The notes under the pieces: generated by a model
What the model was told of the DNA's origin: nothing
The model's database searches: none
What the model saw: the letters and a program-made list of their open reading frames with translations, nothing else
Translations under genes and position numbers: made by a program
Shown: in pieces, positions 1-64,000 of the stretch
How the letters are laid out: each line of letters opens with the position of its first letter
Position numbering within the stretch: the stretch's first letter is position 1
Source: Lepidodermella squamata
Taxonomy: Eukaryota; Animalia; Gastrotricha
Direction: 5' to 3'
NCBI GenBank assembly: GCA_047495785.1
Contig: JBLDXI010000033.1
Location: 2,728,001 to 2,792,000, forward strand
Length of the DNA stretch: 64,000 nucleotides

Positions 1-1068
1 AGTTTCATCAATGACTTGAAGGGAGACGAATATTAATATTTGATGATTACGTCAATTTTGACCGTTATAAGGCGTTCACTATAAGCGAATCTCATTTCTT
101 GCTTCTCAAATTGCACTGCAAAGTGCGAACTGATCAATGAAATGCGGAGACCTGATGACTCATGATGAAATCTGAGTTAACTAATCAACTGAGAGCCACA
201 ATTTATGAATGATTATCAACAGTAGAAAAATCTCTCATATAAAAATGGACGAGTCGTTGAAAGTAAAAAATTGTCAGGGTCAGAATTTTGGCAATACAGA
301 ATAATGAGGACGAAAAAAAGATGAGAAAATATAAAAGGGTTATAAAATCTACTTCTTATATGCTTGATACAGGCTTTGTAAATAGTCTGTCGTTGTAAAA
401 AAACTGTTAGCTTGTTTCCACTGCTATTTACAGGCTACGAAGCGTTTCGCTGCGATTCACGAGACTGCACACATACAGCAACGTTGCTGCACTCGTAACA
501 CGAGCAAATCTATTAGGTAGTATCTTTTTTTATGGCTGGTGCATGTTTTGTAATATATCTTTCTTTTAATACTATCATCTGCTTGAGATCTCTAATTGTT
601 CTAGTTTGTTTCGCTAGTTGCTTTACCTCTAAAATAGCATAGATTGTTCCAACTCGAGACTTTTGATTTTATCTCTGCTTGCTGTATAGCTTAGTTGAAT
701 CTAAAATCAACATAATAGTCTGAAGACTTGTTTGCTCAACTCACGAGTATAGAACGAGTAAAAATCCAACTGCATGTAAGGACCATTCGGACTGATATGT
801 GTTTGTCAAGCTTAGCGAATTTTTTCCTTGTTTTGACCGATATTTCGCATATGCTCACGTCACGACAGGTATACCATAAACGTTAAGTGAAGGGAGGTAT
901 TTATAATTTACTGATAACGTTTCCTAATGCGATATATTCTCACCTGTTGTTCTAGATACTCGATTCTTAGCTATTAAAATGTTTATTATAGATATAGCGC
1001 AGTAGTGTGAGAGAATTTGAATTGCTTCGAGCATTGATGCGAAGCCCGGCATTGATTCCTATTCACAG

Positions 1069-2873
1069 ATGGCAATTGAAAGAAGTGCGGCGAGCGAGAA
1101 AAGCGAAGCCGCTAAATCGGAGCTTCAGCCCTTGGATGGCGACAAACTACCGCTAAACGATTCTAACCAGAGGTGGACCATCCACTTGGTTTTCTCATGC
1201 TTTGCCTCGGTGCTTGGAACGTCGTTTTTACTCGGCTACTGCTCTTCAGTTGTGAACGCGCCCTATGAAGTCATATCTCGCTTCGTTAACGAATCTTACC
1301 ACGAGCAAAGTGGTGAATATCTATCGGTAGATGAACTTGAAATGCAATGGGCTTTCGTTGTTTCGCTTTACCTGCTTGGCGGGGCGATCGGGTCCTGCTG
1401 GTTTCCTGTTATCATGTCCAATAAATTCGGAAGGTTAGCTCATCATCACAGCCGATGGTTTTTAACGTCACTTTTTGTTACAGAAAGCGATCTCTGTTGC
1501 TTGTTGCTCCAATCGGTGCTGTTGGAGGGTTCCTCAGCTTCATAGCGCCGTATACCGGAAGTTATATCCCGCTTATGACCGGGCGTTTCGTGGCTGGGCT
1601 CCAATCAGGCTTTGTCATGGTAATTGTGCCAACGCTGTTGGTCGAACTCGCACCTGTGCGACTACGAGGAGCCTGCGGTAGTTTCAGCGAACTGGCTTTT
1701 GTCGTTGGCGAAGCACTTGCCAGCCTTATAGCCCTGCGATTCGCTCTAGGCACTGAGCAGCTATGGTGCTACTTGTTCGGTATGTTAGCAATTTATTTAT
1801 ACGATAACTTTGAATTCAATTTCTGATCTCCATTGAAGGAATGGTCACAGTCATATGCGTGATTCACGCGGTTCTGCTGTTTTTCACCTCTGAGAGTCCG
1901 CGATGGCTCGTCGATGTCGGGCAAGAAGACCAGGCGAAAAAAGGTTGTATCATTGAAGTTAATTTCATTCAGGTTCTTAATTTTCCTCCCTTCAGAATTG
2001 ACAAAACTTCGCCGATGTGACAAAGACGTGTTAGCGGCTGAATTGCACGAGCTGAAAGTTCAGTCAGTGGAAGAGGCGGCTTTGGCGAGCGGTGTCTCTA
2101 CGTGGGCTCTGGTTTCGCAGCGTAAAGTTTGGTGGCCTCTGTTCCTCGCCGTGAATCTCCACTGCGCCCAGCAGCTGACCGGCCTAGGCGCAGTCATGTA
2201 TTACGCCTCAAAAGTGATGACCGACGCAGGCCTCGACAGTGAAGTAGCAGAATTGGCCAATTTCGGACTATGCCTGCTGAACATTGTTGCAACCGGGCTG
2301 TCATGTGCTATTGTCGATCGCGCCGGTCGGCGTACCCTGATGCTATGGGGCCTGGTTGGCATGGGCCTGTCTCAAGTCGCGCTGACTTTCGTTCTATACT
2401 ACAACGTGTTTTATGCTGTAATCGCGGCGTTTGCTGTGTTTTTGTTTTCGTTTTCTATCGGGCCTGGTCCGGTGCCTTGGTTCATGACTGCCGAGCTTTT
2501 CCCTCAAGATGCGCGATCGATGGCGATGAGTATTGGCATTTTCGTCAACTGGGTGGCAACCTTCGCCGTTGGTCATCTCTACCCTTTCATGGCTGTATGT
2601 TTTCTCTCTTAATTGTTAATTCCACATTATATGGTGCTTATTTTCAAATCATAGCGAAACCTGGGACCGTACTCCTTCGTACCATTTGCGGTTTGCTGCC
2701 TCATCGAACTTGTGTTTCTCTTCTGTTTTCTGCCCGAGACTAGCGGCATTCCGCTCGATGAAGTTGTGGCCAAATTTGAACCAGGAAAATCTCTCTTTCA
2801 ATTCAGAAAATCAAGCAATCATACCAATCAGCAGTCATCTAAAGCCTCTGATGAAAAAGTGACTTCCATGTAA
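1069..2873 (+). CDS. SLC2A/GLUT-family facilitated hexose transporter (MFS sugar porter), copy 1, intact, 5 exons (~1069-1433, 1484-1779, 1839-1942, 1996-2594, 2655-2873)
   Basis: Sugar-porter motifs: GY..SVVNAP, KFGRKRS, ELAPVRLRGACG, ESPRWL, QQLTGLGAVMYYA, DRAGRR, GPGPVPWFMTAELFP, LPETSG; short GT-AG introns join the frames. Confidence 0.93.
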
Positions 2874-3329
2874 ATTACCCAAGTTAGAGTCATACGAGGC
2901 TGATTGGCCAAAATAAAAGAAGTCGAACCTCTTGTTATCATTAATGTCTCCGCAATTTTTAACTGAATATTAAGTTGAACCTCCTGAACCGAGATGCTGC
3001 AGGTTTCATATCGTTAGCTTGCTTTCATTTTTTGTCATTTTGCGTCAAAATAGATGAAGGTATAACGGCGTTAGTGGTGGCTGGTAGACGAAATTTTTAC
3101 TTTGCCAGACAGCTAACGATCAACGGGAAAGTAATCAATGTTCAGTACCCTGTATAAGTATATCCAGTTTTGGATCTGAAGAGGGAGATTGGCGCAAAAA
3201 AGCCTGTGGCCCAACTTGCTCAAAACATGCACTTGCTTAAATTTGACATGAGCGCACAAACTGGTGCGCGCAAAAAGGGAAAATTGACATGAATTTCGAG
3301 ACTTACATTAAGCCATTGAATACATCGTT

Positions 3330-3527
3330 CAATTAGAAAACCCTGGTTTCATTGAGTAATAACCTCCATGTTCTTTGAGTTGTCTCTTTTTAACCAGTTC
3401 ATCAGAGTCAATAAAATCAAGCATTCAGGTTTCATTGAGCAAACTCTGGTTTCAGTAGAATGAGCAACGTCTTATTAATCAACGTCTTTTGCAACTTAGT
3501 GAACCAAGAGTTGTTTTTTTCTAGTGA
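3330..3527. repeat. Small repetitive element / MITE-like remnant with recurring GGTTTCATTGAG motif
   Basis: ggtttcattgag at ~3345 and ~3428, related ggtttcagtag at ~3448; imperfect inverted ends (ttagaaaa ... tttttctagtg). Confidence 0.3.
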
Positions 3528-3749
3528 TACCAATGAGTGATAGCGCTGCGATAGCAACCAGCGAGCCGTTTTTTATCTGCAGGTTATCTCCTGCGTAAAC
3601 AAAAAGGCACCTGTATCGAACCACCACAATCCACACTACATCTGCTGACCTAGAACCATTGAATTTAGCCTGGTTTTATTTCCAATTTTTTTTGTTCAAT
3701 TCTGGCAGCGAAAATTTGCAAAAGTTAATGCTGGCGGGAAAAGAACTAA

Positions 3750-4897
3750 ATGGAACTGAAAGACTTGAGTCCTATTCGTGGAATATCCCCGTGCGACCCG
3801 TGCGACGATGTCGAAGACAGTTCATCGACTGACAATTACGCGCATAGCTACACAAATGCGAATAACCAAAAATGGACGCGTCACTTGTTATATTCCTGTG
3901 GAGCTGCTGTCATTGGCAGCTCGTTTTTATGTGGCTATAGCTCGTCGGTTGTAAATGCACCCTTCGAACAAATGTCCGAATTCGTAAATCGATCATTCTG
4001 GGAGCAAGACAATAAACTGCTGTCTGAGCAGGAGCTTGACGTCCAATGGTCCCTTGTTGTGTCCCTGTTCGTCGTCGGTGGCGTTATAGGATCCTGCTGG
4101 TTTCCCGGCTACATGGCGGACAAGTATGGCAGGTAATGCGCCTTTTTGGCCCTATTATAAGATTTCGCTAAATCGAAGATTCTTTTTAAAAGAAAATTTT
4201 CCTTGTTGCTGAGCTCTGCATTTCCGATAGTGGGAGGAATTCTCAGCTTTATTGCGCCTTACACCGATAGTTACCTGCCGCTCATGATCGGCAGAGTTAT
4301 TGTAGGACTTCATTCAGGATTCATCATGGTAGTTGCACCTGCGTTGCTTGTAGAACTGGCTCCAATTCGACTCCGAGGCGCATGTGGAAGTTTCCATGAG
4401 CTCGCCTCTGTTACAGGAGAGGCGGCGGCAAACCTGATTGCCCTACCCTACATGCTGGGAACAGAAAGTTTGTGGAACATCTTGTTTCGTAAGTAGTTTT
4501 GCAGCTCCGCATCTAGTTCACTAAGAAATTATTATACCTAGTTATGATCGCAGTTATAAGCTTTGGCCATGCTGTGATGTTGTTTTTTGCATCGGAGAGC
4601 CCAAGGTGGCTCGTCGATGTCGGCCGAGATGCAGACGCCCTGAAAGGTTTGCCGAATGAAAGTAATAACATGATTCGTTTATCTTAACTGAGGATAGAAC
4701 TGAGGAAATTACGCCAGTGCCACGATGAAGTGATATATGACGAATTTCACGACATGAAGCGTCAATCAGTTGCTGAAGCTCAAGCTGCTAAAGAAATATC
4801 CTGGTCGCAATCGATAAGAGAGCGTCAAATATGGTGGCCACTTTTTCTTAGCATTAATTTGCACTTTTGTCATCAGCTGACTGGAATTGGGGCTATT
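3750..4897 (+). pseudogene. GLUT transporter copy 2, 5' half (TM1 to start of TM7), interrupted after HQLTGIGAI
   Basis: Collinear with copy 1 with introns at equivalent positions (GYSSSVVNAP, DKYGR, ELAPIRLRGACG, ESPRWL, HQLTGIGAI); homology stops at 4897. Confidence 0.88.
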
Positions 4898-4902
4898 GTT
4901 AC

Positions 4903-5366
4903 AGGCGCAAGATCCAGGCTCGCATCAGCGATTACGAAGAGACCATTGAGAACTTGCTGGCTAAGATTTCCGCGCTCGAAAAGTCGAAGCACAAGCCCCA
5001 GGGTAAGATTGAGGACATGACCGTTGAAGTTGAGCGCGCTCAGGCTTTCGCTTCTCAGGCTGAGAGGAAACAACGCCAGATCGACAAGATCATTGGCAAT
5101 TACAAGAACAAGCAGCTCGCCGACGAGATCAAGGACTTGGTCGACCAGCTGTCCGACGGTGGCAAGTCGATCCACGAGACCGAGAAGGCCTGCGCCGCCT
5201 CGAGCTCGAGAAGCAAGAACTGCAGGCGACTCTGCACGACACTGAGGCTCAGCTCGAGACCGAGGTCGCTAATATCCAGCGTTCGCAGATCGAGATCGCG
5301 CAGTTCCGCGCCGACATCGAGAAGCGCATCGCCGACAAGGACGAGGAGATAGATCAGCTGCGCTAA
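4903..5366 (+). pseudogene. Myosin heavy chain/paramyosin rod fragment (intronless, internally deleted, frameshifted)
   Basis: RRKIQARISDYEETIENLLAKISALEKSK...KQRQIDKIIG, then NKQLADEIKDLVDQLSDGGKSIHETEK and, after a frameshift near 5190, RRLELEKQELQATL...IEKRIADKDEEID: typical myosin tail heptads; GC-rich codons. Confidence 0.85.
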
Positions 5367-5424
5367 TTGTTTTTTCACTCGCCCCTTTTCACACTTCGAG
5401 CTCTCAACAATGGGATTTATGCTC

Positions 5425-5448
5425 AATAAATAAATAAATAAATAAATA
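5425..5448 (+). repeat. (TAAA)n tract, resembling a retroelement 3' tail
   Basis: aataaataaataaataaataaata directly after the myosin fragment and ~60 bp of unrelated sequence. Confidence 0.6.
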
Positions 5449-6344
5449 TGGACTTGCTGTCAACGCAACAGCTCGAATCTCATCGAAGCTACTACTAGGT
5501 TCTATTACATCTACCACTACAACGACTTGGTCCGCATCGACTACATCAGCAATGCTTACGTCGACAATTGCGACAACAACTACTAGCAGTTCGCCAAGCC
5601 ATCTCTCAGCGCGCTTGAAATCGCTGCGAATAAAAACATGCGGGAACAGCCAGCTACCCCTAATTCGTATCTCTCGTAGTCGAATTGATCATTTCAATAA
5701 AATTCCCTGATAATTCGATAATGAGATATTAATAAACAGTATTTGGAAACAGGTTTCGCTTGTTATGATTTGTCTTGAGGTGCTAATAACATATCCTGGT
5801 TAATTTTTTTGCCTGAAATATAATTGAAATAGCAATATCGCCAAGCCAGAATTTTCAATGTCAGTTGACAGAACAATGATGGTGAAGAAACTGTCAAACT
5901 GTTAATGAACTCCCAAGTCCTCGGAGTACTCGAGTACCTACTACTCCTCAACAAGTCCCGATTTGATAAATGCAACAGGTCTCTTTGAGAAACAATATTT
6001 CAGGTAACCATTATTCAGCAGCTTTCCAACTTGGCGAGTAATCGGGATCGAGGCCTCCATTATTACGTAGCAGGTGGGAACTCAACTGTAAAATCAAATT
6101 AACTCCAAAAAGTCGAGGTTCAATATACAAAAAGGTACGTTTTAATATAAATTAATCATAGAAAAAATCATAGCACCGGGCAATAAATATCTGATCAAAT
6201 AATTATCAATTCACTGCTTTCTTATAACAAGAAAACGAAGATTAGTAACGGCTCATACAATCCACAGACTCAATGAGAATAACAATAACAAGTCACGTGA
6301 CATCACAAGTCGACGGCGATTATGTGCGATCGAGGCAGATAGGA

Positions 6345-7087
6345 TCAAATGATTGACATGCTTGAGGGTGGCGTCTTATCAGAAGAGGCTTGAATGTAAA
6401 GTCTGCAAATAAAATAACTGTTAATAACAGCACAGAAAATATGTTACAAGTAACTCACCGAAGAAATCGTCGCGCATCTTCCCTTTCTTTATCTAATTGT
6501 CGACGAAGCAGTTGGATTTCACTAAATGAAAAAAATTAATGAAGTAGTTATATGAAAAAGGTGCATCAAGTGCATAACTAACCGTTCAAGAGCATCGATT
6601 TTTTTGTCTCTTCTTTAAACAACAGACAGGAGAACAAATGTACTTATGCTAATTAGTATCGAAGACATACCCAGCCAAATCGCGTTTTAGATGTCGATTA
6701 AAACTAATGAATAAGGTTACGTTTAGTGATAAAAATGATTAAGGTTAAAAATAACCTACCTGACCAGCTCGTCCAGTTCTCTGCGTAGCCTAGGTGCAAA
6801 GAAAAATTAATCTTCTAGCCGCTTCTATTGTTAAAGCTCACATTATGTTACTTGTTTTTAGGCCTGCAGCCTCTTGTGTTTGGCGATTCAGTTCAGTCAT
6901 TAGACTAGTAAAAAATATATAGATTATATAATTTGATTAACAACTATCTTCTAGTTACACTTACAACTCAGCATCATCAGATATCTTGCCTATGACGTTG
7001 GTGATGTCCCTATGTGAATTGTAACACCATAAATATATTTTGCTAATAATGAGTAATAGGGCATTACGTCAAATTGTTTTCAGCCAT
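6345..7087 (-). CDS. Micro-exon coiled-coil protein, 113 aa, 8 coding exons (7087-7068, 7009-6965, 6904-6842, 6789-6760, 6703-6671, 6612-6583, 6521-6459, 6402-6345)
   Basis: Manual splicing at GT-AG sites gives an uninterrupted ORF MAENNLTDITNVIGKISDDAEFLMTELNRQTQEAAGLKTSNIMLRRELDELVSFNRHLKRDLAGRDKKIDALEREIQLLRRQLDKEREDARRFLRLYIQASSDKTPPSSMSII*; all 7 introns are phase 2. Confidence 0.8.
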
Positions 7088-7201
7088 TGCGACTGGACGA
7101 ACAATCAATAAGCAAACAGCTGTAAAGTATATTAAAAATAACAACATTAACAAAGTATAATAAGAACGCGGGTTGCAAAGACTACAACTCAGATGTTAAA
7201 A

Positions 7202-7270
7202 ATTAGGTTGAAGAGTAGGTTCAGGATTAGATTTAGGGTTAAGGGTTAAGGGCTCTAGTAGATTTTAGGG
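7202..7270 (+). repeat. Degenerate TTAGGG-like tract
   Basis: ttaggttg...gtaggttcaggattagatttagggttaagggttaaggg...ttttaggg. Confidence 0.45.
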
Positions 7271-8047
7271 AATCTATTTAAAGGAACCTGATAAATCTAT
7301 TTTTATGCAATTTTGTAATTGTAATTCTACTTTGACAGCTACAGTAAAATCCGGAAGAAACCAGAGGTCAGGATCTATAATAGAAGTAATGAGGAAAGAT
7401 TTTGATCCTCACAATTAAGGCCAATTCAAATAAAGGAAATCTTTCGGCTAATATAGACCAATTATTAGACCGTATTTCAAACTCAAACTCAAAATTTGCT
7501 TATTTCACCGATCTTTTGCACCAATTAAACTATAATGTTAACAATCCATAATTGAAATAGGTGCAAATGACGGAACGAGCGACAGCATACAACGTTTCTA
7601 TAACAACAAGACAGGGTACCTACTTCTGATCAGCAGTCAAGTCCGGAACCCCGAATTCAAAATTGGCGCCTTAAATTGTATGAAAATGTGTTACTCTAAA
7701 TGTATTACATTATTTAAAAAAAATTAAATATTCATTTATTTAATGTCAATAATTTCCTTTTTCTGAAAAAATTTGCCACGTGGCAAGTGACAAACGTGGA
7801 CGTGGAAGTAGACTTGCTGTGCATTGGTATGGTTGCTGCATGGTATGGTATGGGGTATGGTTGCTGCGCATTGACAGTCTAAAGTTTAAGAGCGAGCGGT
7901 GTAGATACAACGCAGGTATGCATCATCATATTATTATAAATTTTCCGTAATTTTCCGTTTTTTATTTCTCCAGCTCAACTTACCTTGATTCAGATTAATG
8001 CGACTCCTCGACCAACTTCTTAACTGCATCATCTAGTTATCTGCTTA

Positions 8048-9188
8048 ATGACATCTAGTTCACCTGAAAACAGCTTAGAGACGGAAAATCTGAGCTCAAG
8101 GTAGGAGTGAAGCAATATCTAATATTGTTTTTTGACTGATATAATTTTAGGCGGTGAAATTTGTTGTGGTCCGTGCCTTGTTTAACTTTTTCAACAATGT
8201 ATAAGGAATAGCGAAAAGAAGCCGAAAAAGGAGAAGCTTCGTCTCAGGTCGCTACCGTTCAACCACTGCCTCAGAAATCGTCATTCGATGGCAGACCATT
8301 TAGCCACCATGACGACAGTTTAATCAGCTTCCCGGAACCTCAACCTGGCGAGGAAGATTTGATTCTCGCAGCTGATTCTCGGTGCGAATGTGGCTGATGT
8401 TTTCGACCCACTGGCGTTTTCTGACAATTCGGTCTCCGATCTGTTGGTTGACGCCCCACCCTCTATCCCTTTGTGTAACGAACCTGCAGGTCCTCAATCT
8501 GGGCACCAAAACGCAGCCGCACGAGTGCCATCTTTTGACTATCGAACATCCAGCCTCGACCCATCGTCAGCAATCGACTCGGCGATTCGGCGGTTCTACG
8601 CAACTACTGACCGCAAACATGACAGGCGTGATTTCATCCGACTCTTACGGCATTTGTCGCTGTTGTGTAAAAAGTCGGACGTTGTCGGACGGGTGTACTG
8701 CTCGGCGTCTCGTTGGATTAACATGGCTCAACTTGGTCCTAACGAAGCGCTACCTTTGGACGGAGACCCGCTTGAAATCTACTCGAAATACCTCGCTGAA
8801 ACGCCGCTGTTCATCAGCCCGTCCGCGTCATCGCCCCACGCTGTCGAAATGGAGAACATCATTCGAAATGTCGTACAATCTACCCGGTATCTCATGCTGA
8901 TGAACACCGTAATTCGATGTCCAATTGACCTCATTCATCCCTAAGCCCAGTCGATTTCGAGAAAATCGTGGGGTCGCGTCATCTCATGATGGCGGACGAC
9001 ATGTCATTACGGTTTTACGCATCTGGAACATGGCACCGGCGTATTACCCGATCTGCCAAAATGCAATGGTGGCATCGCCCTTTGTCGTTCTGTTCCTCAA
9101 TCTACGAGAAGGAGTAGGTGTCGAGGAGAACCATGCGCCAGATCAAAATGCTAAAAGTCATGGTTCTGAAGGTAATTTTGATATTTAA
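8048..9188 (+). pseudogene. Orphan, probably disrupted gene (main ORF 8390-8944, continuing in another frame to ~9170)
   Basis: Splice-like sites (donors 7916, 8101, 9172; acceptors ~7973, 8150) and coding-like composition, but stops and frame changes; no recognisable motif. Confidence 0.35.
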
Positions 9189-9319
9189 TTTATTCCGGTT
9201 ATGAATTCTTTGGTGTTTTGAGGAAAAATTTACACTTAAAAAATTTGCTTAGCAGTAGTTGTAATTCAGATCAGCTCCGTTCTATAAAGATGTTGATACA
9301 TCGAGTCATTCTCCAAAAT

Positions 9320-11675
9320 CTTCGCGATAAACGCTAGAATAGTGGATATATGTGATATGAACTTGGTGATGCAGTTAGTCAGTGAGCTGGAATTACCGGA
9401 TCTGGCGATTCAATTGGCGATAAGATTGGAAAAAGAGCCAGTGGTTCCGCAAAGCCGATAACATCATCTCGAACAAAAACGAAGGTGAGGGTTTCTACAC
9501 AGATCACTGGTTTATCGACCTGTTGCATTCACTCTGATGATCACGAGTCGATCGGATCCATGTATGCTGTTAGTCCGGGCGACGATGGTAACGGAAGAGT
9601 AACGGAAGAAAAAGCCGAGTTTACGCCGACTGACATTAGCAGAAATCACGAAATCATGCGTTCATTTTTCATAAAGAGCAAAGCCAGATGTTTGCGTGCA
9701 GCTTTATTCCTTGGATAATTCCAATTTGCAACAATTTCACGCCGATATCTGCGACGGCAAATTTGAGGTCGTTAGCTTTTCGAAAAGTAACAACAAGGAA
9801 AAGAAGCCAGTCAAAGCTATGATGCTGTGATATTCGCATATTTTCGAAAGTATGCGAAGTGACGAAACAAAGCTTCCAGTTTCAACGTGTAGTGTAGTGG
9901 GAAATGCAGCGGAACACTTAATGCCAGTTTGCCGCTTTTCCGGTGAATCGCCGTCGCGTTTGCTTGTCTTGTTATCGGCCTATTGCCTATTGCCTATCGT
10001 TGGAAAGTTGAACAGTAACACTGACGATTTGTTATGCGAGTCGTTGAAGTCTATGTAGATTATCAGATGAGCAATGAGTCAATGAGATGAGAACAGTAAG
10101 CCTAACAATGCTAAAACATACAGCATGCGGGGGCTAACTGTACTTTGCTGCTGACTAAGGCGTGGCAGGGTGAGCACGGTTCCTCTCGGTTTAACATCGT
10201 CGTCAACCAGGATATATTGAATTCTTAACATAGTATTCCCGACGATTTTCCAAAGCTAAAGCCGATCGAAATGTTGCAGAAGCGTTAGGTAGATGGCCGT
10301 ATTGTCCGTTCCGTTAGTTTAGCTAAATAGAAATATGGGAATTACCGCTTACGAATTACGCCGACAGATTTTGCCAAATTGAACGATTTTGTTGATAAAC
10401 TTCAGGCCAGTGGTGAAGCTTTTTGTCAAAAGTGACTTGTCGTATCACGCAACGTAGATGTTCATTAATGCTGCGATGCCTTCGTGTTAGAGTGAGCTAG
10501 AATTAGAATTGTTTACGGCTGTCGGAATTTTTGACTCAACTTCATTTCCATGGTTACTACATCTTTGCCGTCTTCGACTCGACATCGACAGTTCTGTCAC
10601 ATTTGAATTCTATGTTGTCACAATTGAAAACAGGCAGTTAGAATTGGTAGAGGTTGAGAAGTTTACAGATGACGAAGTAAAAGATAGGCCCGCTGTCGTG
10701 CTGGCACAACATCAAGATGACGTCATGACCATGGGTTCGGTCCTGATATTTTTCCAATCAAAAGAAGAAGCTCAGGCGTGGCAGTGTGAGCACTGTACGG
10801 TTCCTACGGTGAATCACCTTCGAGGCTATTGGTATTGTTATTTGCATATTGCTATGCATTCGGCAGCAATGATTATGACCTCGCTGAAAAAGTAGGTTAC
10901 TGCGGCATTTATGGCCTTTTATTAACAGATGGTTCAGATGGTGTATACACCGGAGAATCACACGGATGGGTCGACGTTGTTCCAGTCGATGTGGGTTTCA
11001 TCAGCGTTAAATAGATGGCCGTATTGTTCGTTCTGTTACTATAGCGATAATCAAACATCATCTGAAGACCATCAGCCAGTGCGTTCAAATGAGCAAACTA
11101 AGGAATCTAAGTTGGGGCTGAGCCAAGAATTTACCAGCTGGAATAATTTTACTGGAAAAAGGGCCAGTGGTTTCGCAAAGTCGACAACGTCACCTCGTAC
11201 AACGAAGCTTTGTCCATATATCCTAATTCTGATAATCACGAGTAGCTTGAAAAAGTGCCACCTCGCATGCGACTATTTAGTAAGTCATATGAAGCTGGGA
11301 TTATCGATTCGTCAAAATTTGCTAATTAGTAATAATTTCCGGGTGATTGAGCAACTGCAGAGCTCGCTGCGCCTTTTATGTAGCGACCCTGTCTTCGAGG
11401 CTATTGGTATGGTGGAGTTGCCATATTTGCAAGCAAATCGCGCGTAAATTTTTCATAAAGAAGAAAGCCAAGTGAATGCAGTCACTTCAAGTGAATGAAT
11501 GACTCATTATGACCTCGTTGGAAAAGTCGTCCGTTATACAGATTATCGAGTTGCCATATTTCGAGTCAAACTATTATCGAAAGTATGCGAAGAGACGTAA
11601 CAAAGCTCGATGCCTTCTGGTTTCAACGTGTAAAAGAGTGTTGCTTCAGCAACAAACAAGAAATCACGAAATGCC
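9320..11675 (+). repeat. Scrambled mosaic array of ~25 short diverged fragments homologous to the 13798-18991 gene
   Basis: E.g. 9412-9526~17199-17309; 9683-9818~17842-17977; 9907-9987~18270-18350; 10643-10803~16949-17108; 10807-10893~18304-18390; 11084-11143~14734-14793; 11251-11322~17987-18058; 11332-11393~14949-15008. All on the same strand and non-collinear. Confidence 0.92.
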
Positions 11676-12586
11676 AGCTAATTAGAGTGAAAGTAACCAT
11701 TATTAAGTCGGAAATGAGTGTGAAGTTTGTGTGGTCGTGTGTATCCATATAAAATTTTTTGTCGATTTCATGTATGTTTTGCAAAATTAATAGTTTTATT
11801 AATTTTTTTCGTAGGTTGTCATAACTCGCTCTTAACGATTTCGAAAGCCAGGGCTACGCAGACCGAACGTCGCTTGAAGCGCTGAAGTAACCTTCTCAAT
11901 GTTTTGAGCAACGTCAGCAACAGCTTTGATGCGAATGATAACATCGAGTCCAATGCGGCTACTGCCATTTTCATCGAATCTGTGACACCATATATCATCA
12001 ACGTGAGGTTGCAATGTTGATGTCAATCGTTTGCAAGTGCTGAAATATTGTCAGGTTAATTTTTACTTTTTGATGCATTTATGATCTCGTCTGAAGCTGA
12101 GATGTCGCTGATCAAATCCAATTACGTTAGCAAAGCCTGTTGATTGGAAAAATTGTTATGATGCCTATTCATGTCGTCAATTTTTTACAAATATTTGTTA
12201 TCTGCTGAACTAACTGAACTTTTGTTGGGTATACTAATGCTGAAACAGACCGAATTGACGTGACATTTTGCTACCAATTTTTACTTCGAGCAAACTTACG
12301 TTCTGAGCTCAAACTTTGAGATTGTGTTCGTAAATAAATGGATTAATAAATTTCAACGTTATTCCCTGGCTATTGATTGATGTTGAAATATTGAATAAAC
12401 GTTGCACAGTAAAAAGAGTGAAGTGCTTTTGTACTTGATGTATAATAAAGAATAAAAACTATTGTTGCAAACTTTGACGATTTATTTTTGAAATATTTGG
12501 AGCTGGCCTATCAAGGCATTTTCATTGGAGCTGAAATTTTGTTGGAAATACGGCATCGGAAAACGGCATATGATAGACCGACACTA

Positions 12587-13030
12587 CAGGGTGTTTCATA
12601 AAAAACCGAACTCCTATAAAAATGTACTGCTGCTGCGCGTTATCGATTTTTTTCGCAAACAGCACGGTCACCGCAAATTTTACGCATCAGCAAATAAACT
12701 GCCATTTTTATTTAACTGATGGCCCCTTTCAAACGCAGCGCGACGAAGTCAGAAACCTCACCGTTCACAGGCACGTTCTAGGGAAACCCGAGCGCGCAGT
12801 GTCAAAGCGCCGTTATCCAACCGCACACAGGCCGGCTAAAATTGACAGAAATTGACCGCAGGTTAACCGTGAATTCACCGTAGAAATGCCGTATTCCTGC
12901 CGCTTTTTCTCCTCGCGACAGCAACAAATAACATGGCGCATGGAAAATCGATAACGGCAGTACTTTTCCTATAATATTTATGCATGCTGATATAAGCCTT
13001 ATCTCGTACCGTTTTTTATGAAACACCCTG
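12587..13030. mobile_element. Tc1/mariner-type MITE (444 bp), TA target duplication
   Basis: TA|CAGGGTGTTTCATAAAAAA ... TTTTTTATGAAACACCCTG|TA terminal inverted repeats; no transposase. Confidence 0.88.
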
Positions 13031-13451
13031 TACGCGAACAATGTTTACTGTAATATCCGACACGGTACGGATTCCACACGGGTTTGATATACGTGAAGAG
13101 TCAATAACAGTCAGGCGGAAATGATAAAAATAACTCCTCATTTTATTGCTATAACATTTCGGTATTTTTAATGCGACACGCAGGCCGCTTATAAGTTGGT
13201 ATGCGCACATTCCCCAGGTGAAAGCGAGATAACGAGCAGAGAAAGCGCATGAAAAACATTTGACAAGTATTAAGATCACTGATGAATGAATTTCGAGATT
13301 TACCCACCCGTCGTGAAATTGCTGTCACGGGTTGGCTCATGAGCAATCTGGCGGTTAGCATCAGGCAACGGCGAAGCTGCTGCGCTGCGCAGTCGACGCC
13401 AGCGCCGATTCGTCGTTCAGCGCATTGCGGCGCAGTAGTATTGGCAGCGCG

Positions 13452-13703
13452 TTAAGCCGACGAACTAGCAGACTGCTGCGCTTGAACTGAGGGCACGGGC
13501 GAGCGGGAAACGAGCTCGAACGTCGTTGAAAGCTTACCGTGCAAGCCGTATTTCTCGCTGTGTATCTTCTCGAATAGCTCCGCGATGTGATGCGTCGACC
13601 CGGCTAAATGCGAATGAATCAAATTTAAATCAGAAAAAATAAAAGTGCACTTACTCATTTCTAGAAGGCTCATTCTGTTTTAAAGATTCCTGTCGATGGC
13701 AGC
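13452..13703 (-). other. Possible short spliced transcript divergent from the nuclease-like gene
   Basis: Minus-strand GTAAG donors (13654, 13537) and acceptors (13703, 13604, ~13487) spaced as ~50-nt introns; reading frame ambiguous. Confidence 0.3.
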
Positions 13704-13797
13704 TGAAATAATACAATCGTGATGTTATAACTTGCATTTCCTCTTATTATTAGTTGCTTATATATCCCTAAATATCGCAATATTTTCGTGTCGAAGA

Positions 13798-14872
13798 ATG
13801 GCGGATCCTGCTCATGTGATACCAGAGCTTAAAGTTTTCACGAAGAAAGTGTTCATCGTATGCTGGAGGGAAAATTCGCGTAAGGTCGGAGGCCACAATG
13901 TTTGCAATGTGACACTATCAGTACACTCGGATTCATCGAAGCGTTGCGCAGGGCAACTGTGGTCAACTAAAAAATCTCAATTGGATAAGGTTCAGTTCCT
14001 AGGCGTGATCAAGACAGAAGAGTTTCAAACTCCTCAGTGCATGCAAACAATCACGGATTTCTTACCCAAAACTGACCTTTACGTTGGTGGGAAGCTGTTC
14101 GGGATAAAGATCGAACTGGATTCAGCCCATGTTCACAATTTCACCATCAAGGACGATGTACGGCTCGAGAAGCTATTCCCATATCGGCATAGCATGCAGT
14201 TCGCAAATGTTTGTGATCTCTACAAAGCTCCGAAGCCTGTGAGAAACATCAATGTTGCTGCCTTGATTTTGAATGTTGGCGAATGTAAACCAGCGGTGAT
14301 ACCGGACAGGAAGCATGCAGAGATGTTATGCGAATTCGAATTTGTCGATTTAATTTGCGGCCAGACCTTCTGTAAATCAAACGAGACCGTGTTTTTATGG
14401 ATTGCTTTATAAATTTTCTATAATTATAGGGGGTAAAGCTTGGGGCAAGGAATGGCAACTGTTTTTGAGCGAATACAAAGGAAAACCTGTTATTCTGGAT
14501 AGCGCAAATTTTGCTGTCTACACTAATGGCTACGGCTGCAGTGTCGCAACAGACAAATTAACAACGTTCGATGTTGGGCCAACAGCCCAGCAGTTCCTTC
14601 CCGCTATCCCTGTTATTGCACCTTCCGTTGAAGACGGCATTTCGCCGAAGCGGGCCAGATACGCCAGTGGGCCATGCGCTCGAACTGCGTCTGAGAGCAG
14701 AGTTATCGACCAACAAGACCAACAGCAAACTAATTCAAATCAGCAAACTAAAGAATCCAAGTCTGGGCCGAGCCAGGAATTTGCCAGCTGGAAAGACGTT
14801 TTACAGGCGGCTGCCATGTTTCAATGGCCAGTCGATGAAACTGTTGAAGCAATTTTTGCAGATGATTCCTAA
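13798..14872 (+). CDS. OB-fold ssDNA-binding protein (RPA70/MEIOB-like); either a separate gene or the N-terminus of the downstream nuclease gene (1-nt frameshift near 14867)
   Basis: Exons 13798-14371 + 14430 onward give INVAALILNVGECKPAVIPDRKHAEMLCEFEFVDLICGQTFWGKAWGKEW...KGKPVILDSANF...TDKLTTFDVGP, resembling the MEIOB/RPA70 OB pattern (INV.A.V..VGE.K....DR....CE..L.D.....W). Confidence 0.6.
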
Positions 14873-14939
14873 ACATTCTAAAACTCGTTAATGTTTTTTT
14901 TTATTGTTGCTGTTGCAATAAATTTTAAATTATTTATAG

Positions 14940-17900
14940 ATGAATCCTAATTACCCTTTAATTGAGCAACTGCAGAGCTCGCTGCGCCTTTTATGTGGCG
15001 ACCCTGTCCCTTGGGACGAGCTGGAAAAAGCCTATCGGAGTTTAAGCGTACCACCGGAACGGGGAGCCCATGGGTTTGTTGCCGTTGATTATATTTTTTA
15101 CCGAATAAAAAAATTACCGTGTTATAGCAAGGTTGAGGCAGTACTATCACGCGTTGGTGTGACGTTGGACGTATTGGAAATCGGTGCATCACTCCGAAAT
15201 GGCATTAAATTCCTGTTTGCCACGCTCGGCAACCTGTTTGCTGTAGCTTTCGTTGGAACCGACGGGCAGTTGGTTCAAGTCCACTGCTTTGTGAACGCAG
15301 AAGCCGCGCCCATGCTGCCGAACTTGACGCTTAGCGAGATGTTGGCCATTTGGCACAGAGCCCGGTTTTATGTCTATCAGGTTCTACAATAATATTCATG
15401 ACAATAAGCAATATTCTAAAAGCTAACCTTTCCAGATGACAATCGATGACATCCTGGTGAGTAAAACTGCCGCCGAACTGACAGTCGCTCATTTAGCCGT
15501 GGCGTCAGATTTGGAACAAACGTTCAAACTGCTCTATCGTTTCGGCGAAAGGCTCAGGTTTCACGCGATTCCTGCACTACAACGGCGTCCTGAAATGACC
15601 GAAGTGGCTGCAAGGATTCTTTGGCATCTCGGTTATCGTGAAAATGCACTTCGAACGGCCTTGGCCAATCCGAACACGCCTAAACTAGTCACGTTTGTAA
15701 GTTGAACACTTTTCCAAGTTCCGAACGAATTCCAAGTTTGATGTAACATTTTCAGCTCAAGCATCCATCAGCTCGTCCTCATTTGTTGGCATTGTGTCGT
15801 GATGACGAAACGTGCCGCCTTAAAGCCTTCCAGCTTGACCTCATCCAAGTTGAAGATGTCGCTGATCCAACACCTCAGATCGCGAATTCGGCCAACGCAG
15901 ACGACCCGCCACGCTTGGAGTCACCTGAAGTGGCTACGTCAAACGCGTCAAACGTGCCTCTTACGATCCCGCCCAGTTCGATCATTCGATCAGACGAACC
16001 GCCACGCTTGGAGTCACCTGGAGTGGCCACGTCAAACGCGTCAAACGTGCCTCTTACGATCCCGCCCAGTTCGATCATTCGTCAGGTATATTTATAATAA
16101 ATTTATCTATATTCAAAATTACAAAAACAATCTTTATCAACAGACCGCAACGCCTCGGCCCTTAACTGGTTCGATTTCACGTGAAAACGTTACCTTCACT
16201 CAAGTGGTTATGAAAACCAAACCAACTTCGAACGCTGTAAGTGAGGAGGCCGCGCTGCCTCGTGAGCCAGAGAATGTGCCATCTACTTCAAATGGAATAG
16301 ACCAGCCGGCGAATCGAAAGGTTTGCAACAACAACAACACAACTTTTTGCATTGTTAACAATATTGAATTCTTAACAGAGTATTCTCGACGATTTCCCTA
16401 TGCTGAAGCCCATCGAAATGCTGAAGGCGACGAAAACACTGCTCAGCTCAATCAACAAAGAACATGTCGAGAAAGTTGACTTCGCCAAAATGTATTTGAA
16501 CGCACGTGAAGATTTTGGCACAGCGGTTGACAATTCAATTCATGCTTCAAAGCTCCGGAAATGTTCATTCCCCAGTAAGGCCATGATCGACAAGCCGATC
16601 AACATGATTTTGGCTTATCATGAGGAGCTGGGATCAATGTATGCCGTTGGACCAGGGACGGATGGAAACTGCGCTAGGCTGCTGAATGGTCCCAGCAACA
16701 TTCCAGCTAGACAGTTCGAAAATTCGCTGAATTTGGCTGAATTTTTAACGTCACTTCACTTCGATGGTTACTACATCATTGCCGTCTTTGACTCAACATC
16801 TCCATCGACCTTTACAATCGAAAATCGTCGAAGTGTGGAAACCTTTGGTCAGCTGAAAAACTGTCCTAATGGTTACTACAAAGATATTCGCAGAATTGCC
16901 GAAAAGCATCGTTCTCGGATAGTGAGTTTCGAATTCAGTTACGATGACTTGGAGGAGGTGGAGAAACTTGTTGATGGCCAACTAAAAGATAGGCCCGTCG
17001 TCGTTCTGGCGCAACATCAAGATGACGTGATGACCACGGGTCTGGTCCTAATTTTTTTTCAAAATGGCGAGGGAGCCCAGGCGTGGCAGTGTAGGCACTC
17101 TACAGTTCGTCTCGGATCAAAATCGTCGCCAACTAGATTGTTTTCGCCAGCAGAAGCAGGCAAGGTCAAGCCTAAGTGGTCTATAATTAAGCGCCTCGAT
17201 TGGCGTTACGATTGGAACAAGGGCCGGTGGTTTCGCAAAGCCGACAACATCACTTCGTACAACGAAGCTGACGGTTTTTACACCGATCATTGGTTCGTTG
17301 ACTTGTTACCCTCGTTCCGTGATGGCCGCTTAACATCAACTGATGCTGCCAAGTACAACGATTTCGTTGACAAATCGTTGATACTCCAGTACATTTCGAA
17401 GAATACCAAATCCGAATACATCCGCGATTGGATTTTCACCTGTACTCGCCGCAGGCCAATGCTGAAACTTTTCGGTAAAAGCGACATATCGTTCCATGCC
17501 ACCTTAACGTTCGTTGACGCTAATGAGAAGTCGAAGGCCCTTACTGCCGTGACTGAATCCGGCGACTCAATCCGGGCCGCGTTCGGGAAAAACGCTAAAA
17601 TTCTCGACATGAAAGACATGAATTCGGCTATGCAGTTAGCCAGCGAAAAGTCGCCAGATCCTGGCTTACTACTGCTTGACCTGCCTAGACACATCACTCG
17701 CGAGGAGCTCATCAGCTACCTACCAAACGGCTTCGATGTACACTTGGTGGAATTGCCTTGTTTCCAAGCAAATCACGCGTACATTTTTCACAAGGAACAA
17801 ATCCAAGTGAATGCGGTCATGGAAAAGCTGTCAAATGAGTGGCCAGATGTTCGCATTCAGCTTTATTCGTTAGACAATTCGAAATTGCGGCAATTTCAAG

Positions 17901-18991
17901 CTGACATCCGCGATGGCAATTTTGAGGCTGTTAGCTTTTCGAGAGGTAGCAATAAAGAAAAGAAAACAGTCAACGCCAAAGCGCCAAAATTGCCACCTCG
18001 AGTACGACTTTTCAGTAAGTCATATGAAGCTGGTATTATCGATTCGTCAAAATTTGCCTCTTCATTGCACGATCCTCTTACTGCGTACGCAGTTGTCGAA
18101 AGTTTGCGTGGTGCCGAAACAGAGCTCGCTGCCTTCTGGTTTCAACGGGTGGTAGAGTGCTACTTCAGTGGCATGTGGGATGCATGCACCTATTCGTTCC
18201 TGAGGCATCAATACGGCGATGCTTTCGTGGAAGGTGTTACAGCCGCGAGGTTCAAGCTATTGAGATATACAGCGGAACACTTGATGCCATGTTGCCGAAT
18301 TTCCGGTGAATCACCTTCGAGGCTCTTGGTATTGCTATCCTCATATTGCCATGCATTCTGCAGCACTGATTATGTCCTCGCTGAAAAAGTCGACCGTTAC
18401 ACTGACGACCTCTTTTCAGGTCGCATGACGCCTGAAGTGAGATATGGTAAGAAATGGTCTCCGCTCTTCCAAGGCGTCGAGTCCAGATTCGTCTTAAGCG
18501 GTCTTCATCCCTGCCAATGTTGCAGAAATTACTGCTGTGAAACTAACCACTGCTCCACTCTGGTTTTTCTATCGGAGGTTACCAAAGGACAGCCAGTAGG
18601 CTACAGCGGCACCTATGGTCTGTTAATAACAGATGGTTCAGGTGGTGTTTATACAGGAAAATCCGCTGTGACCTTGAGGCGTGCCAGCAGCCACAAATCG
18701 CATTCGCTCCAGACAATGTCGAATCCAATAGCGGCAAGTAGATGGCCTTATTGCGCGTTCCGCTACTACAGCGATAACGCATGGGCAAGAATGCCTTTCC
18801 GCCTCTTGTTCGAAAAGGCGATGTGTATGAACGTCGCCGGTGATCGAGAGCGATTTCTACGAGAAACTTTTTTCAATGCTACCAACAAGCCTCACCCAGA
18901 CTACCTCGCGATCCACAATATCGATCCGAACGCGGTTGTTAACGAGGACGACGAGTTTCAAGACGACGGTGATGAAGAGGAGTACATGTAG
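14940..18991 (+). CDS. Large orphan protein (1273 aa from 14940) with three RRM-like modules, a Cys cluster and a C-terminal GIY-YIG-like endonuclease; exons 14940-15380, 15436-15696, 15756-16085, 16144-16320, 16379-18991
   Basis: Phase-0 GT-AG introns keep the frame open. GIY-YIG-like SGTYGLLITDGSGGVYTGKSAVTLRRASSH...LFEKAM...FFN (~18605-18880); RRM-like LLLLDLPRHITREELISYLP...HAYIFH, SLILQYISKNTKSEYIRDWI...HATLTFVDANEKSKAL, GLVLIFFQNGEGAQAW; CQCCRNYCCETNHC; acidic tail. Confidence 0.75.
15898..16081 (+). repeat. Two near-identical 93-bp (31 aa) tandem coding repeats
   Basis: cagacga.ccgccacgcttggagtcacctg...cccagttcgatcattcg starts at both 15898 and 15991. Confidence 0.92.
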
Positions 18992-20215
18992 CCATCGGTT
19001 CAACATACGACGTCTTGTGTGTGACGTTTATCGCCCAGTTTGTTTCACTAAGACTGTAAAGTAATACATTTGATTCATTTGATGAGTGCTATATTCAATA
19101 GCTAAGACTGTAAAAGTTGCAATGAAATAAAGATAATTGGTTTATAACCTACTGCTGATGTTGTACTGCAGTGACGTGAACGAAGCATCGGTAAACATTT
19201 TCGATCGACCAAGTTCGAGCGTTTTAAACTGACAAAAATACACAAAATAGGAATATTGCGATATATCATGCGAACAAATTCGAACCTGAAATCACCAGCA
19301 GCAGCAGCAGCAATTATTAATGGTTGCCAGTAGTATAATGAAACGTGTCGCGATGGTTTGTTCAAATTCGAAGGCAATGATATACATCAATAGGGCCGCA
19401 TTAATTAAGAACATTAACAGGCCATCATCATCGTCATCATGCCAGTAACTACTTTCAATAACAGCCTATAGAAATAGGTTCATTTCATGAGACGTACAAT
19501 AGGACAATATGGACTCATTCTGCGAGCCGCGGCTGACTATCGTACGTCTAAGGATGGTTGGTTCTGCCATTTCTAGCAGACGTAAAAAAGTTCATCAGTT
19601 GAGTTGAGTTTAACTGACGTGAATTGGCTTTTATTAGCTATCACAGCCTTCACTTCCACCGGTCGATTTCATTCAGCTTCAGCTTGATTTGCATAATTGC
19701 CTCGTTTGCGTCATTTCTTGCGCTAGTTTTCCCCCGGGGCGGCCTAAAACCTGACGAAAAATCGATCGAAATTGGCGCAAAAATCAATGACAAGAAATCG
19801 GGGTTACACTGTATCAGTGCTCCGATTTTTTTTCGTGACTCGAAAGTGTCTGCCACTGGAAAGAAATTGCAAAAAAGTGTACGCCAATTTGGAAATTTCT
19901 TAAAAAGCTTGATTTTTCGGCGATTCGCCTCTGAAAATGCGAAAAATGAGCATCTCGAAGCTGGTTTTGTCTCCAAATAGGAAGGAATTGTGGGTCTCCT
20001 TCTAACTTCCTTCCGGACAGATTACGGATTCCAGATCATTGAACATTGAAAATGGGGCCTAATGAGGATGGGTTTAGGAGAATAGGAATAAAAGGAAAAT
20101 GGATAATCGCGAGCGAAGAGAGCAACATTTTCTGAGCGTGGTCCAGTGGGCAAAAATCGGAACACTGCACTGTATTAAAGTACAGGGTGTTCAAGAAATA
20201 ATGGCTAGATATATA

Positions 20216-20636
20216 TATATGTCGTATCGTATAAGGCAATCCCTCCAATGGCCGATAGAGATATCTCAATGAGCAATCGGAAATTTACTTTCTGACTGAT
20301 GTTTTCATCAGCCTTCAGGTTATTGAATTATGATCTATCACATATTAAAGAGCCCGAATAGCCCTATCGATCAGACTTTTAATTGATTAATAAAGAGTTT
20401 AAATTGATCCAGAAGGCCAGAAGACAGTTACAGTGAAAATGCGCTAGCTTTTTAGAAACACATAAAACTCATAGATGGGGAACAAGTTATTAGGGATTCT
20501 GTAATCTTGCTTGGTTTCCAAATAAAATAAAATGATTAAAATAACTGAAAATGACATTGGGAACAATTCGGATTGCTCATAGATGGATATCTCAATCGGC
20601 TAATGGAAGAAAATGCCTTATACGATACGACATATA
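20216..20636. mobile_element. MITE with ~70-bp imperfect terminal inverted repeats
   Basis: tatatgtcgtatcgtataaggca...atgagcaatc mirrored by gattgctcat...tgccttatacgatacgacatata. Confidence 0.8.
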
Positions 20637-20849
20637 GCATTGAACTTTGAACGAGTGACATCTTTTGTACTGGACACGCATTTTCTTGCTCGTCTTACTG
20701 AACTTACTGAACATCAATTTTTCAGGTTCGAAGGTTCGAAATACTTTATCCCTAAAAATGACTGAATATTGGCGCGAAACTATTGAAGAAAGACGTCCAG
20801 TTCCTTTCTAAATTTGAAAATTCATATTGAAATTAAGCATCGCACGCTT

Positions 20850-21707
20850 TTCTAGCTAGCCAGTAATCCTTATGAGCCCGGCCATTTTACCGGCCTTATA
20901 TACCGGCCGGCTTGTAGTAGTATGATGTATGCCATAACAAGCGAGGCGAAGCCGAGCTATCTATCAGCTTGCTTATTATAAATTAGCTTGCTTTTTGCTT
21001 GCTTCTACTAATACTACTCCTACCAGTTTTGTAATATATATGCTTGCTAATAATGCAACTTGCTTAACCGAGAGATTTGCAATTGCTTGCTATAAATTGA
21101 ATATAAATCGCCTAAATTTAGTATCCCTAGATAATAATCAGCTTGCTTCTTACAAACTTGCTATTGTCTATTGTCTTGCTCTATCTACTTATCTAATATC
21201 AAGTTGCTAATTATCAAATAGCTTGCTATCTGCTTGCTCTTATCACAATACTTATTATCATGTATATCATCTTGCTATCTCTTGCTATCTCTATCTCGCT
21301 AATAACTAACTTGCTATCTAAGTATTGACTTACTATACACTATAGATTACTCATATTTCGCTTGTTATCATCTAGTATATATAAACTAGAATCATCGCTT
21401 GCTATAAATTACACAGATACCGCTAGCCATGTTTGTAACTTGCTATGGTAGCTTGCTTTTAACTTGCACGTTCTTTAGCTCTTCTCGATCGCGCTTGCTA
21501 GCGATATATTCGGTTGTCAGCGACGCTTGCTTCAAAAATCTGCATCGTCTTTTTTTTACATTTTGTTTTAAAATTAAATAATAAAGTGTTTTTAAATTAC
21601 GGAAAATATTTTTCTTATTTTATTGACGAAACTGTTATAGGTGCTCTATGAGAACCCCGGAAACCGGCGGCTTGCTTAGCAGCGGCTTGCTAGACTTCGA
21701 GCTTGCT
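20850..21707 (+). repeat. Dispersed same-strand CTTGCT motif array (~20 copies) at the right end of the insertion
   Basis: gcttgct/cttgcta recurring every ~20-60 bp between 20967 and 21707; also gcgaggcgaagccgagc at 20941. Confidence 0.65.
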
Positions 21708-21754
21708 TATCGCACCAATGCCAGTCAGCTGGTGTATTATGATTATGTATTATT

Positions 21755-22554
21755 ATGTATTATGCTTCTTTAGTAATGGTAGATTCCGGAATGGATTCTG
21801 ATACAGCGGAACTCGCAAACTTCGGCCTCAGCCTCCTTAACATTGCTGCAACTGGCTTGTCATCAGCAATTGTAGATAGGGCAGGAAGGCGCATATTGAT
21901 GCTAGCAGGCGTAATGGGCCTAGGCATTTCACTTGTCGGGCTGATGATAGTGCTCAGTTTCGACGTAAGCACGAAAATGAATCCATCTCTAGCACAAACT
22001 TATTGTTTTCTGATTTTGAAGGCCATCTATGGAGTCATAGCCGTTTTCGCCGTATTCCTTTTCTTTTTCTCAATCGGCCCAGGTAACACAATTATCTCGG
22101 GGAAGTAACGGTTTACATCGTTCCGTTTACATCATTAGGACCTGTACCATACATTATGACAGCTGAGCTGTTCCCACCGAGCGCTCGGCCGATGGCGATG
22201 AGCCTTTGTATCCTAATTAATTGGTTAACCAATCTGGCGGTGAGCATGCTATTTCCTATCGTAAAGGTGTGTTTATCCTTTGATTTTTTCGCGATAATAT
22301 TTAATCAAGAGTTTATCAAGGGCTGCATCGGCATTTATGCTTTCGTGCCATTCATAATTATGTGCGCTATTGAGTTTGCGATCATGTTCCTCTTTTTACC
22401 GGAGACCAACAACGTGCCAACTTCAGAGATCAGCGAAATGTTTGCGCCTGGAAAATCACTGTTTCATTTTCGGGGAAAAGCCGCACAGGCTTTCCAATAT
22501 GCCGAGCATAAGGACCCTAAGACGAAATCTGACGCTGACAACAATTATTTATAA
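21755..22554 (+). pseudogene. GLUT transporter copy 2, 3' half (rest of TM7 to TM12 and C-tail)
   Basis: MYYASLVMVDSGMDSDTAELANFG, DRAGRR, GPGPVPYIMTAELFP, LPETNN; introns at ~21965, 22083 and 22267; frame intact. Confidence 0.88.
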
Positions 22555-22957
22555 AATTATTCAGCAACTGAGAATAACCTTAAATATTTATGAAAATTGC
22601 CTGTAAACATAAAAAAATAAACGCAAGCAACTTTTACAGGTGCAAAAATGTCGACGTTAGAGAAGCATGATTTATTTCCAGATCTCTACACTTTCCCAAG
22701 CTGATCAAAGTCACGAAATGCGTTATATTTTATATTATGATACTCGAACCAAACTATTAGAATCCCAGTTTACCGTGAATGAAAGGAAATTAGAAAAGAA
22801 AAGTTATATCCATATACCTAATGCAGTAATGCAGGTGAGAAAGAGCCTTTTAGTTTTAAAGCATCTGCGTCAAAAGATTCAAGGTAAACAATCTATCAAA
22901 TAAAATATTAGTAAGGCAAGACATGAAAGAGTGAGTTATTCTACTACAAAAAAGACT

Positions 22958-25900
22958 TTAGGAAATGTTGGCGTTGACGCCATTTTTCTTCAAAGCTTCG
23001 CGGAGTTGCTCCTTCACAGCGTCAGCATTGTCCTTTGGCAGCGGCGGCGCCGTAAGCTGCGTCGAACCTTTCTTCGCACTGCCCGCATCCGAGATGTTAC
23101 TCTTAGGCGCAGCAGTATCGGCACTCAGCCCTGTTCCTTCGTAGATTAGCTTGTACTTGAGCGCACTCTCAGGTTTTCCAGGGTCACTAAAAATGTCAAG
23201 TTCACCTCATGATTATCAATATGGATTTCTAACCTTTCCCAATAGAACAGATACTCCGTTGCACCAAAACGGCCCTCTTTGACAGCAGCTCGCCTGATAA
23301 CGGCTGTATTCGCGTCTTTGTCGACCAAAATAGATCGCATATTGCCGAGCGAGACTGCCTGTAGCACGAACTCGTAGCCATCTTTAGGTAGCTTCTTTGC
23401 AGCTACTTTGCGCGCGCCCGATTCACTTCGGCTGCCCTCGATCGTCATTCGTAAACCGATCGGCCGAGCAACAGTATCATCCTCGGGGCCGTACAACTTG
23501 ACGTAGTAATCGATGACTGATAGCAAACATTTAGAAGTTATTATTTAATTAATTTTGTGAAAAACACTTACATTGAGTGGTGGGATGTTTAAACCGGACA
23601 ATCGGGTGCTCGCAGCAGCCGTCATTTGGTTTGCCGCACAGGTGCGCAAAGTTGAAGTGAAGCTGTTCCCCGCTCTCCCGATCGGTGGCATATACATCTT
23701 TTATACACCATGTAGCAGAAGAGGCATCTTCGACGCGAAGTTTCAAAAGATCCTTCAATTTCGCCTCCTCTAGCGTGAACACCTGTCCCTGGGTCGTTAC
23801 CGTTTCGGCCGGATTCAAAGTCAGCGTCTCCTTGGCTTGAATGCTGGCGCTAGATCCGCTAAACAGAATTATGGTCACAGGCCGCGAGGGGCCAGGTTCA
23901 GCAGTTGTGATGATTCGACAGTCGAAATTGCCACTGAAATGTTCCGGCGGATTGTCAAGCACTCGTGGTTGGTCCCAAACAGGCGTAAAATCAACATAGA
24001 TTTTACGATCGCCGGTTCCGCTGTCCAACCAACGGAACGCAGGGAACACTAGTACCGGCTTAGAGATGTCCCCAGCATCGCGAACTTGACATTCGTTGAT
24101 AAACCAGCCGAGACCACGACCAGTCGATAGATGGCCCAAACCGATAGTTTTGACAGTACCCACTGAAACAATAAAAACATCGCAGATATCGCGTGCTCCG
24201 CGCTGAAACATTTTCGGCCTGTCGCTTTTAAGAAGGAACACTTTTCCGGAATCTCCCCACGTGCCCTGGATATTCGCGTAAACAGCTGAATCTGGATCTG
24301 CGCGTTCTTTGTCACCAGTGAATATGCACACCTCGTAACCAACCTCAGCAATCGGAGCCAGATCAGGTCTTATGACACCGAAATCTGTACTGCCAGCGCC
24401 ACCCGTCGCGGCACTAGCCTCAAGAGCACGTATCGGCGCAGCGAGCAGCTCTTGCTTTGTCTTCGTGTCAGAAAGGTTAACCTGATCTATTTTCCAAGAA
24501 AAAGCTCCTTCACTCTGCACAGCGACTCGAAGTTTAACTATCGGACCAATAGCTCCGAAAGACGTCTGGAAAGGTTGCGGCTTCGCCAGGTTACCGGCTA
24601 GTTTCAGCAAATCAACCGGGTCTGATTGCTTGCCGCTTGCTGAGTAAGCGGTAAGTGTCAGCGCTGTAGCTTTTCCCGATGGCGCATTATTCACCGTTAG
24701 CTGTACTTTGTAGGAGCCTGATGATGGCTGCGGTCCTGGCTGGAAGCGCCTGTCGTATTGAAGCGCAACGCCTGTCATTTCCGTTTCCGGATGCTTGAAT
24801 TTCGTCACTTGCCCACTCTGCACGAATTGCACATCAGAGAATACTGCCTCGAAAACATCGTGCTCTGTCCTGCGAATTCGAATCCGCTTCACTTGCCAGT
24901 TGCCACTGGAATGCGCTGACTCGGCGAAACTGAGGTGCGCTTCTTTGATATCGCCAAGGTCAACAGCAGGCATGAAAAAAATGTCCGTAGTACCCGGCTT
25001 GCCAAACACCTGGCCGCCACCAGTCTGCGAACGCGAACGGAGCAAGTAACGTTCGCCTGTGTCGCCCTCAGAACCAACAATCATGCATTTGACACTGCCG
25101 TTTTTCAAGCCACCGCTCGCTTTAGAAGCGCCTCCTGTTTCGATAATCAATATGTAGGGCAAAGTCACTGGCGTGTTCGGTGGGGCATTCGATTTTGCCG
25201 CAACAGATTTGTTGCTTGCACCAGAGGTGGGCGCAGGAGGCGGCTGAACAACGGCCAATTCGCGACACAGACTGCCATCTTCGGCTTCGGGACCGAGCCA
25301 CCGGTCCAGGTAAAATAAATATTGGAAAGCTGTTGCTCCTGAAGCGTCCGTCAATTTTACCTATATGAAGACATTTATAGATACATGCAAAAGTCTAACT
25401 AATGAAATCCTCACCCAATCGAGATTGAGCGGGTCGGCTTCCCCTTCCGGCGAGTACGTGTCAATAGAAATTTTGCGCAGCTGACCGATGTCTCCAGAGT
25501 TGTATTCGAATTCAGCCACAGCGTTTGCAGCAAAATTCTCTCCAGCTCTGACACCATTAGAGAGCTTGGCTCGTTTCGATTTACCGCGGCTGCCGTACAT
25601 TGTCATGTATACCTCGGTGTTGTAGCCGGGTAGGGTGTCTGGACCTGACTTCGTTTTCACCTTCCATTTTTGCGGAATTTTGGGAGCCTTCGGGTCAAGT
25701 TTGGTCAGCTGATCAGCGGCAGGTATTGTATCGACGAAACGCAGAGTCCGTTCAATCTAGTAAAATCACAAAAAACTAAAGACTTTTCCCATTCGAATAA
25801 TCTCCTTCCTTACATGCCCATCATCTTCCCAAGGGTCCAGCCATCGACCGCAAGGGAATATTAGTGAATTATCAGGATCGGTCGATGCTGTAACTCTGAT

Positions 25901-28900
25901 GATATCGACAAAAGTTCCTCCACCGTGACCCTTAGTATCACAGCCAATCGTCAGCTGCTTCAACCCCTTCAGATCAATAGCCTCGACCGGGAATGGCAGC
26001 ATTTTGCCTCGAGTGCATACAGCTTTCTTCTTCGCAGCTGTATAGAACAGATAGCGTTTGCCAGTATCACCTTGTTCGCCGGTGATACGCACCCATAGCG
26101 GGGATTCGCTTTCTGCGAACCAGTGATCGCCAATAACGACGCCGACGTAGTAGATAACCGTGCGTTGCTCCGGTTTCTTGCCCTTCACCGAAAGCGCAGC
26201 CTCGCGATCTAGGTGACTGTCTGGGGCTTTTTCAATTGATAACCACTTGTCGAACGTGAATAGCATTTCCTCTTTCGTCGCAGTATCAACCAGCTTCACC
26301 CAATCCACGTGCCAGTCGAATGGTTCGAACTTATTAGCGTGGCCGAGTCGAACCTTGTAGATTTTGCCGAGTCCCAGAGCTTTCACTGGAGCTTCATCCT
26401 CTTGATCAGGTTGCCAGGGCGTCGTACTTTTCGGTGTCAGTTCGTTGTCGTTTGTGTGATTTTGATCGCCATAAATCGCTAGTGTTATCTTCTTGCCAGC
26501 CGGAGCTTTCCCGGAATCCTTGGCTGTTTTTATAATGACCTTATATTCACCCTCTGTTATGAAAAAACAAACGGCTGAATAAAGACTATTTTTTAGTGAA
26601 AACGATTACGTACTAGACTCGCCGGGTGGCTCGCCAGGATACAAAAATCGCTCCGTTTTGCCGTCGTCTTGGGCTGTGTCGAACCATTTTGAGCACGGGA
26701 AGTACCACTGTTTTTCCTCTCCCTTAATTTTTGTGGTCACAATGACTCTTTCAATATACCATCCTGCACCCTCAGCAATGTCGCCATGGCCTATGAAAAC
26801 CTTTTGAAGTTCATCTAAATCGACGGCCTGAAAAAATGAAATGTTATAGCTATTGGGCCCATGGTTTTTATATGGTCTCGGCTCACCTCAACGTGAAAGA
26901 TGTCGATTTGGTTGGAACGGAATTTCGTCTTATTATTCCGAGACCAGTATAGGATTCGCTTGCCAGTGTCACCTCGTTTGCCAAACAACTGAATAAAACA
27001 GCGGGCATCCGTTTCAGCCCCCGGCAGCTTGCCCGTAAGTATTGAAACTTCGTAGATGAGAATGGGCAAGTTCGCAGATGGCGATGGCAACTCGCGCCAA
27101 ACATCTTTGTCTTCATGCACTCGGGTAAGCCAGCGACCGCATTTATACAGCGTAAGATCGCCAGTCTTGTTGTCCTTGATGCGAACTTTTTCGACATACC
27201 AAGTTGAAGTTTCATTGTCATCCTCTTCATGCCCGAAACGGATCTTGTACATCTTCCCTGGATTTTCCCCGTTCAACTTCACTTGGAAAGTGTCAACTTT
27301 GCCTGGTTTGAAGAGCGATGTATCTTTCTTGCGATTCAGGACCAGTGGGCCAACGATGTTCTTATCGCCATAGGCCCATAGTTCGATGCGATTCGTCTGA
27401 TTGCCACACGCAGGCTCCGCATTGCCAGTCGTTATCTCAACTTCCCAGTCACCCGGCTCTTTGGGTTCCTCTTTTTTCTCTTCTTCCTTCTTCTCTTCTT
27501 TTGGCGGCGGTGCCTTGTCAACTTTAAGCACCTAGGAAATCAAACGAATATAAATTAACCATGAAAGTTCGTGGAAAAAAGCTCAATTACCCTTTCGATT
27601 TTGCCATCATCTTGACTGCGATCGAACCAACGTTTGCATGGAAAGAACCATTTACGCTGCGTGGGTTTTTCAAGCCTTACGACGACGTAGTCTACGAACC
27701 AACCAGCGCCTCGGTCCTCAGACTTGTGGCCAAGCAGGACTTCAGTCAGCTCATCCAAGTCGACAGCTTCAACCTGGAACTGATCGACCTGGCCTAACTG
27801 AAACATCGTTTTGTTGTTGAGGGACTTGTACAGTCGTCTAATGCCGGTATCCCCACGCCGACCGCGTATCTCGATGTAGGGCTCTGCCTCAGTATCAGCA
27901 CCTGGCTCTTTGCCAGTGGCTACTTCGACTTTGTAAATGAAAATTTCGAGAGGCGTCTTTCCCGGTCGAACTACCGGCAACTCGCGCCAGACATCCAGAT
28001 CTTCGTGGGTACGAGACATCCAACGGGCGCAGGGAAATTGAAAGACGGCGTTGTTGAAGAGATCTTTCATTTTGACGCGCTCGCAAAACCAAGGATCTGG
28101 GGTATTTTCGACTCGACCAATTCTTATCTTATACAACTCGCCGACTTTGTAATCGATGAAAATCTGCACGCAAATGGGCAATGTAACGGCGAATTTCACA
28201 TTTAATTAATGAAACAAACCTTGAATTCGTCCGTCTGGCTGAGTTTGAAATGTCCCGATCTGCCTGACCCTAAAATAATAGGGCCAGCCTTGCCTCGATC
28301 GCCGTAGCCATAGGCCCACAGCACTACAGTATCCTGCGTTTCCATGTTGCCTTCGCTACCAGTTGTCGTCCATATATTCCAATCACCCTCTAATTACATA
28401 CATGAAATAAAAAAATAGATTAGCAAAGGTCAGGTTGCCAATAAACTTGGCCTGTGTAATAAAAAAATGTCATAATATTTAGGCGAAATACTCGGATAAA
28501 TGAAAACGAATTTTGCATTTAAAATAAATTATCCGAAGCTAAAAGCTAAAAAATAGTCGTGAAACCAAAATCGGTAGTTTCACCATCATTCGGAACCAAA
28601 GCTCAACTCAACGTGAGAAATAAAATTATCAGGTTAGCTAAACCTTTTCCGGCTGGTTCGTCTACAAAGCGGGTGATGATGCGCATAGGATTTTAGTTCA
28701 TAATCGTTCATAATCGACGGTATTTGAAAACACACCCTTTGCCGGTGGTGGACCAGGTCTTAGAATTCGTTCGATCAAACCATCGTCCTCGTACTTGTCA
28801 AACCACCTATATTTTGTCACATTTAAAAAGTGCGAACGAATGGAAAGCGACGAAAATCTTACTTATTGCAAGGAAAGTACCACGCCATGCTTGATGCTTT

Positions 28901-31900
28901 TGTTTGCTCGGAGGACAAGAACACGGCGATACGCTCAAGGAACCAGCCGCCACCTCGCTCTGTGTTGTTGTGCCCGACAAGCAGCTCTTGTAGCTCATCA
29001 AGATCGACAGCTTTAAGACGAATAATGCATCAGTTCTGCAAGTTTGTTACGTCTCTCCTTACCTTCAATTTCAAACTCGTCCAGTTGGCCATTGCGAAAC
29101 TTTTTGGTAGTCCCATTCAGCTTTTTCCACAACACTCTAGGGCCTGAATCCCCACGGCGGCCTCGGATCTCAACGTAGATACGCGCGTCCGTTTCAGCGC
29201 CTGGCTTCTTCCCGGTATAAACCTCCAACTTGTAGCGATAAACTAAATTTGATCAGTTATGAAAGGATTCACTAAAATGGGACTTGAAAATTCCACCTGG
29301 TAACGGAGTTTGTCCTGGCCAAACAGCTGGCAACTTTAAATTTAACAGCCAAGTTGAGATAGATTGTTACTAATGAAACGCAATTGTCTAACCTCCCGCC
29401 AAACGTCCTCGTCGTCACGCTTCCTTGACATCCATCGGCTGAAAAATGTTGACAATGAGTGCAATCACCTCTGCAGAAAACCATGTAACCTACTGGCAAT
29501 CGAAATTGAGCACATATTTTCCTGTCCTGTTTTTCGCCTTAACCTGGGTAACACGACAAGCATAGAATTAATCAGATTCATATTAATTTTCATCTGCTCA
29601 CGTTTTCCAAAAACCAGCCCTCATCAGTGTCTTCACGGCGACCTATTCGAATTTTATAAAGCTTGCCCAACATAGGCGAAGGCCAGTTAACCAGGAACTC
29701 GTCGGTTTGTCCTAAATCGCAAAACTTTTTAAAAGGTCCATTCCATCTCATGATTAAATTGCCAACCAGGTTTGAAATATTTATTCGAATTAGCAGGAGC
29801 CAATGTTACAGGTCCAACTCGGCCCTGAACGCCGTACGCCCACAGCACAACAGTATCCGTAGTAGCCATCGCCTGTTCCGGTCCCGTAAGAGTTATGATG
29901 TCCCATTCTCCATCTAGTTAAAGTATAGTTGTAGATAAGCAACAGTGATACAGTAAAAATACCTTTGCTAGATTTTGCTGTTTTGAGTGCGTGAAAGCAA
30001 AGTCATGATCATAGATATTGCCGAGGCAAGAGGAACTTACGCCTTAGACCTGGTCTTAGCACCCGCTCGATTTCCTGATCACCTTCGGCTTTGTCGAACC
30101 ACCTTAATTAAAAATGATGATGGCCATCTTCGTATAATATCGTAAAAAATACTTGTCGCAAGGAAAGAACCATTCCTGTTTAACCGGGTATTCACAGCGA
30201 ACTGTGACTGATTCGATAAAGAAACCCATTCCCGGATTTTCGTTGTGGTGACCAATCAGTATTTCTTTCAACTATTTAAAAATCAATAGATATCGACAAC
30301 GGAGCTTGCAGAAAATGAAAACCAACATCATCGAGGTCGACAGCTTCAACCAGGAAAGTATCCTTCTGACCAGCCAAGAATTTAGTTTTATTATTGAGCG
30401 AGAAAAACAGTTGTCGATGGCCAGTGTCTCCACGGCTACCGCGCAATTCGATATGAACCTTTGTTTCAGGTTTAATCGGGCGCTGGCTGCCAAGTTTCAC
30501 GTCGACGAAGTATTTGCAAACTGAATAATCGCCAAAATTGGCATGCCTCTATAACTAGCTCAATGACATTACTTTCTAGAGGATCCGTGCTTGGCCGGAT
30601 AGCCGGGCTTTCGCGAACGACATCGAAATCTTCCTGCGTTCGCGACATCCAACGCCGGTACCAGAACGTTAGACTTTCCTCTGTTTCCAAGTTCTTCATT
30701 ATGACCTTTTCGACGTACCACTCATCGCCAGCAACGTTGTCCAGGTGCCCAATTCGAATCTTGTATATCGATCCGATTGAGGTGTTTATCACGACCTTGA
30801 AATTGTCTGTAGTGTTGACTCTGAAGTTGCCGGCATTTCCACTGCCCAAGGCTAAAGGTCCGACTTTTGAGACTCGTCCGGTGCCGTACACCCACAATTC
30901 GGCTTTTCCTTTAAGGCTAGCCTGTCCTGTTGTTACCCAAACATTCCACTCCCCAGCTGAAAATTTACAGTAGAATTTAGAATGTAAGGAATTGAAGTCG
31001 AAGGCTAGCAACTCACGCTGTGGGAGGGCAGGTGGCGGCTCAGCTGGCTTTGGCGGCGGTGGTGCCGGAGCAGGCGCGGGTGCAGGCGCCGGCTGCTGCG
31101 GAGGATATGGATAAGGCAAGTCTTGGGAGAAGTTGAGTTAATTAATTTTATCCCATTTAGGATAATGAATCGACATTACAAGGAAAAGCTGGAGCAGGAG
31201 GCTGAGCAAAAATTATGATGGGCTGACCAGGCTGTTGTTGGTACATAGGTTGTTGAGGTGGAAGGTAGGGTTGTTCTGGAATGAGATACAGATTAAAATT
31301 GATGTTCATATACCTAAGTGAGATTGCTCGATTGATCACAAAACTTCTAATGTCTATAACACGAACAGAAAACGTAAGCTATTGAAACTATAATCGCGGG
31401 GTTATCCGGAAACGCTGGAATGCAGGGATTCAATAAACAACCTCGGACTCGTTGCGGCTCGTCTGGTGAACAAGCGTTTCCGTAAAATCAAGTAACAACC
31501 ACGACAATAATAAAACAAATTATCCGAAACTACGCTGCTATCAAACTAATGCATGCTTTAAACTATATGTATCGCTAAGAAAAATCATGATTAAATTGAA
31601 ATTAAAATTAAAATTAAATCTGATCTAAAAGGTCAGCATCGAATTTCTCAAGCGCAAACGACCTCTGATAAAGTGGATACGCTGTGGTTCGTCTGTTCGG
31701 CCGTCAAAGTATCAAGCAGTTTAAAAGCCCAATTTAAATTAAGTTCCTATTGCTATATCAAATAGATGCTATCTACTTCTATATTCTATACTATTCTATA
31801 CTAACTATATTAACGGATCTACGATTCAAATCAATAAATATTAGCGCTATATGTTCATTTGTAAAAAAATTAAAGTATGTTATCTAACGTACTTCTCGGC

Positions 31901-34900
31901 CCTGGAGCAGGAGCTGTAAATTTCATTGAATCAAATTTTTAATGGGATAATTGCGATATACAATCCAACTAACGCGATGGGTAGAGATAACGTTCTGTTT
32001 GACCATCGTCGCGGCCCACATCAAACCACTATATTAAGAGAAAACAAGTCGAATTGCATTTCCAAGAAATGTATGCAACAGCAAACCCGATTGCATGGGA
32101 ATGTGTATTCCATTTGAGCATGTTCCCATTCACGAATGACCACTTTAGCCAAGAACCATCCTGCGCCAGGTTCGCGCGTGTCCACTGCCACCAGGCTTCA
32201 AAAAACAGTTATTATCGATTTATCACAGTGGTAAAGCGGCTCCCTGGCTACCATTTAGTTAAAGTTGACAGGTCTACGGCGTCCAAAGAAAATCGATCGA
32301 TCTATTCGATAATGCGAAAGCGGAGTTGGAACGTGTTCTAGTTGGCAAAATCGCTGTAATTACCTGACCCGGCTGCCATTTTATGACGTTGCTTTTACTG
32401 CGGTGCAGAAGCCGCCGTCCAGTGTCACCCCGCTGAAATTAATCTCAATTGAACGGTTCGAACAAGGGGTCCACTTTAAGTACCTGACCAAAAATTGTCA
32501 TATAAACGTTTGCTTGTGTCTGCGCACCATCCACATAACCAGTCTCCACTTCGACGTAGTAATTGTATATGGTCAGAATGGGTGTGCCTGGTCGTATTGC
32601 GGGCAGTTCACGCATCAGATCACCGTCATCTTCTGTCAAAGAGACGTATCGGTTGAATGAGAAGCGCAAAAGCTCGTTCGTCGTCATGTCGTGTAACTGA
32701 GCGTCGGCGATCTTCCATGTTGAGGCGGACGAAAAGGAAATTGGGTAGAATTCAAGCCGGATCTTGTACAACTCGCCCAGTTGTTTCAGGTTGATCTATA
32801 AACAATTCATTTGTTCTTTTAAACGAAACGAATAAAAAGCTGAATGTCCAAACCAGGAATTGATCTTTTGTGCCTTTCCGAAACATGTTACGGGAGGGTC
32901 CTCCAAGCCTGAGCACAAATTCCTTTTTACTGATATAATGCTCACGATAACACATACATGATAGTCCCTGATGTACCATGAGCGCCGTATGCTGCCAGGC
33001 CGACGTTACCGTTGACTGCGGTCTCATGAGTGGAAATCCAAACCAGCCAGTCACCTTCATTGAATTTGGTTTTGTTTTCCGGAGCAGGATGCCGCTGAAT
33101 CGTCGGTTGCGGCGTCGGCAGCTCAGGGCTAGGAGAAGGGCTAGGTGGCACGTAAACAGGGTGCCGTTTGGGTTCAGGTGGTTCCGGGGGCGGTAATGAA
33201 GGCGCCCGCTTAAGAGCAGGCTGCCTGATTGGTTTAGGATTGCCGACTGTAAAATAATCGGAAAATAATCCCTACTATTTTAAAAAGCTTATTACGGCAC
33301 GAAACTCACATTGGATGACCTCGGGATAAAAAATTATCGATGCCGAACCAGGGTCAGTAACCTGTTGCGCTTTGCCCGACGGTGTCAGTGCAAGGTACGA
33401 GCCAGGGTAGGCGACAGACTGAACTAGTACGTAAGCCTTTTCACGAACTCTGTGAATTCGGAACTGCGAGAAACGGTCGCCGATGCCCTGGCAACTGCAA
33501 GCCCCGTTTTTCATCTGAAGGAACTGGTTTGGAAACATGGCGGATTCGAACATGCGAAGACCGCCTTCAGCCACCTTAACCACACGAAACTGGCCTAGAC
33601 GCGACCTCGTGCCTGCAGCAATTGCTCTTTTGCCATCCTTGTCCAACGACAAATTCAAGTTATTTGCCGCCACCAATGTAATAATGTTGCTATCACGGAA
33701 CATTCCTTTGCAATAGACGTAAAACTCTTTAAGTGGTCCCTGTCCTGAAACACTGCGGCAATCTGTTGGCAAGCCGCTAGGCGTGACTGCCCAGTGGTGA
33801 CCAGTCGCTTTAGAACTCTCGAACGTAGTCCTGCGATCGGCGTTTGTCACGTTAGGCCGGAATTCACACGAAGAATTCTGTTTCGCAAAATAGGTATGAG
33901 AAATATTTCACAGGGAAAAGTTCAGAAACTTGCAGTGAGACTTTGCTGGTGTGCAGATGGTTGGACTATAGCAACCCCATTTTTAATGGCAATGCACGCA
34001 CCGCGCATCATGCAGTTAGCGAAAGCTCGGTAGTCATTGCGTGAGTGGATAACTTCGAAGACGCTTCGATTCGACTTACGATCCGCTTCTTCTCCCATTG
34101 CGTCAAGAGTATTGCCCGGCCTGAAGGTCACTGCTCGGCTGGTGGCGGCGTTGTAAAATACCAGTTGATTTCGAAGATTGTACTTCCAGCGCTCGAAATC
34201 CCAGATGTTCGCGTTTTCGGCGCGAACTGGCAGGTCGGCGCCACCGGGATACAAATCACGGATGATTTTGCGATCATCTTGACCCTCATCCAACCAGCGC
34301 TGGCAGCCAAAGGTCCACTCCCGGAACTGTCCGAACTGTTCCTTCACAACTATTTTGTCGAGAAACCAACCTCTCCCCGCACCGCGCCCATCGTGGCCTA
34401 CAACCATGTGGTTCAACTTCATGAAAGCAAAATTAGCAATAGCCGCAGTTTATTTAAGGAACAAGAAAGTTCTTACATTGCCCAGGCTGACGGCTTCAAG
34501 TTGAAACCGAGAAACACTGCCTTTTGTGAAATTAGTATGGCGCCCATTAAATAACTGACGATTGCCCGAATCGCCATGCTCTCCGTACATAGTAACGTAA
34601 ACATTAGCGTCGGTTCCAGAATTCGGCAACGCGCCAGTATAGACATCCAAGGTGTAGTGTCCAACTATAAAAGTTATTTTGATAAAAACAATCAATCGCA
34701 AACATAATTTCGCATAATTGAAAGCGATGATTCGGCATAATTTTGGAATATTAGCGGACGTGACCTCTGACGTAGGTGATTTATAATGCACACATAGTCA
34801 AAACAACTTACGAGGTAGGGTTTGCCCACCACGACGGGTGGCAGGGAATTCACGATTGACGTCAAGATCATCCTCTGTCCGAGACAGCCAGCGGCGGAAC

Positions 34901-36048
34901 GGAAATACGAGCTCCTCGCCTGTGTCGATATCCCGCATACGAACTTCCTCGACAAACCAGTTCGGCGAAACTGTGATAATGGTCGTATAGTTAAAAGTTA
35001 AATATCGCAGCTAGAATACAGCCTGTGAAACTTACTGCCCGAGTTGTCGTGCGACAGCCGGATTTTGTAAAGTGGTCCGAGGCTACCGAGATTGACATCG
35101 AACTCATCTACATTACCGGTCTGAAAGGCAGTGCCGTCCCCGAGTCCTAGTGCCAAAGGTCCGGCTACACCCGACTTGCCATAAGCCGAGAAAAACACGC
35201 GCGAAGTGGTGCCGGCGGAGGGTTGGTCGCCCGTAGTGACCCAGATCTTCCAACGACCTCGCGACCTATAGTCACCTCGAGTTTTTACACCAAGTTTCCG
35301 AGCTGCCTGTTGCGGGCGCCCTGCCAGCTGCGAATGCCGTCCGGTTTCGAGTTGCCCGAACATAAGCACATCGGGTCCGTTGAGCAAAGACGTTAGACTC
35401 GCGACTGGGGCGCCGTCGAGCGTATACAGCTTGCGAGCATAAGCCCCTGGAAACAGCTGCGCGACGTCGTTGAGCACTTGCTCGAATGACTGAGTCGTGC
35501 GCCGATTCAACAGGTAAGTTTGCTTGTCGCGCTGGTTGTTTGAACGCACTATGGTGATGCGCTTGGGCGGCAGATTCTGGCCGAGTCGCTTCAATCCGTG
35601 GCCTGAATTTCGCCGCGGTGTCGCCCACTTCTCATTGTCACCGACTTTGCCTTCGCAAACATATTGTCCTCCTGTAAGCAAAAGGAATAAATGAGACTTT
35701 CCCTCAAGTCCTTCAAGCCAAAACAGTAGTCAATAGAATAAATTTTAATATAAGCGCTTACGAACCATCTTCTAATTCTTCGAGTGAAGTTATTTCACGT
35801 TTCGTGCCGGCGACGTAAACATGCCGAACACCGAATAGCATCCCAGGAACCTTGTCACTGATGTCGTCAAGCAGAGCATCGAAATTCCGATATTTTTTCT
35901 GAGTTAAAACTATTCGAAGAGGGCGGACGTTTGGTCCAGAGGCGCCACTTTTAAAGAAATAAACATTTTTGCCGATTTCAGGCTCGTAATCAGTCGGCGC
36001 GTAACGCCCTGCGGGACCCAGCTGGGCAAACGGGTCGTCGTAGTACAT
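22958..36048 (-). CDS. Doublecortin + multiple PLAT/LH2 domain protein (long RP1-like / LOXHD1-like), many exons
   Basis: Two N-terminal DCX domains (VYFFKSG...RNFDALLDDISDKV; RTTQSFEQVLNDV...KLYTLDG), repeated PLAT motifs (TG...AGT.A.V...YG..GD.G.R.L; LYKIR.GHD; W...KV; F.C.RWL...DDG), a beta-trefoil-like insert at ~33300-34200 and Pro-rich linkers. Confidence 0.88.
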
Positions 36049-37061
36049 CGTAAACCAATGTCTCAGCTACCTTTGCAACGCATTTTGGCTCTTACTAATT
36101 TAGGCTCGAAAAGTTATTGGTCTAGCAAAGAATAATAATAGAGATAATAATTAATTTTAGTATAAAAACGGAGGTATATTTGGCATGAATGGATTTTCCA
36201 AGGGTGATGGTTGGTGGCTGAGCTATGGCAGCAGTGCGAGCTGAAGCACTGATGTTGTACATGTATAGCGCATAGTTAAAAACAATGACACAACAAGTCG
36301 ATTGCGAGCGATGCACGCTTGATGACAATAATCGAAGTACGCCATACCATCGATCGGTCATACCTGTTGTGACGTTACCTTGAGCATAGTGCATCCATAT
36401 ATGTGTGGGGTAAAAAACGCTATGGTCAGAACGTCATAGCAGATGGCTGCTAAACTCTCAATGATCTTTCTCCAATATATTCTCTTTTTGTCGTCGATTC
36501 TCGGTTTCAAACAAAAACAGTTCACTTCAAAAGACAACATTTTATTATTGGCAATTTGACGTGATTCCTTGATTCAGCTGCAAACATTCGATAAAATAAA
36601 ATCGCAGTGGTTTTTCGTCGAATAGGAAGGATAGAAAGGCATTTTGTAGCATATTTATAGGCATAAAATATAATTTTCATTGCTTGAAGTTCTTCGATTC
36701 ACATAATATATTGAGGTGATAGAGAGCAAATGATAATTGGTTAAAAACTAAACTCGAACTAAAATTTCAAATACTAATTTTAGCATATAGTCGCTCGATA
36801 CCTTTAAAAATATGAGCAGCAGAATGGTAAATGCGACAATTTGCCAGCTATTACTTCATAATAAAAAAACAGTAAATACATCCCTGTATAAATGGCGTTG
36901 ATTATCACAGTAGCTGAAACCAGCAGTATAGAGGCTGGTGGGGTGCTCAAATAAGAGCAGCCTTCGACGGCCAGGTACACATTTGCAAATCGGCAAATAG
37001 TAATCTCATCGCGTTCCGAAGTAATGTGCATTAGGTAGCAGATGAAAGATGAAACTTGCTA

Positions 37062-38138
37062 TTAAAGCTGGCTTTTCACGAAGTTGTCCAGTGTTTCGAC
37101 TTCTTTAATCAGTCTGGCTAACGAACCAGAATCATCACCGATAGCGCAACCGGCTTGACGGTGGCTTCGGATAGAATCCGAGGCAGCCAAGGCCGCATGT
37201 CTGATTGAGTCGAGTTGGAAAAGAATATGACGACGTTGTCTCTCCATTTGGTGCACTTCTCGTGTTAGCTGGTCGATCTTGGCTAATTTCTTCTTGCGGC
37301 ATCGATCAGCGGCTAGCCTGTTGCGTTCACGCTTGATTTCCTCAGCGGTCATAGTTTTCAACATCTCCTCTGGAATAGGTTCTTGATGCTGGTAGGAGCG
37401 TTTCGAGGGAGTGGATTTTGAAAGAGCCTGCTTTTCAATCGATGTTTGGCCGTCATTAGTTTTAGCGTCAGAATCGCTGTCGTCGCTGTTGTTGGTGCTG
37501 CTGACCTGGCTGTCGGTAGCATTTAGCGCTGTCGAATCTAATGACACGCGCCTCTTTATCGAATCTTCATCTTCAGTTTCGAAGTGCTGACGCCGCTTTT
37601 TAGGAGGAACACCAGAGCCGCCTGAAAAGCGTCTTTCGATACTGGAAACAGCTGTCTGGGGAAGAATTGGCTCCGACGTGCGTTTGGTAACTTCCTGAGT
37701 AACAGGCAACGGTGGCGAAGTCTGAGCTGCTGTTGTTTGTTGTTTTGTGCTTATTTGAGGATCGGCAGCATTTTGTAATAAGACCTGGACACCGCCTTCC
37801 GCTGTCGGTATAGTGTAAACTTTGAGAATTTGCGAGGGGATCAACCCGCCTGGTAGCACCATCATCTGATTCAGTGACTGAGTAGAGATCAACGGCTGCA
37901 TTTGCGAAGCGTGAGCAGCTGCACCGGGGGCGCTTGCAGCAAACATAGCAGAATTCCAAGGCATGAAAAACCCAGGATGAGCAGAGGATGGTAGCATCAT
38001 GTTAGGATGCATGGGCATGTTGAACATAGGGCTCGGCAAAGGCGCAACGGAATACTTGCTCTTCGTCATGTCAACATCATCGTCTGTAGCAGAGGTATTC
38101 GTAGTAGCCTCCAGCTTAGTTTTGTCATCCATCAACAT
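37062..38138 (-). CDS. Intronless AP-1 family bZIP transcription factor, Jun-like
   Basis: KRERNRLAADRCRKKKLAKIDQL basic region plus zipper ending in H.QAGC (cf. Jun H.NSGC); single-exon 358 aa ORF. Confidence 0.8.
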   Translation of the reverse strand: MLMDDKTKLEATTNTSATDDDVDMTKSKYSVAPLPSPMFNMPMHPNMMLPSSAHPGFFMPWNSAMFAASAPGAAAHASQMQPLISTQSLNQMMVLPGGLIPSQILKVYTIPTAEGGVQVLLQNAADPQISTKQQTTAAQTSPPLPVTQEVTKRTSEPILPQTAVSSIERRFSGGSGVPPKKRRQHFETEDEDSIKRRVSLDSTALNATDSQVSSTNNSDDSDSDAKTNDGQTSIEKQALSKSTPSKRSYQHQEPIPEEMLKTMTAEEIKRERNRLAADRCRKKKLAKIDQLTREVHQMERQRRHILFQLDSIRHAALAASDSIRSHRQAGCAIGDDSGSLARLIKEVETLDNFVKSQL

Positions 38139-38475
38139 TACGTTATTTTCGAGAGACAGTTTCCGAAAATAAGAAGTTTAAAATAATCGACTATTGTCAA
38201 AAATAAGAAAGGCTAAATCGTCATGTCTCTTTTTAAGGCAGAGAAAACGCATTCATTTTGCGCAATAGATGACTAAGACTATTCAGTGGTATTAGTAGCA
38301 ACCATTGATTCATTATTCATAGATGTATATCAAAGAAATTAGTCACCATGCTGGAGTGAAAGGATTTGTTGGATAAAAACGATGACGGGACTTTTTCCCG
38401 CCGTGATGGTTCTTCGAATGCACCGAAAACTACGCTATACGGACTGCTTTTATATGTGTGTTCAGCCCGCCGGCG

Positions 38476-38718
38476 TGAGTCATATCAGTTCATATAGTAA
38501 ATACCGCAAGCTCACTCGTACACTCATGCAATGGTGGGCAGAGTCGTTTTTTTATCACGAAATGCGTCATGGAATAGGTGTTTACATTTGATAATAATAT
38601 CTAATAAGAGTAGGTCATTTCAGTGCCGTACATGGCCTAGTCACCTGCTTGTTTATAGCTTGCGATGAGTCAGCGCATAGTTGTAACTACGATTACCACA
38701 CAACAACGCCATATAAGG
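38476..38718 (-). promoter_or_regulatory. Immediate-early-type cis elements upstream of the bZIP gene: AP-1 sites, a CRE-like site and a CArG box
   Basis: TGAGTCA at 38476 and 38666, TGCGTCA at 38563, CCATATAAGG (CArG) at 38709-38718. Confidence 0.5.
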
Positions 38719-39722
38719 AAAAGGGGTGTATAATTTGTCCAGGGCGTAATCTCCACCCCTGTAATGCCTCATAAATGATATTTTCATATGCCTCATGAAT
38801 CAATCTTTTTTTATCCGAATCTGAAAACGGAAGAGTCTCTTTTGTGGTGTCGTGACTGTCTGTGGCGTCAGTGACTTTTTTATCAGAAAACCGCGGCCTA
38901 GTTTCCAGGCCCTAATATGTCAGTCAGCAACACCCGATGCGCTACGCCTTATCTATTAGTCAGAATAAAAAGCTGGCTAGTCATTTATATCAGTTAACCT
39001 ACAAATGTTATTCCTGATGGGCGGAATTTCGTACTAATCATTTCAAATTAGGTAGGACGGTTGCGAGGAAACCGAGAAAGAACACCACGTTTATGGTTGA
39101 TGCTTGTCACGAAGAAGGTCAAGAACATAAAGCAGTTAATCACTGCTATATCACTCCCACTATACCGGACTGACTTGAACGTCACGAAGCTGGTCCGGTT
39201 TAGCCTACTTTCACTGTAACCAGATGTTGTAGGTTGACACGAAGCTTTCGAGTAGGCAGCGCATGATAGGTGGTATTGAATTAATCACAAGTAAAACCTT
39301 CAAAGAAAAATTCACATATAACATGAATCGATTCTTTTCTTTTATTCGAATTTGCCTCTCAAAAATTATCTTCACGCAATTTATACATATTAACGAACAA
39401 ACAGAGAGATCCATCGCGATGTTTCCGCAATATATAATTTGGTAAGTGTTTTTGGGCAGCTGCAAATATATACCTGTTGAGGAGAATATTCACCTGGAGC
39501 TAATTCAAATCATCAAGACGACTTGCTGAGAGCTATCTTTGCATTATAAGATTTTTTACAATCGCCATAACAGCCAGATGAAAGAAGATAAAATACATGT
39601 GATATAATGGGTGTTGTTGGCAAGGGACTCGCCATGTAATCATATTGGCGTGTCTCATTTCCGAATATTTTCAGATGCTTGTCATCAGGAAAGAATTTGA
39701 AGGTAGCGAGTTGGAATTAAAG

Positions 39723-41932
39723 TCATATCCGATTGTTTGTATCATTGTTACCTGCGGCGACACCCTCTGTGATAGATGCTTTCACCGACAGGCGGTCTGA
39801 TGTTAGAGCGGAGGTGCTGCTGACGTTAGCCAGCACTGAGTTAACAGCAGTTACATTTGCGGCGGACGACTTCTTGCGCAGCGCCTGGGTGCCGACTCCC
39901 AGCGCCACGCTTGAGTGACTGGACGAAGACGTCGGCAATTTCTCAGTCGGCAACTTTTCGGATTTTGCGTGACCGTGTCGCGAGCGACCGGTCCCCGGAC
40001 AGCCTATTGACGCCACATCGGCCCCGGCCATCAAGGACATCGCGACAGCGGTCTGTTCGGAAGGCAGAAAGGTCGTTGTGTACACCGGCCGGTACAAAAC
40101 CGACATGTCGTCCTGAGGTGCGGCAAAACTGCCGTCGCCGTCATAGACCTGGCCGAGCTGGAACTCGGGGCTGACATACATTCCGCCCTCGACGTGTTTC
40201 GCTGCCTCAGCATACGTTATCTGAGGCATCGGCTTGGAAGGCACGCGGTAGGGAACCGTCGCCACGGTAAATGGAAAGTCAACCTAGAATAAAGGCAGCA
40301 GGTTTGTCATGCTTTAATCAGGTAAAATGCCGAAATGCTCTCCTGCTTTACACATTGTTCTCTGAAAACATGAAGCTTTCCGAAAAGAGAAACTCTAGCA
40401 TTTTGTATTTTTGCCTTCTAGCGAAATTATTTGGCCTGAAAATAGACAGGCCTAAAGCAAAACTTAATCATCAACTTGTGCACTAACATGTTTGAACTTG
40501 ATTTGTTACATGAACGGACAGTAGCCAAATTGGGGATTATTCCCAGGAACAACTTCTTAATCTCGATTCTATTAGCCCTCATCTTTGACGTTGGATTACT
40601 GAAGTTACCTATCTGGAAAAGAATATAACTCACTTCGATGTCCGACGCGTCTACTTTCCTTCGACTGATGGTAACTTTGAGTGAATAGGTTATCTCGATA
40701 TTTCGGCAAACGTTCACTAGAGTGGGCGGCATCACGGGTAGTTCGAGCTTGTCTAGGAGAATAACAACAGGTTTTAATGTTTGATGGGAATTTTGGAAAA
40801 TAGGCTCACCTCCGTAGTCAGAAAATTCCGCTTTGGTCTTTGGTTTGATGGGGTCACTAATAAATTCGAGCACCTTGTGTTCCACTGACTTGGTAGCCGT
40901 AAGAACGTTTTTTGATACTATATAGTCGACATTCTATCGGTTAAAAAGAAATTAAAACCATTCCTTCACTCGAAAATGACTCAAGTACCTGAAATAAGCG
41001 GACGATAAAAAAAGCAGGATCGTTGGAGTTGTTTATCACGGAACCGGTAAGGCGGATCTTCTCACCACAGCAATACGCTGATCTCTATTTTATAGCGAAA
41101 AGCCGAGCTTGGCATTCGATTTTCGACGGAAAAGAAAAATAAACCTTATACCTCTAAAACCGCTTCCATTGATACCGGCACTTTCCGACAGCATAGGCAG
41201 AGTCGCGTTATCTTTTCGTCGGCACGTAGCTGCGTCTAATTTCGAAGATTTAAAGTTAAGTTTGATGATGGATCGTAAAATAAAACAATAATGGCAACTA
41301 ACCAGATATTTTTCGTCCATGCAATCAATATAAGGCCCAATCAGCGTGAAATATTTAATGCCCTGCGGTGAGCAAGCGTACGGGATGTCGATTATTACCT
41401 TGATATTTCGATATTAAATTCAGCTGATAATAAAACTAAAGCAAATACCGACCTTGAGATAGTATCTAATGGTACCCGCCTTGCTTTCAAAGGAGCAAGG
41501 CAGAGCAGATTCTGGCAGATGAAATTCGAATGGATACTGATGGAATCCTCGAGGTAGTATGCTGGCGTTACTTGAGTCCGTAATAGCCTCTGGAAAAAAA
41601 ATGGATTAATTTGCTGTGTTCGATTGGAAGCAATCGATCGAACCTTTCCCCCAAATCACGACTTTGTTCTCCAGAAGAACATCGTCTTCTTTAACAACCT
41701 TGCGTTCGCCCCCTCGTGTGACTTTCCACTCGACGTGCGTCTTTGCTTTGATCATGACTTTTATGCATTGCACTCGCATATTCTCGGCCGAGTCAATCAG
41801 CACCCGCCCGGTTAACTGGAGAAAATTGAGCATGAAAATCGCTGTCTGTATTTTATGGAAAAAGCTCACCTTTTCGCCTGCATAGTAGAACTCGCGATCC
41901 AACTCCAAGTCGAATTTCTTCACGTAGTCCAT
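39723..41932 (-). CDS. Arrestin domain-containing protein (alpha-arrestin, ARRDC-like)
   Basis: MDYVKKFDLELDREFYYAGEK, L.RG.HQYPFEFHLP...LPCSFE.K.GTIRYY, MPPTLVNVCRNIEITYSLKV, FPFTVATVPYR, LYRPVY. Confidence 0.88.
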
Positions 41933-44167
41933 GGCGAAATGAGGGCAGATTGTCAAACAGCAGCGAGGAAGGTTTCAGCTCACGCGGCGAGCCGTTTCAT
42001 CAACTTGGTTGTAGTAATTCATTCTATAAACAAAAACAAACCTGAGACGTTAATTCACGCAGCTGGTATAGCATTGCAGGTGAGGTAAGTCGGCACTTCG
42101 TGGAAAACAATACTGCCCGGCTTAATAATAAATATTGCGGCGATAGCAATCATCGGCCGCTGTCGAAAATGAGCAATGGTTCAGGCTGGAACATAACATG
42201 TTAATCGCATAAAAACTACTCGATGAGCATAGAGCAGAGGACTGAGATTGAACTATTCGACAGCGAGCGCGATTTCTCGTACTGCAGCAACGGCGTAATG
42301 TTATTTTATCTATGAGCAGTGACAAGATGTTTGTACAACAGGTATCGCTGGAACCTATATGGAACAACTCACCTATAGCATGTGCGCCCCGGCCTATGAA
42401 TATTTACGAGGGAGCACACCTGGGGCCGATCGATGACGTCCAGGGCTCTCGGCTCACATGTGGGCAAGCGAGTGGGAGCCGTATGTAAAGTCCCGATGTG
42501 AGTTATCATGTCAACACGGACGAGTTGCTGGCAGCGCGCTGACGATTTGTCGCTCTCAAATCATTTTTCGACACGGCCGGCAAAAAGTAAAAATCGCAAA
42601 CTGGCGATTCGGCACGAAAGCGGAGCGCTTAGCAAGAACGCGACGGGCTCATTTCCACCGCACATTAGATTGTTGAAATGAAATTTACGACTGCGGCCAG
42701 CTGTATAGTTGCCGGCGTACTCGAGTCGCGCGTGCGCCGTCGCCGCTAATATTTGATTTTTGTCGATGCAAAATGCGAGTAAATAGCCGCCGATTCACGT
42801 GTAAAATACCTATATAATAGGCGGCATGCAGAGCTGTTTCGTTCTTCCGGCGCCACACTTGCCCGAAGGCGATGCGCGAGTATTTGCGACACCCATTATT
42901 TCCTGACTCAACTTGAAACTAAATAATCACATCATATATGTTCGCGATGTGAGACGACGTTGAAGGAGGCAAAAAGTCGACAATAGTCGAAATTTACCAT
43001 GATTATCTGTTGTAGTGAATGGAGAAGTGAACAACTTGCTGGCCCAAGCATGTCGCTGGCATAGAATAGTAAGTCTTCATCATCGTCATCGGCTAGCTTA
43101 TTGTTTAGAAAAATAACGAGACAGCTATTTCCGAGCAGATTACTGCTACTTCACCCGCAATCAATTGAGAAATTGTAGCGCGTTATTTCTTGTGCAGCTG
43201 CCGCCGCTTAACTCTGACCAAAACTTCCCTATGGGCTTTTAGCGCCGTTACTATCACTATTTCTATTATTATTACTATTATTATTGTCATTACTGTCATT
43301 GCCTGGCGCGAGACAGAAGCGCTGCTGTTGGCGAAGACGAGAGACAGCATTGACAGCAGCGCCTATAAATGGATAAGTGCGGAATATCGTCATCAGCAGT
43401 ATATTATCAGCAGCAGAATAATGCGCGATCGTAATAACAAAGGAGGTAATCCAAGGCGAAGTAAAAAAAAAACATACAGACGCGACTCGGCCGATCATTT
43501 CCGTGACTATCATTCTGCCGCGACCCCACGCATCGGCGAATCAAGCCAACGGCCCCCGGGTGCAATGCGGACTACAACTTCAGTTTACTCGATAATCGAA
43601 AAATCATGATTCGTAAACCCCGAAAATTATGCGCAAAATAACATACACTCGCATTGACATATGCGCAAAGGTTAATCTCGGCCTGAGAAAATGAGAACAA
43701 ATTAGACCCAAAAAAACTTCGCTTTATTTCATCCTGGTGTCCGACTCAGGACTATAATTTATACAAAAGCAGATGAGGTGTCACACTACAACAAATATCA
43801 TCTCAACACCGTAGATACCGAATTATTAGACATCACTTATAAACTAGAATCAAGAGCAGCAATGAACAAGGCACTTCGGCCAGCTAGCTTAGAATTTAGT
43901 TCAAATGCAATGAGGCAATGAGTCAAATGATAAAGAAAATCTTAACTGTTTTTTATTAAGAAATTGAACGGTACCAAGCGCAGATTCAGATCAAAACAAC
44001 CCAGAACCTAACGCCCGAAAGGGATTTAGAAATGATGGCCAAATAATTCGGTATTTACGGTTCGCTGATGCAGAATTCAGTCGAAGGTCATACAAATTAA
44101 ATAAATTTCAATTTCTAGGTTCAATCACTATAGAGAAAATATGTTTAGTTTTTATTTATTTCCTGCG

Positions 44168-44879
44168 TCAGGATAGCATGAAACTCTCGCCGCAGCCACA
44201 TGTTGACTTGATGTTAGGATTTGAAAAGACGAATTCTGCCCCAAGTTTAGTCTCAGTGTAATCCATTTCGGTGCCGAGTAGGGTCAACTGAGCGCGCCGG
44301 TCGATGAAAATCCGCACGCCATCTTGCACCACTTCGACGTCGTGCGATTGTTTCTGAGTCCGACCGATGTCTTTTTCGAGCATACCGGTTTGCTCAATAT
44401 TTGATTCTAAGCCATTGTTTGATTCGGCTTTCTTTTGGCTCGCCGCCTTATCTTCAACATAATCTAGAGTATATGTCAGACCAGAACAGCCCCTGGTATT
44501 AAAATCGAGTTATTCGGTGAGAGAAATACGCCTTAATGCCTTAATGAGCATCTTACCTTTGGCGAACGCTGACTCGCAGTCCCAATACATTAGGTCGTTC
44601 CACCAGCAATTCCTTGATTCGAGATACTGCTTTTGGAGTCTGGATATGGACCAATTTAAAATAATACATGCGGCTAATAAAAATGTCTCTTACCAATACA
44701 AGGGGTGCTTTTGTCGGGGTCAACCGGATCGGTTGTTTCATGATTCTGACCTTGGCACTCGCCGCCATATTTGTCGAGGTTGAAAGCGCTTTTACTTGCC
44801 GAATACTTGAGGGTCTTATCGCAGCAAAACTGCGCATCACCCTGGCACATGAACACGCCAGAGCGCGAGTAGTAAACAT
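44168..44879 (-). CDS. ISCA1: Mitochondrial iron-sulfur cluster assembly 1 homolog (IscA)
   Basis: Targeting-like N-terminus, IRLTP.AVSRIKELL, RVSVRQRGCSGLTY.LDY, DGVRIFID..AQLTLLGTEMDY, NPNIKSTCGCGESF. Confidence 0.93.
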
Positions 44880-44973
44880 TATTTTAAAAACTAAACAACG
44901 AATGAAATTATGCTGTAATTTTTCTTGGTCACGAAATTCGGAATTATTTTATTTGGTGTTGCACAAATACGAC

Positions 44974-46785
44974 TCAATTATCAGCAGCAACGGCAGCAGT
45001 TGTTCCCTCCACCTTTTTAGCACTCTCGTTGTTACTCAACTTCTGTACGCCTTTCTTTTGATTAGCACCGGCTTTATCAGTTCTCAGCGGCGGAGGAATG
45101 AAGTACGGAATCTTACCACGCTGCAGATCAACCAAAAATGTGCGGGCGGCCGAGCCCAATTCAGGCTCTCCTCCGGGACCGAGACGCCCCAGACGCTTTG
45201 CGAGAGCATCAAGGAACTCATCGCAATCATGCCAAAATGGCTTATTCGGATCCTTTTTCTCAGCACCATCTTTCTTCTCTTCCTCCTCCTCCGATGCAGG
45301 TGCAGACAATCCGTAAGTTCGAATGATGTACTGCGGTTTGATGGAGGGCAAAATTAGGTTCACCAGGTGTTCGGGGTCGCGCAAATTTTCCACGCGAACA
45401 GCACCGCGAACGACAAGGCGCGCGACATGCAATGTTGGCGCCGATGCATCGTACTGGTTGTATTCCTCCAACGAAATCGTTGGCGCTTGATGAACGCCAG
45501 AACCCGTGCTGGTGCCGGGTGGGGCAACCACCACGCCGGGGCAGTCGATCAAATAGATTTTCTTCGAAAGGGCAACATATTGCCACACACGAGTCTGGCC
45601 TGGAAGAGCGGCTACACTGCACACATTTTTGGCGCGCAGAGAATTGATAGCTGAACTTTTTCCAACGTTGGGATAGCCAACAAAACCAACGGAGATCTGC
45701 TTCTTGTCACCAGCGTGGAGCTTGGCAAACTGACGCAGCAGATGCAGAAGGGGTTGGCGACCAAATTGGCGGCCACTGCCTGGCGGGCAGTTGGCGCGGA
45801 ACGCCAGAGTAGGGTACTCGGGTGACAGCGTCTGAATCCAACGACGCAGCGACCATGTCGGCACTAAATCGGCCTTGTTGAGCAGAAGCACCATGTGCTT
45901 GTGCGGGAAATCTTTTCGCATTCTTTGCTCCAGGCTTAAACAGCGTGTTCCTTGCGGATCACGAGCATCTAGAACCTGAATTATCACATCCGACGAATCG
46001 ACAACCTTCCATAATTCGCTCCAAATTCGACGACTTTTGCCAGCGCGTAAAACGCGAGCATCTTCCGATTCCCATTCCAGCATAGATTCAGGGTTCAGGG
46101 TCAGCCCAGCTACTCCGACGGAACTTGATGTAGTTGGGTTCTGTTGCTTGGCTTCAAATTCCACAGCTTTTTTCTTGGCCTCGCTAGCCAGCTCACTCTC
46201 GTGAACAGCCAACAGCCTAGAAGGTCGTTTCCGCTGGGATTTTTTCCCAAAGACGTAAGAATAAGATTCAGCCTGCAAAAGGTTTCCACCAACTTGTGGC
46301 GCTGAGTCACCGTCAGTTTTATCTGCGTTTGGTTTTAGTGGATTTTTTGATTTCTTGTTTTCTGATAGTAAAGAGATGGGAAGTTTTGTAGCGTTGAGCA
46401 CTACACGGTAAGGGTCGGCCATTGCGCTGCGAAGCTCTGTGTCAAACCTTTGAAGAGCTTGCTGTCCTATCATGCGAGTGTTGCCGAACCATTTGACACT
46501 AGACTCTACGCGAGCCATCGTGCCTGGAGCAACAGCAGACTGAAATGGAGCAGGTCGAATAATGCGACCAGTCTTGTCACGCGTTGGTCCATAATTTTTA
46601 TACATGAGCAAGCGTCGAACAGTTGATCGGTCTCGCAGGCCTCCGGTGCCACCTTTCGCAGACACCGACTGGCTGACTCTTCCATCTGGGTTCAAGGGAT
46701 GCTTCTGGTTACTCACGGTACCTTGATGTTTACGTTTTTTGGTGCTTTTTAGCAACCCAGCCAAACGCTTTCGTGAACCAGCCAT
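44974..46785 (-). CDS. GNL2: Nucleolar GTP-binding protein 2 (NOG2/NGP1), intronless
   Basis: NGP1NT region (RDRSTVRRLLMY, KWFGNTR), RIWSELWKVVDSSDV, NKADL, ISVGFVGYPNVGKSS, LIDCPG. Confidence 0.95.
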   Translation of the reverse strand: MAGSRKRLAGLLKSTKKRKHQGTVSNQKHPLNPDGRVSQSVSAKGGTGGLRDRSTVRRLLMYKNYGPTRDKTGRIIRPAPFQSAVAPGTMARVESSVKWFGNTRMIGQQALQRFDTELRSAMADPYRVVLNATKLPISLLSENKKSKNPLKPNADKTDGDSAPQVGGNLLQAESYSYVFGKKSQRKRPSRLLAVHESELASEAKKKAVEFEAKQQNPTTSSSVGVAGLTLNPESMLEWESEDARVLRAGKSRRIWSELWKVVDSSDVIIQVLDARDPQGTRCLSLEQRMRKDFPHKHMVLLLNKADLVPTWSLRRWIQTLSPEYPTLAFRANCPPGSGRQFGRQPLLHLLRQFAKLHAGDKKQISVGFVGYPNVGKSSAINSLRAKNVCSVAALPGQTRVWQYVALSKKIYLIDCPGVVVAPPGTSTGSGVHQAPTISLEEYNQYDASAPTLHVARLVVRGAVRVENLRDPEHLVNLILPSIKPQYIIRTYGLSAPASEEEEEKKDGAEKKDPNKPFWHDCDEFLDALAKRLGRLGPGGEPELGSAARTFLVDLQRGKIPYFIPPPLRTDKAGANQKKGVQKLSNNESAKKVEGTTAAVAADN

Positions 46786-47059
46786 TATAAAATCAAATCC
46801 TAAGCAAATAGAGATGAAATAAATGTTCAAGCAGAAGCTATCAAATAAGAGAAACGAAGGCTACAAGTGCACAGAGATAAAATCTCTGGGGTAAACGATG
46901 GCGTCTTATGTTGAACCCGCAGAAAAGCGAGACTAAGATTTTTGGTCATCAAGGAAATACTCTGATCTTTCGCCTCGAGCTTTAAGCGATTCCTCCGGTC
47001 AATCAGGCGCGGCCTGCATCTGGATCCGCAGTTGTCCTCGTCTCACCACATAGACGCGT

Positions 47060-47400
47060 CAATCACGTCGGCATTCCGTATGGAATTTAACTTTACCCAA
47101 CAGGGTGTGCAATTATCACTCTTTTGGAGCCGAACCTGCTCTATGGTGCACCAGTATTGTTCTGCTTGTCTCTTCCGCCTTAAGCCGTCTTCCAGACAAG
47201 TCCTAAGCATGCTGCCTGAAAGTCCTGCTAAGCCTTCCCTGAGAAACCCACCCGACTGACGTCATCGATTTTGCCGGAACCGCTGGCATCGAAGTTCGAA
47301 TAAGCCATCAAGAAATAAGATGAGCGCTGTCTCGCAAGTTTACTCGGAAGTAGCTAATTACCCTGATCACATACCCTGAAGACTACCGTTGAGGGTCAAA
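47060..47400 (+). mobile_element. Possible degraded non-LTR retrotransposon 3' fragment
   Basis: Translates locally to TLLEPNLLYGAPV, resembling the post-RT 'L..P.L.YG.PVW' motif; otherwise decayed. Confidence 0.25.
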
Positions 47401-48883
47401 GTGTGACTGATTGAAAAAATCTAAGATCTAAGCCACTATATTGATAATAGCCATCAATGTAACTTGATATAATTGATTGATGGACAGGTTTGTAGGTTAA
47501 TGAATGCCCTTGAAAGTATTTTACGATGCGCAAGTTCCAAGCTCTAAGCTTCTATCTGACTGGACAAGGATAACGAATGGATAAATGAGCATAGTCGTCA
47601 ATAACACGAAAATATGCTTTCGGTTCCCAGTTCAAGATTAAGCACATATAAAACCAGAAACATAAAAGGCGTTGGTGGTGACCATTTCCGCAAGCATAAT
47701 ACTTAACACAAATCGGTATGAAATGGCGTTCCACCATAACGTGATGATCGTTGACGGTGATGAATTAATGGATCCAAATGTTGCTCCCTTGCAGGTAGAT
47801 CGCAAATCGCAAGCATCTGATCCGTTTCTCAATCGAATGTGAATTATGAAAAATCAGCAATTAGAAAACACGCGCTTCTCAATACGAAATTTATCAGATT
47901 TAATCGAAACATGCGTTCCGAAGAAAAGAAGGAAAATATAAAATGTGTTATAAAATGTATATTATGTTTAAGCGTTCCGAAGAACAAAGGGAGAAGTCAG
48001 AGATCTCGGATCTCAAACCCACGGCTTACATGGGTAAAGGATCTTTTGCTGGTAAGGCTCTCGAAGTACTATGGTTCGACTGCGCTCACTCCAGCTTTGA
48101 CGCTTTCCTTTGCGATCCGTTCCAAAAACGCTCTTGAGAATCCTCTGAGTCAGCAGGCGCGGAGGGCGAATAATTTTGGTTATGAAAATTATTTTGACGC
48201 TTAATATCTGAAGAAAATTCGGAATAGCTCAAGAATCTAATTTCAATTACAAAAATAATACATTAGACGTTGTCATTTGAATTTGGGGAAAAGTGCGATA
48301 TGCGGACAAAACCCGCCGGGTTTCACACAGTTTTTCAGGTTGGCAAAGGACCAAAACATCACGGTCAAGTTCGCGTTATCCCACCGGAGAACTCATCATC
48401 AGCAACAAATTTAGATATTTTCTTGTTCGCCATGATCTTAAATACTATACTATAGTAAACAATTAGAGATCGAAAGCTCCCCTAATCACATTTGGAGGAG
48501 ATTCCCCGATTGAGGAAAGTGGTTGCATATCGTGGATGCCGGGAAAAAAATGTCGACGTCGTGGCCTCTTATGGCGCGCCGTACGCTGTGAAACACGTTT
48601 GCAGCCAATTATGTGGGCAAAAATTGGGGCTCTCTTTATCTTCACCATTATTTAACATATTATTCAACGCGATTAAGCAATCATATACGTCATGCGTCCT
48701 GCGTCACATCAATTACTTAGCGTCACGTCAGGCAAAATTCAAGTCATACCTTTCTATATACATAATTGAACTACAAAGACCCTAGATACTAGATCCGGGA
48801 TGATTGGCCGATTGAACATTTTCAAATGTTTCGAGGTGTCTCATAACAGGCAGGTGCCTGCATTTCCCCCTCTCTCTATCCTC

Positions 48884-49045
48884 TACAAAATTCACCTTTT
48901 TGCGTAAACCAGACTAAGACCCCAAAATCCGTCCGGTTTAAAAAGTCCGGTTTAGACAGTAAAATTATAAAGTCCAAACTGTTGGATCGAGCCACCCGAA
49001 AACGTCCGGTTTAGAGAAAGTCCGGTTTAGACATTTTTCACTGTA
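48884..49045. mobile_element. Short MITE-like element with four GTCCGGTTTA subrepeats, ending CACTGTA
   Basis: gtccggttta at 48931, 48945, 49004 and 49020; degenerate inverted copy taaaccagact at ~48905. Confidence 0.5.
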
Positions 49046-49848
49046 AGTGAATTCCCCCGTCAAGTTGATGTGGTCCTACTCCACCTTCTGTAAATAATTT
49101 AATTAATGGGCTAAGTCAGAAGTTCGCTCAATTTTTTTGGGGCCGTTTACCTTTGGTTTCCCGGCCCGAATTTTATTAATAAAAGGTACATCGGCGATTC
49201 TCGACTTCAATGCGTATTGCGCGTCTGACAGCCTACTTAGTTATCCAAGAGACCGACTATGGCAAATATGGGACCGTTGCCTTTTCATAATTTCCTGCTG
49301 AGTTCCCAAGTTTTCATGATGGATTATGTTTTCGCTTTTCGCCCTGCCTTCAATAAAATTTGAGTAAGATAGGTATGTGCTTGTACATACGCTTTTGTGC
49401 TTGAAGCTGCCGGAATAACTCAATTACAATCAATTAGTGTACCTCTGAGTTATGAAATATTACTGGGATATAACATTGTCATGGACATATGTCCGATCAA
49501 AAATGAAATAGTGTGCTTCAGATTAATTTTTAAGCCCGGGAGCTGGTGATTTATGGCTTGATTTGTAGCTCTTGTAAGTTTGCACCTAAATATCGCGTAG
49601 ACTGCCAAAGTAATGCACAGCTGGTCAGTTCTGTTAATCCAATAGCATGTCAGCCATGTACAGCATACTTTTATATTAAAATTATAATTATTGCAACATA
49701 CGTATGCTTAGAAGTCTGTATTATATTTCAGCTTTTATTGTGATATCGTAGCTATCTGGTTGCGAAAATTGCGCTTGAGAAGACCTTAATTTTCCTCGTT
49801 TGCATTCATTATGTTCATCTTTTATATTGTTGTAGGTATTTTGAGTAA

Positions 49849-52800
49849 ATGGAAACCAGACCTAATAATAGGGTCTATGTTATTCAATTTCTCATAATTT
49901 TATTGAACATTGCTCAAACTGCAGGAGCGTTATCTCAAGTAGCAAATGTGGAATTCTCGCCATCAAATCCTTTTATCAATTATCCTGCAGTTTTATCACT
50001 GAGAGTCAACGTTTTCTCCAAAGTCTTTCACATCAAGTTATTCCAGAGCAGGTTTGTAATTTCATATTGATAATATTGAAATTGCTAAAACTTCGCTTTT
50101 CCAGCGTTGTTGCTCCGCACCTTCACTCTTCATCTCCGAACAATCCACTTAGTTGTCACTACGAAGGCTATGTCGAAGCATATGATAAATCAGATTCAGC
50201 ATTTTCATTGTGTTCACCCGAGGAAGCTCAGTGAGTTTTGATGATTTATACGCAGCTTACCATACACATTTTTTGTATCCAGTGGTCTTATTTATCTCAA
50301 TGAGCGAACTCGAGTAGTAATGAATGCGTGTACAGACCGAATTAAATGTGAGCGTGGGGTCGAATACAATTTCACTGGTATGTTGCCTTATCAACCTTGA
50401 ATTCTATGATTCACTCGTCGTTTTTCAAGCTTATGGAAACGTGAATAACGTAGCCGTACGGCCGGCACGCGCGTCAAGTCATAATTTTTTGCTTCAGCGA
50501 GCGAAACGCGAGGTTTATGCGGCGCCTTCTTCTCCTAGCAACGGCGAGCCGCCGATGCTGAAAATACTAGGCGAAAACGCCGACACACTGTACGTGCGAT
50601 TATTAATGGCCAGTGATTCGCAGCAATTTTCGAACAACAACAACATCAAACAGCAAACAGAAAAACGCGCTCTTCAGGTACACACTTCATTTATTGCTCA
50701 AGGTCAATTGCCTCGCCATATGGCCTTCGGCTACTGTGTCTGGTTTCGATCATTTTTATTAATAATTTCGTTGAAATATAGCGCAGCTCATGAACGCGTA
50801 TGATTAATTGCGGCTCTCTAGTCGAATGGGCCTATAGGCAGTGTTTTGATATCAGTTATACCAGGCTGGAGAGTTCTTTCCCATTTATAATTTATGATAA
50901 GAAATATGGTAATCAACCAAATTAGTTGAATATCAAACATTATTGAATCAAGTTGGGCGATAGAAATCATAAAGGTGAAACTGATATTGTAATGTTTGGA
51001 ATATTGACTGAGAAAAATGTTACCGAATCCAAAGCCTGTAGCAAGCTTTAAATGCGGAACTCAAATAACCGAAAAGAAATGTTTAATTCAAAAGATGATG
51101 GATACGTTATGCTAAAATATTGGTGGAGGTTGCAGAGATGACAAACAATACTATTTTCTTATAGATTGCCAACGTTGCAGCGTTGCTGATGCGCCCACTC
51201 AATGTTGTTTTATATGTCATGGAACACCGTGTTCTCGGCTCTAGCGATGTATCGGCGTCGAATACGTCAGTCATGTTGGGGCAGATTCAAAAATATCGCG
51301 CCGCTAACGTAGATCCGACGCGCAGTGACATAGACGTCATGCACGTGTTAACATCGGCCAAGTTCGACGACAACGGCAACTCGGCTGATGCTGATCTGCT
51401 GGGCCAGGCGTACATCAGTGGCATCTGCTCGAAATACGCCGTCAGTTTCAGCGTAGACCTTACCAACAGTATTGTGCAGGTCGGCGCCACTATGGCTCAT
51501 GAAATCGGGCACTTGCTCGGTCTTCAACACGACCGCGACGGCTGCGTCTGTCCGTTTTCGGATCTCTCGGACTCGGCCAAGGTAGAGCTGAACTCCAGCC
51601 AGTGTATTATGGTAGCTGCGAAGGCGGTTGCCGGATCCCAGCCGCTAGCTTGGTCAAATTGCTCAATCGCCAAGTTGGCGGATAACCGAAAGAGGATGCC
51701 TCCCATCTGCCTACGACAGCGGCCAGTTGTTTCAACGCATCTAAAACCGCTCTGTGGCAATGGCATAGTCGAAGAAGGTAAATCATTTTCTCATTCTCAA
51801 CTACGGCATTATATGGTAATACCAATTATGTATTTTTCACCCAGGTGAAGATTGCGACTGTGGTGCTACTGAACTTGTCTCTGACTGGGCTGATGTCGCA
51901 ATTGATCAGTCGAAGCAAAAACCGCCATGCTCTCTGCAATGCTGTGACTTCAACACATGCCGTTTCGCTCGAAAGAACGTGACATGTGCGACTGGAGACT
52001 GCTGCAACTTGGATACTTGTCAGCTTCTTCCGAAGCATACCGAGTGTCGGAAAGCCGGCTCCGAATGCGATCTGCCCGAGTATTGCAGCGGCTCATCGGA
52101 ATACTGCCCACGCGATCTGCATAAGGCAACCGGCTACGCGTGTAAAAGTGACCCTACTCTGCCTGAACCGGACAGTCTCTGCTTTGCCGGGCAGTGTCAC
52201 TCGCGTACATCGCAGTGCCGAGCGCTTTGGGGCCGCGGCGCATACGAGGCGAAACGTGAGTGTTACTTGGAGAACAAGCGTGGTACGGAGGATGCCAATT
52301 GTGGCCACTACCGAATCTCATTCGATTCGGACGGGCAGATCAAACAAGGCAAGGCGATCGTTAAGTGTCCGACTGACGAGGACACGTTTTGCGGCACACT
52401 GAAATGCGATGGCCTTCAGACCTCGACCACCAGCCCTTATTTGTTCGTGCCGCCTATTCTCATCGACAACCGGTTCGGATGCGGGTGGCTCCTCGGTGGG
52501 ATGCTACCTGACTATGGCCTCGTTCGCAATGGTACGAAATGCAAACCCCCGGGAAAGACAGGAGTAGACGGAGTTTGCTTGAACAACCTATGCGTTTCCC
52601 TCAACGACACCGAAGCCATTATTAATGCAATCCTCGAAGCTGAAGGTAAATACTCCTTTTTCAAAATTGATTTCTTGTTATCTCCAATTGATATTGCTAG
52701 GTCTGGGCGATCACTATTCTCTATTGCCAGCCGCTCTAAAGCCGAACGGTATCCTTGCGTCGCAGTGTGTTTGCACCGACCAGCGTTGTGTTTGCAACAG

Positions 52801-53755
52801 CGTGGGCAGTCGGCACTGCGCGCCAGGGTTTGAGCCTCCACTTTGCGAGTCATCTGGTTGCGGTGGCTCCTTCGAGTCTAACTCGGCCGGGCTATGTGTG
52901 CGAGCAGATAGTTCCAGCCTCAGTTACGGTGCTACAATAGCCATCGCCGTTATCGTCAGCGTGGTCGTGCTCATAGTCATTGCCCTCATCGTTGTGTTCG
53001 CCATTGGTCGCAAGCGCCTCGCCGAGATGTGGTATCACTCACGTCTCTTCGTAGAAGTCGAACACATGCGGGATCGCTTCAGCTCGGCCCGCCCGATCTC
53101 ATCTGCCCAGCACAAATCAGGCAATTTCAGACCCAACTCGGCTGGCAGGCGGTCGCTCAGAGGCCCACCTGGACCCGCGCCAATCCATGCCGTAACGGCA
53201 TCGAATGGTGGTTTAGAAATATATGGCCACCATGTCGCGAGGCCTCACAGCGGCATCGTAGCGAATGACCAGATCTTGGTTGAAATTCGTCGGCCATCTT
53301 CCGGCGCTAACCTACAACGAGTAGCTTCCTCTCCGACTTCGAAACCACGCGTTCCCTCTGCGCCCCCGCCTCAACAGCCAGGATTTATTCCACAGAGACC
53401 ACCCCAACCTCGATCGGCCGTTACGCGGCCTGCTCAACTTCCCCCACCTCTACCGTCCAATCCACCTCCGCTTTCGGATGACAGCGTGCCGAAATCAGTG
53501 AGTGAAGCAAAGGCTCGGTTTGCTGGCGTGGTCCCAGCCGCGCCAAGTCATAATCCGAGCCGGACGCCCCCTCGTGAGTCTCAAGCAGCTCAGTGGTTCA
53601 ACAACGTGCTGAAACAGAACAAAGAACGTGCGAGTCCAGTCATGCAGCGGCAGCCGATTCTCAGCAGCCCCGAACAGCAGCCGAGTAATCTGCAACGCCG
53701 CCCATCTCTCGGCGGTGCGAATGCAGTTCAACTCACTCGAGTTTTTCCGCAATAG
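49849..53755 (+). CDS. ADAM-family membrane metalloprotease (disintegrin and metalloproteinase)
   Basis: Signal peptide, prodomain with RAKR furin site, HEIGHLLGLQHD zinc motif and CIM Met-turn, CGNGIVEEGEDCDCG disintegrin (ECDLPEYC), Cys-rich domain, EGF-like domain, TM helix, Pro-rich tail. Confidence 0.93.
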
Positions 53756-54669
53756 ATTTTTGAAATTGTTTTTGTTTTATACTGTGTATCGTGATGATAA
53801 ATTTGAGCCACATTTTATTAGTACGTCTGATGTTTGATCGATGAGATGACGCACCCGGTGGGCACTTGCTTCTCATTGCTAATTGTAACATTTTGTCAGC
53901 ATCCCTTTATAATGATGCTACATTTGCGAATCAGAGCTCCCACTCTTTAAAACGGTTCCAATAATGGCGAAAATTCCGACGCCCCTCTACGCTTTCCTTG
54001 ATTAATTATTACAACTGACCAGTTTTGCATAATATATTCGCCCCGCCGCTGAGTTAGCTTTAATTATAACATGGCGCCCATTTTCTTGCTTACGCACATT
54101 ATTCAAACGTTTATTTAATGAATCGTGTTTAATTATTAACCTATTTATTAATTGTGGTCGTGCGTGATTGTTTCTTGAACTGTCGAGCGCATGTCGCTGC
54201 ATTGTTTAGCGACGAGATTTGTCGCATGTTTAGGCGGCTGATTATTTTACTGTTCAATTCTTCTCACTTCTGTGCCTTGTAGAGAGCGAATCGATGCATT
54301 TACGAATGAGCTGACTTTCATATTTTGCATTATATTTCAACATTTCTAAAAACACTGAAAATAAAACTGAAGATGTATGCTCGACGATTTTTACTGTGCT
54401 GTAAAATGATAAATACTTATGTATTAATGGCCAGTATCTTGTTAAATTGGTATGCTAAGCACAGAGAACACTTTCGCATTCGCTGATGGAACTTGCAGCC
54501 TCAAAAAGCTGAAGCTGATGATAAAGTGACTTAGCAGCTTCCACTTTTCCACACCAACGGACGCTTTCTACAATAATAAATTGATTTAGGACACACAGTC
54601 GGGCAGTATAGGATCATAGTTATCAGAGGTCCACAGAATGATCGTGTTATCAGCTCCAAAAGTCGAGAT

Positions 54670-55644
<975 letters not shown>

Positions 55645-56663
55645 TTTCCCGGTACTAAAATTTATAATACTTGTATATTTGGGCCGAAAACGGCACAACC
55701 ACTCAGTGGATGCCGCAAGAAATGGATGGTAATAAATCGATAAATATGCGAATGCGGCGATGTCTCCGGAAAAAACTTGCTCCGCGAAATGCGAAGCATT
55801 AGTCAGACAAAACCATGTTGAAATCGCGCGATTCCGTTTCTGCAAGACCGTCGTACAAATATTATTTCTGCCGGAGTAATGGTCAGAGCAGATGCAGCAT
55901 GCTATGCAGATATCTCTAGAGCCCGCTATGATCAGTGTTAATTCCAACTGTCTCTTTCATGCGATGAATAAATGTGTGCTGTGAAAAAAACTATAAATTC
56001 AGCTCTTGTAACAAATGAAGATGGCATTAAAGACTATCTGATGCTTCAGCGCGGCTCTGTCGTGCACATGCTCTTCATACACTTAATTTTTTTCCTGCTG
56101 AAGTTATATGCGAAACTTGTGTCTGTTAGCTGAGCATCCTGTGCGTGAGGATTATTGATTAATTCGAGCTCAACATAGAACGAGCCGCGTCGGTTTCATC
56201 AGCAATCCTTCATCGTTCAGCTGCCGCCGCACTGATACGTGATACCTCACTTCTGCCGTTTTGAAACGAAGGGCTCTCAAGCGTAGGCAGTAGAACGATA
56301 TAAATTTATGCTTTATTAGCAAATTTCCGACAATAATATATTATGAGTCGTCCACTCTATCGCTGCAAAATAATGTATGTCAACGATTCTGCAGGTATAT
56401 TCTGCTGTTTGTCACGCAAGGCCCACGGAAAATATGCATATAAATATACGTGGAATGTATTGAAGTGCGATTCCGATGGAAGACAGCCGAAAAAAGCACA
56501 CATTTACACGACATTAACAAAGCAGGCGTGAGGTGAATATTATTAGTAGCAGCAGTGACGTAAAAACTTCAAACAGGCAACAATTTTGAGTTTGGCAACA
56601 TTACAGTCTCAGATATTCGAACAAAGAGATTGCAGCCCGAGCAGTCATCGTTAATCAGCAGTT

Positions 56664-57710
<1,047 letters not shown>

Positions 57711-58142
57711 GACTGTGCAGATTAATATCTAAAACTAAAAGTTAAAAACTCAATCAAATTCCGAAAATAGCAAAAATTTTACTCATTCCGCTCACTGCGA
57801 TATAATACAACAAAGTAGACTAGCACATTATGGTAATAGACCCATCATCTCAAGGAAGAATAAACTCGTCTCACGGTAAATATTTGCAAGTATCAAAATT
57901 AATAAATATTGCTAAATGCGAGTTGAGTATTGCTATTGCGAAGAAAGAATATCATTCAAGTGATACAAAGTTGAGGATACCTTCTGTTGATGGAAGATAA
58001 AAATGTACGCGAATCAATCAAGATGAAAAAATGCGTTAGACGTGTAAGTAGGTTTTTCAAGAGTATTCAGTTACAATGAATTTATCCGTTAGCAAAATTA
58101 TTCCTGTTTTCCCTTGTTACTCGCGAGAATTTTCATTTCATA

Positions 58143-59849
<1,707 letters not shown>

Positions 59850-60886
59850 TTTACAATATTACAGACGTGATATGCCTACGAAAATTTTAGAGATTGTCAA
59901 AGCATATAGCAATTCAGTTTGTATTCGCAAAAAATCGCAAGAATGTAATCTTGAAACTTGAAAGCTACCACTCATTTCGAAATCACTTAGCAGCCGAAGG
60001 TATGTTCATTTCATCGATTTGACGCAAGGACTGTATGAGCAAGAGCTAACTAAGCTCAAACACGGTAGCTTTATTTACACACCATTATGATACTCTTAGC
60101 CTGGAAAAATTGGAAGCTTAAACATTGCGGTTATGGTTGCTTTAATAATTCATGTCCAAAGCGTGGGCATTTACTGTATCAATGCGCGTCCAATATCGAT
60201 TTCCATAGCAATGTAAATAATAAATAATCTGAAAATACTTAATAATTTGTATTAAAAAATTATAGATAAAACCAATAATTTCATGTCAATATTATTAATG
60301 CATATGGTGCGCGGTAAATTTGAAATCTTCACGGATTAGTATTCCGAAGTGGAGCAGAAGAGAGGCAATCGAATCTACTTACGCGTTCGTGCTTCCTACC
60401 AAGACCTAGCTGTTTCCATCTTTTGTTGTGCTTTCTTTGTTCCACTCCACATAGGCGCAGAATAAAGAGGACAATCACCGATTTAATCAGCGCCCAAGGC
60501 CCAATGCGTTTGGTAGACGACGAGAAACGAGACGTGACAAATGATTTAGGCCCTACCTTCGCATTCATTTGAAGATTGGGTATTGTGCAATAATAATTTC
60601 GCGTCAGCTGCTGCCTTTTCAAACGACTCTGAAGCAAGAAATGGTACCTACGCACTACAAAAGCGGCTTGGCACACGCGGGACAACTTCTGCGACGTTGT
60701 TACTTGTTGATCAAGACTGCAAGGCGCAGCTAGGCCAATTTTAACACGCGCAAAACAAGGCCGTTTTAGACCTGCCGCCGATGATGTTCTGATGCGAACG
60801 CGGTGGGTGATAGGCGAATCTGCAAGGCAATCTACTGGTCCACCTGGTTACAAGCGCCCCCTCAGATGGATTTAGGCGGTGATTTA

Positions 60887-61302
60887 CAAAAGGAGCTGAG
60901 CGCCAACGCAGCTGACCTCCGTGAATACCGCGCGGAGTCAAGTCAAATTTCAAGTTTATTGAACGATCTGTTATTATACAAAAATATAGATCGTTCAATT
61001 TTCTATCCACTGAATATAGGTCTCTCGCTCGAAAAATCAACCGGAAAATGATAAGTTAGTAAATGAATTAATGTCATGTGCGCGCACTCTGAAGCGATGT
61101 GCGCACTAGAATACGCAATCTAGCATGGGCGTAAACGTTTTCTTGTTTATTTTTTTTATCGAGAAACCTGTTATGTTCAGTCAATAGAGAATTGAACGAT
61201 CTATATTTTGCTATGAAGACAGATCGTTCCATGAACTCGACATTTGACTTGACTCCGCGCGGTATGCACGGAGGTCAGCTGCGTTAGAGCTTAGCTCCTT
61301 TT
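60887..61302. mobile_element. MITE / foldback element with ~140-bp imperfect TIRs
   Basis: aaaaggagct..cgcagctgacctccgtg.ataccgcgcggagtcaagtcaaat mirrored by atttgacttgactccgcgcggtat.cacggaggtcagctgcg..agctcctttt. Confidence 0.85.
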
Positions 61303-61457
61303 CGAGCACAGTCAAGTACGGAGCGGCCTACAACCGGGTAGAAATTCAGCAGACAGAGAGCTTCGATATATGAATCTTCGAAACTCGAGGGTTCAGCTTT
61401 TGTCTACTAGTGGCAGTTGATCGAAGATCTGTTAAAATTTTCTTTCGGTTTTAAATA

Positions 61458-62178
61458 CCGTGGCGTGGGGTAACTTGGCCGTAAAAGTCGCCTTCTGATC
61501 GATTTCACATCGAGAAAAACGTTTTTTACGAAATTGTTTCTCATTGGAACATTCCTTGCCACCTGAGCTACAGCTCCCTTTTTAACGAATTCGAAAATCG
61601 ATTTTTAAACGACAATCTTCAATGGCCATCTTCCCTAACGACGCGTCATTCACGGCGTTTCGATGGGTGATTTTTGGCCTCCTCTGTGAAAAGATTAGCA
61701 GCTTCAGGTCAGTACCAACTTGTTCATTTTAGGCGCTGAGATTTTGAGCATTTATAACAAGGAATTCTGGGATAGGATGAAAACGTCGTTTTCTCAGAAA
61801 GATTCCTCTCGGTGATACCTTTCAAATGACAATTTGAACTGAGAAAACAGATGTCGCAATCGCGAGCGGTAATTACCTGAATTTTGTGGGGTAACTTGGC
61901 CGATTTTTAACATGTGAAATGCGCATCCAAATTTGGCCTGCACATGAGAGGGCGTGATGAATCATCGCTCTGGTTTCTGTCAGATGGTTCATCGCCAAAT
62001 GAAATAGCCATGCGGCCAAGTTACCTCACTTCAACCTCCACAGAACGACCGGGTTTTGACCAATCGATCGAGAACTGAACGGGGATTTATTTTGGTATAA
62101 AGTTCAAAGCGAAACAAGTTACCGTAGATATAAGAGGTACAAAAACCATATTTCCGGCCAAGTTACCCCACACCACGG
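61458..62178. mobile_element. Non-autonomous TA-flanked DNA transposon (Tc1/pogo-like MITE)
   Basis: TA|CCGTGGCGTGGGGTAACTTGGCCG ... CGGCCAAGTTACCCCACACCACGG|TA; internal copies of the GGTAACTTGGCC motif at ~61890 and (inverted) ~62013. Confidence 0.87.
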
Positions 62179-62628
62179 TATAATAAAGTTGGCTGAAAAT
62201 AATGAGGACAAAGAAGTCGATATTTAAACAAAATTAATGTTTTGAAACGGCTAACATCCCTCACTTGATTCCGATTTTTTCGACCATTCGCCACGGCCTT
62301 TAATTCCAGTCTTGCCTGATATTTCGCGGTCGTCTAATAATCTGGTGAATACGGTAATTTCTGAATCATTCTGAAAAATATGATGCCTTTTGAAGAAAGA
62401 GCAATCAAGTCGATTCGAGGAGTTACTTTCGTTCATGACCATTTGGTGATACTTCGGATAATGCATTGGGTGAAGCGAAAATTCGGTATCTAACTAGCAT
62501 TCATACAATGAATTTTTTTCGGTAATGAATTGAATGGTTTTAATGCTGAAATAAGCATTTAGATAATGAATGCAGTGAAATTCATTAGCCCAAATTCCAT
62601 TCTCAACTTTAAAATAGCGATTCTTAAC

Positions 62629-64000
62629 ATGAGTGATGATGAAGACTTCTCAATCAAACGAACCAGCAAAAAGCGAGTTCTTACCGTTGTGAACGACGAA
62701 TCGGACGCCGAGGAATTTCCATCCGGCGGCGATAGCGAAGAGGTCAGTCTCATCGAGTATATGTGGCCACTTGTACATTATTATATTTTAAAAGGAATCG
62801 GAAGTGAAACCTGCGAAGCGGAAATCAGTACCAAAGAAACCAGCGACCAAGGCAGTCGTTCAAACAGGGCCGCGAATAAATGCTATAAACAGCACGAACA
62901 CTGGTCCACCTCGAAAATTTATCTTCGGCAACCGAGCTCCACGTCCAGTTCTGTTGAACAAACCTTTTACATGCAGTTCAGCGCCTACGGAGAACAAGGC
63001 TGCCGCACCGGCGTCTTCAACAGGCGATGGCTCCGAATCGAGCGCAACCGCTTCTTCAGGACATGTAAGAGGAAGGTAGCTCATTGAATATCGTCAACTG
63101 ATTCTTGCTTTGTTCTAGGAAAGTCTTATCAAAAAGGTTTTGAACAAACCGTTCAAAATCCCAACGATGAACGGTTCGTCTGTGTCTTCATCAAGTACCT
63201 CCTCGCTGCACCTTGGAATGCGCAGGCCCGGCCAGAAGCGCTCTCTTCACGACCCGTTTGAAGAAGACGCCCTGGTCTTGTATACACCGCCTGAAGTTTC
63301 TGCTGACGAGAAGATGAAATTGGCGCCCGATAAGATTGAAGTTCACGTTGTTGTAGACCCTGTCTTGTCGAAAATTCTCCGGCCTCATCAGCGCGAAGGT
63401 GTTCGTTTCATGTACGAATGTGTAACTGGCGTGAGGATACCTGGTTCTTTCGGTTGCATTTTGGCTGATGAAATGTAACACTGCCTTCTAATCTAAGACT
63501 GTAATATAAATAATCGTGAAATTTCAGGGGTCTTGGTAAAACGTTGCAAGTTGTTACTTTGCTTTGGACTCTTCTTCGACAATCACCCACCGGAGGCGCG
63601 ACAGTTGAACGTGCCTGTGTAGTTTGCCCAACAGCCCTTGTCAAAAACTGGGCAAACGAGTTCGATAAATGGCTCGGCGTGGGAAGGTGTGGAGCTTTAG
63701 TACTCGACGGTACTCTGTCTTCCGAAGACATCGATAAGCGAATAGTTTCATTTGGAGCGTATGTTTTAAAGCTGTTCTGCTTTGATTGACAGTCTTCACA
63801 TGTTTTTCCAGTCAAATGGGCTGCCGTCGTCCGACTCCGGTGCTCATCATATCTTACGATACATTCCGGCTTCACATGAATGTGATAAAAAATTCAGCTC
63901 GTCTCGGTATTATTGTGTGCGACGAAGGTCATCGTCTGAAAAACGCCGACAGTCAGACTTATCAAGCGTTGCTAGCCGTGGGTGTGCAACGGCGAGTTCT
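62629..64000 (+). CDS. RAD54L: DNA repair and recombination protein RAD54 (SNF2 family), 5' part, runs off the window
   Basis: Rad54_N ([46 protein letters not shown]), [40 protein letters not shown]. Confidence 0.93.

Follow-up and report, generated by a model that had tools for sequence, protein, structure and literature searches.

The window analysed here, a stretch of 64,000 nt from a contig of the gastrotrich Lepidodermella squamata (JBLDXI010000033.1, positions 2,728,001 to 2,792,000), encodes ADAM-type disintegrin/Cys-rich domains, PLAT repeats, GNL2, a bZIP protein and GLUT-type transporters. Its exons are long and its predicted introns short (54-142 nt). The GNL2 orthologue is at best 43-45% identical to proteins of animals in the databases, and its named best matches all come from invertebrate animals, nearly all of them protostomes. 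The feature studied here is a mosaic array on the plus strand (9321..11649), composed of about 25 pieces of an orphan gene family that all lie in sense orientation but in permuted order. The array is situated about 2 kb upstream of an intact member of this family (13798..18991), which runs in the same direction, and inside an intron of another, unrelated gene (9172..11814).

The intact family member, which served as the reference for the pieces, is a multi-exon gene on the plus strand whose last open reading frame (16400-18991) encodes 863 amino acids. Introns are predicted from its sequence at 16086-16143 and 16237-16378, the latter with GTAAGT as its donor, TTAACAG as its acceptor and a frame that is kept across the splice. 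No Pfam match was obtained for the 863-aa frame or for the upstream frames, and none for the C-terminus even at E≤10; a PDB sequence search with the family gene likewise gave no match even at E≤10. No relative of the gene was found by a length-limited word search of 5.8 billion proteins or when 1.84 billion representative proteins were searched exhaustively with HMMER, and a single-sequence AF2 model of the protein was unusable (pLDDT 40.6). The earlier note had called this gene nuclease-like. In a language-model atlas, the C-terminal 174 residues did fall closest to clusters of GIY-YIG nucleases (0.88, below the guide value of 0.9), and a candidate GIY-YIG-like region with the motif-like string YGLLITDGSGGVYTGKS...LRRxxxH, recognised by eye and preceded by a Cys cluster, is located at 18590..18800 on the plus strand. 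Set against the lack of any Pfam or PDB match, these observations provide a weak lead to a possible C-terminal nuclease domain of the GIY-YIG type in the protein. The family is an orphan, lineage-restricted, multi-copy and coding one.

The pieces were delimited by BLASTN at word size 7, in which 9170-11812 was compared with 13600-19100 at a cut-off of E<0.01. The earlier note had paired 26 stretches of the array with parts of the neighbouring gene, all of them in sense orientation, and this proved to be real: 24 of the 26 pairs were recovered, at 64-91% identity to the neighbouring gene, with two weak pairs (9997~18378, E=0.86; 11393~18315, E=0.12). All 24 significant pieces were in plus/plus orientation, and the sole minus-strand match between the array and 13600-19100 was 37 nt long (E=0.016). 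When the array was shuffled 20 times, each shuffle gave 0-4 matches at E<1, and a separate repeat search returned the same pieces at 63-92% identity. The pieces are 24-163 nt long, besides micro-pieces of 14-18 nt, and together account for 1,830 nt of the 2,643-nt intron. The left half of the array (9321..10472) is more distant from the neighbouring gene (mean identity ∼78%) than the right half (10507..11672; mean 83%), where several pieces reach 90-91% and a possible micro-piece of 13-14 nt is found at ∼11655-11672. Protein similarity is still recognisable by tblastn (50-88%), and the pieces lie in all three frames. A self-BLAST of the window revealed no further scrambled arrays in it.

The misassembly that the earlier note had considered as an alternative origin is ruled out by two data sets. 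A k-mer contig from data set X1 is identical to 8967-11375 across 2,409 nt, and several low-depth contigs from the older data set X2 lie within the array at identities of at least 99%. X1 is probably the window's own source sample, and the independent support is that from X2.

The whole array sits in a spliced-out intron of an unrelated, well-expressed and polyadenylated plus-strand transcript. This is seen in X2, which is taken as RNA on the strength of a poly(A) tail and a GT..AG joint at this locus. Specifically, a 735-nt X2 contig with a depth of 217 consists of 18 A, followed by 11813-12471 and then by 58 nt ending at 9169; shifting the joint 9169->11813 by +2 gives GT..AG and places the exon ends at 9171|11815. 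Because this polyadenylated contig joins 9171 to 11815 with GT..AG borders, the array is intronic. The upstream exon or exons span 8305..9171, the intron 9172..11814 (2,643 nt, GTAATT...TTTCGTAG) and the terminal exon 11815..12471, all on the plus strand; the terminal exon contains AATAAA signals, and poly(A) is added at 12471. The depth of the X2 contigs was 217-354 in the host exons versus 0-13 inside the array, which is flanked on either side by ∼150 nt of intron unrelated to the family. The host gene is itself an orphan without a Pfam match. Its intron probably belongs to the 3'-UTR, because the longest open reading frame (8390-8944) ends before it; an alternative frame runs through the splice for ∼24 codons. 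A search for tRNAs found none, and no Rfam family was detected at the gathering threshold in 4000-22500 or at E≤1 in 8200-12600. Another X2 transcript exits the host exon at 8908 into sequence that is absent from the window, and X1 contains a contig ∼96% identical to the host gene that represents its second copy.

The array belongs to a transcription unit other than that of the adjacent family gene, and this location bears on the proposal, also made in the earlier note, that it is a memory built up by iterative acquisition of fragments, comparable to a piRNA cluster or a CRISPR array. As a source of small RNAs, the intron of a highly expressed gene would restrain a selfish, nuclease-bearing family, with the array as one among numerous stores of fragments in introns of the genome. 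The array is indeed transcribed within a strongly expressed pre-mRNA, it samples a multi-copy family with some regions taken two or three times, and the family gene may, by the lead mentioned above, carry a GIY-YIG-type nuclease. We nevertheless consider this role unlikely. Direct processing of the host transcript would yield sense RNAs, inverted repeats that could form hairpins are absent, and exact matches of at least 20 nt to the neighbour number just four, with the nearest paralogue contigs seen reaching ∼88% identity. In addition, the intron holds no Rfam family, the piRNA upstream motif of nematodes showed no enrichment, and the steady-state signal of the intron is very low. A more general form of the idea, in which the genome would systematically store permuted fragments of selfish or multi-copy genes in long introns of expressed genes, as a repeat-less memory of genomic parasites, and the pre-mRNA or lariat of the array would be template or precursor of small RNAs policing a mobile, nuclease-bearing family, seems to us decidedly improbable. 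If small RNAs did arise from such mosaics, they would represent a new layout for genome defence.

The two comparisons themselves are instructive. With one-strand piRNA clusters and archives of endogenous viral elements the array shares a transcribed locus that holds decayed fragments of multi-copy, possibly selfish elements. The fragments there, however, are larger, arise by nested insertions and are mostly antisense to the transcript of the cluster, whereas the pieces seen here abut one another in a spliced intron. Every piece has the same sense as the host transcript, which is the opposite of the orientation expected in a one-strand piRNA cluster. The likeness to CRISPR arrays is superficial and limited to that of an ordered archive of short target pieces. 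Here, in a eukaryotic genome, there is no constant repeat, no leader and no uniform spacer length, and the pieces, at 14-163 nt and 64-91% identity to the neighbouring gene, are redundant and far from identical to their supposed target. Where a CRISPR array would have its acquisition or interference genes, the adjacent gene is an orphan with a weak GIY-YIG lead. The notion of an acquired memory thus finds no backing in an array without regular piece size, whose pieces are old and decayed and which is efficiently removed by splicing; nothing points to an acquisition machine or to a current function.

The pieces differ from the neighbouring gene by 0.29 at third codon positions, compared with 0.16 at first and 0.14 at second positions, and the pieces contain four stops in 442 codons. 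Since third-position differences are about twice those at first and second positions, the donors were coding genes under selection; the array itself now appears to be dead, because it has acquired stop codons and retains 64-91% identity. Only four exact matches of at least 20 nt to the neighbouring gene were found (36, 23, 21 and 20 nt). Three-way comparisons, in which the counts of informative sites were small, grouped the piece at 10807 with the neighbouring gene and not with its twin in the array (9:2:1), the pieces at 9841 and 11574 with each other (5:2:0), and likewise those at 10281 and 11003 (6:2:3). Contigs of family paralogues were present in X1 at depths of 42.5, 46.9, 54, 64.3, 101.7 and 112, and one of them matches, at ∼88% identity, pieces whose identity to the neighbour is no more than 77-78%. 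The ten X1 joints listed, of 26, all translate into the normal collinear gene order, which is why these contigs are regarded as paralogues of the usual kind; none of those ten joints revealed another scrambled array. On these comparisons, at least two donor lineages of coding family members contributed, and the adjacent gene is not the main donor. The earlier assignment of the pieces to the neighbouring gene's family can accordingly be kept as far as the family is concerned, with multiple members involved, but not for the adjacent gene as their principal source.

The identity of the donors also weighs on the suggestion that the pieces form a silent cassette library that donates segmental gene conversions to the adjacent family gene, a reading that we find hardly credible. 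As in trypanosome VSG pseudogenes, Borrelia vls and chicken pseudo-V genes, partial copies stand upstream of an intact member in the same orientation, and the piece at 10807-10893 (90% identity, 21-nt exact match) groups with the neighbour as a conversion tract might. The cassettes of those systems, however, are in frame, highly similar to their target and provided with conserved flanks. The pieces of the array are short, scrambled, interrupted by the four stops and too diverged; their exact matches, the longest being 36 nt, would make a poor substrate for homologous recombination. Conserved flanking homology blocks are absent, and most pieces are nearer to other paralogues than to the neighbour.

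One piece (10214-10279) contains 18 nt, 17 of them identical, of the predicted intron 16237-16378. Because of this intron sequence a mature mRNA is disfavoured as template, and DNA or pre-mRNA would be the more plausible source. The observation is relevant to a possible origin by reverse transcription, in which a retroelement polymerase would have changed templates by copy-choice on family transcripts and the resulting cDNA would have been captured at a break in the intron. Chimeric retrogenes and defective-interfering genomes are parallels for such copy-choice. A single-stranded RNA template would account for the uniform sense orientation, the jumps go both forwards and backwards, and one of the pieces begins ∼3 nt from the predicted exon/ORF start at 14940. 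Yet at its right edge the array shows neither a poly(A) tail nor a target-site duplication, and the 3' end of the gene is likewise missing there; with the intron sequence also speaking against a mature mRNA template, we attach little probability to this origin.

The order of the 25 pieces in gene coordinates was evaluated with a permutation test. There were 9 descents where 12 were expected (P=0.04), and 8 short forward adjacencies (≤300 nt) against an expectation of 2.3 (P=0.001). At most 6 pieces followed one another in ascending order (P=0.02). The order, described as shuffled in the earlier note, is therefore non-collinear and redundant but not fully random, as the excess of forward adjacencies indicates. 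The array is best described as ∼17 permuted larger collinear blocks with internal deletions, examples being 9651-10027, which corresponds to 17770-18408, and 10507-11058, which corresponds to 16722-18785. Of the gene segment 16361-18785, 55% is represented in the array, and gene sequence represented twice amounts to 317 nt, with some regions sampled two or three times. Further upstream in the gene, 14715-15008 supplies two pieces and the first 900 nt supply none. A single collinear old paralogue is ruled out, because 317 nt are redundant and the order contains 9 descents; the pieces do not reorder into one such copy. The reasoning in the earlier note that a tandem duplicate stays collinear as it decays was nonetheless too strong, since duplication followed by loss permutes the order while keeping orientation, and the residual collinearity is significant.

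Decay in place by such a process would explain several of these features, and we regard it as a serious, if rather doubtful, account of the array. Direct family copies (tandem or nested) located upstream would repeatedly have been duplicated in tandem and then have lost parts at random, and the upstream gene would later have spliced over the wreck to a new terminal exon. Orientation is then kept automatically while order is permuted, and the redundancy would represent incomplete loss. An intact family member in the same direction is present 2 kb downstream, and the end of the longest host reading frame before the intron fits a late-acquired 3' exon. Under the rule applied to mitochondrial gene orders (PMC3283314) and the tandem-duplication-random-loss distance, the ∼10 ascending runs need ∼4 rounds. 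The mitochondrial case shares with the array the orientation-preserving permutation and the remnants of incomplete loss, but the array is a nuclear pseudogene on a scale of 50-150 nt, and its heterogeneous donor relationships are hard to reconcile with a single ancestral copy. Decay in place is also at odds with the isolated micro-pieces of 14-18 nt, which lie between unrelated pieces and away from their collinear neighbours, with the grouping of the piece at 10807 with the neighbouring gene instead of its array twin, and with the fact that the pieces resemble other paralogues more closely than they do the adjacent gene.

The boundaries of the pieces are sharp: identities of ∼80-90% fall to random within a few bases, and at many junctions the next piece begins 0-5 nt further on. 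Scored against the neighbouring gene, which is a diverged relative and not the actual donor, the junctions comprise blunt joints (9539/9540, 9682/9683), fillers of 1-3 nt (GAT, A, CTT, CTA, TA) and microhomologies of 3-5 nt (AGT, TAGTG). In longer fillers, other array pieces are copied exactly over 18 nt (10818~11393) and 14 nt (11415~11548), and there are also local slips (TATTGCC twice and CAAGTGAATG twice), and GGAATTACCG is common to two of them. The features of template-switch junctions, namely blunt joints, microhomology and short templated fillers, are thus present when that diverged relative is taken as reference. Direct exact repeats of at least 11 nt numbered 10 versus 0.8 in shuffles; inverted exact repeats numbered 4 versus 1.3 and are not enriched. 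As the earlier note had described, the pieces abut directly, in part through short microhomology, and neither the repeat search nor TRF found a constant repeat between them.

No transposon ends or target duplications were seen flanking the array. This sets it apart from captures by Helitrons and Pack-MULEs, which it resembles as a chimeric string of fragments in the same orientation that is transcribed with its host or element, and from which it further differs in having a single family as its source. Two other candidates were rejected. Cryptic splicing or back-splicing was dismissed as the gene has GT after 2 of the 25 piece ends and AG before 3 of the 25 piece starts, and breakpoint hotspots were dismissed as the shared boundaries (18093/18093 and 18405/18408) are, by estimate, about what chance would give for 25 pieces.

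The orientation of the pieces in one direction, the jumps in both, the blunt and microhomologous joints, the fillers and the micro-pieces together fit template switching. We infer that the array is a non-functional mosaic pseudogene that arose by serial template switching and was later reworked, and we assign this reading a probability of roughly 0.55. Stretches of at least two family members would have been copied in one direction, with many forward and backward jumps along the templates; the switches would have taken place during the repair of a break or of replication, with orientation preserved. The copied product would have lodged in an unrelated expressed gene, at a place that today forms a long intron; there it would have been reworked by small local duplications, slips and deletions and would have decayed neutrally. 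That the array lacks a function is suggested by its decay and its context.

Events of the MMBIR/FoSTeS type usually mix orientations, and inserts made by polymerase theta are usually shorter than ∼50 nt. The reading as a product of template switching is weakened because 17-25 segments in the same orientation far exceed what is typical of MMBIR/FoSTeS. Repair by template switching is nevertheless established as a source of patchworks in the case of MMBIR (PMC2621351), as are the templated insertions of polymerase theta (PMC4490562, PMC4032859). The array shares with FoSTeS/MMBIR and chromoanasynthesis (PMC2621351) short templated segments, blunt, microhomologous and filler-containing joints, jumps both ways and templates that are nearby or related; it differs in packing 17-25 segments of a single orientation, drawn from a paralogous family, into 2.3 kb, and in being old, fixed in the germline and placed inside a spliced intron. 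Polymerase-theta end joining (PMC4490562, PMC4032859) similarly produces fillers that copy nearby sequence, slips, microhomologies of 1-5 nt and blunt joints, but its inserts are mostly tens of bases long, whereas the pieces of the array are mostly 40-160 nt and come from distant paralogues. The most fitting class for the array is that of complex template-switch rearrangements, of which it would be an extreme, orientation-pure form that became fixed in an intron.

Even if it is only a repair scar, the array would be an unusually dense and clean record of orientation-preserving template switching in an animal germline. Packing 17 or more blocks into 2.3 kb, it could help to infer which repair polymerases shape compact genomes, and it would inform how long introns arise in such genomes. 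The locus also draws attention to an orphan multi-copy family, possibly nuclease-bearing, without a homologue among 1.84 billion representative proteins.

A second rearrangement in the window concerns the GLUT-type transporters. The second GLUT gene is broken within an exon (4897/21755) that is continuous in its tandem twin, and no splice sites are present at the break. At the right junction, 26 nt of the left flank recur in inverted orientation together with ATGTATTAT slips, and the inverted flank copy is another point of likeness to polymerase-theta end joining. By its sequence, this break would be an independent scar of error-prone repair in the same neighbourhood, and it was counted in favour of the template-switch reading of the array because it is of the same kind and lies in the same region. 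Directly at the left junction of the GLUT break lies a myosin-tail fragment.

We compared the host gene, the expressed plus-strand transcript whose intron holds the mosaic array of family gene pieces, with contigs from two data sets. In X1, a k-mer contig set probably derived from the same sample as the assembly, the host exon has a second version, either a further copy or an allele, over 8532-8996 (~96% identity, depth 93.5). This version carries an in-frame 3-nt deletion at 8687, and indels that are not multiples of three start only at 8912-8949 (+1, +3 and +5, with a sum of 9). Going by this indel pattern, the exon behaves as if coding constraint ended near 8908. A contig from X2, an older independent set taken as RNA, tracks the host exon up to 8908, where the next bases in the window are GTAATT, and then runs on for 250 nt that have no match in the 64-kb window. 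This departure at 8908/8909 reflects alternative splicing to a distant exon, or else the contig is a transcript from the other gene copy.

Within the family gene (13798-18991), the segment between two of its ORFs (14842-14940) contains a stop at 14870 and an AATAAA at 14918, and a strong acceptor, TTTATAG, abuts the ATG at 14940. The segment may be a regular intron whose GTTGAA donor is weak or, alternatively, the junction of two cistrons in an operon-like arrangement. Further downstream, a 93-nt tandem duplication (15898-16085, 95-97% identical) doubles a 31-residue Pro/Ser-rich segment in frame.

A MITE-like element of ~448 nt with 27-nt terminal inverted repeats (TACAGGGTGTTTCAT...) occupies 12585-13032, where X1 contig depth is ~1,000, compared with ~45 for single-copy DNA. 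Downstream of the family gene we observed a terminus related to this element and a second inverted-repeat pair (20180-20213 and 20216-20636).

Two GLUT-type transporter genes lie in tandem, the second being split into parts at 3750-4897 and 21755-22554 that are separated by 16.9 kb. The break (QLTGIGAI | MYYAS in the protein) falls within an exon that is unbroken in the tandem twin, and no GT/AG boundaries are present at 4897/21755; it looks like an insertion scar of error-prone repair rather than an intron. On the right side, ATGTATTAT slips occur directly upstream of 21755, and 26 nt of the left flank recur in inverted orientation at 21709-21734. The broken exon is immediately adjoined by a myosin-tail coding fragment in the same direction (4900-5110; Pfam Myosin_tail_1, E=7e-8, scoring under the Pfam gathering score).

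Elsewhere in the window, a long minus-strand gene with many PLAT/LH2 repeats spans 23549-31119. At 54670-59007 lie three paralogous segments in tandem, diverged to 58-60% identity.

Follow-up and report, generated by a model that had tools for sequence, protein, structure and literature searches.

The window analyzed here, a stretch of 64,000 nucleotides from a contig of the gastrotrich Lepidodermella squamata, contains two adjacent genes, which we denote A and B, and, beside them, an array of about 28 short pieces that match this gene unit (13798-18991) with 72-91% identity and range in size from 14 to 167 nt (Table 1). Gene B represents the source family of nearly all the pieces, and gene A that of one piece. 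The array was mapped using 21 blastn matches, along with tblastn and matches of mini-snippets, with E-values down to 1e-33. A sugar-transporter paralog is interrupted, exactly where its sister gene is continuous, by a 16.8-kb gap that encloses both the array and the genes and opens with an unrelated fragment of a myosin heavy-chain tail on the same strand. More locally, the array occupies the space between a group of plus-strand ORFs ending at position 9188 and a minus-strand ORF with an AATAAA signal at 11795. On the plus strand, no AATAAA or ATTAAA is present at 9189-12332, compared with 3.8 expected (P=0.024). The tRNA and Rfam scans of the window yielded no match. For the nucleolar GTPase gene, the best matches reach only 40-45% identity and come from many protostome phyla.

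Table 1. Positions in the window of the fragment array, its sections, the adjacent genes and nearby transposon remnants
Feature	Position	Strand	Content or basis
Whole array	9303-11673	+	blastn, tblastn, frame and stop counts, order permutation test
Older sub-array	9303-10034	+	dS of about 0.84 to the gene
Longest collinear run	within 9303-10034	+	gene 17770-18408, residues ~457-672 of the 863-aa ORF
Three closely abutting pieces	10158-10323	+	gene 17079-17136, 16361-16426, 18731-18772; gaps of 2-3 nt
Intron-bearing piece	10214-10279	+	gene 16361-16426
Start of younger sub-array	10352-11051	+	gene 17327-17521, 16721-17108, 18304-18390, 18595-18663, 18708-18777
Most scrambled part	11065-11673	+	pieces of genes A and B plus mini-snippets; gene A source: 14715-14793 (exon 2); gene B sources: 17213-17269, 17986-18057, 14948-15008 (exon 1), 17745-17819, 18365-18405, 18093-18168
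Re-copied mini-snippets	11393-11413, 11548-11570, 11659-11672	+	
Gene A, 338 codons	exons 13798-14371, 14430-14872	+	exons read by eye; intron 58 nt
Gene B, ~1273 codons	14940-18991	+	exons read by eye: 14940-15380, 15436-15696, 15756-16085, 16144-16320, 16379-18991; introns 55-59 nt, all GT..AG, all phase 0
MITE	12586-13033		
MITE-related ends	20180-20636		

The 863-aa ORF (16400-18991) falls inside the last exon of gene B. The gene has an ordinary stop codon (18989-18991), with AATAAA about 140 nt downstream, and lacks terminal repeats, and on these grounds we rejected the possibility that it is a transposon. A full HMMER scan of 1.84 billion protein representatives produced 0 matches to the gene, and no match was obtained either in Pfam, with the 863-aa ORF searched whole and exon by exon at E-values up to 10, in a word-index protein search with this ORF and exon 1 of gene A, in exact-product look-ups, or in a protein scan of viral contigs. 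A degenerate 30-mer derived from the best-conserved motif had 0 matches in metagenome, prokaryote-genome and viral contigs, a sequence search of the PDB returned a chance match alone (E=0.65), and the models built by AlphaFold2 without an alignment were unusable (pLDDT of 34 and 36). No further members of the family were found in the 64-kb window or in the collections searched.

Pfam, PDB sequences and structure prediction lend no support to the domains (RRM, GIY-YIG and OB-fold) that an earlier note on this DNA had attached to the gene. The assignment of gene B to the GIY-YIG nucleases is not supported, as the C-terminal piece has no match in Pfam (E up to 10) or the PDB and the models are unusable; a GIY-YIG-like motif read by eye (G-x-Y, about 10 residues, V-Y-T-G-K/E-S) is present in both the gene and the array copy. 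The same holds for the RRM and OB-fold labels, with no exon matching Pfam at E up to 10 and no homolog found for exon 1 of gene A. Residues 420-492 provide a weak hint, namely, a beta-alpha-beta-beta-alpha-beta pattern with pLDDT of 57-71 in the AlphaFold2 model obtained without an alignment.

All pieces of the array are in the same, plus-strand orientation as the gene (28/28; 2^-27 by chance), and their order is close to random. A permutation test on the 28 pieces detected 12 ascending runs, compared with 14.5±1.6 expected, and the mean jump between successive pieces is 1019 nt, compared with 1058 nt for random order. Six of the pieces form a run that is collinear with the gene (P=0.03). The longest collinear run (gene 17770-18408) includes two length differences, of 93 and 111 nt, both multiples of three, and is preceded, within 9303-10034, by out-of-order pieces from gene positions 17582, 17196-17307 and 16619-16669. 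The array has no coding capacity: the reading frames are mixed, so that a coherent mosaic ORF across the array was rejected, and stop codons hit every frame, with 22-52 per frame. The section at 10352-11051 holds a 63-codon stop-free stretch and a GIY..VYTG-like motif. Inverted repeats are absent from the array (zero found), which rules out hairpin RNA.

The duplicate gene segments listed in the earlier note were all recovered, in place or within a few bases, and the three sequence states that it quoted as common to both array versions and absent from the neighbor are indeed distributed in this manner; translation of 10614-10802 also yields the same peptide that had been read there. Beyond that list, the array contains two upstream-exon pieces, one piece with intron sequence and several mini-snippets of 14-21 nt.

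The piece at 10214-10279 spans an intron-exon boundary, in that 18 nt match the 3' end of intron 16321-16378 (17/18 identical; intron length 58 nt) and the following 48 nt match the start of the large exon; the intron was placed from its GT..AG sites, phase 0 and the modal length of 55-59 nt. The presence of these 18 intronic nucleotides in an array piece implies that the template was either genomic DNA or unspliced RNA. Reading of the array and its right flank revealed no poly(A) tract. A processed pseudogene was rejected given the intron, the lack of a noticeable A-run and the lack of long flanking direct repeats. Aberrant splicing or back-splicing was also rejected as the cause of the shuffling because AG and GT occur at the fragment ends at background frequency. 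Snippets copied within the array have derived states in common that are absent from the gene; 10818-10838 matches 11393-11413 (20/21), 10872-10893 matches 11506-11527 (20/22), 11415-11437 matches 11548-11570, and a 14-nt string with an out-of-frame 8-nt duplication is found at both 9641 and 11659. Long microhomology was not found at the junctions in the array. Junction microhomology amounts to 2-3 nt, compared with 1.9 nt by chance (P=0.17, with the neighbor used as a proxy for the true donors), and, not exceeding chance, counts against template switching.

The coverage of the gene by the pieces does not bear out the repeated sampling of hotspots that had been suggested previously. In the large exon, 298 nt are covered at least twice, compared with 350±63 if these fragments are placed at random (P=0.80), and triple coverage amounts to 32 nt, compared with 66 expected. 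Nor could a bias toward the C-terminal (RRM-to-GIY-YIG) half be substantiated, given that coverage of this exon amounts to 692 nt in its first half and 648 nt in its second. It is the upstream exons that contribute less than expected, with 2/28 fragments compared with 46% (P=1e-5); alternatively, this deficit could stem from their weaker conservation. No piece comes from 13798-14714, in agreement with the earlier observation that the part labeled as the OB-fold core is not represented.

The fragments differ from the gene with a dN/dS of 0.25 (95% bootstrap CI 0.19-0.34), with 0 of the 2000 bootstrap replicates reaching 0.5, and wrong-frame controls on the same alignments give 0.94 and 1.09. 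A neutral copy of the neighbor is expected to show a dN/dS of at least 0.5 against a functional parent, and the observed value, being below this floor, implies that the sources were diverged, constrained paralogs rather than the adjacent gene in the course of decay. The differences are not spread evenly over codon positions (69, 59 and 120 for the first, second and third position, respectively), as neutral decay would have it. The dS to the gene is 0.84 for 9300-10480 and 0.42 for 10500-11650, the dN/dS of the two array versions relative to each other is 0.39, and decay since the formation of the array is small, with 3 stops in 446 codons. Taken together, these sequence comparisons indicate at least two diverged donor lineages that were under purifying selection while diverging; thus, the earlier proposal that the donors were several diverged, constrained homologs is upheld by both the dN/dS and the two dS classes. 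The private changes of the younger copy (4.6%) are neutral-like, with 10 non-synonymous or stop changes against 2 synonymous ones. Synonymous changes on the three branches number 2, 11 and 14 in 87 codons, which violates the clock under any rooting and counts against the explanation favored below.

This explanation, to which we give an about even chance of being correct, is that the array is a non-coding mosaic pseudogene that was generated by DNA-level template switching among at least two constrained local A/B paralogs and subsequently decayed neutrally. We infer a switching mechanism whereby the pieces would have been cut and rejoined at the DNA level through copy-and-switch events that preserve strand orientation, possibly, serial replication slippage or template switching, with the same donor and the growing array itself being revisited. 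The donors most likely were head-to-tail paralogs, presumably located at or near the site, which would have been largely destroyed during the process; neutral decay of the product thereafter would amount to roughly 4-5% per site. Microhomology-primed switching can also invert pieces when the donors are double-stranded and, therefore, the uniform orientation requires either co-oriented local donors or single-stranded templates. Former tandem paralogs at the site fit the data equally well as import from elsewhere. The absence of any donor paralog within the window counts against local tandem donors, and the myosin fragment in the 16.8-kb gap, which hints at a wider import of foreign gene pieces, counts against the favored explanation. 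We further infer that the array lacks a function, being most likely a relic of gene-family turnover.

Simple neutral decay, in which the array would derive from one or a few old copies of the adjacent gene itself, would fit the location of the array next to this gene, on the same strand, as well as the collinear six-piece run (P=0.03), but is highly improbable. As far as the window allows, it is refuted by the dN/dS of 0.25, with 0/2000 bootstraps at 0.5, and by the order of the pieces; the codon-position counts (69, 59, 120) are also at odds with it, the near-random order would require at least 12 separate copies, and little neutral divergence has accumulated. Indeed, such an order excludes gradual decay of a few tandem copies as its source and, by our own arithmetic from pseudogene DNA-loss rates, the time elapsed falls far short of what about 25 deletions and 12 order changes, occurring one by one, would require. 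An assembly artifact, that is, a consensus mis-built from reads of several paralogs, is scarcely credible given that assemblers do not yield shuffled pieces of 14-167 nt with sharp junctions, that the unique flanking sequence is continuous, and that the duplicates within the array differ by amounts that fit real decay. Capture of relatives, as the earlier note had it, from dispersed sites, either by repair synthesis that filled a double-strand break while hopping among ectopic paralogs (“filler DNA”) or on a Helitron- or Pack-type carrier, appears unlikely. It is consistent with donors that were constrained and distinct from the neighbor, with the 16.8-kb gap that splits a sugar-transporter paralog continuous in the sister gene and opens with the unrelated same-strand myosin fragment, and with the nearby transposon remnants at 12586-13033 and 20180-20636. 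However, neither the array nor the gene was found to be bounded by terminal inverted or long direct repeats, inspection of the array flanks by eye revealed no Helitron-type end, and dispersed double-stranded donors leave the 28/28 identical orientation unexplained. Furthermore, transposon captures usually mix unrelated genes, whereas all the pieces of the array come from the A/B unit, that is, one gene family, and no second copy of the array is present within the 64-kb window.

Single-stranded sense templates would fit both the uniform orientation and the random order, as envisaged in an RNA-templated origin, in which reverse transcription would have jumped from one sense transcript of the family to another, with the resulting chimeric cDNA then being integrated. 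The strong bias toward the 3'-most exon (2/28 pieces from upstream, P=1e-5) and the location of the neighboring myosin fragment on the same strand, with myosin heavy-chain mRNA being typically abundant, point in the same direction. Nevertheless, this scenario is improbable because one fragment contains 18 nt of an intron, neither poly(A) nor retroelement sequence was noticed when the array was read together with its right flank, the ORFs scanned in the window include none for a reverse transcriptase, and the fragment ends are not marked by splice-site dinucleotides, so that the shuffling cannot be attributed to aberrant or back-splicing. We also attach little probability to the array being functional, as a putative one-strand source of small RNAs silencing the family in trans or as a store of donors for gene conversion. 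Selection yields uniform orientation of fragments in one-strand piRNA clusters, similarly to what is observed here. The lack of plus-strand AATAAA or ATTAAA at 9189-12332 makes read-through transcription conceivable, and in plant siren loci, siRNAs made from embedded gene fragments can act on related genes in trans (10.1101/2021.06.10.447945). However, the array lacks inverted repeats for hairpin RNA, the private changes of the younger copy look neutral, and, with mostly synonymous differences (dN/dS 0.25), conversion would add very little diversity to the protein; nor do the stops, the mixed frames and the small size of some pieces (down to 14-40 nt) suit a gene-conversion cassette. In its most specific form, to which we assign a very small probability, the array would be a selected one-strand archive that is read through and processed into putative small RNAs silencing a lineage-specific, possibly nuclease-encoding selfish family; selection would then account for the single orientation of all 28 pieces despite their random order.

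Several known systems share some of the features of the array. A “filler DNA” model of gene-fragment capture by Helitrons has been mentioned previously (10.1101/2021.06.10.447945). Filler-DNA or templated-insertion patchworks, which form during the repair of double-strand breaks, resemble the array in the short copied stretches, little or no microhomology, revisited template and re-copying of their own snippets, but the array is 2.3 kb long and comprises about 28 pieces of one gene family in a single orientation. In filler DNA, a patch usually spans tens to a few hundred bases, and its few pieces are mixed in both origin and orientation. Among complex rearrangements, those arising through serial replication slippage, fork stalling with template switching or microhomology-mediated break-induced replication similarly combine orientation-preserving deletion and re-copying with shuffled order and sharp junctions. 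Such cases have been described for contiguous single-copy regions, whereas the templates of the array are diverged paralogs and its microhomology is not above chance. Birth-and-death evolution also produces fragmented pseudogenes that, like the array, adjoin a family member on the same strand and contain decaying pieces of once-constrained paralogs, but the array is not collinear, and its shrinkage goes far beyond ordinary deletion given the small neutral divergence.

Silent donor arrays, such as the chicken immunoglobulin pseudo-V genes, Borrelia vls and Mycoplasma genitalium MgPa, are clusters of truncated, promoterless copies adjoining one full-length expressed gene, an arrangement that the array resembles; the MgPa repeats, in addition, mix pieces of two adjacent genes, as the array does. 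The differences in the array, however, are mostly synonymous, and its pieces are very short, with stops and mixed frames. One-strand piRNA clusters (flamenco in Drosophila) and plant siren loci are comparable as non-coding loci packed with same-orientation fragments of multi-copy families. Unlike these, the array consists of fragments of a host-gene family shuffled on a fine scale rather than nested transposon insertions.

Neither ligation nor simple decay nor microhomology-primed switching on double-stranded DNA predicts random order together with a strictly uniform orientation, and hence, with the complete genome at hand, this locus could serve to tell repair models apart or turn out to be a selected source of small RNAs. 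In the latter case, the archive would be a gene-family counterpart of a transposon-derived piRNA cluster, located between convergent genes. If, as is most likely, the array is only a relic, it amounts to a common by-product of turnover in a gene family and is of interest mainly for annotation, which should not call it as genes. If our reading is right, the array is a compact natural record of many-step, orientation-preserving template switching between paralogs, and a single 64-kb window would show that an orphan gene is one of at least three diverged family members that were under purifying selection.

Searching positions 8000-12600 against 12601-21000 with blastn yielded 21 same-strand matches of 32-167 nt (72-91% identity, E from 1e-3 to 1e-33) linking the array, a 2.3-kb patchwork of gene-derived pieces, to the adjacent A/B unit. 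Tblastn and repeat searches added shorter pieces and mini-snippets of 14-21 nt, for a total of about 28 pieces within 9303-11673. The pieces share a single orientation (28/28; 2^-27), no inverted repeats occur within the array, and no pieces were found elsewhere in the window. The duplicated segments and shared states listed in the earlier note are all present in the array, and the peptide translation quoted there is correct.

Coordinates of the array pieces, the adjacent genes and the elements around them (window positions)
Feature	Position	Strand	Description
ORF group	8390-9188	+	184 aa and 87 aa; just upstream of the array
Re-copied 14-nt string	9641 and 11659		carries an out-of-frame 8-nt duplication
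Intron-bearing piece	10214-10279 (source 16361-16426)	+	last 18 nt of a 58-nt intron (17/18 identical) and start of the large exon
Re-copied snippet	11393-11413		repeats 10818-10838
Re-copied snippet	11506-11527		repeats 10872-10893
Re-copied snippet	11548-11570		repeats 11415-11437
Upstream-exon pieces	source 14715-14793 and 14948-15008	+	located in the array by sequence searches
MITE-like element	12586-13033		448 bp; perfect 22-nt terminal inverted repeats containing ACAGGGTGTTTCAT
Gene A	exons 13798-14371, 14430-14872	+	338 codons; boundaries read directly from the sequence and ORF list, not tool output
Gene B	exons 14940-15380, 15436-15696, 15756-16085, 16144-16320, 16379-18991	+	about 1273 codons; boundaries read by eye
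Related solo MITE end	20180-20213		adjoins the next element
Further element	20216-20636		about 420 bp; 34-nt inverted ends

Across 446 aligned codons, the fragments differ from the gene with dN 0.144 and dS 0.569, that is, dN/dS of 0.25 (bootstrap 95% CI 0.19-0.34; 0 of 2000 replicates reached 0.5), compared to 0.94 and 1.09 in wrong-frame controls on the same alignments. This value lies below 0.5, the floor for a neutral copy of a constrained neighbour, and bears out the proposal of the earlier note that the donors were diverged functional homologues. Together with the uneven distribution of differences over the codon positions (69, 59 and 120), it leads us to reject a neutrally decayed copy of the neighbour, the contrary scenario considered in that note. 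The left part of the array (9300-10480) shows dS of 0.84 and dN/dS of 0.19, and the right part (10500-11650) dS of 0.42 and dN/dS of 0.32; at the codons covered by both, the two parts compared with each other give dN/dS of 0.39. Because the parts differ in dS and from each other, they point to two or more donor lineages other than the neighbour.

States shared by the duplicates and absent from the neighbour had been taken as further evidence on the donors; the states are real, but the argument is weaker than it looks because they measure only the neighbour's branch, which in the three-sequence comparison holds 27 sites, whereas the private sites number 38 and 14. Changes were assigned to branches in the 87 codons with triple coverage: the neighbour's branch has 16 non-synonymous and 11 synonymous changes (ratio 0.33), and that of the older, left copy has 22 non-synonymous changes plus one stop against 14 synonymous ones (0.37). 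The private changes of the younger, right copy are few (4.6% of sites), with 10 non-synonymous or stop changes and 2 synonymous ones (about 1.1). This frequency agrees with the three stops in the 446 aligned codons and with the 5-9% differences between duplicates within the array, so neutral decay since array formation would amount to some 4-5% per site. Synonymous changes number 2, 11 and 14 on the three branches; these counts, a small sample from the 87 codons, violate a clock whatever the rooting, possibly because a donor was close to the family consensus.

The pieces do not form a coding mosaic, given that consecutive pieces lie in differing frames and the three frames contain 22, 52 and 47 stops. 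Permutation of the piece order also rules out decayed collinear copies: there are 12 ascending runs versus 14.5±1.6 for random permutations (P=0.10), and the mean jump between neighbouring pieces is 1019 nt versus 1058 nt (P=0.34). A single run, six pieces at 9542-10027, exceeds the chance length (P=0.03); from 9651 onward, it corresponds to residues about 457-672. Of three length differences within it, two (93 and 111 nt) are divisible by three, as expected of a diverged functional paralogue, and the third is a frameshifting 8-nt deletion. The repeated sampling of hotspots and the bias toward one half of the gene, both claimed previously, did not hold up: 298 bases are covered at least twice versus 350±63 under random placement (P=0.80), and coverage in the two halves of the large exon is 692 and 648 nt. 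The upstream exons are under-sampled (2/28 pieces versus 46% expected; P=1e-5), for which their lower conservation could be an alternative cause.

At six sharp junctions, the pieces lie 0-3 nt apart or overlap by 3 nt, and the donor-donor identity is 2-3 nt versus 1.9 nt by chance (P=0.17), with the neighbour standing proxy for the true donors. One piece carries intron sequence, and therefore the template was genomic DNA or an unspliced transcript, an argument against ordinary retro-copying; nor was a poly(A) tract seen when the array and its right flank were read. Aberrant splicing as the shuffler is ruled out since AG and GT at fragment ends are not above background. The filler between the larger pieces holds re-copied snippets bearing the derived states of the array itself. 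A functional paralogue would lack the 8-nt duplication found in one re-copied string, so some of the copying drew on a template that had already degenerated, which would most simply be the array.

The A/B unit is itself an orphan. The 863-aa ORF (16400-18991) takes up most of the final exon in a larger unit, according to direct reading of 13600-16480 and the ORF list, and all introns, in the same by-eye reading, are GT..AG, 55-59 nt long and phase-consistent. Only 67 nt (14873-14939) lie between genes A and B, with AATAAA 15 nt upstream of the ATG of B; the arrangement could be operon-like or trans-spliced, or a 97-nt intron could join the two in frame. A splice-acceptor-like TTATAG immediately precedes the ATG of gene B. 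In its third exon, two tandem 93-nt units (15898-16081; 97% identical), a recent in-frame duplication, encode a repeated 31-residue proline-/serine-rich motif. Homology searches were run exon by exon, with the exons never joined for search or fold. No match was found in Pfam, even per exon with E up to 10, in the PDB sequence search, in a full HMMER scan of 1.84 billion protein representatives, or among metagenome, prokaryote and viral contigs scanned at the DNA and protein levels; a word-index protein search returned nothing for the 863-aa ORF or the first exon of gene A. Single-sequence structure models were unusable (pLDDT 34 and 36). Hence the RRM, GIY-YIG and OB-fold labels of the earlier note are putative resemblances, for which the analysis offers nothing beyond a predicted beta-alpha-beta-beta-alpha-beta stretch (residues 420-492) in an overall unusable model and a G-x-Y...V-Y-T-G motif seen by eye in both the gene and its array copy.

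The array and the A/B unit lie in a 16.8-kb gap (4898-21751) that splits the second of two tandem sugar-transporter paralogues (3750-4897 and 21752-22554) exactly where the first (1069-2831) has one continuous exon (1914-2612). The codon ATT stands on either side of the gap, with no in-phase AG acceptor found on the right; either the gene is broken, or a giant intron of an unusual kind hosts the array and the orphan unit. A few bases from the break lies a myosin heavy-chain tail fragment (4903-5360, + strand; Myosin_tail_1, E=7e-8) with a frameshift and an internal deletion of roughly 75 residues, hence a second, unrelated gene fragment within this gap. The array occupies the space between the + strand ORF group and a - strand ORF with AATAAA at 11795. 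The ORF group matches nothing in Pfam and does not resemble the A/B unit; it may represent a further orphan gene, with its 3' end facing the array. No + strand AATAAA or ATTAAA occurs in the 3.1 kb at 9189-12332 (3.8 expected; P=0.024), followed by five clustered AATAAA signals at 12333-12451, a weak hint of possible read-through transcription.

The DNA is of animal rather than bacterial origin and is not taken to be human; ORFs in the window encode ADAM/disintegrin, PLAT/LH2, doublecortin, bZIP, NGP1-type nucleolar GTPase and sugar-transporter domains, and several of them run without interruption over long distances, up to about 600 codons. Stretches of this length occur in a long - strand gene (23549-35681) with several PLAT/LH2 repeats and a doublecortin domain. 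The best matches of the nucleolar GTPase (only 40-45% identity) are spread over annelids, insects, nematodes, molluscs and chelicerates, which marks the source as an invertebrate lacking near relatives in the protein collection. Scans for tRNAs and Rfam families in the window gave no match. Self-blast detected a 415-nt palindrome at 60888-61302 with about 75% arm identity.

In our preferred explanation, the array arose at the DNA level through a single complex copy-and-switch event, or a small number of them, in which orientation was preserved; co-oriented paralogues would have undergone template switching or serial replication slippage. The donors would most simply have formed a head-to-tail cluster at the array site, to be destroyed in the event, leaving the patchwork behind. 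We give this explanation as a whole about an even chance of being correct. Random end-joining would have mixed the orientations. Gradual decay would have kept the order, which is near random; about 25 deletions and 12 order changes also appear too many for 4-5% neutral divergence, judging by general rates of DNA loss in pseudogenes, and plain decay of a neighbour copy is accordingly very improbable.

The neighbourhood has plainly gathered foreign pieces, such as the myosin fragment and the MITE, which keeps alive a model, unlikely in our estimate, in which filler synthesis during break repair or a transposon brought in the pieces from dispersed paralogues. A reverse transcriptase hopping between sense RNA templates would account for the uniform orientation and the 3' bias but fails to explain the intron-bearing piece, and we consider this origin improbable. 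Equally doubtful is a selected function, whether in making small RNAs or in donating sequence for conversion; the whole support for the small-RNA reading is the read-through hint from the missing poly(A) signals. Gene fragments yielding trans-acting siRNAs do have a precedent in plant siren loci (10.1101/2021.06.10.447945). An assembly artefact is the least credible origin of all. We would class the locus as a mosaic pseudogene of an unusual sort, in which the pieces combine random order with strictly uniform orientation.

Follow-up and report, generated by a model that had tools for sequence, protein, structure and literature searches.

A lineage-restricted coding locus with a candidate GIY-YIG-like segment and an upstream array of its own fragments

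The interval 13798-18991 of the 64-kb window (the entire stretch of DNA analysed) is very likely a genuine coding locus whose genes, A and B, form a lineage-restricted multi-copy family that is under purifying selection and has undergone head-to-tail duplication and decay. A and B are orphan genes of interest without detectable relatives, and we place the probability that gene B encodes a nuclease of the kind proposed below at about 0.3-0.4. The coding series, on the + strand like all features given here, was bounded by an ATG at 13798 and a TAG at 18989-18991 and was interrupted by five canonical GT-AG introns of 55-59 nt each, all of which restored the frame. The 863-codon ORF in the final exon has a random expectation of about 1e-22 per start at the local composition. 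GC3 was 0.51-0.52 in the locus and 0.48-0.57 in neighbouring genes. The host genome is compact and comes from a long-branch animal, and the DNA is not of human origin.

Gene A comprised two exons with a stop-free spliced translation of 338 aa. Exon 1 (13798-14371; 191 codons plus one base) contains an OB-like motif stretch and the first half of a claimed RPA-type OB fold, and exon 2 (14430-14872) has a Q/S/T-rich tail and ends at an in-frame TAA (14870-14872). Intron 1 (14372-14429; 58 nt, GTAAAT...TATAG), which is of standard size, was deduced from the frame change between ORF 13732-14412 and ORF 14402-14872, and its removal gave the reading ...GQTF-W-GKAWGKEW. Gene B (1273 aa) comprised five exons: exon 1 (14940-15380; 147 codons, beginning with an ATG), exon 2 (15436-15696; 87 codons, after a 55-nt intron), exon 3 (15756-16085; 110 codons), exon 4 (16144-16320; 59 codons) and exon 5 (16379-18991; 870 codons plus the TAG), which is exon 7 of the whole locus and includes the 863-codon ORF from the ATG at 16400. 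Exon 3 carries an in-frame tandem duplication of 93 bp x2 (15898-16085), which yields a Pro/Ser-rich repeat of 31 aa, and a likely polyadenylation signal for gene B (AATAAA, 19126-19131) lies 135 nt past its stop.

The locus had been described in an earlier note as one long spliced gene. Splicing and coding were upheld, but the locus is probably two co-oriented genes rather than one, since the in-frame TAA that closes exon 2 is followed by an AATAAA (14917-14922) and then, 67 nt on, by the ATG at 14940. The spacer between the genes (14873-14939; 67 nt) ends in an AG acceptor that abuts this ATG. No GT-AG splice shorter than 97 nt that would connect exon 2 in frame with its successor was found, and the other introns are all 55-59 nt.

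Upstream of the genes, a fragment array (9303-11686) contained 21 pieces of 45-190 bp derived from exons 2, 3 and 7 of the locus and from one intron end. The 13 pieces detected by blastn shared 76-91% DNA identity with the gene, and stops and frameshifts were present among the fragments. All fragments lay on the same strand as the genes (P 5e-7) and their order formed seven ascending runs (P 0.004). The array is best read as the remains of about seven decayed, heavily deleted head-to-tail copies. Sequence comparison placed a piece of gene A exon 2 at 11064-11147 and a piece of gene B exon 1 at 11325-11393, and the mixture of exon 2, 3 and 7 pieces in one array indicates that A and B were duplicated together. 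The final 18 nt of the intron preceding gene B exon 5 were found at 10214-10231, showing that the copies were made from DNA. Mismatches between array and gene fell at 14%, 9% and 24% of first, second and third codon positions, and the dN/dS of 0.25 between fragments and gene marks the locus as part of a constrained multi-copy family.

The array itself was correctly recognized beforehand, but nothing points to a functional guide array. That gene B encodes an RNA-directed or homing-type nuclease, with the adjacent array transcripts as guides or targets, was the most far-reaching idea of the earlier note and is the least credible of the readings weighed here, and no result supported it. All that speaks for it is a gene adjoining same-strand fragments of itself and carrying one RRM-like module. 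Fragment lengths vary irregularly (45-190 bp), neighbouring pieces adjoin with neither repeats nor spacers between them, stops and frameshifts occur, and the order is the one that deleted tandem copies would leave. Searches for structured RNA families found none.

Searches for homologues or domains of A and B in Pfam, NCBIfam, PHROGs, PADLOC, the PDB and two multi-billion-protein libraries returned none. The OB, RRM and GIY-YIG profiles of Pfam, NCBIfam, PADLOC and PHROGs were silent even at E<=10, and PDB sequence searches were blank. The claim that the locus lacks a host orthologue agrees with these results, but failed searches are weak evidence because the host is a long-branch animal without a close relative in the libraries, where even the conserved host protein GNL2 had just 40-44% identity to any protein.

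The OB and RRM assignments found no confirmation above the level of short motifs. The proposed OB motif (14190-14580) straddles intron 1; its two halves in gene A, searched separately, gave no match and showed no similarity to each other. Three RRM-like modules had been proposed in gene B and these showed no mutual similarity. Only the third (17657-17876; ORF residues 420-492) received backing, as the sole part with a moderately confident AF2 model (pLDDT 57-71, topology b-a-b-b-a-b). Its top Foldseek matches were PII-like and RRM domains with E values of 0.014-0.06 and none <=0.001, and Pfam RRM_1 was silent on it. With moderate confidence, the model suggests a ferredoxin/RRM-like fold for this unit. 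Mean pLDDT values of the AF2 models were 34 and 42, the latter for the C-terminal model that contains the GIY-YIG-like segment, and Foldseek with that model gave meaningless matches only. No curated profile or structure search yielded a GIY-YIG, RRM or OB fold, and models of this quality are too poor to refute these folds.

The C-terminal region of gene B held the more distinctive features. A Cys cluster, CQCCRNYCCETNHC (18512-18553), preceded by HP, contains 6 of the 20 Cys of the ORF inside 14 residues, a density reached by 0 of 20000 shuffles, which confirms the cluster as previously noted. It may form a metal-binding knuckle and sits 19 residues upstream of the GTY that opens the GIY-YIG-like segment (18608-18886). 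All the signature strings reported for this segment were present as written: GTY at 18608, VYTGKS at 18647, RRASSH at 18677 and an E at 18812, followed by N. In the numbering of the 863-aa ORF, these correspond to G737-T-Y739, V750-Y751-T-G753, R761-x3-H765, E805 and N811/N827/N830. The signature GxY-x11-YxG-x7-R-x3-H aligned to the GIY..YIG..R..H of a home-made GIY-YIG HMM built from T4 I-TevI, I-TevII, SegA/B/C/F/G and DenA and E. coli UvrC, Cho and YhbQ. This HMM gave 4.6 bits (p 0.003), a score reached by 0.2-0.5% of 3000 shuffles. In a 64-kb window scanned by eye for numerous families, p values of 0.003 per 870 residues are not uncommon. The segment scored P 0.0012 with a probability of 19% in hhalign. 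In both comparisons the alignment was confined to the opening third of the profile, leaving the E and N unplaced. The composite signature with correct spacings occurred in 0 of 20000 shuffles, but the pattern was composed after the sequence was seen. Overall, the GIY-YIG signature in gene B is marginally supported, at a p of about 0.002-0.005. The signature scores better than random in the targeted HMM and hhalign comparisons, but no curated profile or structure match reports it.

The same evidence can be read as two taxonomically restricted orphans with folds unrelated to OB, RRM or GIY-YIG, in which the motifs are chance strings picked by eye and no nuclease is present. We regard this as a real though less than even possibility. 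The blank curated-profile and PDB sequence searches at E<=10 and the lack of similarity among the modules are consistent with it, as is a targeted p of about 0.003, which is weak given the window size and the number of families considered. Moreover, none of the roughly ten PHROG families matched by real GIY-YIG proteins matched the gene B protein, and the one weak PHROG match, phrog_20962, is to a family matched by no tested GIY-YIG protein. Against unrelated folds, the composite signature was absent from the shuffles (post hoc as the pattern is), the HMM and hhalign both chose exactly the signature segment, the third module was modelled as an RRM-type unit, and fast-evolving domains in so divergent a host (GNL2, 40-44%) are expected to be silent to profiles. 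The position of the signature, C-terminal and behind a non-random Cys cluster, is also that of Penelope-like element (PLE) endonucleases (PMC8557442). A different assignment of the C-terminus, as an NTPase rather than a nuclease, would take GGVYTGKS as a Walker A P-loop, whose GxxxxGK[ST] pattern its residues do match. This appears very improbable: Pfam, NCBIfam and PADLOC detected no P-loop family, the loop holds bulky V and Y and lies 3 residues too distant from the preceding strand, and the approximately 110 residues left downstream are without a Walker B-like hhhhD/E.

In its first-half signature and spacing, gene B resembles the phage and bacterial enzymes I-TevI, the Seg proteins, UvrC and Cho; relative to I-TevI, the Tyr-Tyr distance is 12 vs. 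11, Tyr-Arg 10 vs. 10, Arg-His 4 vs. 4 and Arg-Glu 44 vs. 48. Profiles detect the domain in those enzymes, where it is N-terminal, whereas in gene B it would be C-terminal with the second half unaligned. SLX1 has an N-terminal GIY-YIG domain and a C-terminal RING/PHD finger, and ANKLE1 has ankyrin and LEM domains. Gene B would share with them a eukaryotic, intron-bearing gene that joins a GIY-YIG core to a metal-binding or other accessory module, but Pfam found none of RING/PHD, ankyrin, LEM or GIY-YIG in A or B.

Among the closest known systems are the PLE endonucleases, which carry a CX2-5CxxC or CxCX5C linker just upstream of GIY-YIG (PMC8557442). As in the Hydra clade, the candidate domain of gene B is C-terminal, its upstream Cys linker fits CxCX5C, no Cys pair lies between GIY and YIG (the clade lacks CCHH), and R, H and E candidates follow downstream (PMC8557442). 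These features would suit a decayed or domesticated Penelope-like ORF in exon 7, with a degenerate RT and a Hydra-type C-terminal GIY-YIG, and with the array as truncated tandem copies. In favour of this, the exon is 2.6 kb long, PLEs are known for introns and tandem or truncated copies, and RT-like strings with RT-like spacing were found by eye (MWDACTYSF, SGESPSRLLVLL and RYTDDLF at 18395). We nevertheless consider this origin improbable. The RT models of Pfam, NCBIfam and PADLOC were silent, and a custom RT profile built from Brt, 4 DGR RTs and 8 group II or other RTs gave -1.7 bits, equalled by 10-20% of shuffles, with RYTDD not the best local match. RYTDD lies too close to the Cys cluster for a thumb domain to fit, searches for a hammerhead ribozyme were negative, intron sequence occurs in the fragments, and the locus includes several introns as well as approximately 400 residues of upstream exons. 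Nor did gene B match any GIY-YIG profile significantly. The stand-alone GIY-YIG of rotifer Terminons likewise lacks RT in its ORF and belongs to an intron-bearing invertebrate gene, but it has CX2-5CxxC and CCHH and resides in giant telomeric retroelements (PMC6431247, PMC8557442). Gene B, by comparison, has no CCHH and has ordinary host neighbours.

About as improbable, or slightly more so, is that a DNA transposon, Helitron-like or other, carries the A/B cassette as cargo and that the fragment mosaic is a product of transposon-mediated gene capture. RPA-like OB genes are found in such transposons, which can also take up nucleases. All array fragments lie on one strand, and a second upstream mosaic (3750-5352) consists of a truncated sugar-transporter copy running into a myosin-tail piece. 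RPA domains recur in Helitron-like elements, one family of which captured a GIY-YIG domain (PMC11417382); the A/B cassette likewise places a separate putative OB-like (TFWGKAW-type) gene beside the candidate enzyme gene, the two being copied together. However, profile searches bore out the absence of RT, Rep/helicase and DDE domains, and among the long ORFs of the 64-kb window none was found to encode a Rep, helicase or transposase domain. Ordinary host genes with the same GC3 surround the cassette, the sole flanking inverted repeat (13000/20180) shows 74% complementarity and matches best on its inner side, and the fragment order suits decayed tandem copies.

If gene B does encode a nuclease, its product would be a nucleic-acid-handling enzyme in which the substrate is gripped by the ferredoxin/RRM-like module in the centre together with a Cys6His metal cluster, and DNA is cut by a divergent catalytic core of GIY-YIG type (Y739, Y751, R761, H765 and E805) made up of the C-terminal ~130 residues. 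Gene A, just upstream and duplicated with B, would contribute OB-type single-strand binding. The A/B cassette may then be a selfish or mobile-element-derived module, combining a PLE-type endonuclease with a Helitron-type RPA-like accessory, that is now located among ordinary host genes.

The gene pair at this locus is real, under selection, and lineage-restricted, and decayed tandem copies of it lie alongside. On the plus strand, seven successive open reading stretches, bounded by an ATG at 13798 and a TAG at 18989-18991, were recognized. GT-AG introns that restore the reading frame were found on the same strand at 14372-14429 (intron 1; 58 nt), 15381-15435 (55 nt), 15697-15755 (59 nt), 16086-16143 (58 nt), and 16321-16378 (58 nt). 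The second stretch is closed by an in-frame TAA (14870-14872), with an AATAAA downstream at 14917-14922, and the third opens with the ATG at 14940, immediately 3' of an AG. The simplest model is two genes separated by 67 nt, an upstream gene A (338 aa) and a downstream gene B (1273 aa), both of whose translations are free of internal stops. A single gene with an atypical intron is less simple and retains some plausibility; enumeration of all frame-preserving GT-AG joins between the second and third stretches found none shorter than 97 nt, and the longer joins had poor donors. We use the two-gene model here.

The last exon of B contains an 863-codon open reading frame (ORF) starting at the ATG at 16400. 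Its chance of occurrence is about 1e-22 per start, and it cannot be attributed to chance. The GC3 of the locus (0.51-0.52) equals that of the neighboring genes. Exon 3 of B (15756-16085) carries an evidently recent in-frame tandem duplication of 93 bp at 15898-16085 (plus strand), the copies of which are 95-97% identical and encode a 31-aa Pro/Ser-rich repeat.

Upstream of the gene pair, an array at 9303-11686 is tiled with 21 fragments, 45-190 bp in length, of A exon 2 and of the first and last exons of B (exons 2, 3, and 7 of the series). The 13 pieces detected by blastn were 76-91% identical in DNA sequence to the gene, and stops and frameshifts were present among the fragments. One fragment retains the terminal 18 nt of the intron preceding exon 7, which shows that the array copies were made from DNA rather than mRNA. 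All 21 fragments lie on the strand of the gene (P 5e-7) and, taken in order, they form seven ascending runs (P 0.004 compared with a random arrangement). Roughly seven copies arranged head to tail and reduced by massive internal deletions would leave such remains. The dN/dS between the fragments and the intact gene was 0.25 and, among nucleotide-detected matches, mismatches fell at 14, 9, and 24% of first, second, and third codon positions, respectively; most of the divergence therefore arose while both lineages were protein coding. A and B, which were copied together, thus belong to a genuine multi-copy family under constraint. An earlier note, made from the sequence alone, read a candidate RNA-directed or homing-type enzyme beside the array, but nothing points to a guide or spacer role for the array; the fragment order is that of decayed tandem copies, and the fragments contain stops and frameshifts.

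Two further features were observed in and near the array. A 172-codon ORF at 10929-11447 (plus strand) runs in a single frame through exon 7, 2, and 3 fragments of decayed copies and could yield a chimeric peptide if transcribed. A further mosaic of gene fragments lies upstream of the array, at 3750-5352 (plus strand): a sugar transporter, present here in a second copy that is truncated (Sugar_tr N-terminus), continues into an ORF in which a piece of myosin tail was recognized (Myosin_tail_1, E 7e-8).

Homology searches gave almost no matches. No exon or claimed domain segment matched Pfam, even at E<=10, and NCBIfam, PADLOC, and PHROGs gave no match at that threshold apart from two weak ones, phrog_20962 (E 0.011) and PADLOC PDC-S14 (E 0.021), both on the GIY-YIG-like segment of B. 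The former gives no support to a GIY-YIG assignment because none of the ten real GIY-YIG proteins tested matched it. A word-indexed search of 5.8 billion clusters detected no relative of the 863-aa ORF or of exon 1 of A, and an exhaustive HMMER search of the 863-aa ORF against 1.84 billion representatives likewise detected none. PDB sequences, exact-protein look-ups, metagenome and viral contig scans, tblastn against phages, and a degenerate DNA pattern that encodes the most conserved peptide, run against sequence collections, also gave no match. Protostome GNL2 proteins share 51-68% identity among themselves, whereas the GNL2 protein encoded in the window reaches only 40-44% with them. The low identity indicates that the host is a long-branch lineage without a close relative in the protein libraries, which weakens every result of this kind. 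The earlier statement that there is no recognizable host orthologue agrees with the blank searches, but carries little weight in this lineage.

The segment read earlier as a GIY-YIG-like nuclease, YSGTYGLLITDGSGGVYTGKSAVTLRRASSH, is located at 18602-18694 in the last exon of B. Numbered along the 863-aa ORF, GTY739 and VY751TG are 12 residues apart, inside the 10-12 residues that separate the two tripeptides on the beta hairpin of the GIY-YIG superfamily, at the sequence level only, and a paralogous fragment in the array reads GIY...YTG. The superfamily pattern of a catalytic Arg with a His or Tyr at +4 is also present: R761 is ten residues past Y751 and H765 four past R761, a Tyr-Arg-His spacing identical to that of I-TevI (Y17, R27, and H31). 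Up to the His, no spacing departs from that of I-TevI by more than one residue, and the distance to a Glu departs by at most four. The superfamily has a Glu that binds metal, set in the third helix, and a conserved Asn beyond it; the candidate Glu of B, E805, is 44 residues past R761 vs. 48 in I-TevI, and Asn candidates follow at N811, N827, and N830, all in a half of the segment that the HMM and hhalign leave unaligned.

A home-made HMM was built from eleven annotated GIY-YIG proteins (T4 I-TevI, I-TevII, SegA/B/C/F/G, and DenA; E. coli UvrC, Cho, and YhbQ). Run unfiltered, this HMM aligned the YSGTYGLLITDGSGGVYTGKSAVTLRRASSH string to GIY..YIG..R..H with 4.6 bits (p 0.003), a score equalled by 0.2-0.5% of 3000 shuffles, over the first third of the domain only. 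The comparison by hhalign gave a P of 0.0012 and a probability of 19%. A consensus-style signature pattern, written after the fact, occurred in none of 20000 shuffles. The signature is present with marginal statistics, but no GIY-YIG family profile in Pfam, NCBIfam, PADLOC, or PHROGs matched significantly, and B was reported by none of the approximately ten PHROG families that real GIY-YIG proteins match, phrog_20962 being outside these. As to the alpha/beta fold of the superfamily, AF2, run without an alignment on the C-terminal 145 residues, gave an unusable model (pLDDT 42), and its Foldseek matches are meaningless. We regard a true GIY-YIG core in B as possible but somewhat doubtful, and a nuclease mechanism as our best guess for this putative enzyme. 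A Walker A reading of GGVYTGKS was rejected, as there was no NTPase profile match and the geometry was poor.

The Cys cluster is solid. Six of the 20 Cys residues of the ORF fall within 14 residues of CQCCRNYCCETNHC (18512-18553), a density that none of 20000 shuffles reached, and the cluster ends 19 residues ahead of the GTY motif. Within it, CQCCRNYCC fits CxCX5C, a fit easily obtained in so Cys-rich a string. Endonucleases of Penelope-like elements (PLEs) carry a CX2-5CxxC linker, or CxCX5C in the Hydra clade, upstream of the endonuclease (EN) core (PMC8557442), and the Cys-rich linker of B has the same position relative to its putative core. EN+ PLEs other than the Hydra clade also have a CCHH motif, two Cys of which lie between GIY and YIG (PMC8557442). 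B has no Cys between Y739 and Y751 and hence no CCHH, which distinguishes it from EN+ PLEs in general and is a likeness to the Hydra clade.

The other proposed modules fared unevenly. Of the three RRM-like modules, only the third, residues 420-492 (17657-17876), could be modeled: the AF2 model of the 863-aa ORF had a mean pLDDT of 34, whereas this region reached 57-71 with a b-a-b-b-a-b topology. Its best Foldseek matches were PII-like proteins, designed ferredoxin folds, and several RRMs (E 0.014-0.06), none significant. The b-a-b-b-a-b fold is common to many superfamilies. The model gives moderate structural support to reading residues 420-492 as a ferredoxin-like domain, with which an RRM is compatible. 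Neither of the remaining two modules was supported. The RNP1/RNP2 profile (Pfam RRM_1) matched none of the three, even at E<=10, and pairwise local alignments among the three were no better than shuffles. AlphaFold with Foldseek, as suggested earlier, was run on the 863-aa ORF and on its last 145 residues; only the model of residues 420-492 was usable. In A, the putative RPA70/MEIOB-type OB domain spans intron 1; its TFWGKAW-type motif is present, but is formed by splicing across that intron. Neither the two halves of this putative domain searched separately nor the whole of exon 1 matched a profile, PDB, or protein-library entry, and the two halves of A have no similarity to each other. Overall, the architecture is partly visible as motifs, with a marginal GIY-YIG signature, one moderately supported RRM-like unit, a solid Cys cluster, and a putative OB fold.

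Comparison with mobile elements and known nucleases did not place the locus in a described group. MWDACTYSF, SGESPSRLLVLL, and RYTDDLF (18200-18410) have a spacing like that of the HIV reverse transcriptase (RT), and an RT was considered; it was rejected after a home-made HMM of 13 RT sequences failed to outscore shuffles, giving -1.7 bits, which 10-20% of shuffles equalled; the power of this profile is limited because it was prokaryotic. No RT domain profile in Pfam, NCBIfam, or PADLOC matched the ORF of B. The ORFs in the window that encode 150 aa or more, 33 in number, included no Rep (HUH), helicase, or transposase domain. The earlier note had likewise seen no RT, Rep/helicase, or DDE motif in the locus itself. 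Across the entire window, Rfam reported no hammerhead or other RNA family at gathering score, and for the 8-22 kb region it reported none of relevance at E<=5. Unlike EN+ PLEs, which have an RT in the same ORF and hammerhead ribozyme motifs in their terminal repeats, the locus had no detectable RT or hammerhead, and unlike Helitron-like elements it had no detectable Rep or helicase domain. No convincing terminal repeats were found; candidate terminal inverted repeats at 13000 and 20180 were put down to chance, since their complementarity is 74% and is best toward the inner side. SLX1 combines an N-terminal GIY-YIG with a C-terminal RING, and ANKLE1 combines ankyrin and LEM domains with a C-terminal GIY-YIG. 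In contrast, Pfam detected no RING, ankyrin, or LEM domain in the locus, and the Cys cluster of B precedes the GIY-YIG-like signature rather than following it. The locus is not a recognizable PLE or Helitron, although its parts resemble accessories of both.

The window is part of a compact animal genome, judged non-human, and the genes around the locus have long exons. These neighbors include a sugar transporter (1914-2612), a large gene with an unusual combination of multiple PLAT/LH2 and doublecortin domains (23549-35681, minus strand), a bZIP gene (37062-38138), the almost intron-less GNL2 (44974-46830, minus strand), and an ADAM gene (51183-53755). At 20216-20636, an element of approximately 420 bp between 34-nt inverted repeats (85% complementary) looks MITE-like. 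About 2 kb downstream of B, an oriented motif cluster at 20967-21707 (plus strand) contains fifteen exact GCTTGCT heptamers, all on the plus strand, within 740 bp, together with numerous near variants (ACTTGCT and TCTTGCT); the whole window has 22 GCTTGCT vs. a chance mean of 9.8.

We give a probability of about 0.12 to the reading that A and B form a hitherto undescribed kind of eukaryotic selfish or defense cassette. In this reading, a GIY-YIG nuclease whose gene has introns but no RT would combine RRM-type modules with a DNA-reading Cys cluster, its OB-fold single-strand binding partner would be encoded in tandem, and the cassette would multiply through head-to-tail duplication within its own locality. 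Should the nuclease reading fail, the locus remains a clear example of an orphan family that is multi-copy and constrained, from an animal lineage with poor sampling, and illustrates how little sequence searches reveal there. Homing endonucleases with the Zn-finger-like motifs have not been found outside PLEs, according to the authors of PMC8557442, and the origin of the PLE endonuclease is an open question in the field. An animal gene that had a Cys linker and a GIY-YIG core and lacked an RT would therefore qualify as a candidate donor or descendant of that endonuclease. If the cassette reading is true, B would be a free-living relative of the endonuclease taken up by PLEs.

Follow-up and report, generated by a model that had tools for sequence, protein, structure and literature searches.

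A 27-nt inverted piece, probably from a second GLUT-family gene, at the right junction of a 16.86-kb insert that splits a tandem GLUT copy

Introduction

In flank transduction, as described for L1 3' transduction and Helitron read-through, the flank of a previous site is carried along at one end of the element. Recurrent insertion at one conserved position of a gene family is characteristic of R2 and R1 in 28S rDNA, Pokey, and Dada, and some R2 RNAs carry target-derived sequence. Group I and group II intron guides and the target sequences at the R2 5' end act at bases just upstream of the insertion, and comparable element-internal complementarity is described for the IS110 bridge RNA and IS200/605. 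To our knowledge, neither mobile-intron guides nor RNA-guided transposon recombinase systems operate in animal nuclear genomes. Small flipped fragments also occur at complex rearrangement junctions. At yeast breaks, templated inverted duplications of 5-34 bp are formed, with one end synthesised and the other captured by end joining, and distant templated inserts are seen as well (Yu et al., 2024, PMC11724301).

Here, we describe a locus in a 64,000-nucleotide stretch of Lepidodermella squamata DNA (hereafter the window, to which all coordinates refer). The window is metazoan in content, with ADAM, PLAT/LH2-repeat, bZIP, and NGP1 GTPase genes and introns of 54-58 nt.

Results

A GLUT gene split at a conserved codon boundary

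Two tandem GLUT genes on the + strand and one large insert define the locus:

1069 to 2807, + strand: GLUT copy 1, the tandem paralogue without interruption (extending at least to the end coordinate given)
3750 to 22554, + strand: GLUT (Sugar_tr) copy 2, broken once by the insert, with all recognised exons open on both sides
4898 to 21754, no strand assigned: insert of 16,857 bp splitting exon 3 of GLUT copy 2

Within exon 3 of copy 2, the insert separates an Ile codon from a Met codon. When aligned to the Pfam Sugar_tr profile, the 5' part of copy 2 extends to position 273 and the 3' part begins at position 274, and the two halves abut exactly at 273|274 around the 16,857-bp insert. The break falls inside the conserved QQLxG...YY stretch of Sugar_tr, a motif across which copy 1 is uninterrupted. 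An intron was considered as an explanation of the insert and rejected, as no in-frame GT..AG pair removes it.

The tandem paralogues also differ in intron content: copy 2 has a 54-nt phase-1 GT..AG intron after GPG (22085-22138) that copy 1 does not have. Directly downstream of the GLUT pair, on the - strand, is a run of PLAT/LH2-domain exons with a doublecortin domain in a LOXHD1-like architecture (23549-35681).

Two 27-nt arms with silent differences

The 5' half of copy 2 ends in a nine-codon sequence that recurs, inverted, near the right end of the insert:

4871 to 4897, + strand: left arm, the nine codons (HQLTGIGAI) with which the 5' half of GLUT copy 2 stops at the insertion boundary
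21708 to 21734, - strand: inverted 27-nt piece, probably from a different GLUT-family gene, encoding the same nine residues with five silent differences

Each arm, read on its own strand, translates as HQLTGIGAI, and 22 of the 27 bases are identical. All five differences are silent and lie at the third positions of codons 1, 5, 7, 8, and 9, such that five of the nine third positions differ and none of the 18 first and second positions. The preliminary description had reported precisely this relationship, and the sequence, a repeat search, and a pattern scan all confirm it. The repeat search recovered the pair independently as an inverted match, and the back-translation pattern of HQLTGIGAI was met without mismatch at the two 27-mers only, with copy 1 at three mismatches and no matches in shuffled sequences. 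When the window was scanned on both strands with the left-flank 27-mer, the sole other site with five or fewer mismatches was 21708-21734 on the - strand. The expected number of such matches is 1.5e-4 per window, falling to 1.2e-7 when the right junction and the 100 nt around it are considered alone, and the probability that five random substitutions would all be synonymous is 4.4e-4. The match is real and statistically solid. By tblastn, no other GLUT-like sequence was found inside the insert, and the similarity of the 27-mer does not extend past the nine codons.

As to where the 27-mer came from, copy 1 was ruled out, in agreement with the preliminary description: it reads QQLTGLGAV at the motif and differs at 9 of 27 bases, three of them changing amino acids. 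A neutrally drifted copy of copy 2's own flank was likewise ruled out by the silent-only pattern (p = 4e-4). Because all five differences are silent, the 27-mer appears to come from a separate GLUT-family gene under purifying selection. Third-position divergence between copy 1 and copy 2 is saturated at 60-65%, and the five of nine third-position differences in the 27-mer agree with this value. The proposal that another GLUT-family gene was the source is thus borne out by the silent-only differences together with a third-position divergence like that between paralogues, and the 27-mer most probably derives from a separate, selected member of the family that is neither copy 1 nor copy 2. Within the motif, the protein sequence of this donor homologue is closer to copy 2 than that of copy 1 is. 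Judging from these codons, a second family member appears to have taken part in the event by which the insert split copy 2. As the copy 2 exons are still open, the insertion would be recent relative to the age of the donor homologue.

The donor gene does not lie within the window by tblastn or by the both-strand scan. Database searches with spliced genes were run exon by exon. The exact 27-mer had no match in metagenomes, an exact-protein look-up was empty, and neither word search nor metagenomes returned relatives of the GLUT exons, the species seemingly being absent from those collections. We also considered whether the two 27-mers might be terminal inverted repeats (TIRs) of the insert itself. 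This was rejected: the left arm is the gene's own in-frame motif, and TIRs would not differ at third positions only.

A right junction in three layers

At the right junction a CTTGCT array comes first, the 27-mer second, and 20 nt that copy the flank in stutters third. The two layers on either side of the 27-mer are:

20968 to 21707, + strand: CTTGCT array, 22 exact motifs plus near variants, on one strand and irregularly spaced
21735 to 21754, no strand assigned: AT-rich junction filler, 20 nt, made of stutter copies of the right flank's first bases

The CTTGCT motifs occur in an AT-rich background with spacings of 4-145 nt; 15 of the 22 read GCTTGCT, and there are about seven one-off variants. 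The last unit adjoins the 27-mer, and comparable clustering occurs nowhere else in the window. The array may be a set of binding sites or a decayed minisatellite. In repeating a short motif on one side only, close to an end, it is reminiscent of the subterminal binding-site arrays of transposons.

The filler holds a 12-mer identical to the uninterrupted copy-2 junction, from which the copy 1 version of the junction differs, and Tandem Repeats Finder (TRF) reported period-10 rows at 21733-21764. The insert and the left flank end in the same four nucleotides (TATT), possibly through duplication of 4 nt or as microhomology.

Together with the 27-mer, the left flank makes up a quasi-palindrome that has the break at its centre and encloses the insert. 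The similarity of the 27-mer to the left flank stops where the CTTGCT array starts. At this boundary end the final base is mismatched and four of the last seven bases match, the last two codons still reading Ala-Ile. ATC follows four of the CTTGCT units in the array, so that up to about 4 nt of the 27-mer end could be array or microhomology. In view of the end mismatches and the array ATC, the 27-mer end is placed at the breakpoint only to within about 0-4 nt. The preliminary description had the piece ending at the breakpoint codon; its end is indeed at or near the boundary, but it is fixed only within this range.

Contents of the insert

The ends of the insert read GTTAC... and ...TATT, and its target is T|A. 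At the left end there is a remnant of a gene:

4900 to 5365, + strand: myosin-tail-like pseudogene fragment (Pfam Myosin_tail_1, E=7e-8, below the gathering score)

This fragment begins within 6 nt of the left junction and has one frameshift in a three-frame reading, the Pfam match being the sole basis for its likeness to a myosin rod. It is followed by an AATAAA-rich tract that includes (AATA)6 at 5425-5448. A telomere-like short run, (AGGGTTA) x2.6, occurs at 7235-7252. Two MITE-like units are also present. In the first (12585-13032), 394 nt separate two 27-nt inverted repeats of 93% complementarity, and a related terminus occurs alone at 20180-20213; in the second (20216-20636), the 34-nt arms are separated by 353 nt, and TA repeats flank the unit.

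No repeats common to the two ends of the insert were found. Profile searches of the insert ORFs found no reverse transcriptase (RT), transposase, integrase, or Rep. Rfam likewise gave no match in the insert, to a ribozyme or to any other family, at the gathering score or at E<=1. A second copy of the insert unit was not retrieved when relatives were sought in collections that included IMG/VR and metagenomes, and only one locus is at hand. We found no feature in support of a retroelement, a Penelope-like element, a Helitron, or a TIR transposon. Overall, the insert lacks the appearance of a defined mobile element, and the analysis did not bear out the discrete element envisaged in the preliminary description: terminal repeats, RT, transposase, integrase, and Rfam families are all lacking, and the left end is a fragment of a myosin-tail pseudogene.

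An orphan gene family

Between the myosin fragment and the CTTGCT array lie the copies of an orphan gene family:

13732 to 18991, + strand: orphan multi-exon gene with 54-58-nt GT..AG introns, the last exon being an 863-aa ORF
9410 to 11649, + strand: mosaic of about 15 short pieces of the orphan gene, 57-167 nt each and 76-91% identical

The mosaic lies upstream of the orphan gene and represents a diverged, fragmentary copy. Some of its pieces have changed order, several internal stretches are deleted, there is at least one frameshift, and several pieces are joined with only 0-3 nt between them. Differences among the family copies are distributed over the three codon positions as 37:22:62, and this third-position excess indicates that the family is or was protein-coding. 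One exon of the orphan gene contains two copies of a 93-bp unit at 96% identity (15898-16085, + strand), duplicating a Pro/Ser-rich peptide.

The 863-aa ORF (16400-18991, + strand) carries a GIY...YxG-like motif near its C-terminus, in the form GTY, 11 aa, YTG, followed by RR and H, and a degenerate family copy reads GIY..YTG; this is a motif-level reading only. Pfam assigned the ORF to no family, neither as a whole at E<=0.1 nor in three pieces at E<=10. An exhaustive search among 1.84e9 proteins returned no relative, and no PHROG, PDB relative, word-search match, or IMG/VR relative was found. Single-sequence AlphaFold2 models reached a mean pLDDT of only 34.4 over the whole ORF, or 33.5 when the C-terminal 164 aa were modelled alone, too poor for a fold search. 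The protein had been described as a GIY-YIG protein. Profile tests failed to bear this out and left a short GIY...YxG-like motif in two family copies, so that membership of the 863-aa protein in the GIY-YIG family is doubtful at best.

Discussion

A proposed relic of an older junction

We tentatively favour, at rather less than an even chance, the explanation that an earlier junction, formed in another homologue at this very codon boundary, left the 27-mer as its relic, and that the relic was carried with the insert. The insert, or its CTTGCT-ended right part, would formerly have adjoined the 5' half of another GLUT-family gene that had already been broken at the same boundary (profile 273|274), with this donor 5' half oriented oppositely relative to the CTTGCT array. 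Copying or moving into copy 2 would have brought along 27 bp of the old flank. The last join, to the right half of copy 2, would then have been made by error-prone end joining, giving the 20 nt of stutter copies of the flank. We infer that the boundary between the array and the 27-mer is the older junction and that the break hit two members of the family at one and the same position, which would imply that breakage at the motif is recurrent. A nuclease encoded by the insert is a possible breaking agent.

Several observations are consistent with a relic. The 22/27 match sits at the mirror position of the insertion, where its expectation near the junction is 1e-7, and its differences are silent only (p=4e-4) and affect five of nine third positions, as between old paralogues. 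An older junction accounts at once for the boundary, for codons that are foreign to copy 2, and for the fact that the piece touches the array directly. The halves of copy 2 fit exactly at Sugar_tr 273|274 with their exons still open, and the orphan gene is multi-copy, with coding-type divergence and deleted or scrambled copies, as is often the case in selfish elements. The one-sided CTTGCT array at the end also has a likeness to the subterminal arrays of transposons. On the other hand, neither termini nor a known mobility enzyme, ribozyme, or poly(A) tail could be recognised in the insert; on the left it ends in a fragment of a host myosin-like pseudogene rather than in an element end; and the orphan gene has ordinary spliceosomal introns, as host genes do. 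Only one locus is at hand, with no second copy, donor locus, or paralogue with the 27-mer codon version retrieved, and the piece can be delimited only to within about 4 nt at its end.

A more specific form of mobility would be an uncharacterised animal nuclear element that has a highly divergent GIY-YIG-like nuclease in the intron-bearing orphan gene and the CTTGCT array at its end, breaks GLUT-family genes at one conserved codon boundary, inserts in either orientation by end joining, and carries scraps of previous targets. We regard such a motif-targeting element, driven by a GIY-YIG enzyme, as unlikely. If it existed, it would be a homing-like parasite of a protein-coding motif.

Possible break repair with a paralogous patch

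The 27-mer might instead be a repair patch, formed at a double-strand break in copy 2 by low-processivity, template-switching synthesis of the alternative end-joining (alt-EJ) or MMBIR type, an explanation that we consider the main rival, though rather unlikely. The order of synthesis and capture would be a flank stutter of 20 nt, 27 nt from a paralogue engaged by homology, and 16.8 kb of ordinary genomic DNA, copied or captured, with no mobile element and no targeting, and the patch would stop where homology with the broken end stops. The insert does look like ordinary genome, containing the 3' end of a gene, an intron-bearing gene, pseudogene debris, and MITEs between arbitrary ends. The layered right junction, with its stutter and possible 3-4-nt microhomologies at both joins, fits such repair. 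Short patches of flank and homologue with possible microhomology are what alt-EJ or MMBIR would leave, and 27 nt is within the 5-34-bp range. In addition, the arms form a quasi-palindrome centred on the break, which is the geometry of the yeast templated inverted duplications (PMC11724301). However, the documented fold-back copies are exact and come from the same molecule, whereas this piece would have to be templated by a diverged paralogue. Nor does one fold-back event place 16.8 kb in the middle of a quasi-palindrome, and we found no simple path by which the copying of an intact paralogue would stop at the boundary.

Less likely origins: a hybrid gene, gene conversion, or a guide

A third paralogue offers another way to place the piece. 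The right half (21755-22554) and the 27-mer would together represent one third paralogue whose last 27 bp before the break were flipped in place in a complex rearrangement, the left half would belong to another paralogue, and the "gene" would combine two tandem copies, having both lost and gained material between them. This would explain why the piece lies beside the right half, in a region where GLUT copies are in tandem, and small flipped fragments are known at complex junctions. It nevertheless still requires that two paralogues were broken at the same boundary. Moreover, GC3 and divergence from copy 1 fail to separate the two halves (0.48 vs 0.49, Fisher p=1), and the stutter holds the last codon of the left flank in its copy-2 form. 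A hybrid of this kind is, in our view, improbable.

Gene conversion appears more doubtful still. The 27-mer would have started as an exact fold-back copy of the copy 2 flank, and the left half would later have been overwritten by gene conversion from a functional paralogue, giving rise to the silent differences. One break then suffices and the coincidence of boundaries is automatic (PMC11724301), and the left-half exons are still open. Against this, the conversion tract must reach to the very edge of homology, the donor must have an identical nine-residue motif while the neutral 27-mer stays unchanged, and the insert at the centre of the palindrome requires a second event.

We consider it very improbable that the 27-mer is a working guide, that is, a target-complementary RNA or DNA at the end of an element that directs its integration. 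The two arms can pair, with a duplex energy of -35 kcal/mol vs -13 +/- 3 for shuffles, and the complementarity covers the bases immediately upstream of the insertion point. The mismatches, however, track codon phase rather than pairing, with one G.U wobble against four true mismatches, which disfavours the guide sequence suggested in the preliminary description. There is also no conserved RNA structure or known family, and the piece lies 16.8 kb from the flank to be paired. Homing-like integration, suggested in the same context, finds no support either: homology-driven homing leaves the donor flank direct, and here it is inverted.

Finally, although inverted matches 21-37 nt long with 74-81% identity do arise by chance within 24 kb, a chance match is ruled out by the scan expectation (1e-7 at the right junction) alongside the silent-only pattern (p=4e-4), and a fold-back read artefact would be expected to yield an exact copy, which the 27-mers are not, so that chance or an assembly artefact is scarcely credible as an origin.

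Implications

If two members of a transporter family did break at the same codon boundary, a conserved coding motif would be repeatedly cut or broken, which would be unusual for an animal nuclear genome. Recurrent breakage would also give a handle on an orphan multi-copy gene family for which a search of 1.84 billion proteins returned no relative. Should the 27-mer be a repair patch instead, the locus would be a clean natural break-repair junction that sampled a diverged paralogue, useful for understanding the origin of complex insertions yet no new system.

Comparison with known systems

The 863-aa ORF has in common with GIY-YIG homing endonucleases and Penelope-like elements a GIY..(10-11 aa)..YxG-like pattern followed by R and H. 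It differs from them in that there is no profile match, RT, hammerhead ribozyme, or terminal repeats, the ORF is an exon of an intron-bearing gene, and the flank is inverted, whereas homing leaves it direct. As with homing elements, the insertion is at a conserved motif of a host gene (Sugar_tr 273|274), but a host preserved by splicing and a direct, co-converted flank were not found, there being no in-frame GT..AG pair and an inverted flank. For Penelope-like elements in particular, neither an RVT family, nor a hammerhead ribozyme, nor repeats common to the ends were found.

Nor do other classes of mobile DNA match. A TIR transposon would have TIRs of its own, a target-site duplication, and a transposase, whereas the sole inverted pair at the ends is the flank and the 27-mer, the 4-nt TATT repeat is ambiguous, and no transposase was found. 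A Helitron would have a Rep/Hel domain, a 5' TC end, a 3' hairpin-CTRR end, and an A/T target, whereas no such domain was found here, the ends are GTTAC.../...TATT, and the target is T|A. Non-LTR 3' transduction agrees in the geometry, with the carried flank on the 3' side; RT and a tail are absent, and the ORF is in an intron-bearing gene.

The guides of mobile introns (IGS, EBS/IBS), the IS110 bridge RNA, and IS200/605 share with this locus an element-internal complementarity just upstream of the insertion point. In contrast to these guides, the complementarity here spans 27 nt with codon-phased mismatches, at the far end of 16.8 kb, and no structured RNA was detected.

If the 27-mer is a relic of an older junction, the locus would resemble R2/R1 in 28S rDNA, Pokey, and Dada in recurrent insertion at one conserved position of a gene family. 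Unlike those elements, the target here would be a protein-coding motif, the evidence comes from one locus without a recognised enzyme family, and the orientation is reversed between the inferred donor and this copy. The locus is also like flank transduction by L1 or Helitrons in that the flank of a previous site would be carried at one end. Here, however, RT, Rep/Hel, poly(A), TC/CTRR ends, and defined termini are all missing, and the flank would have been picked up from a gene homologous to the new target and broken at the identical codon boundary.

With yeast templated duplications and alt-EJ/MMBIR products, the locus shares the size class, the inverted geometry centred on the break, a join with stutter or microhomology, and the possible capture of large foreign DNA; it differs from them in that the template would be a diverged paralogue and a 16.8-kb segment lies between the arms.
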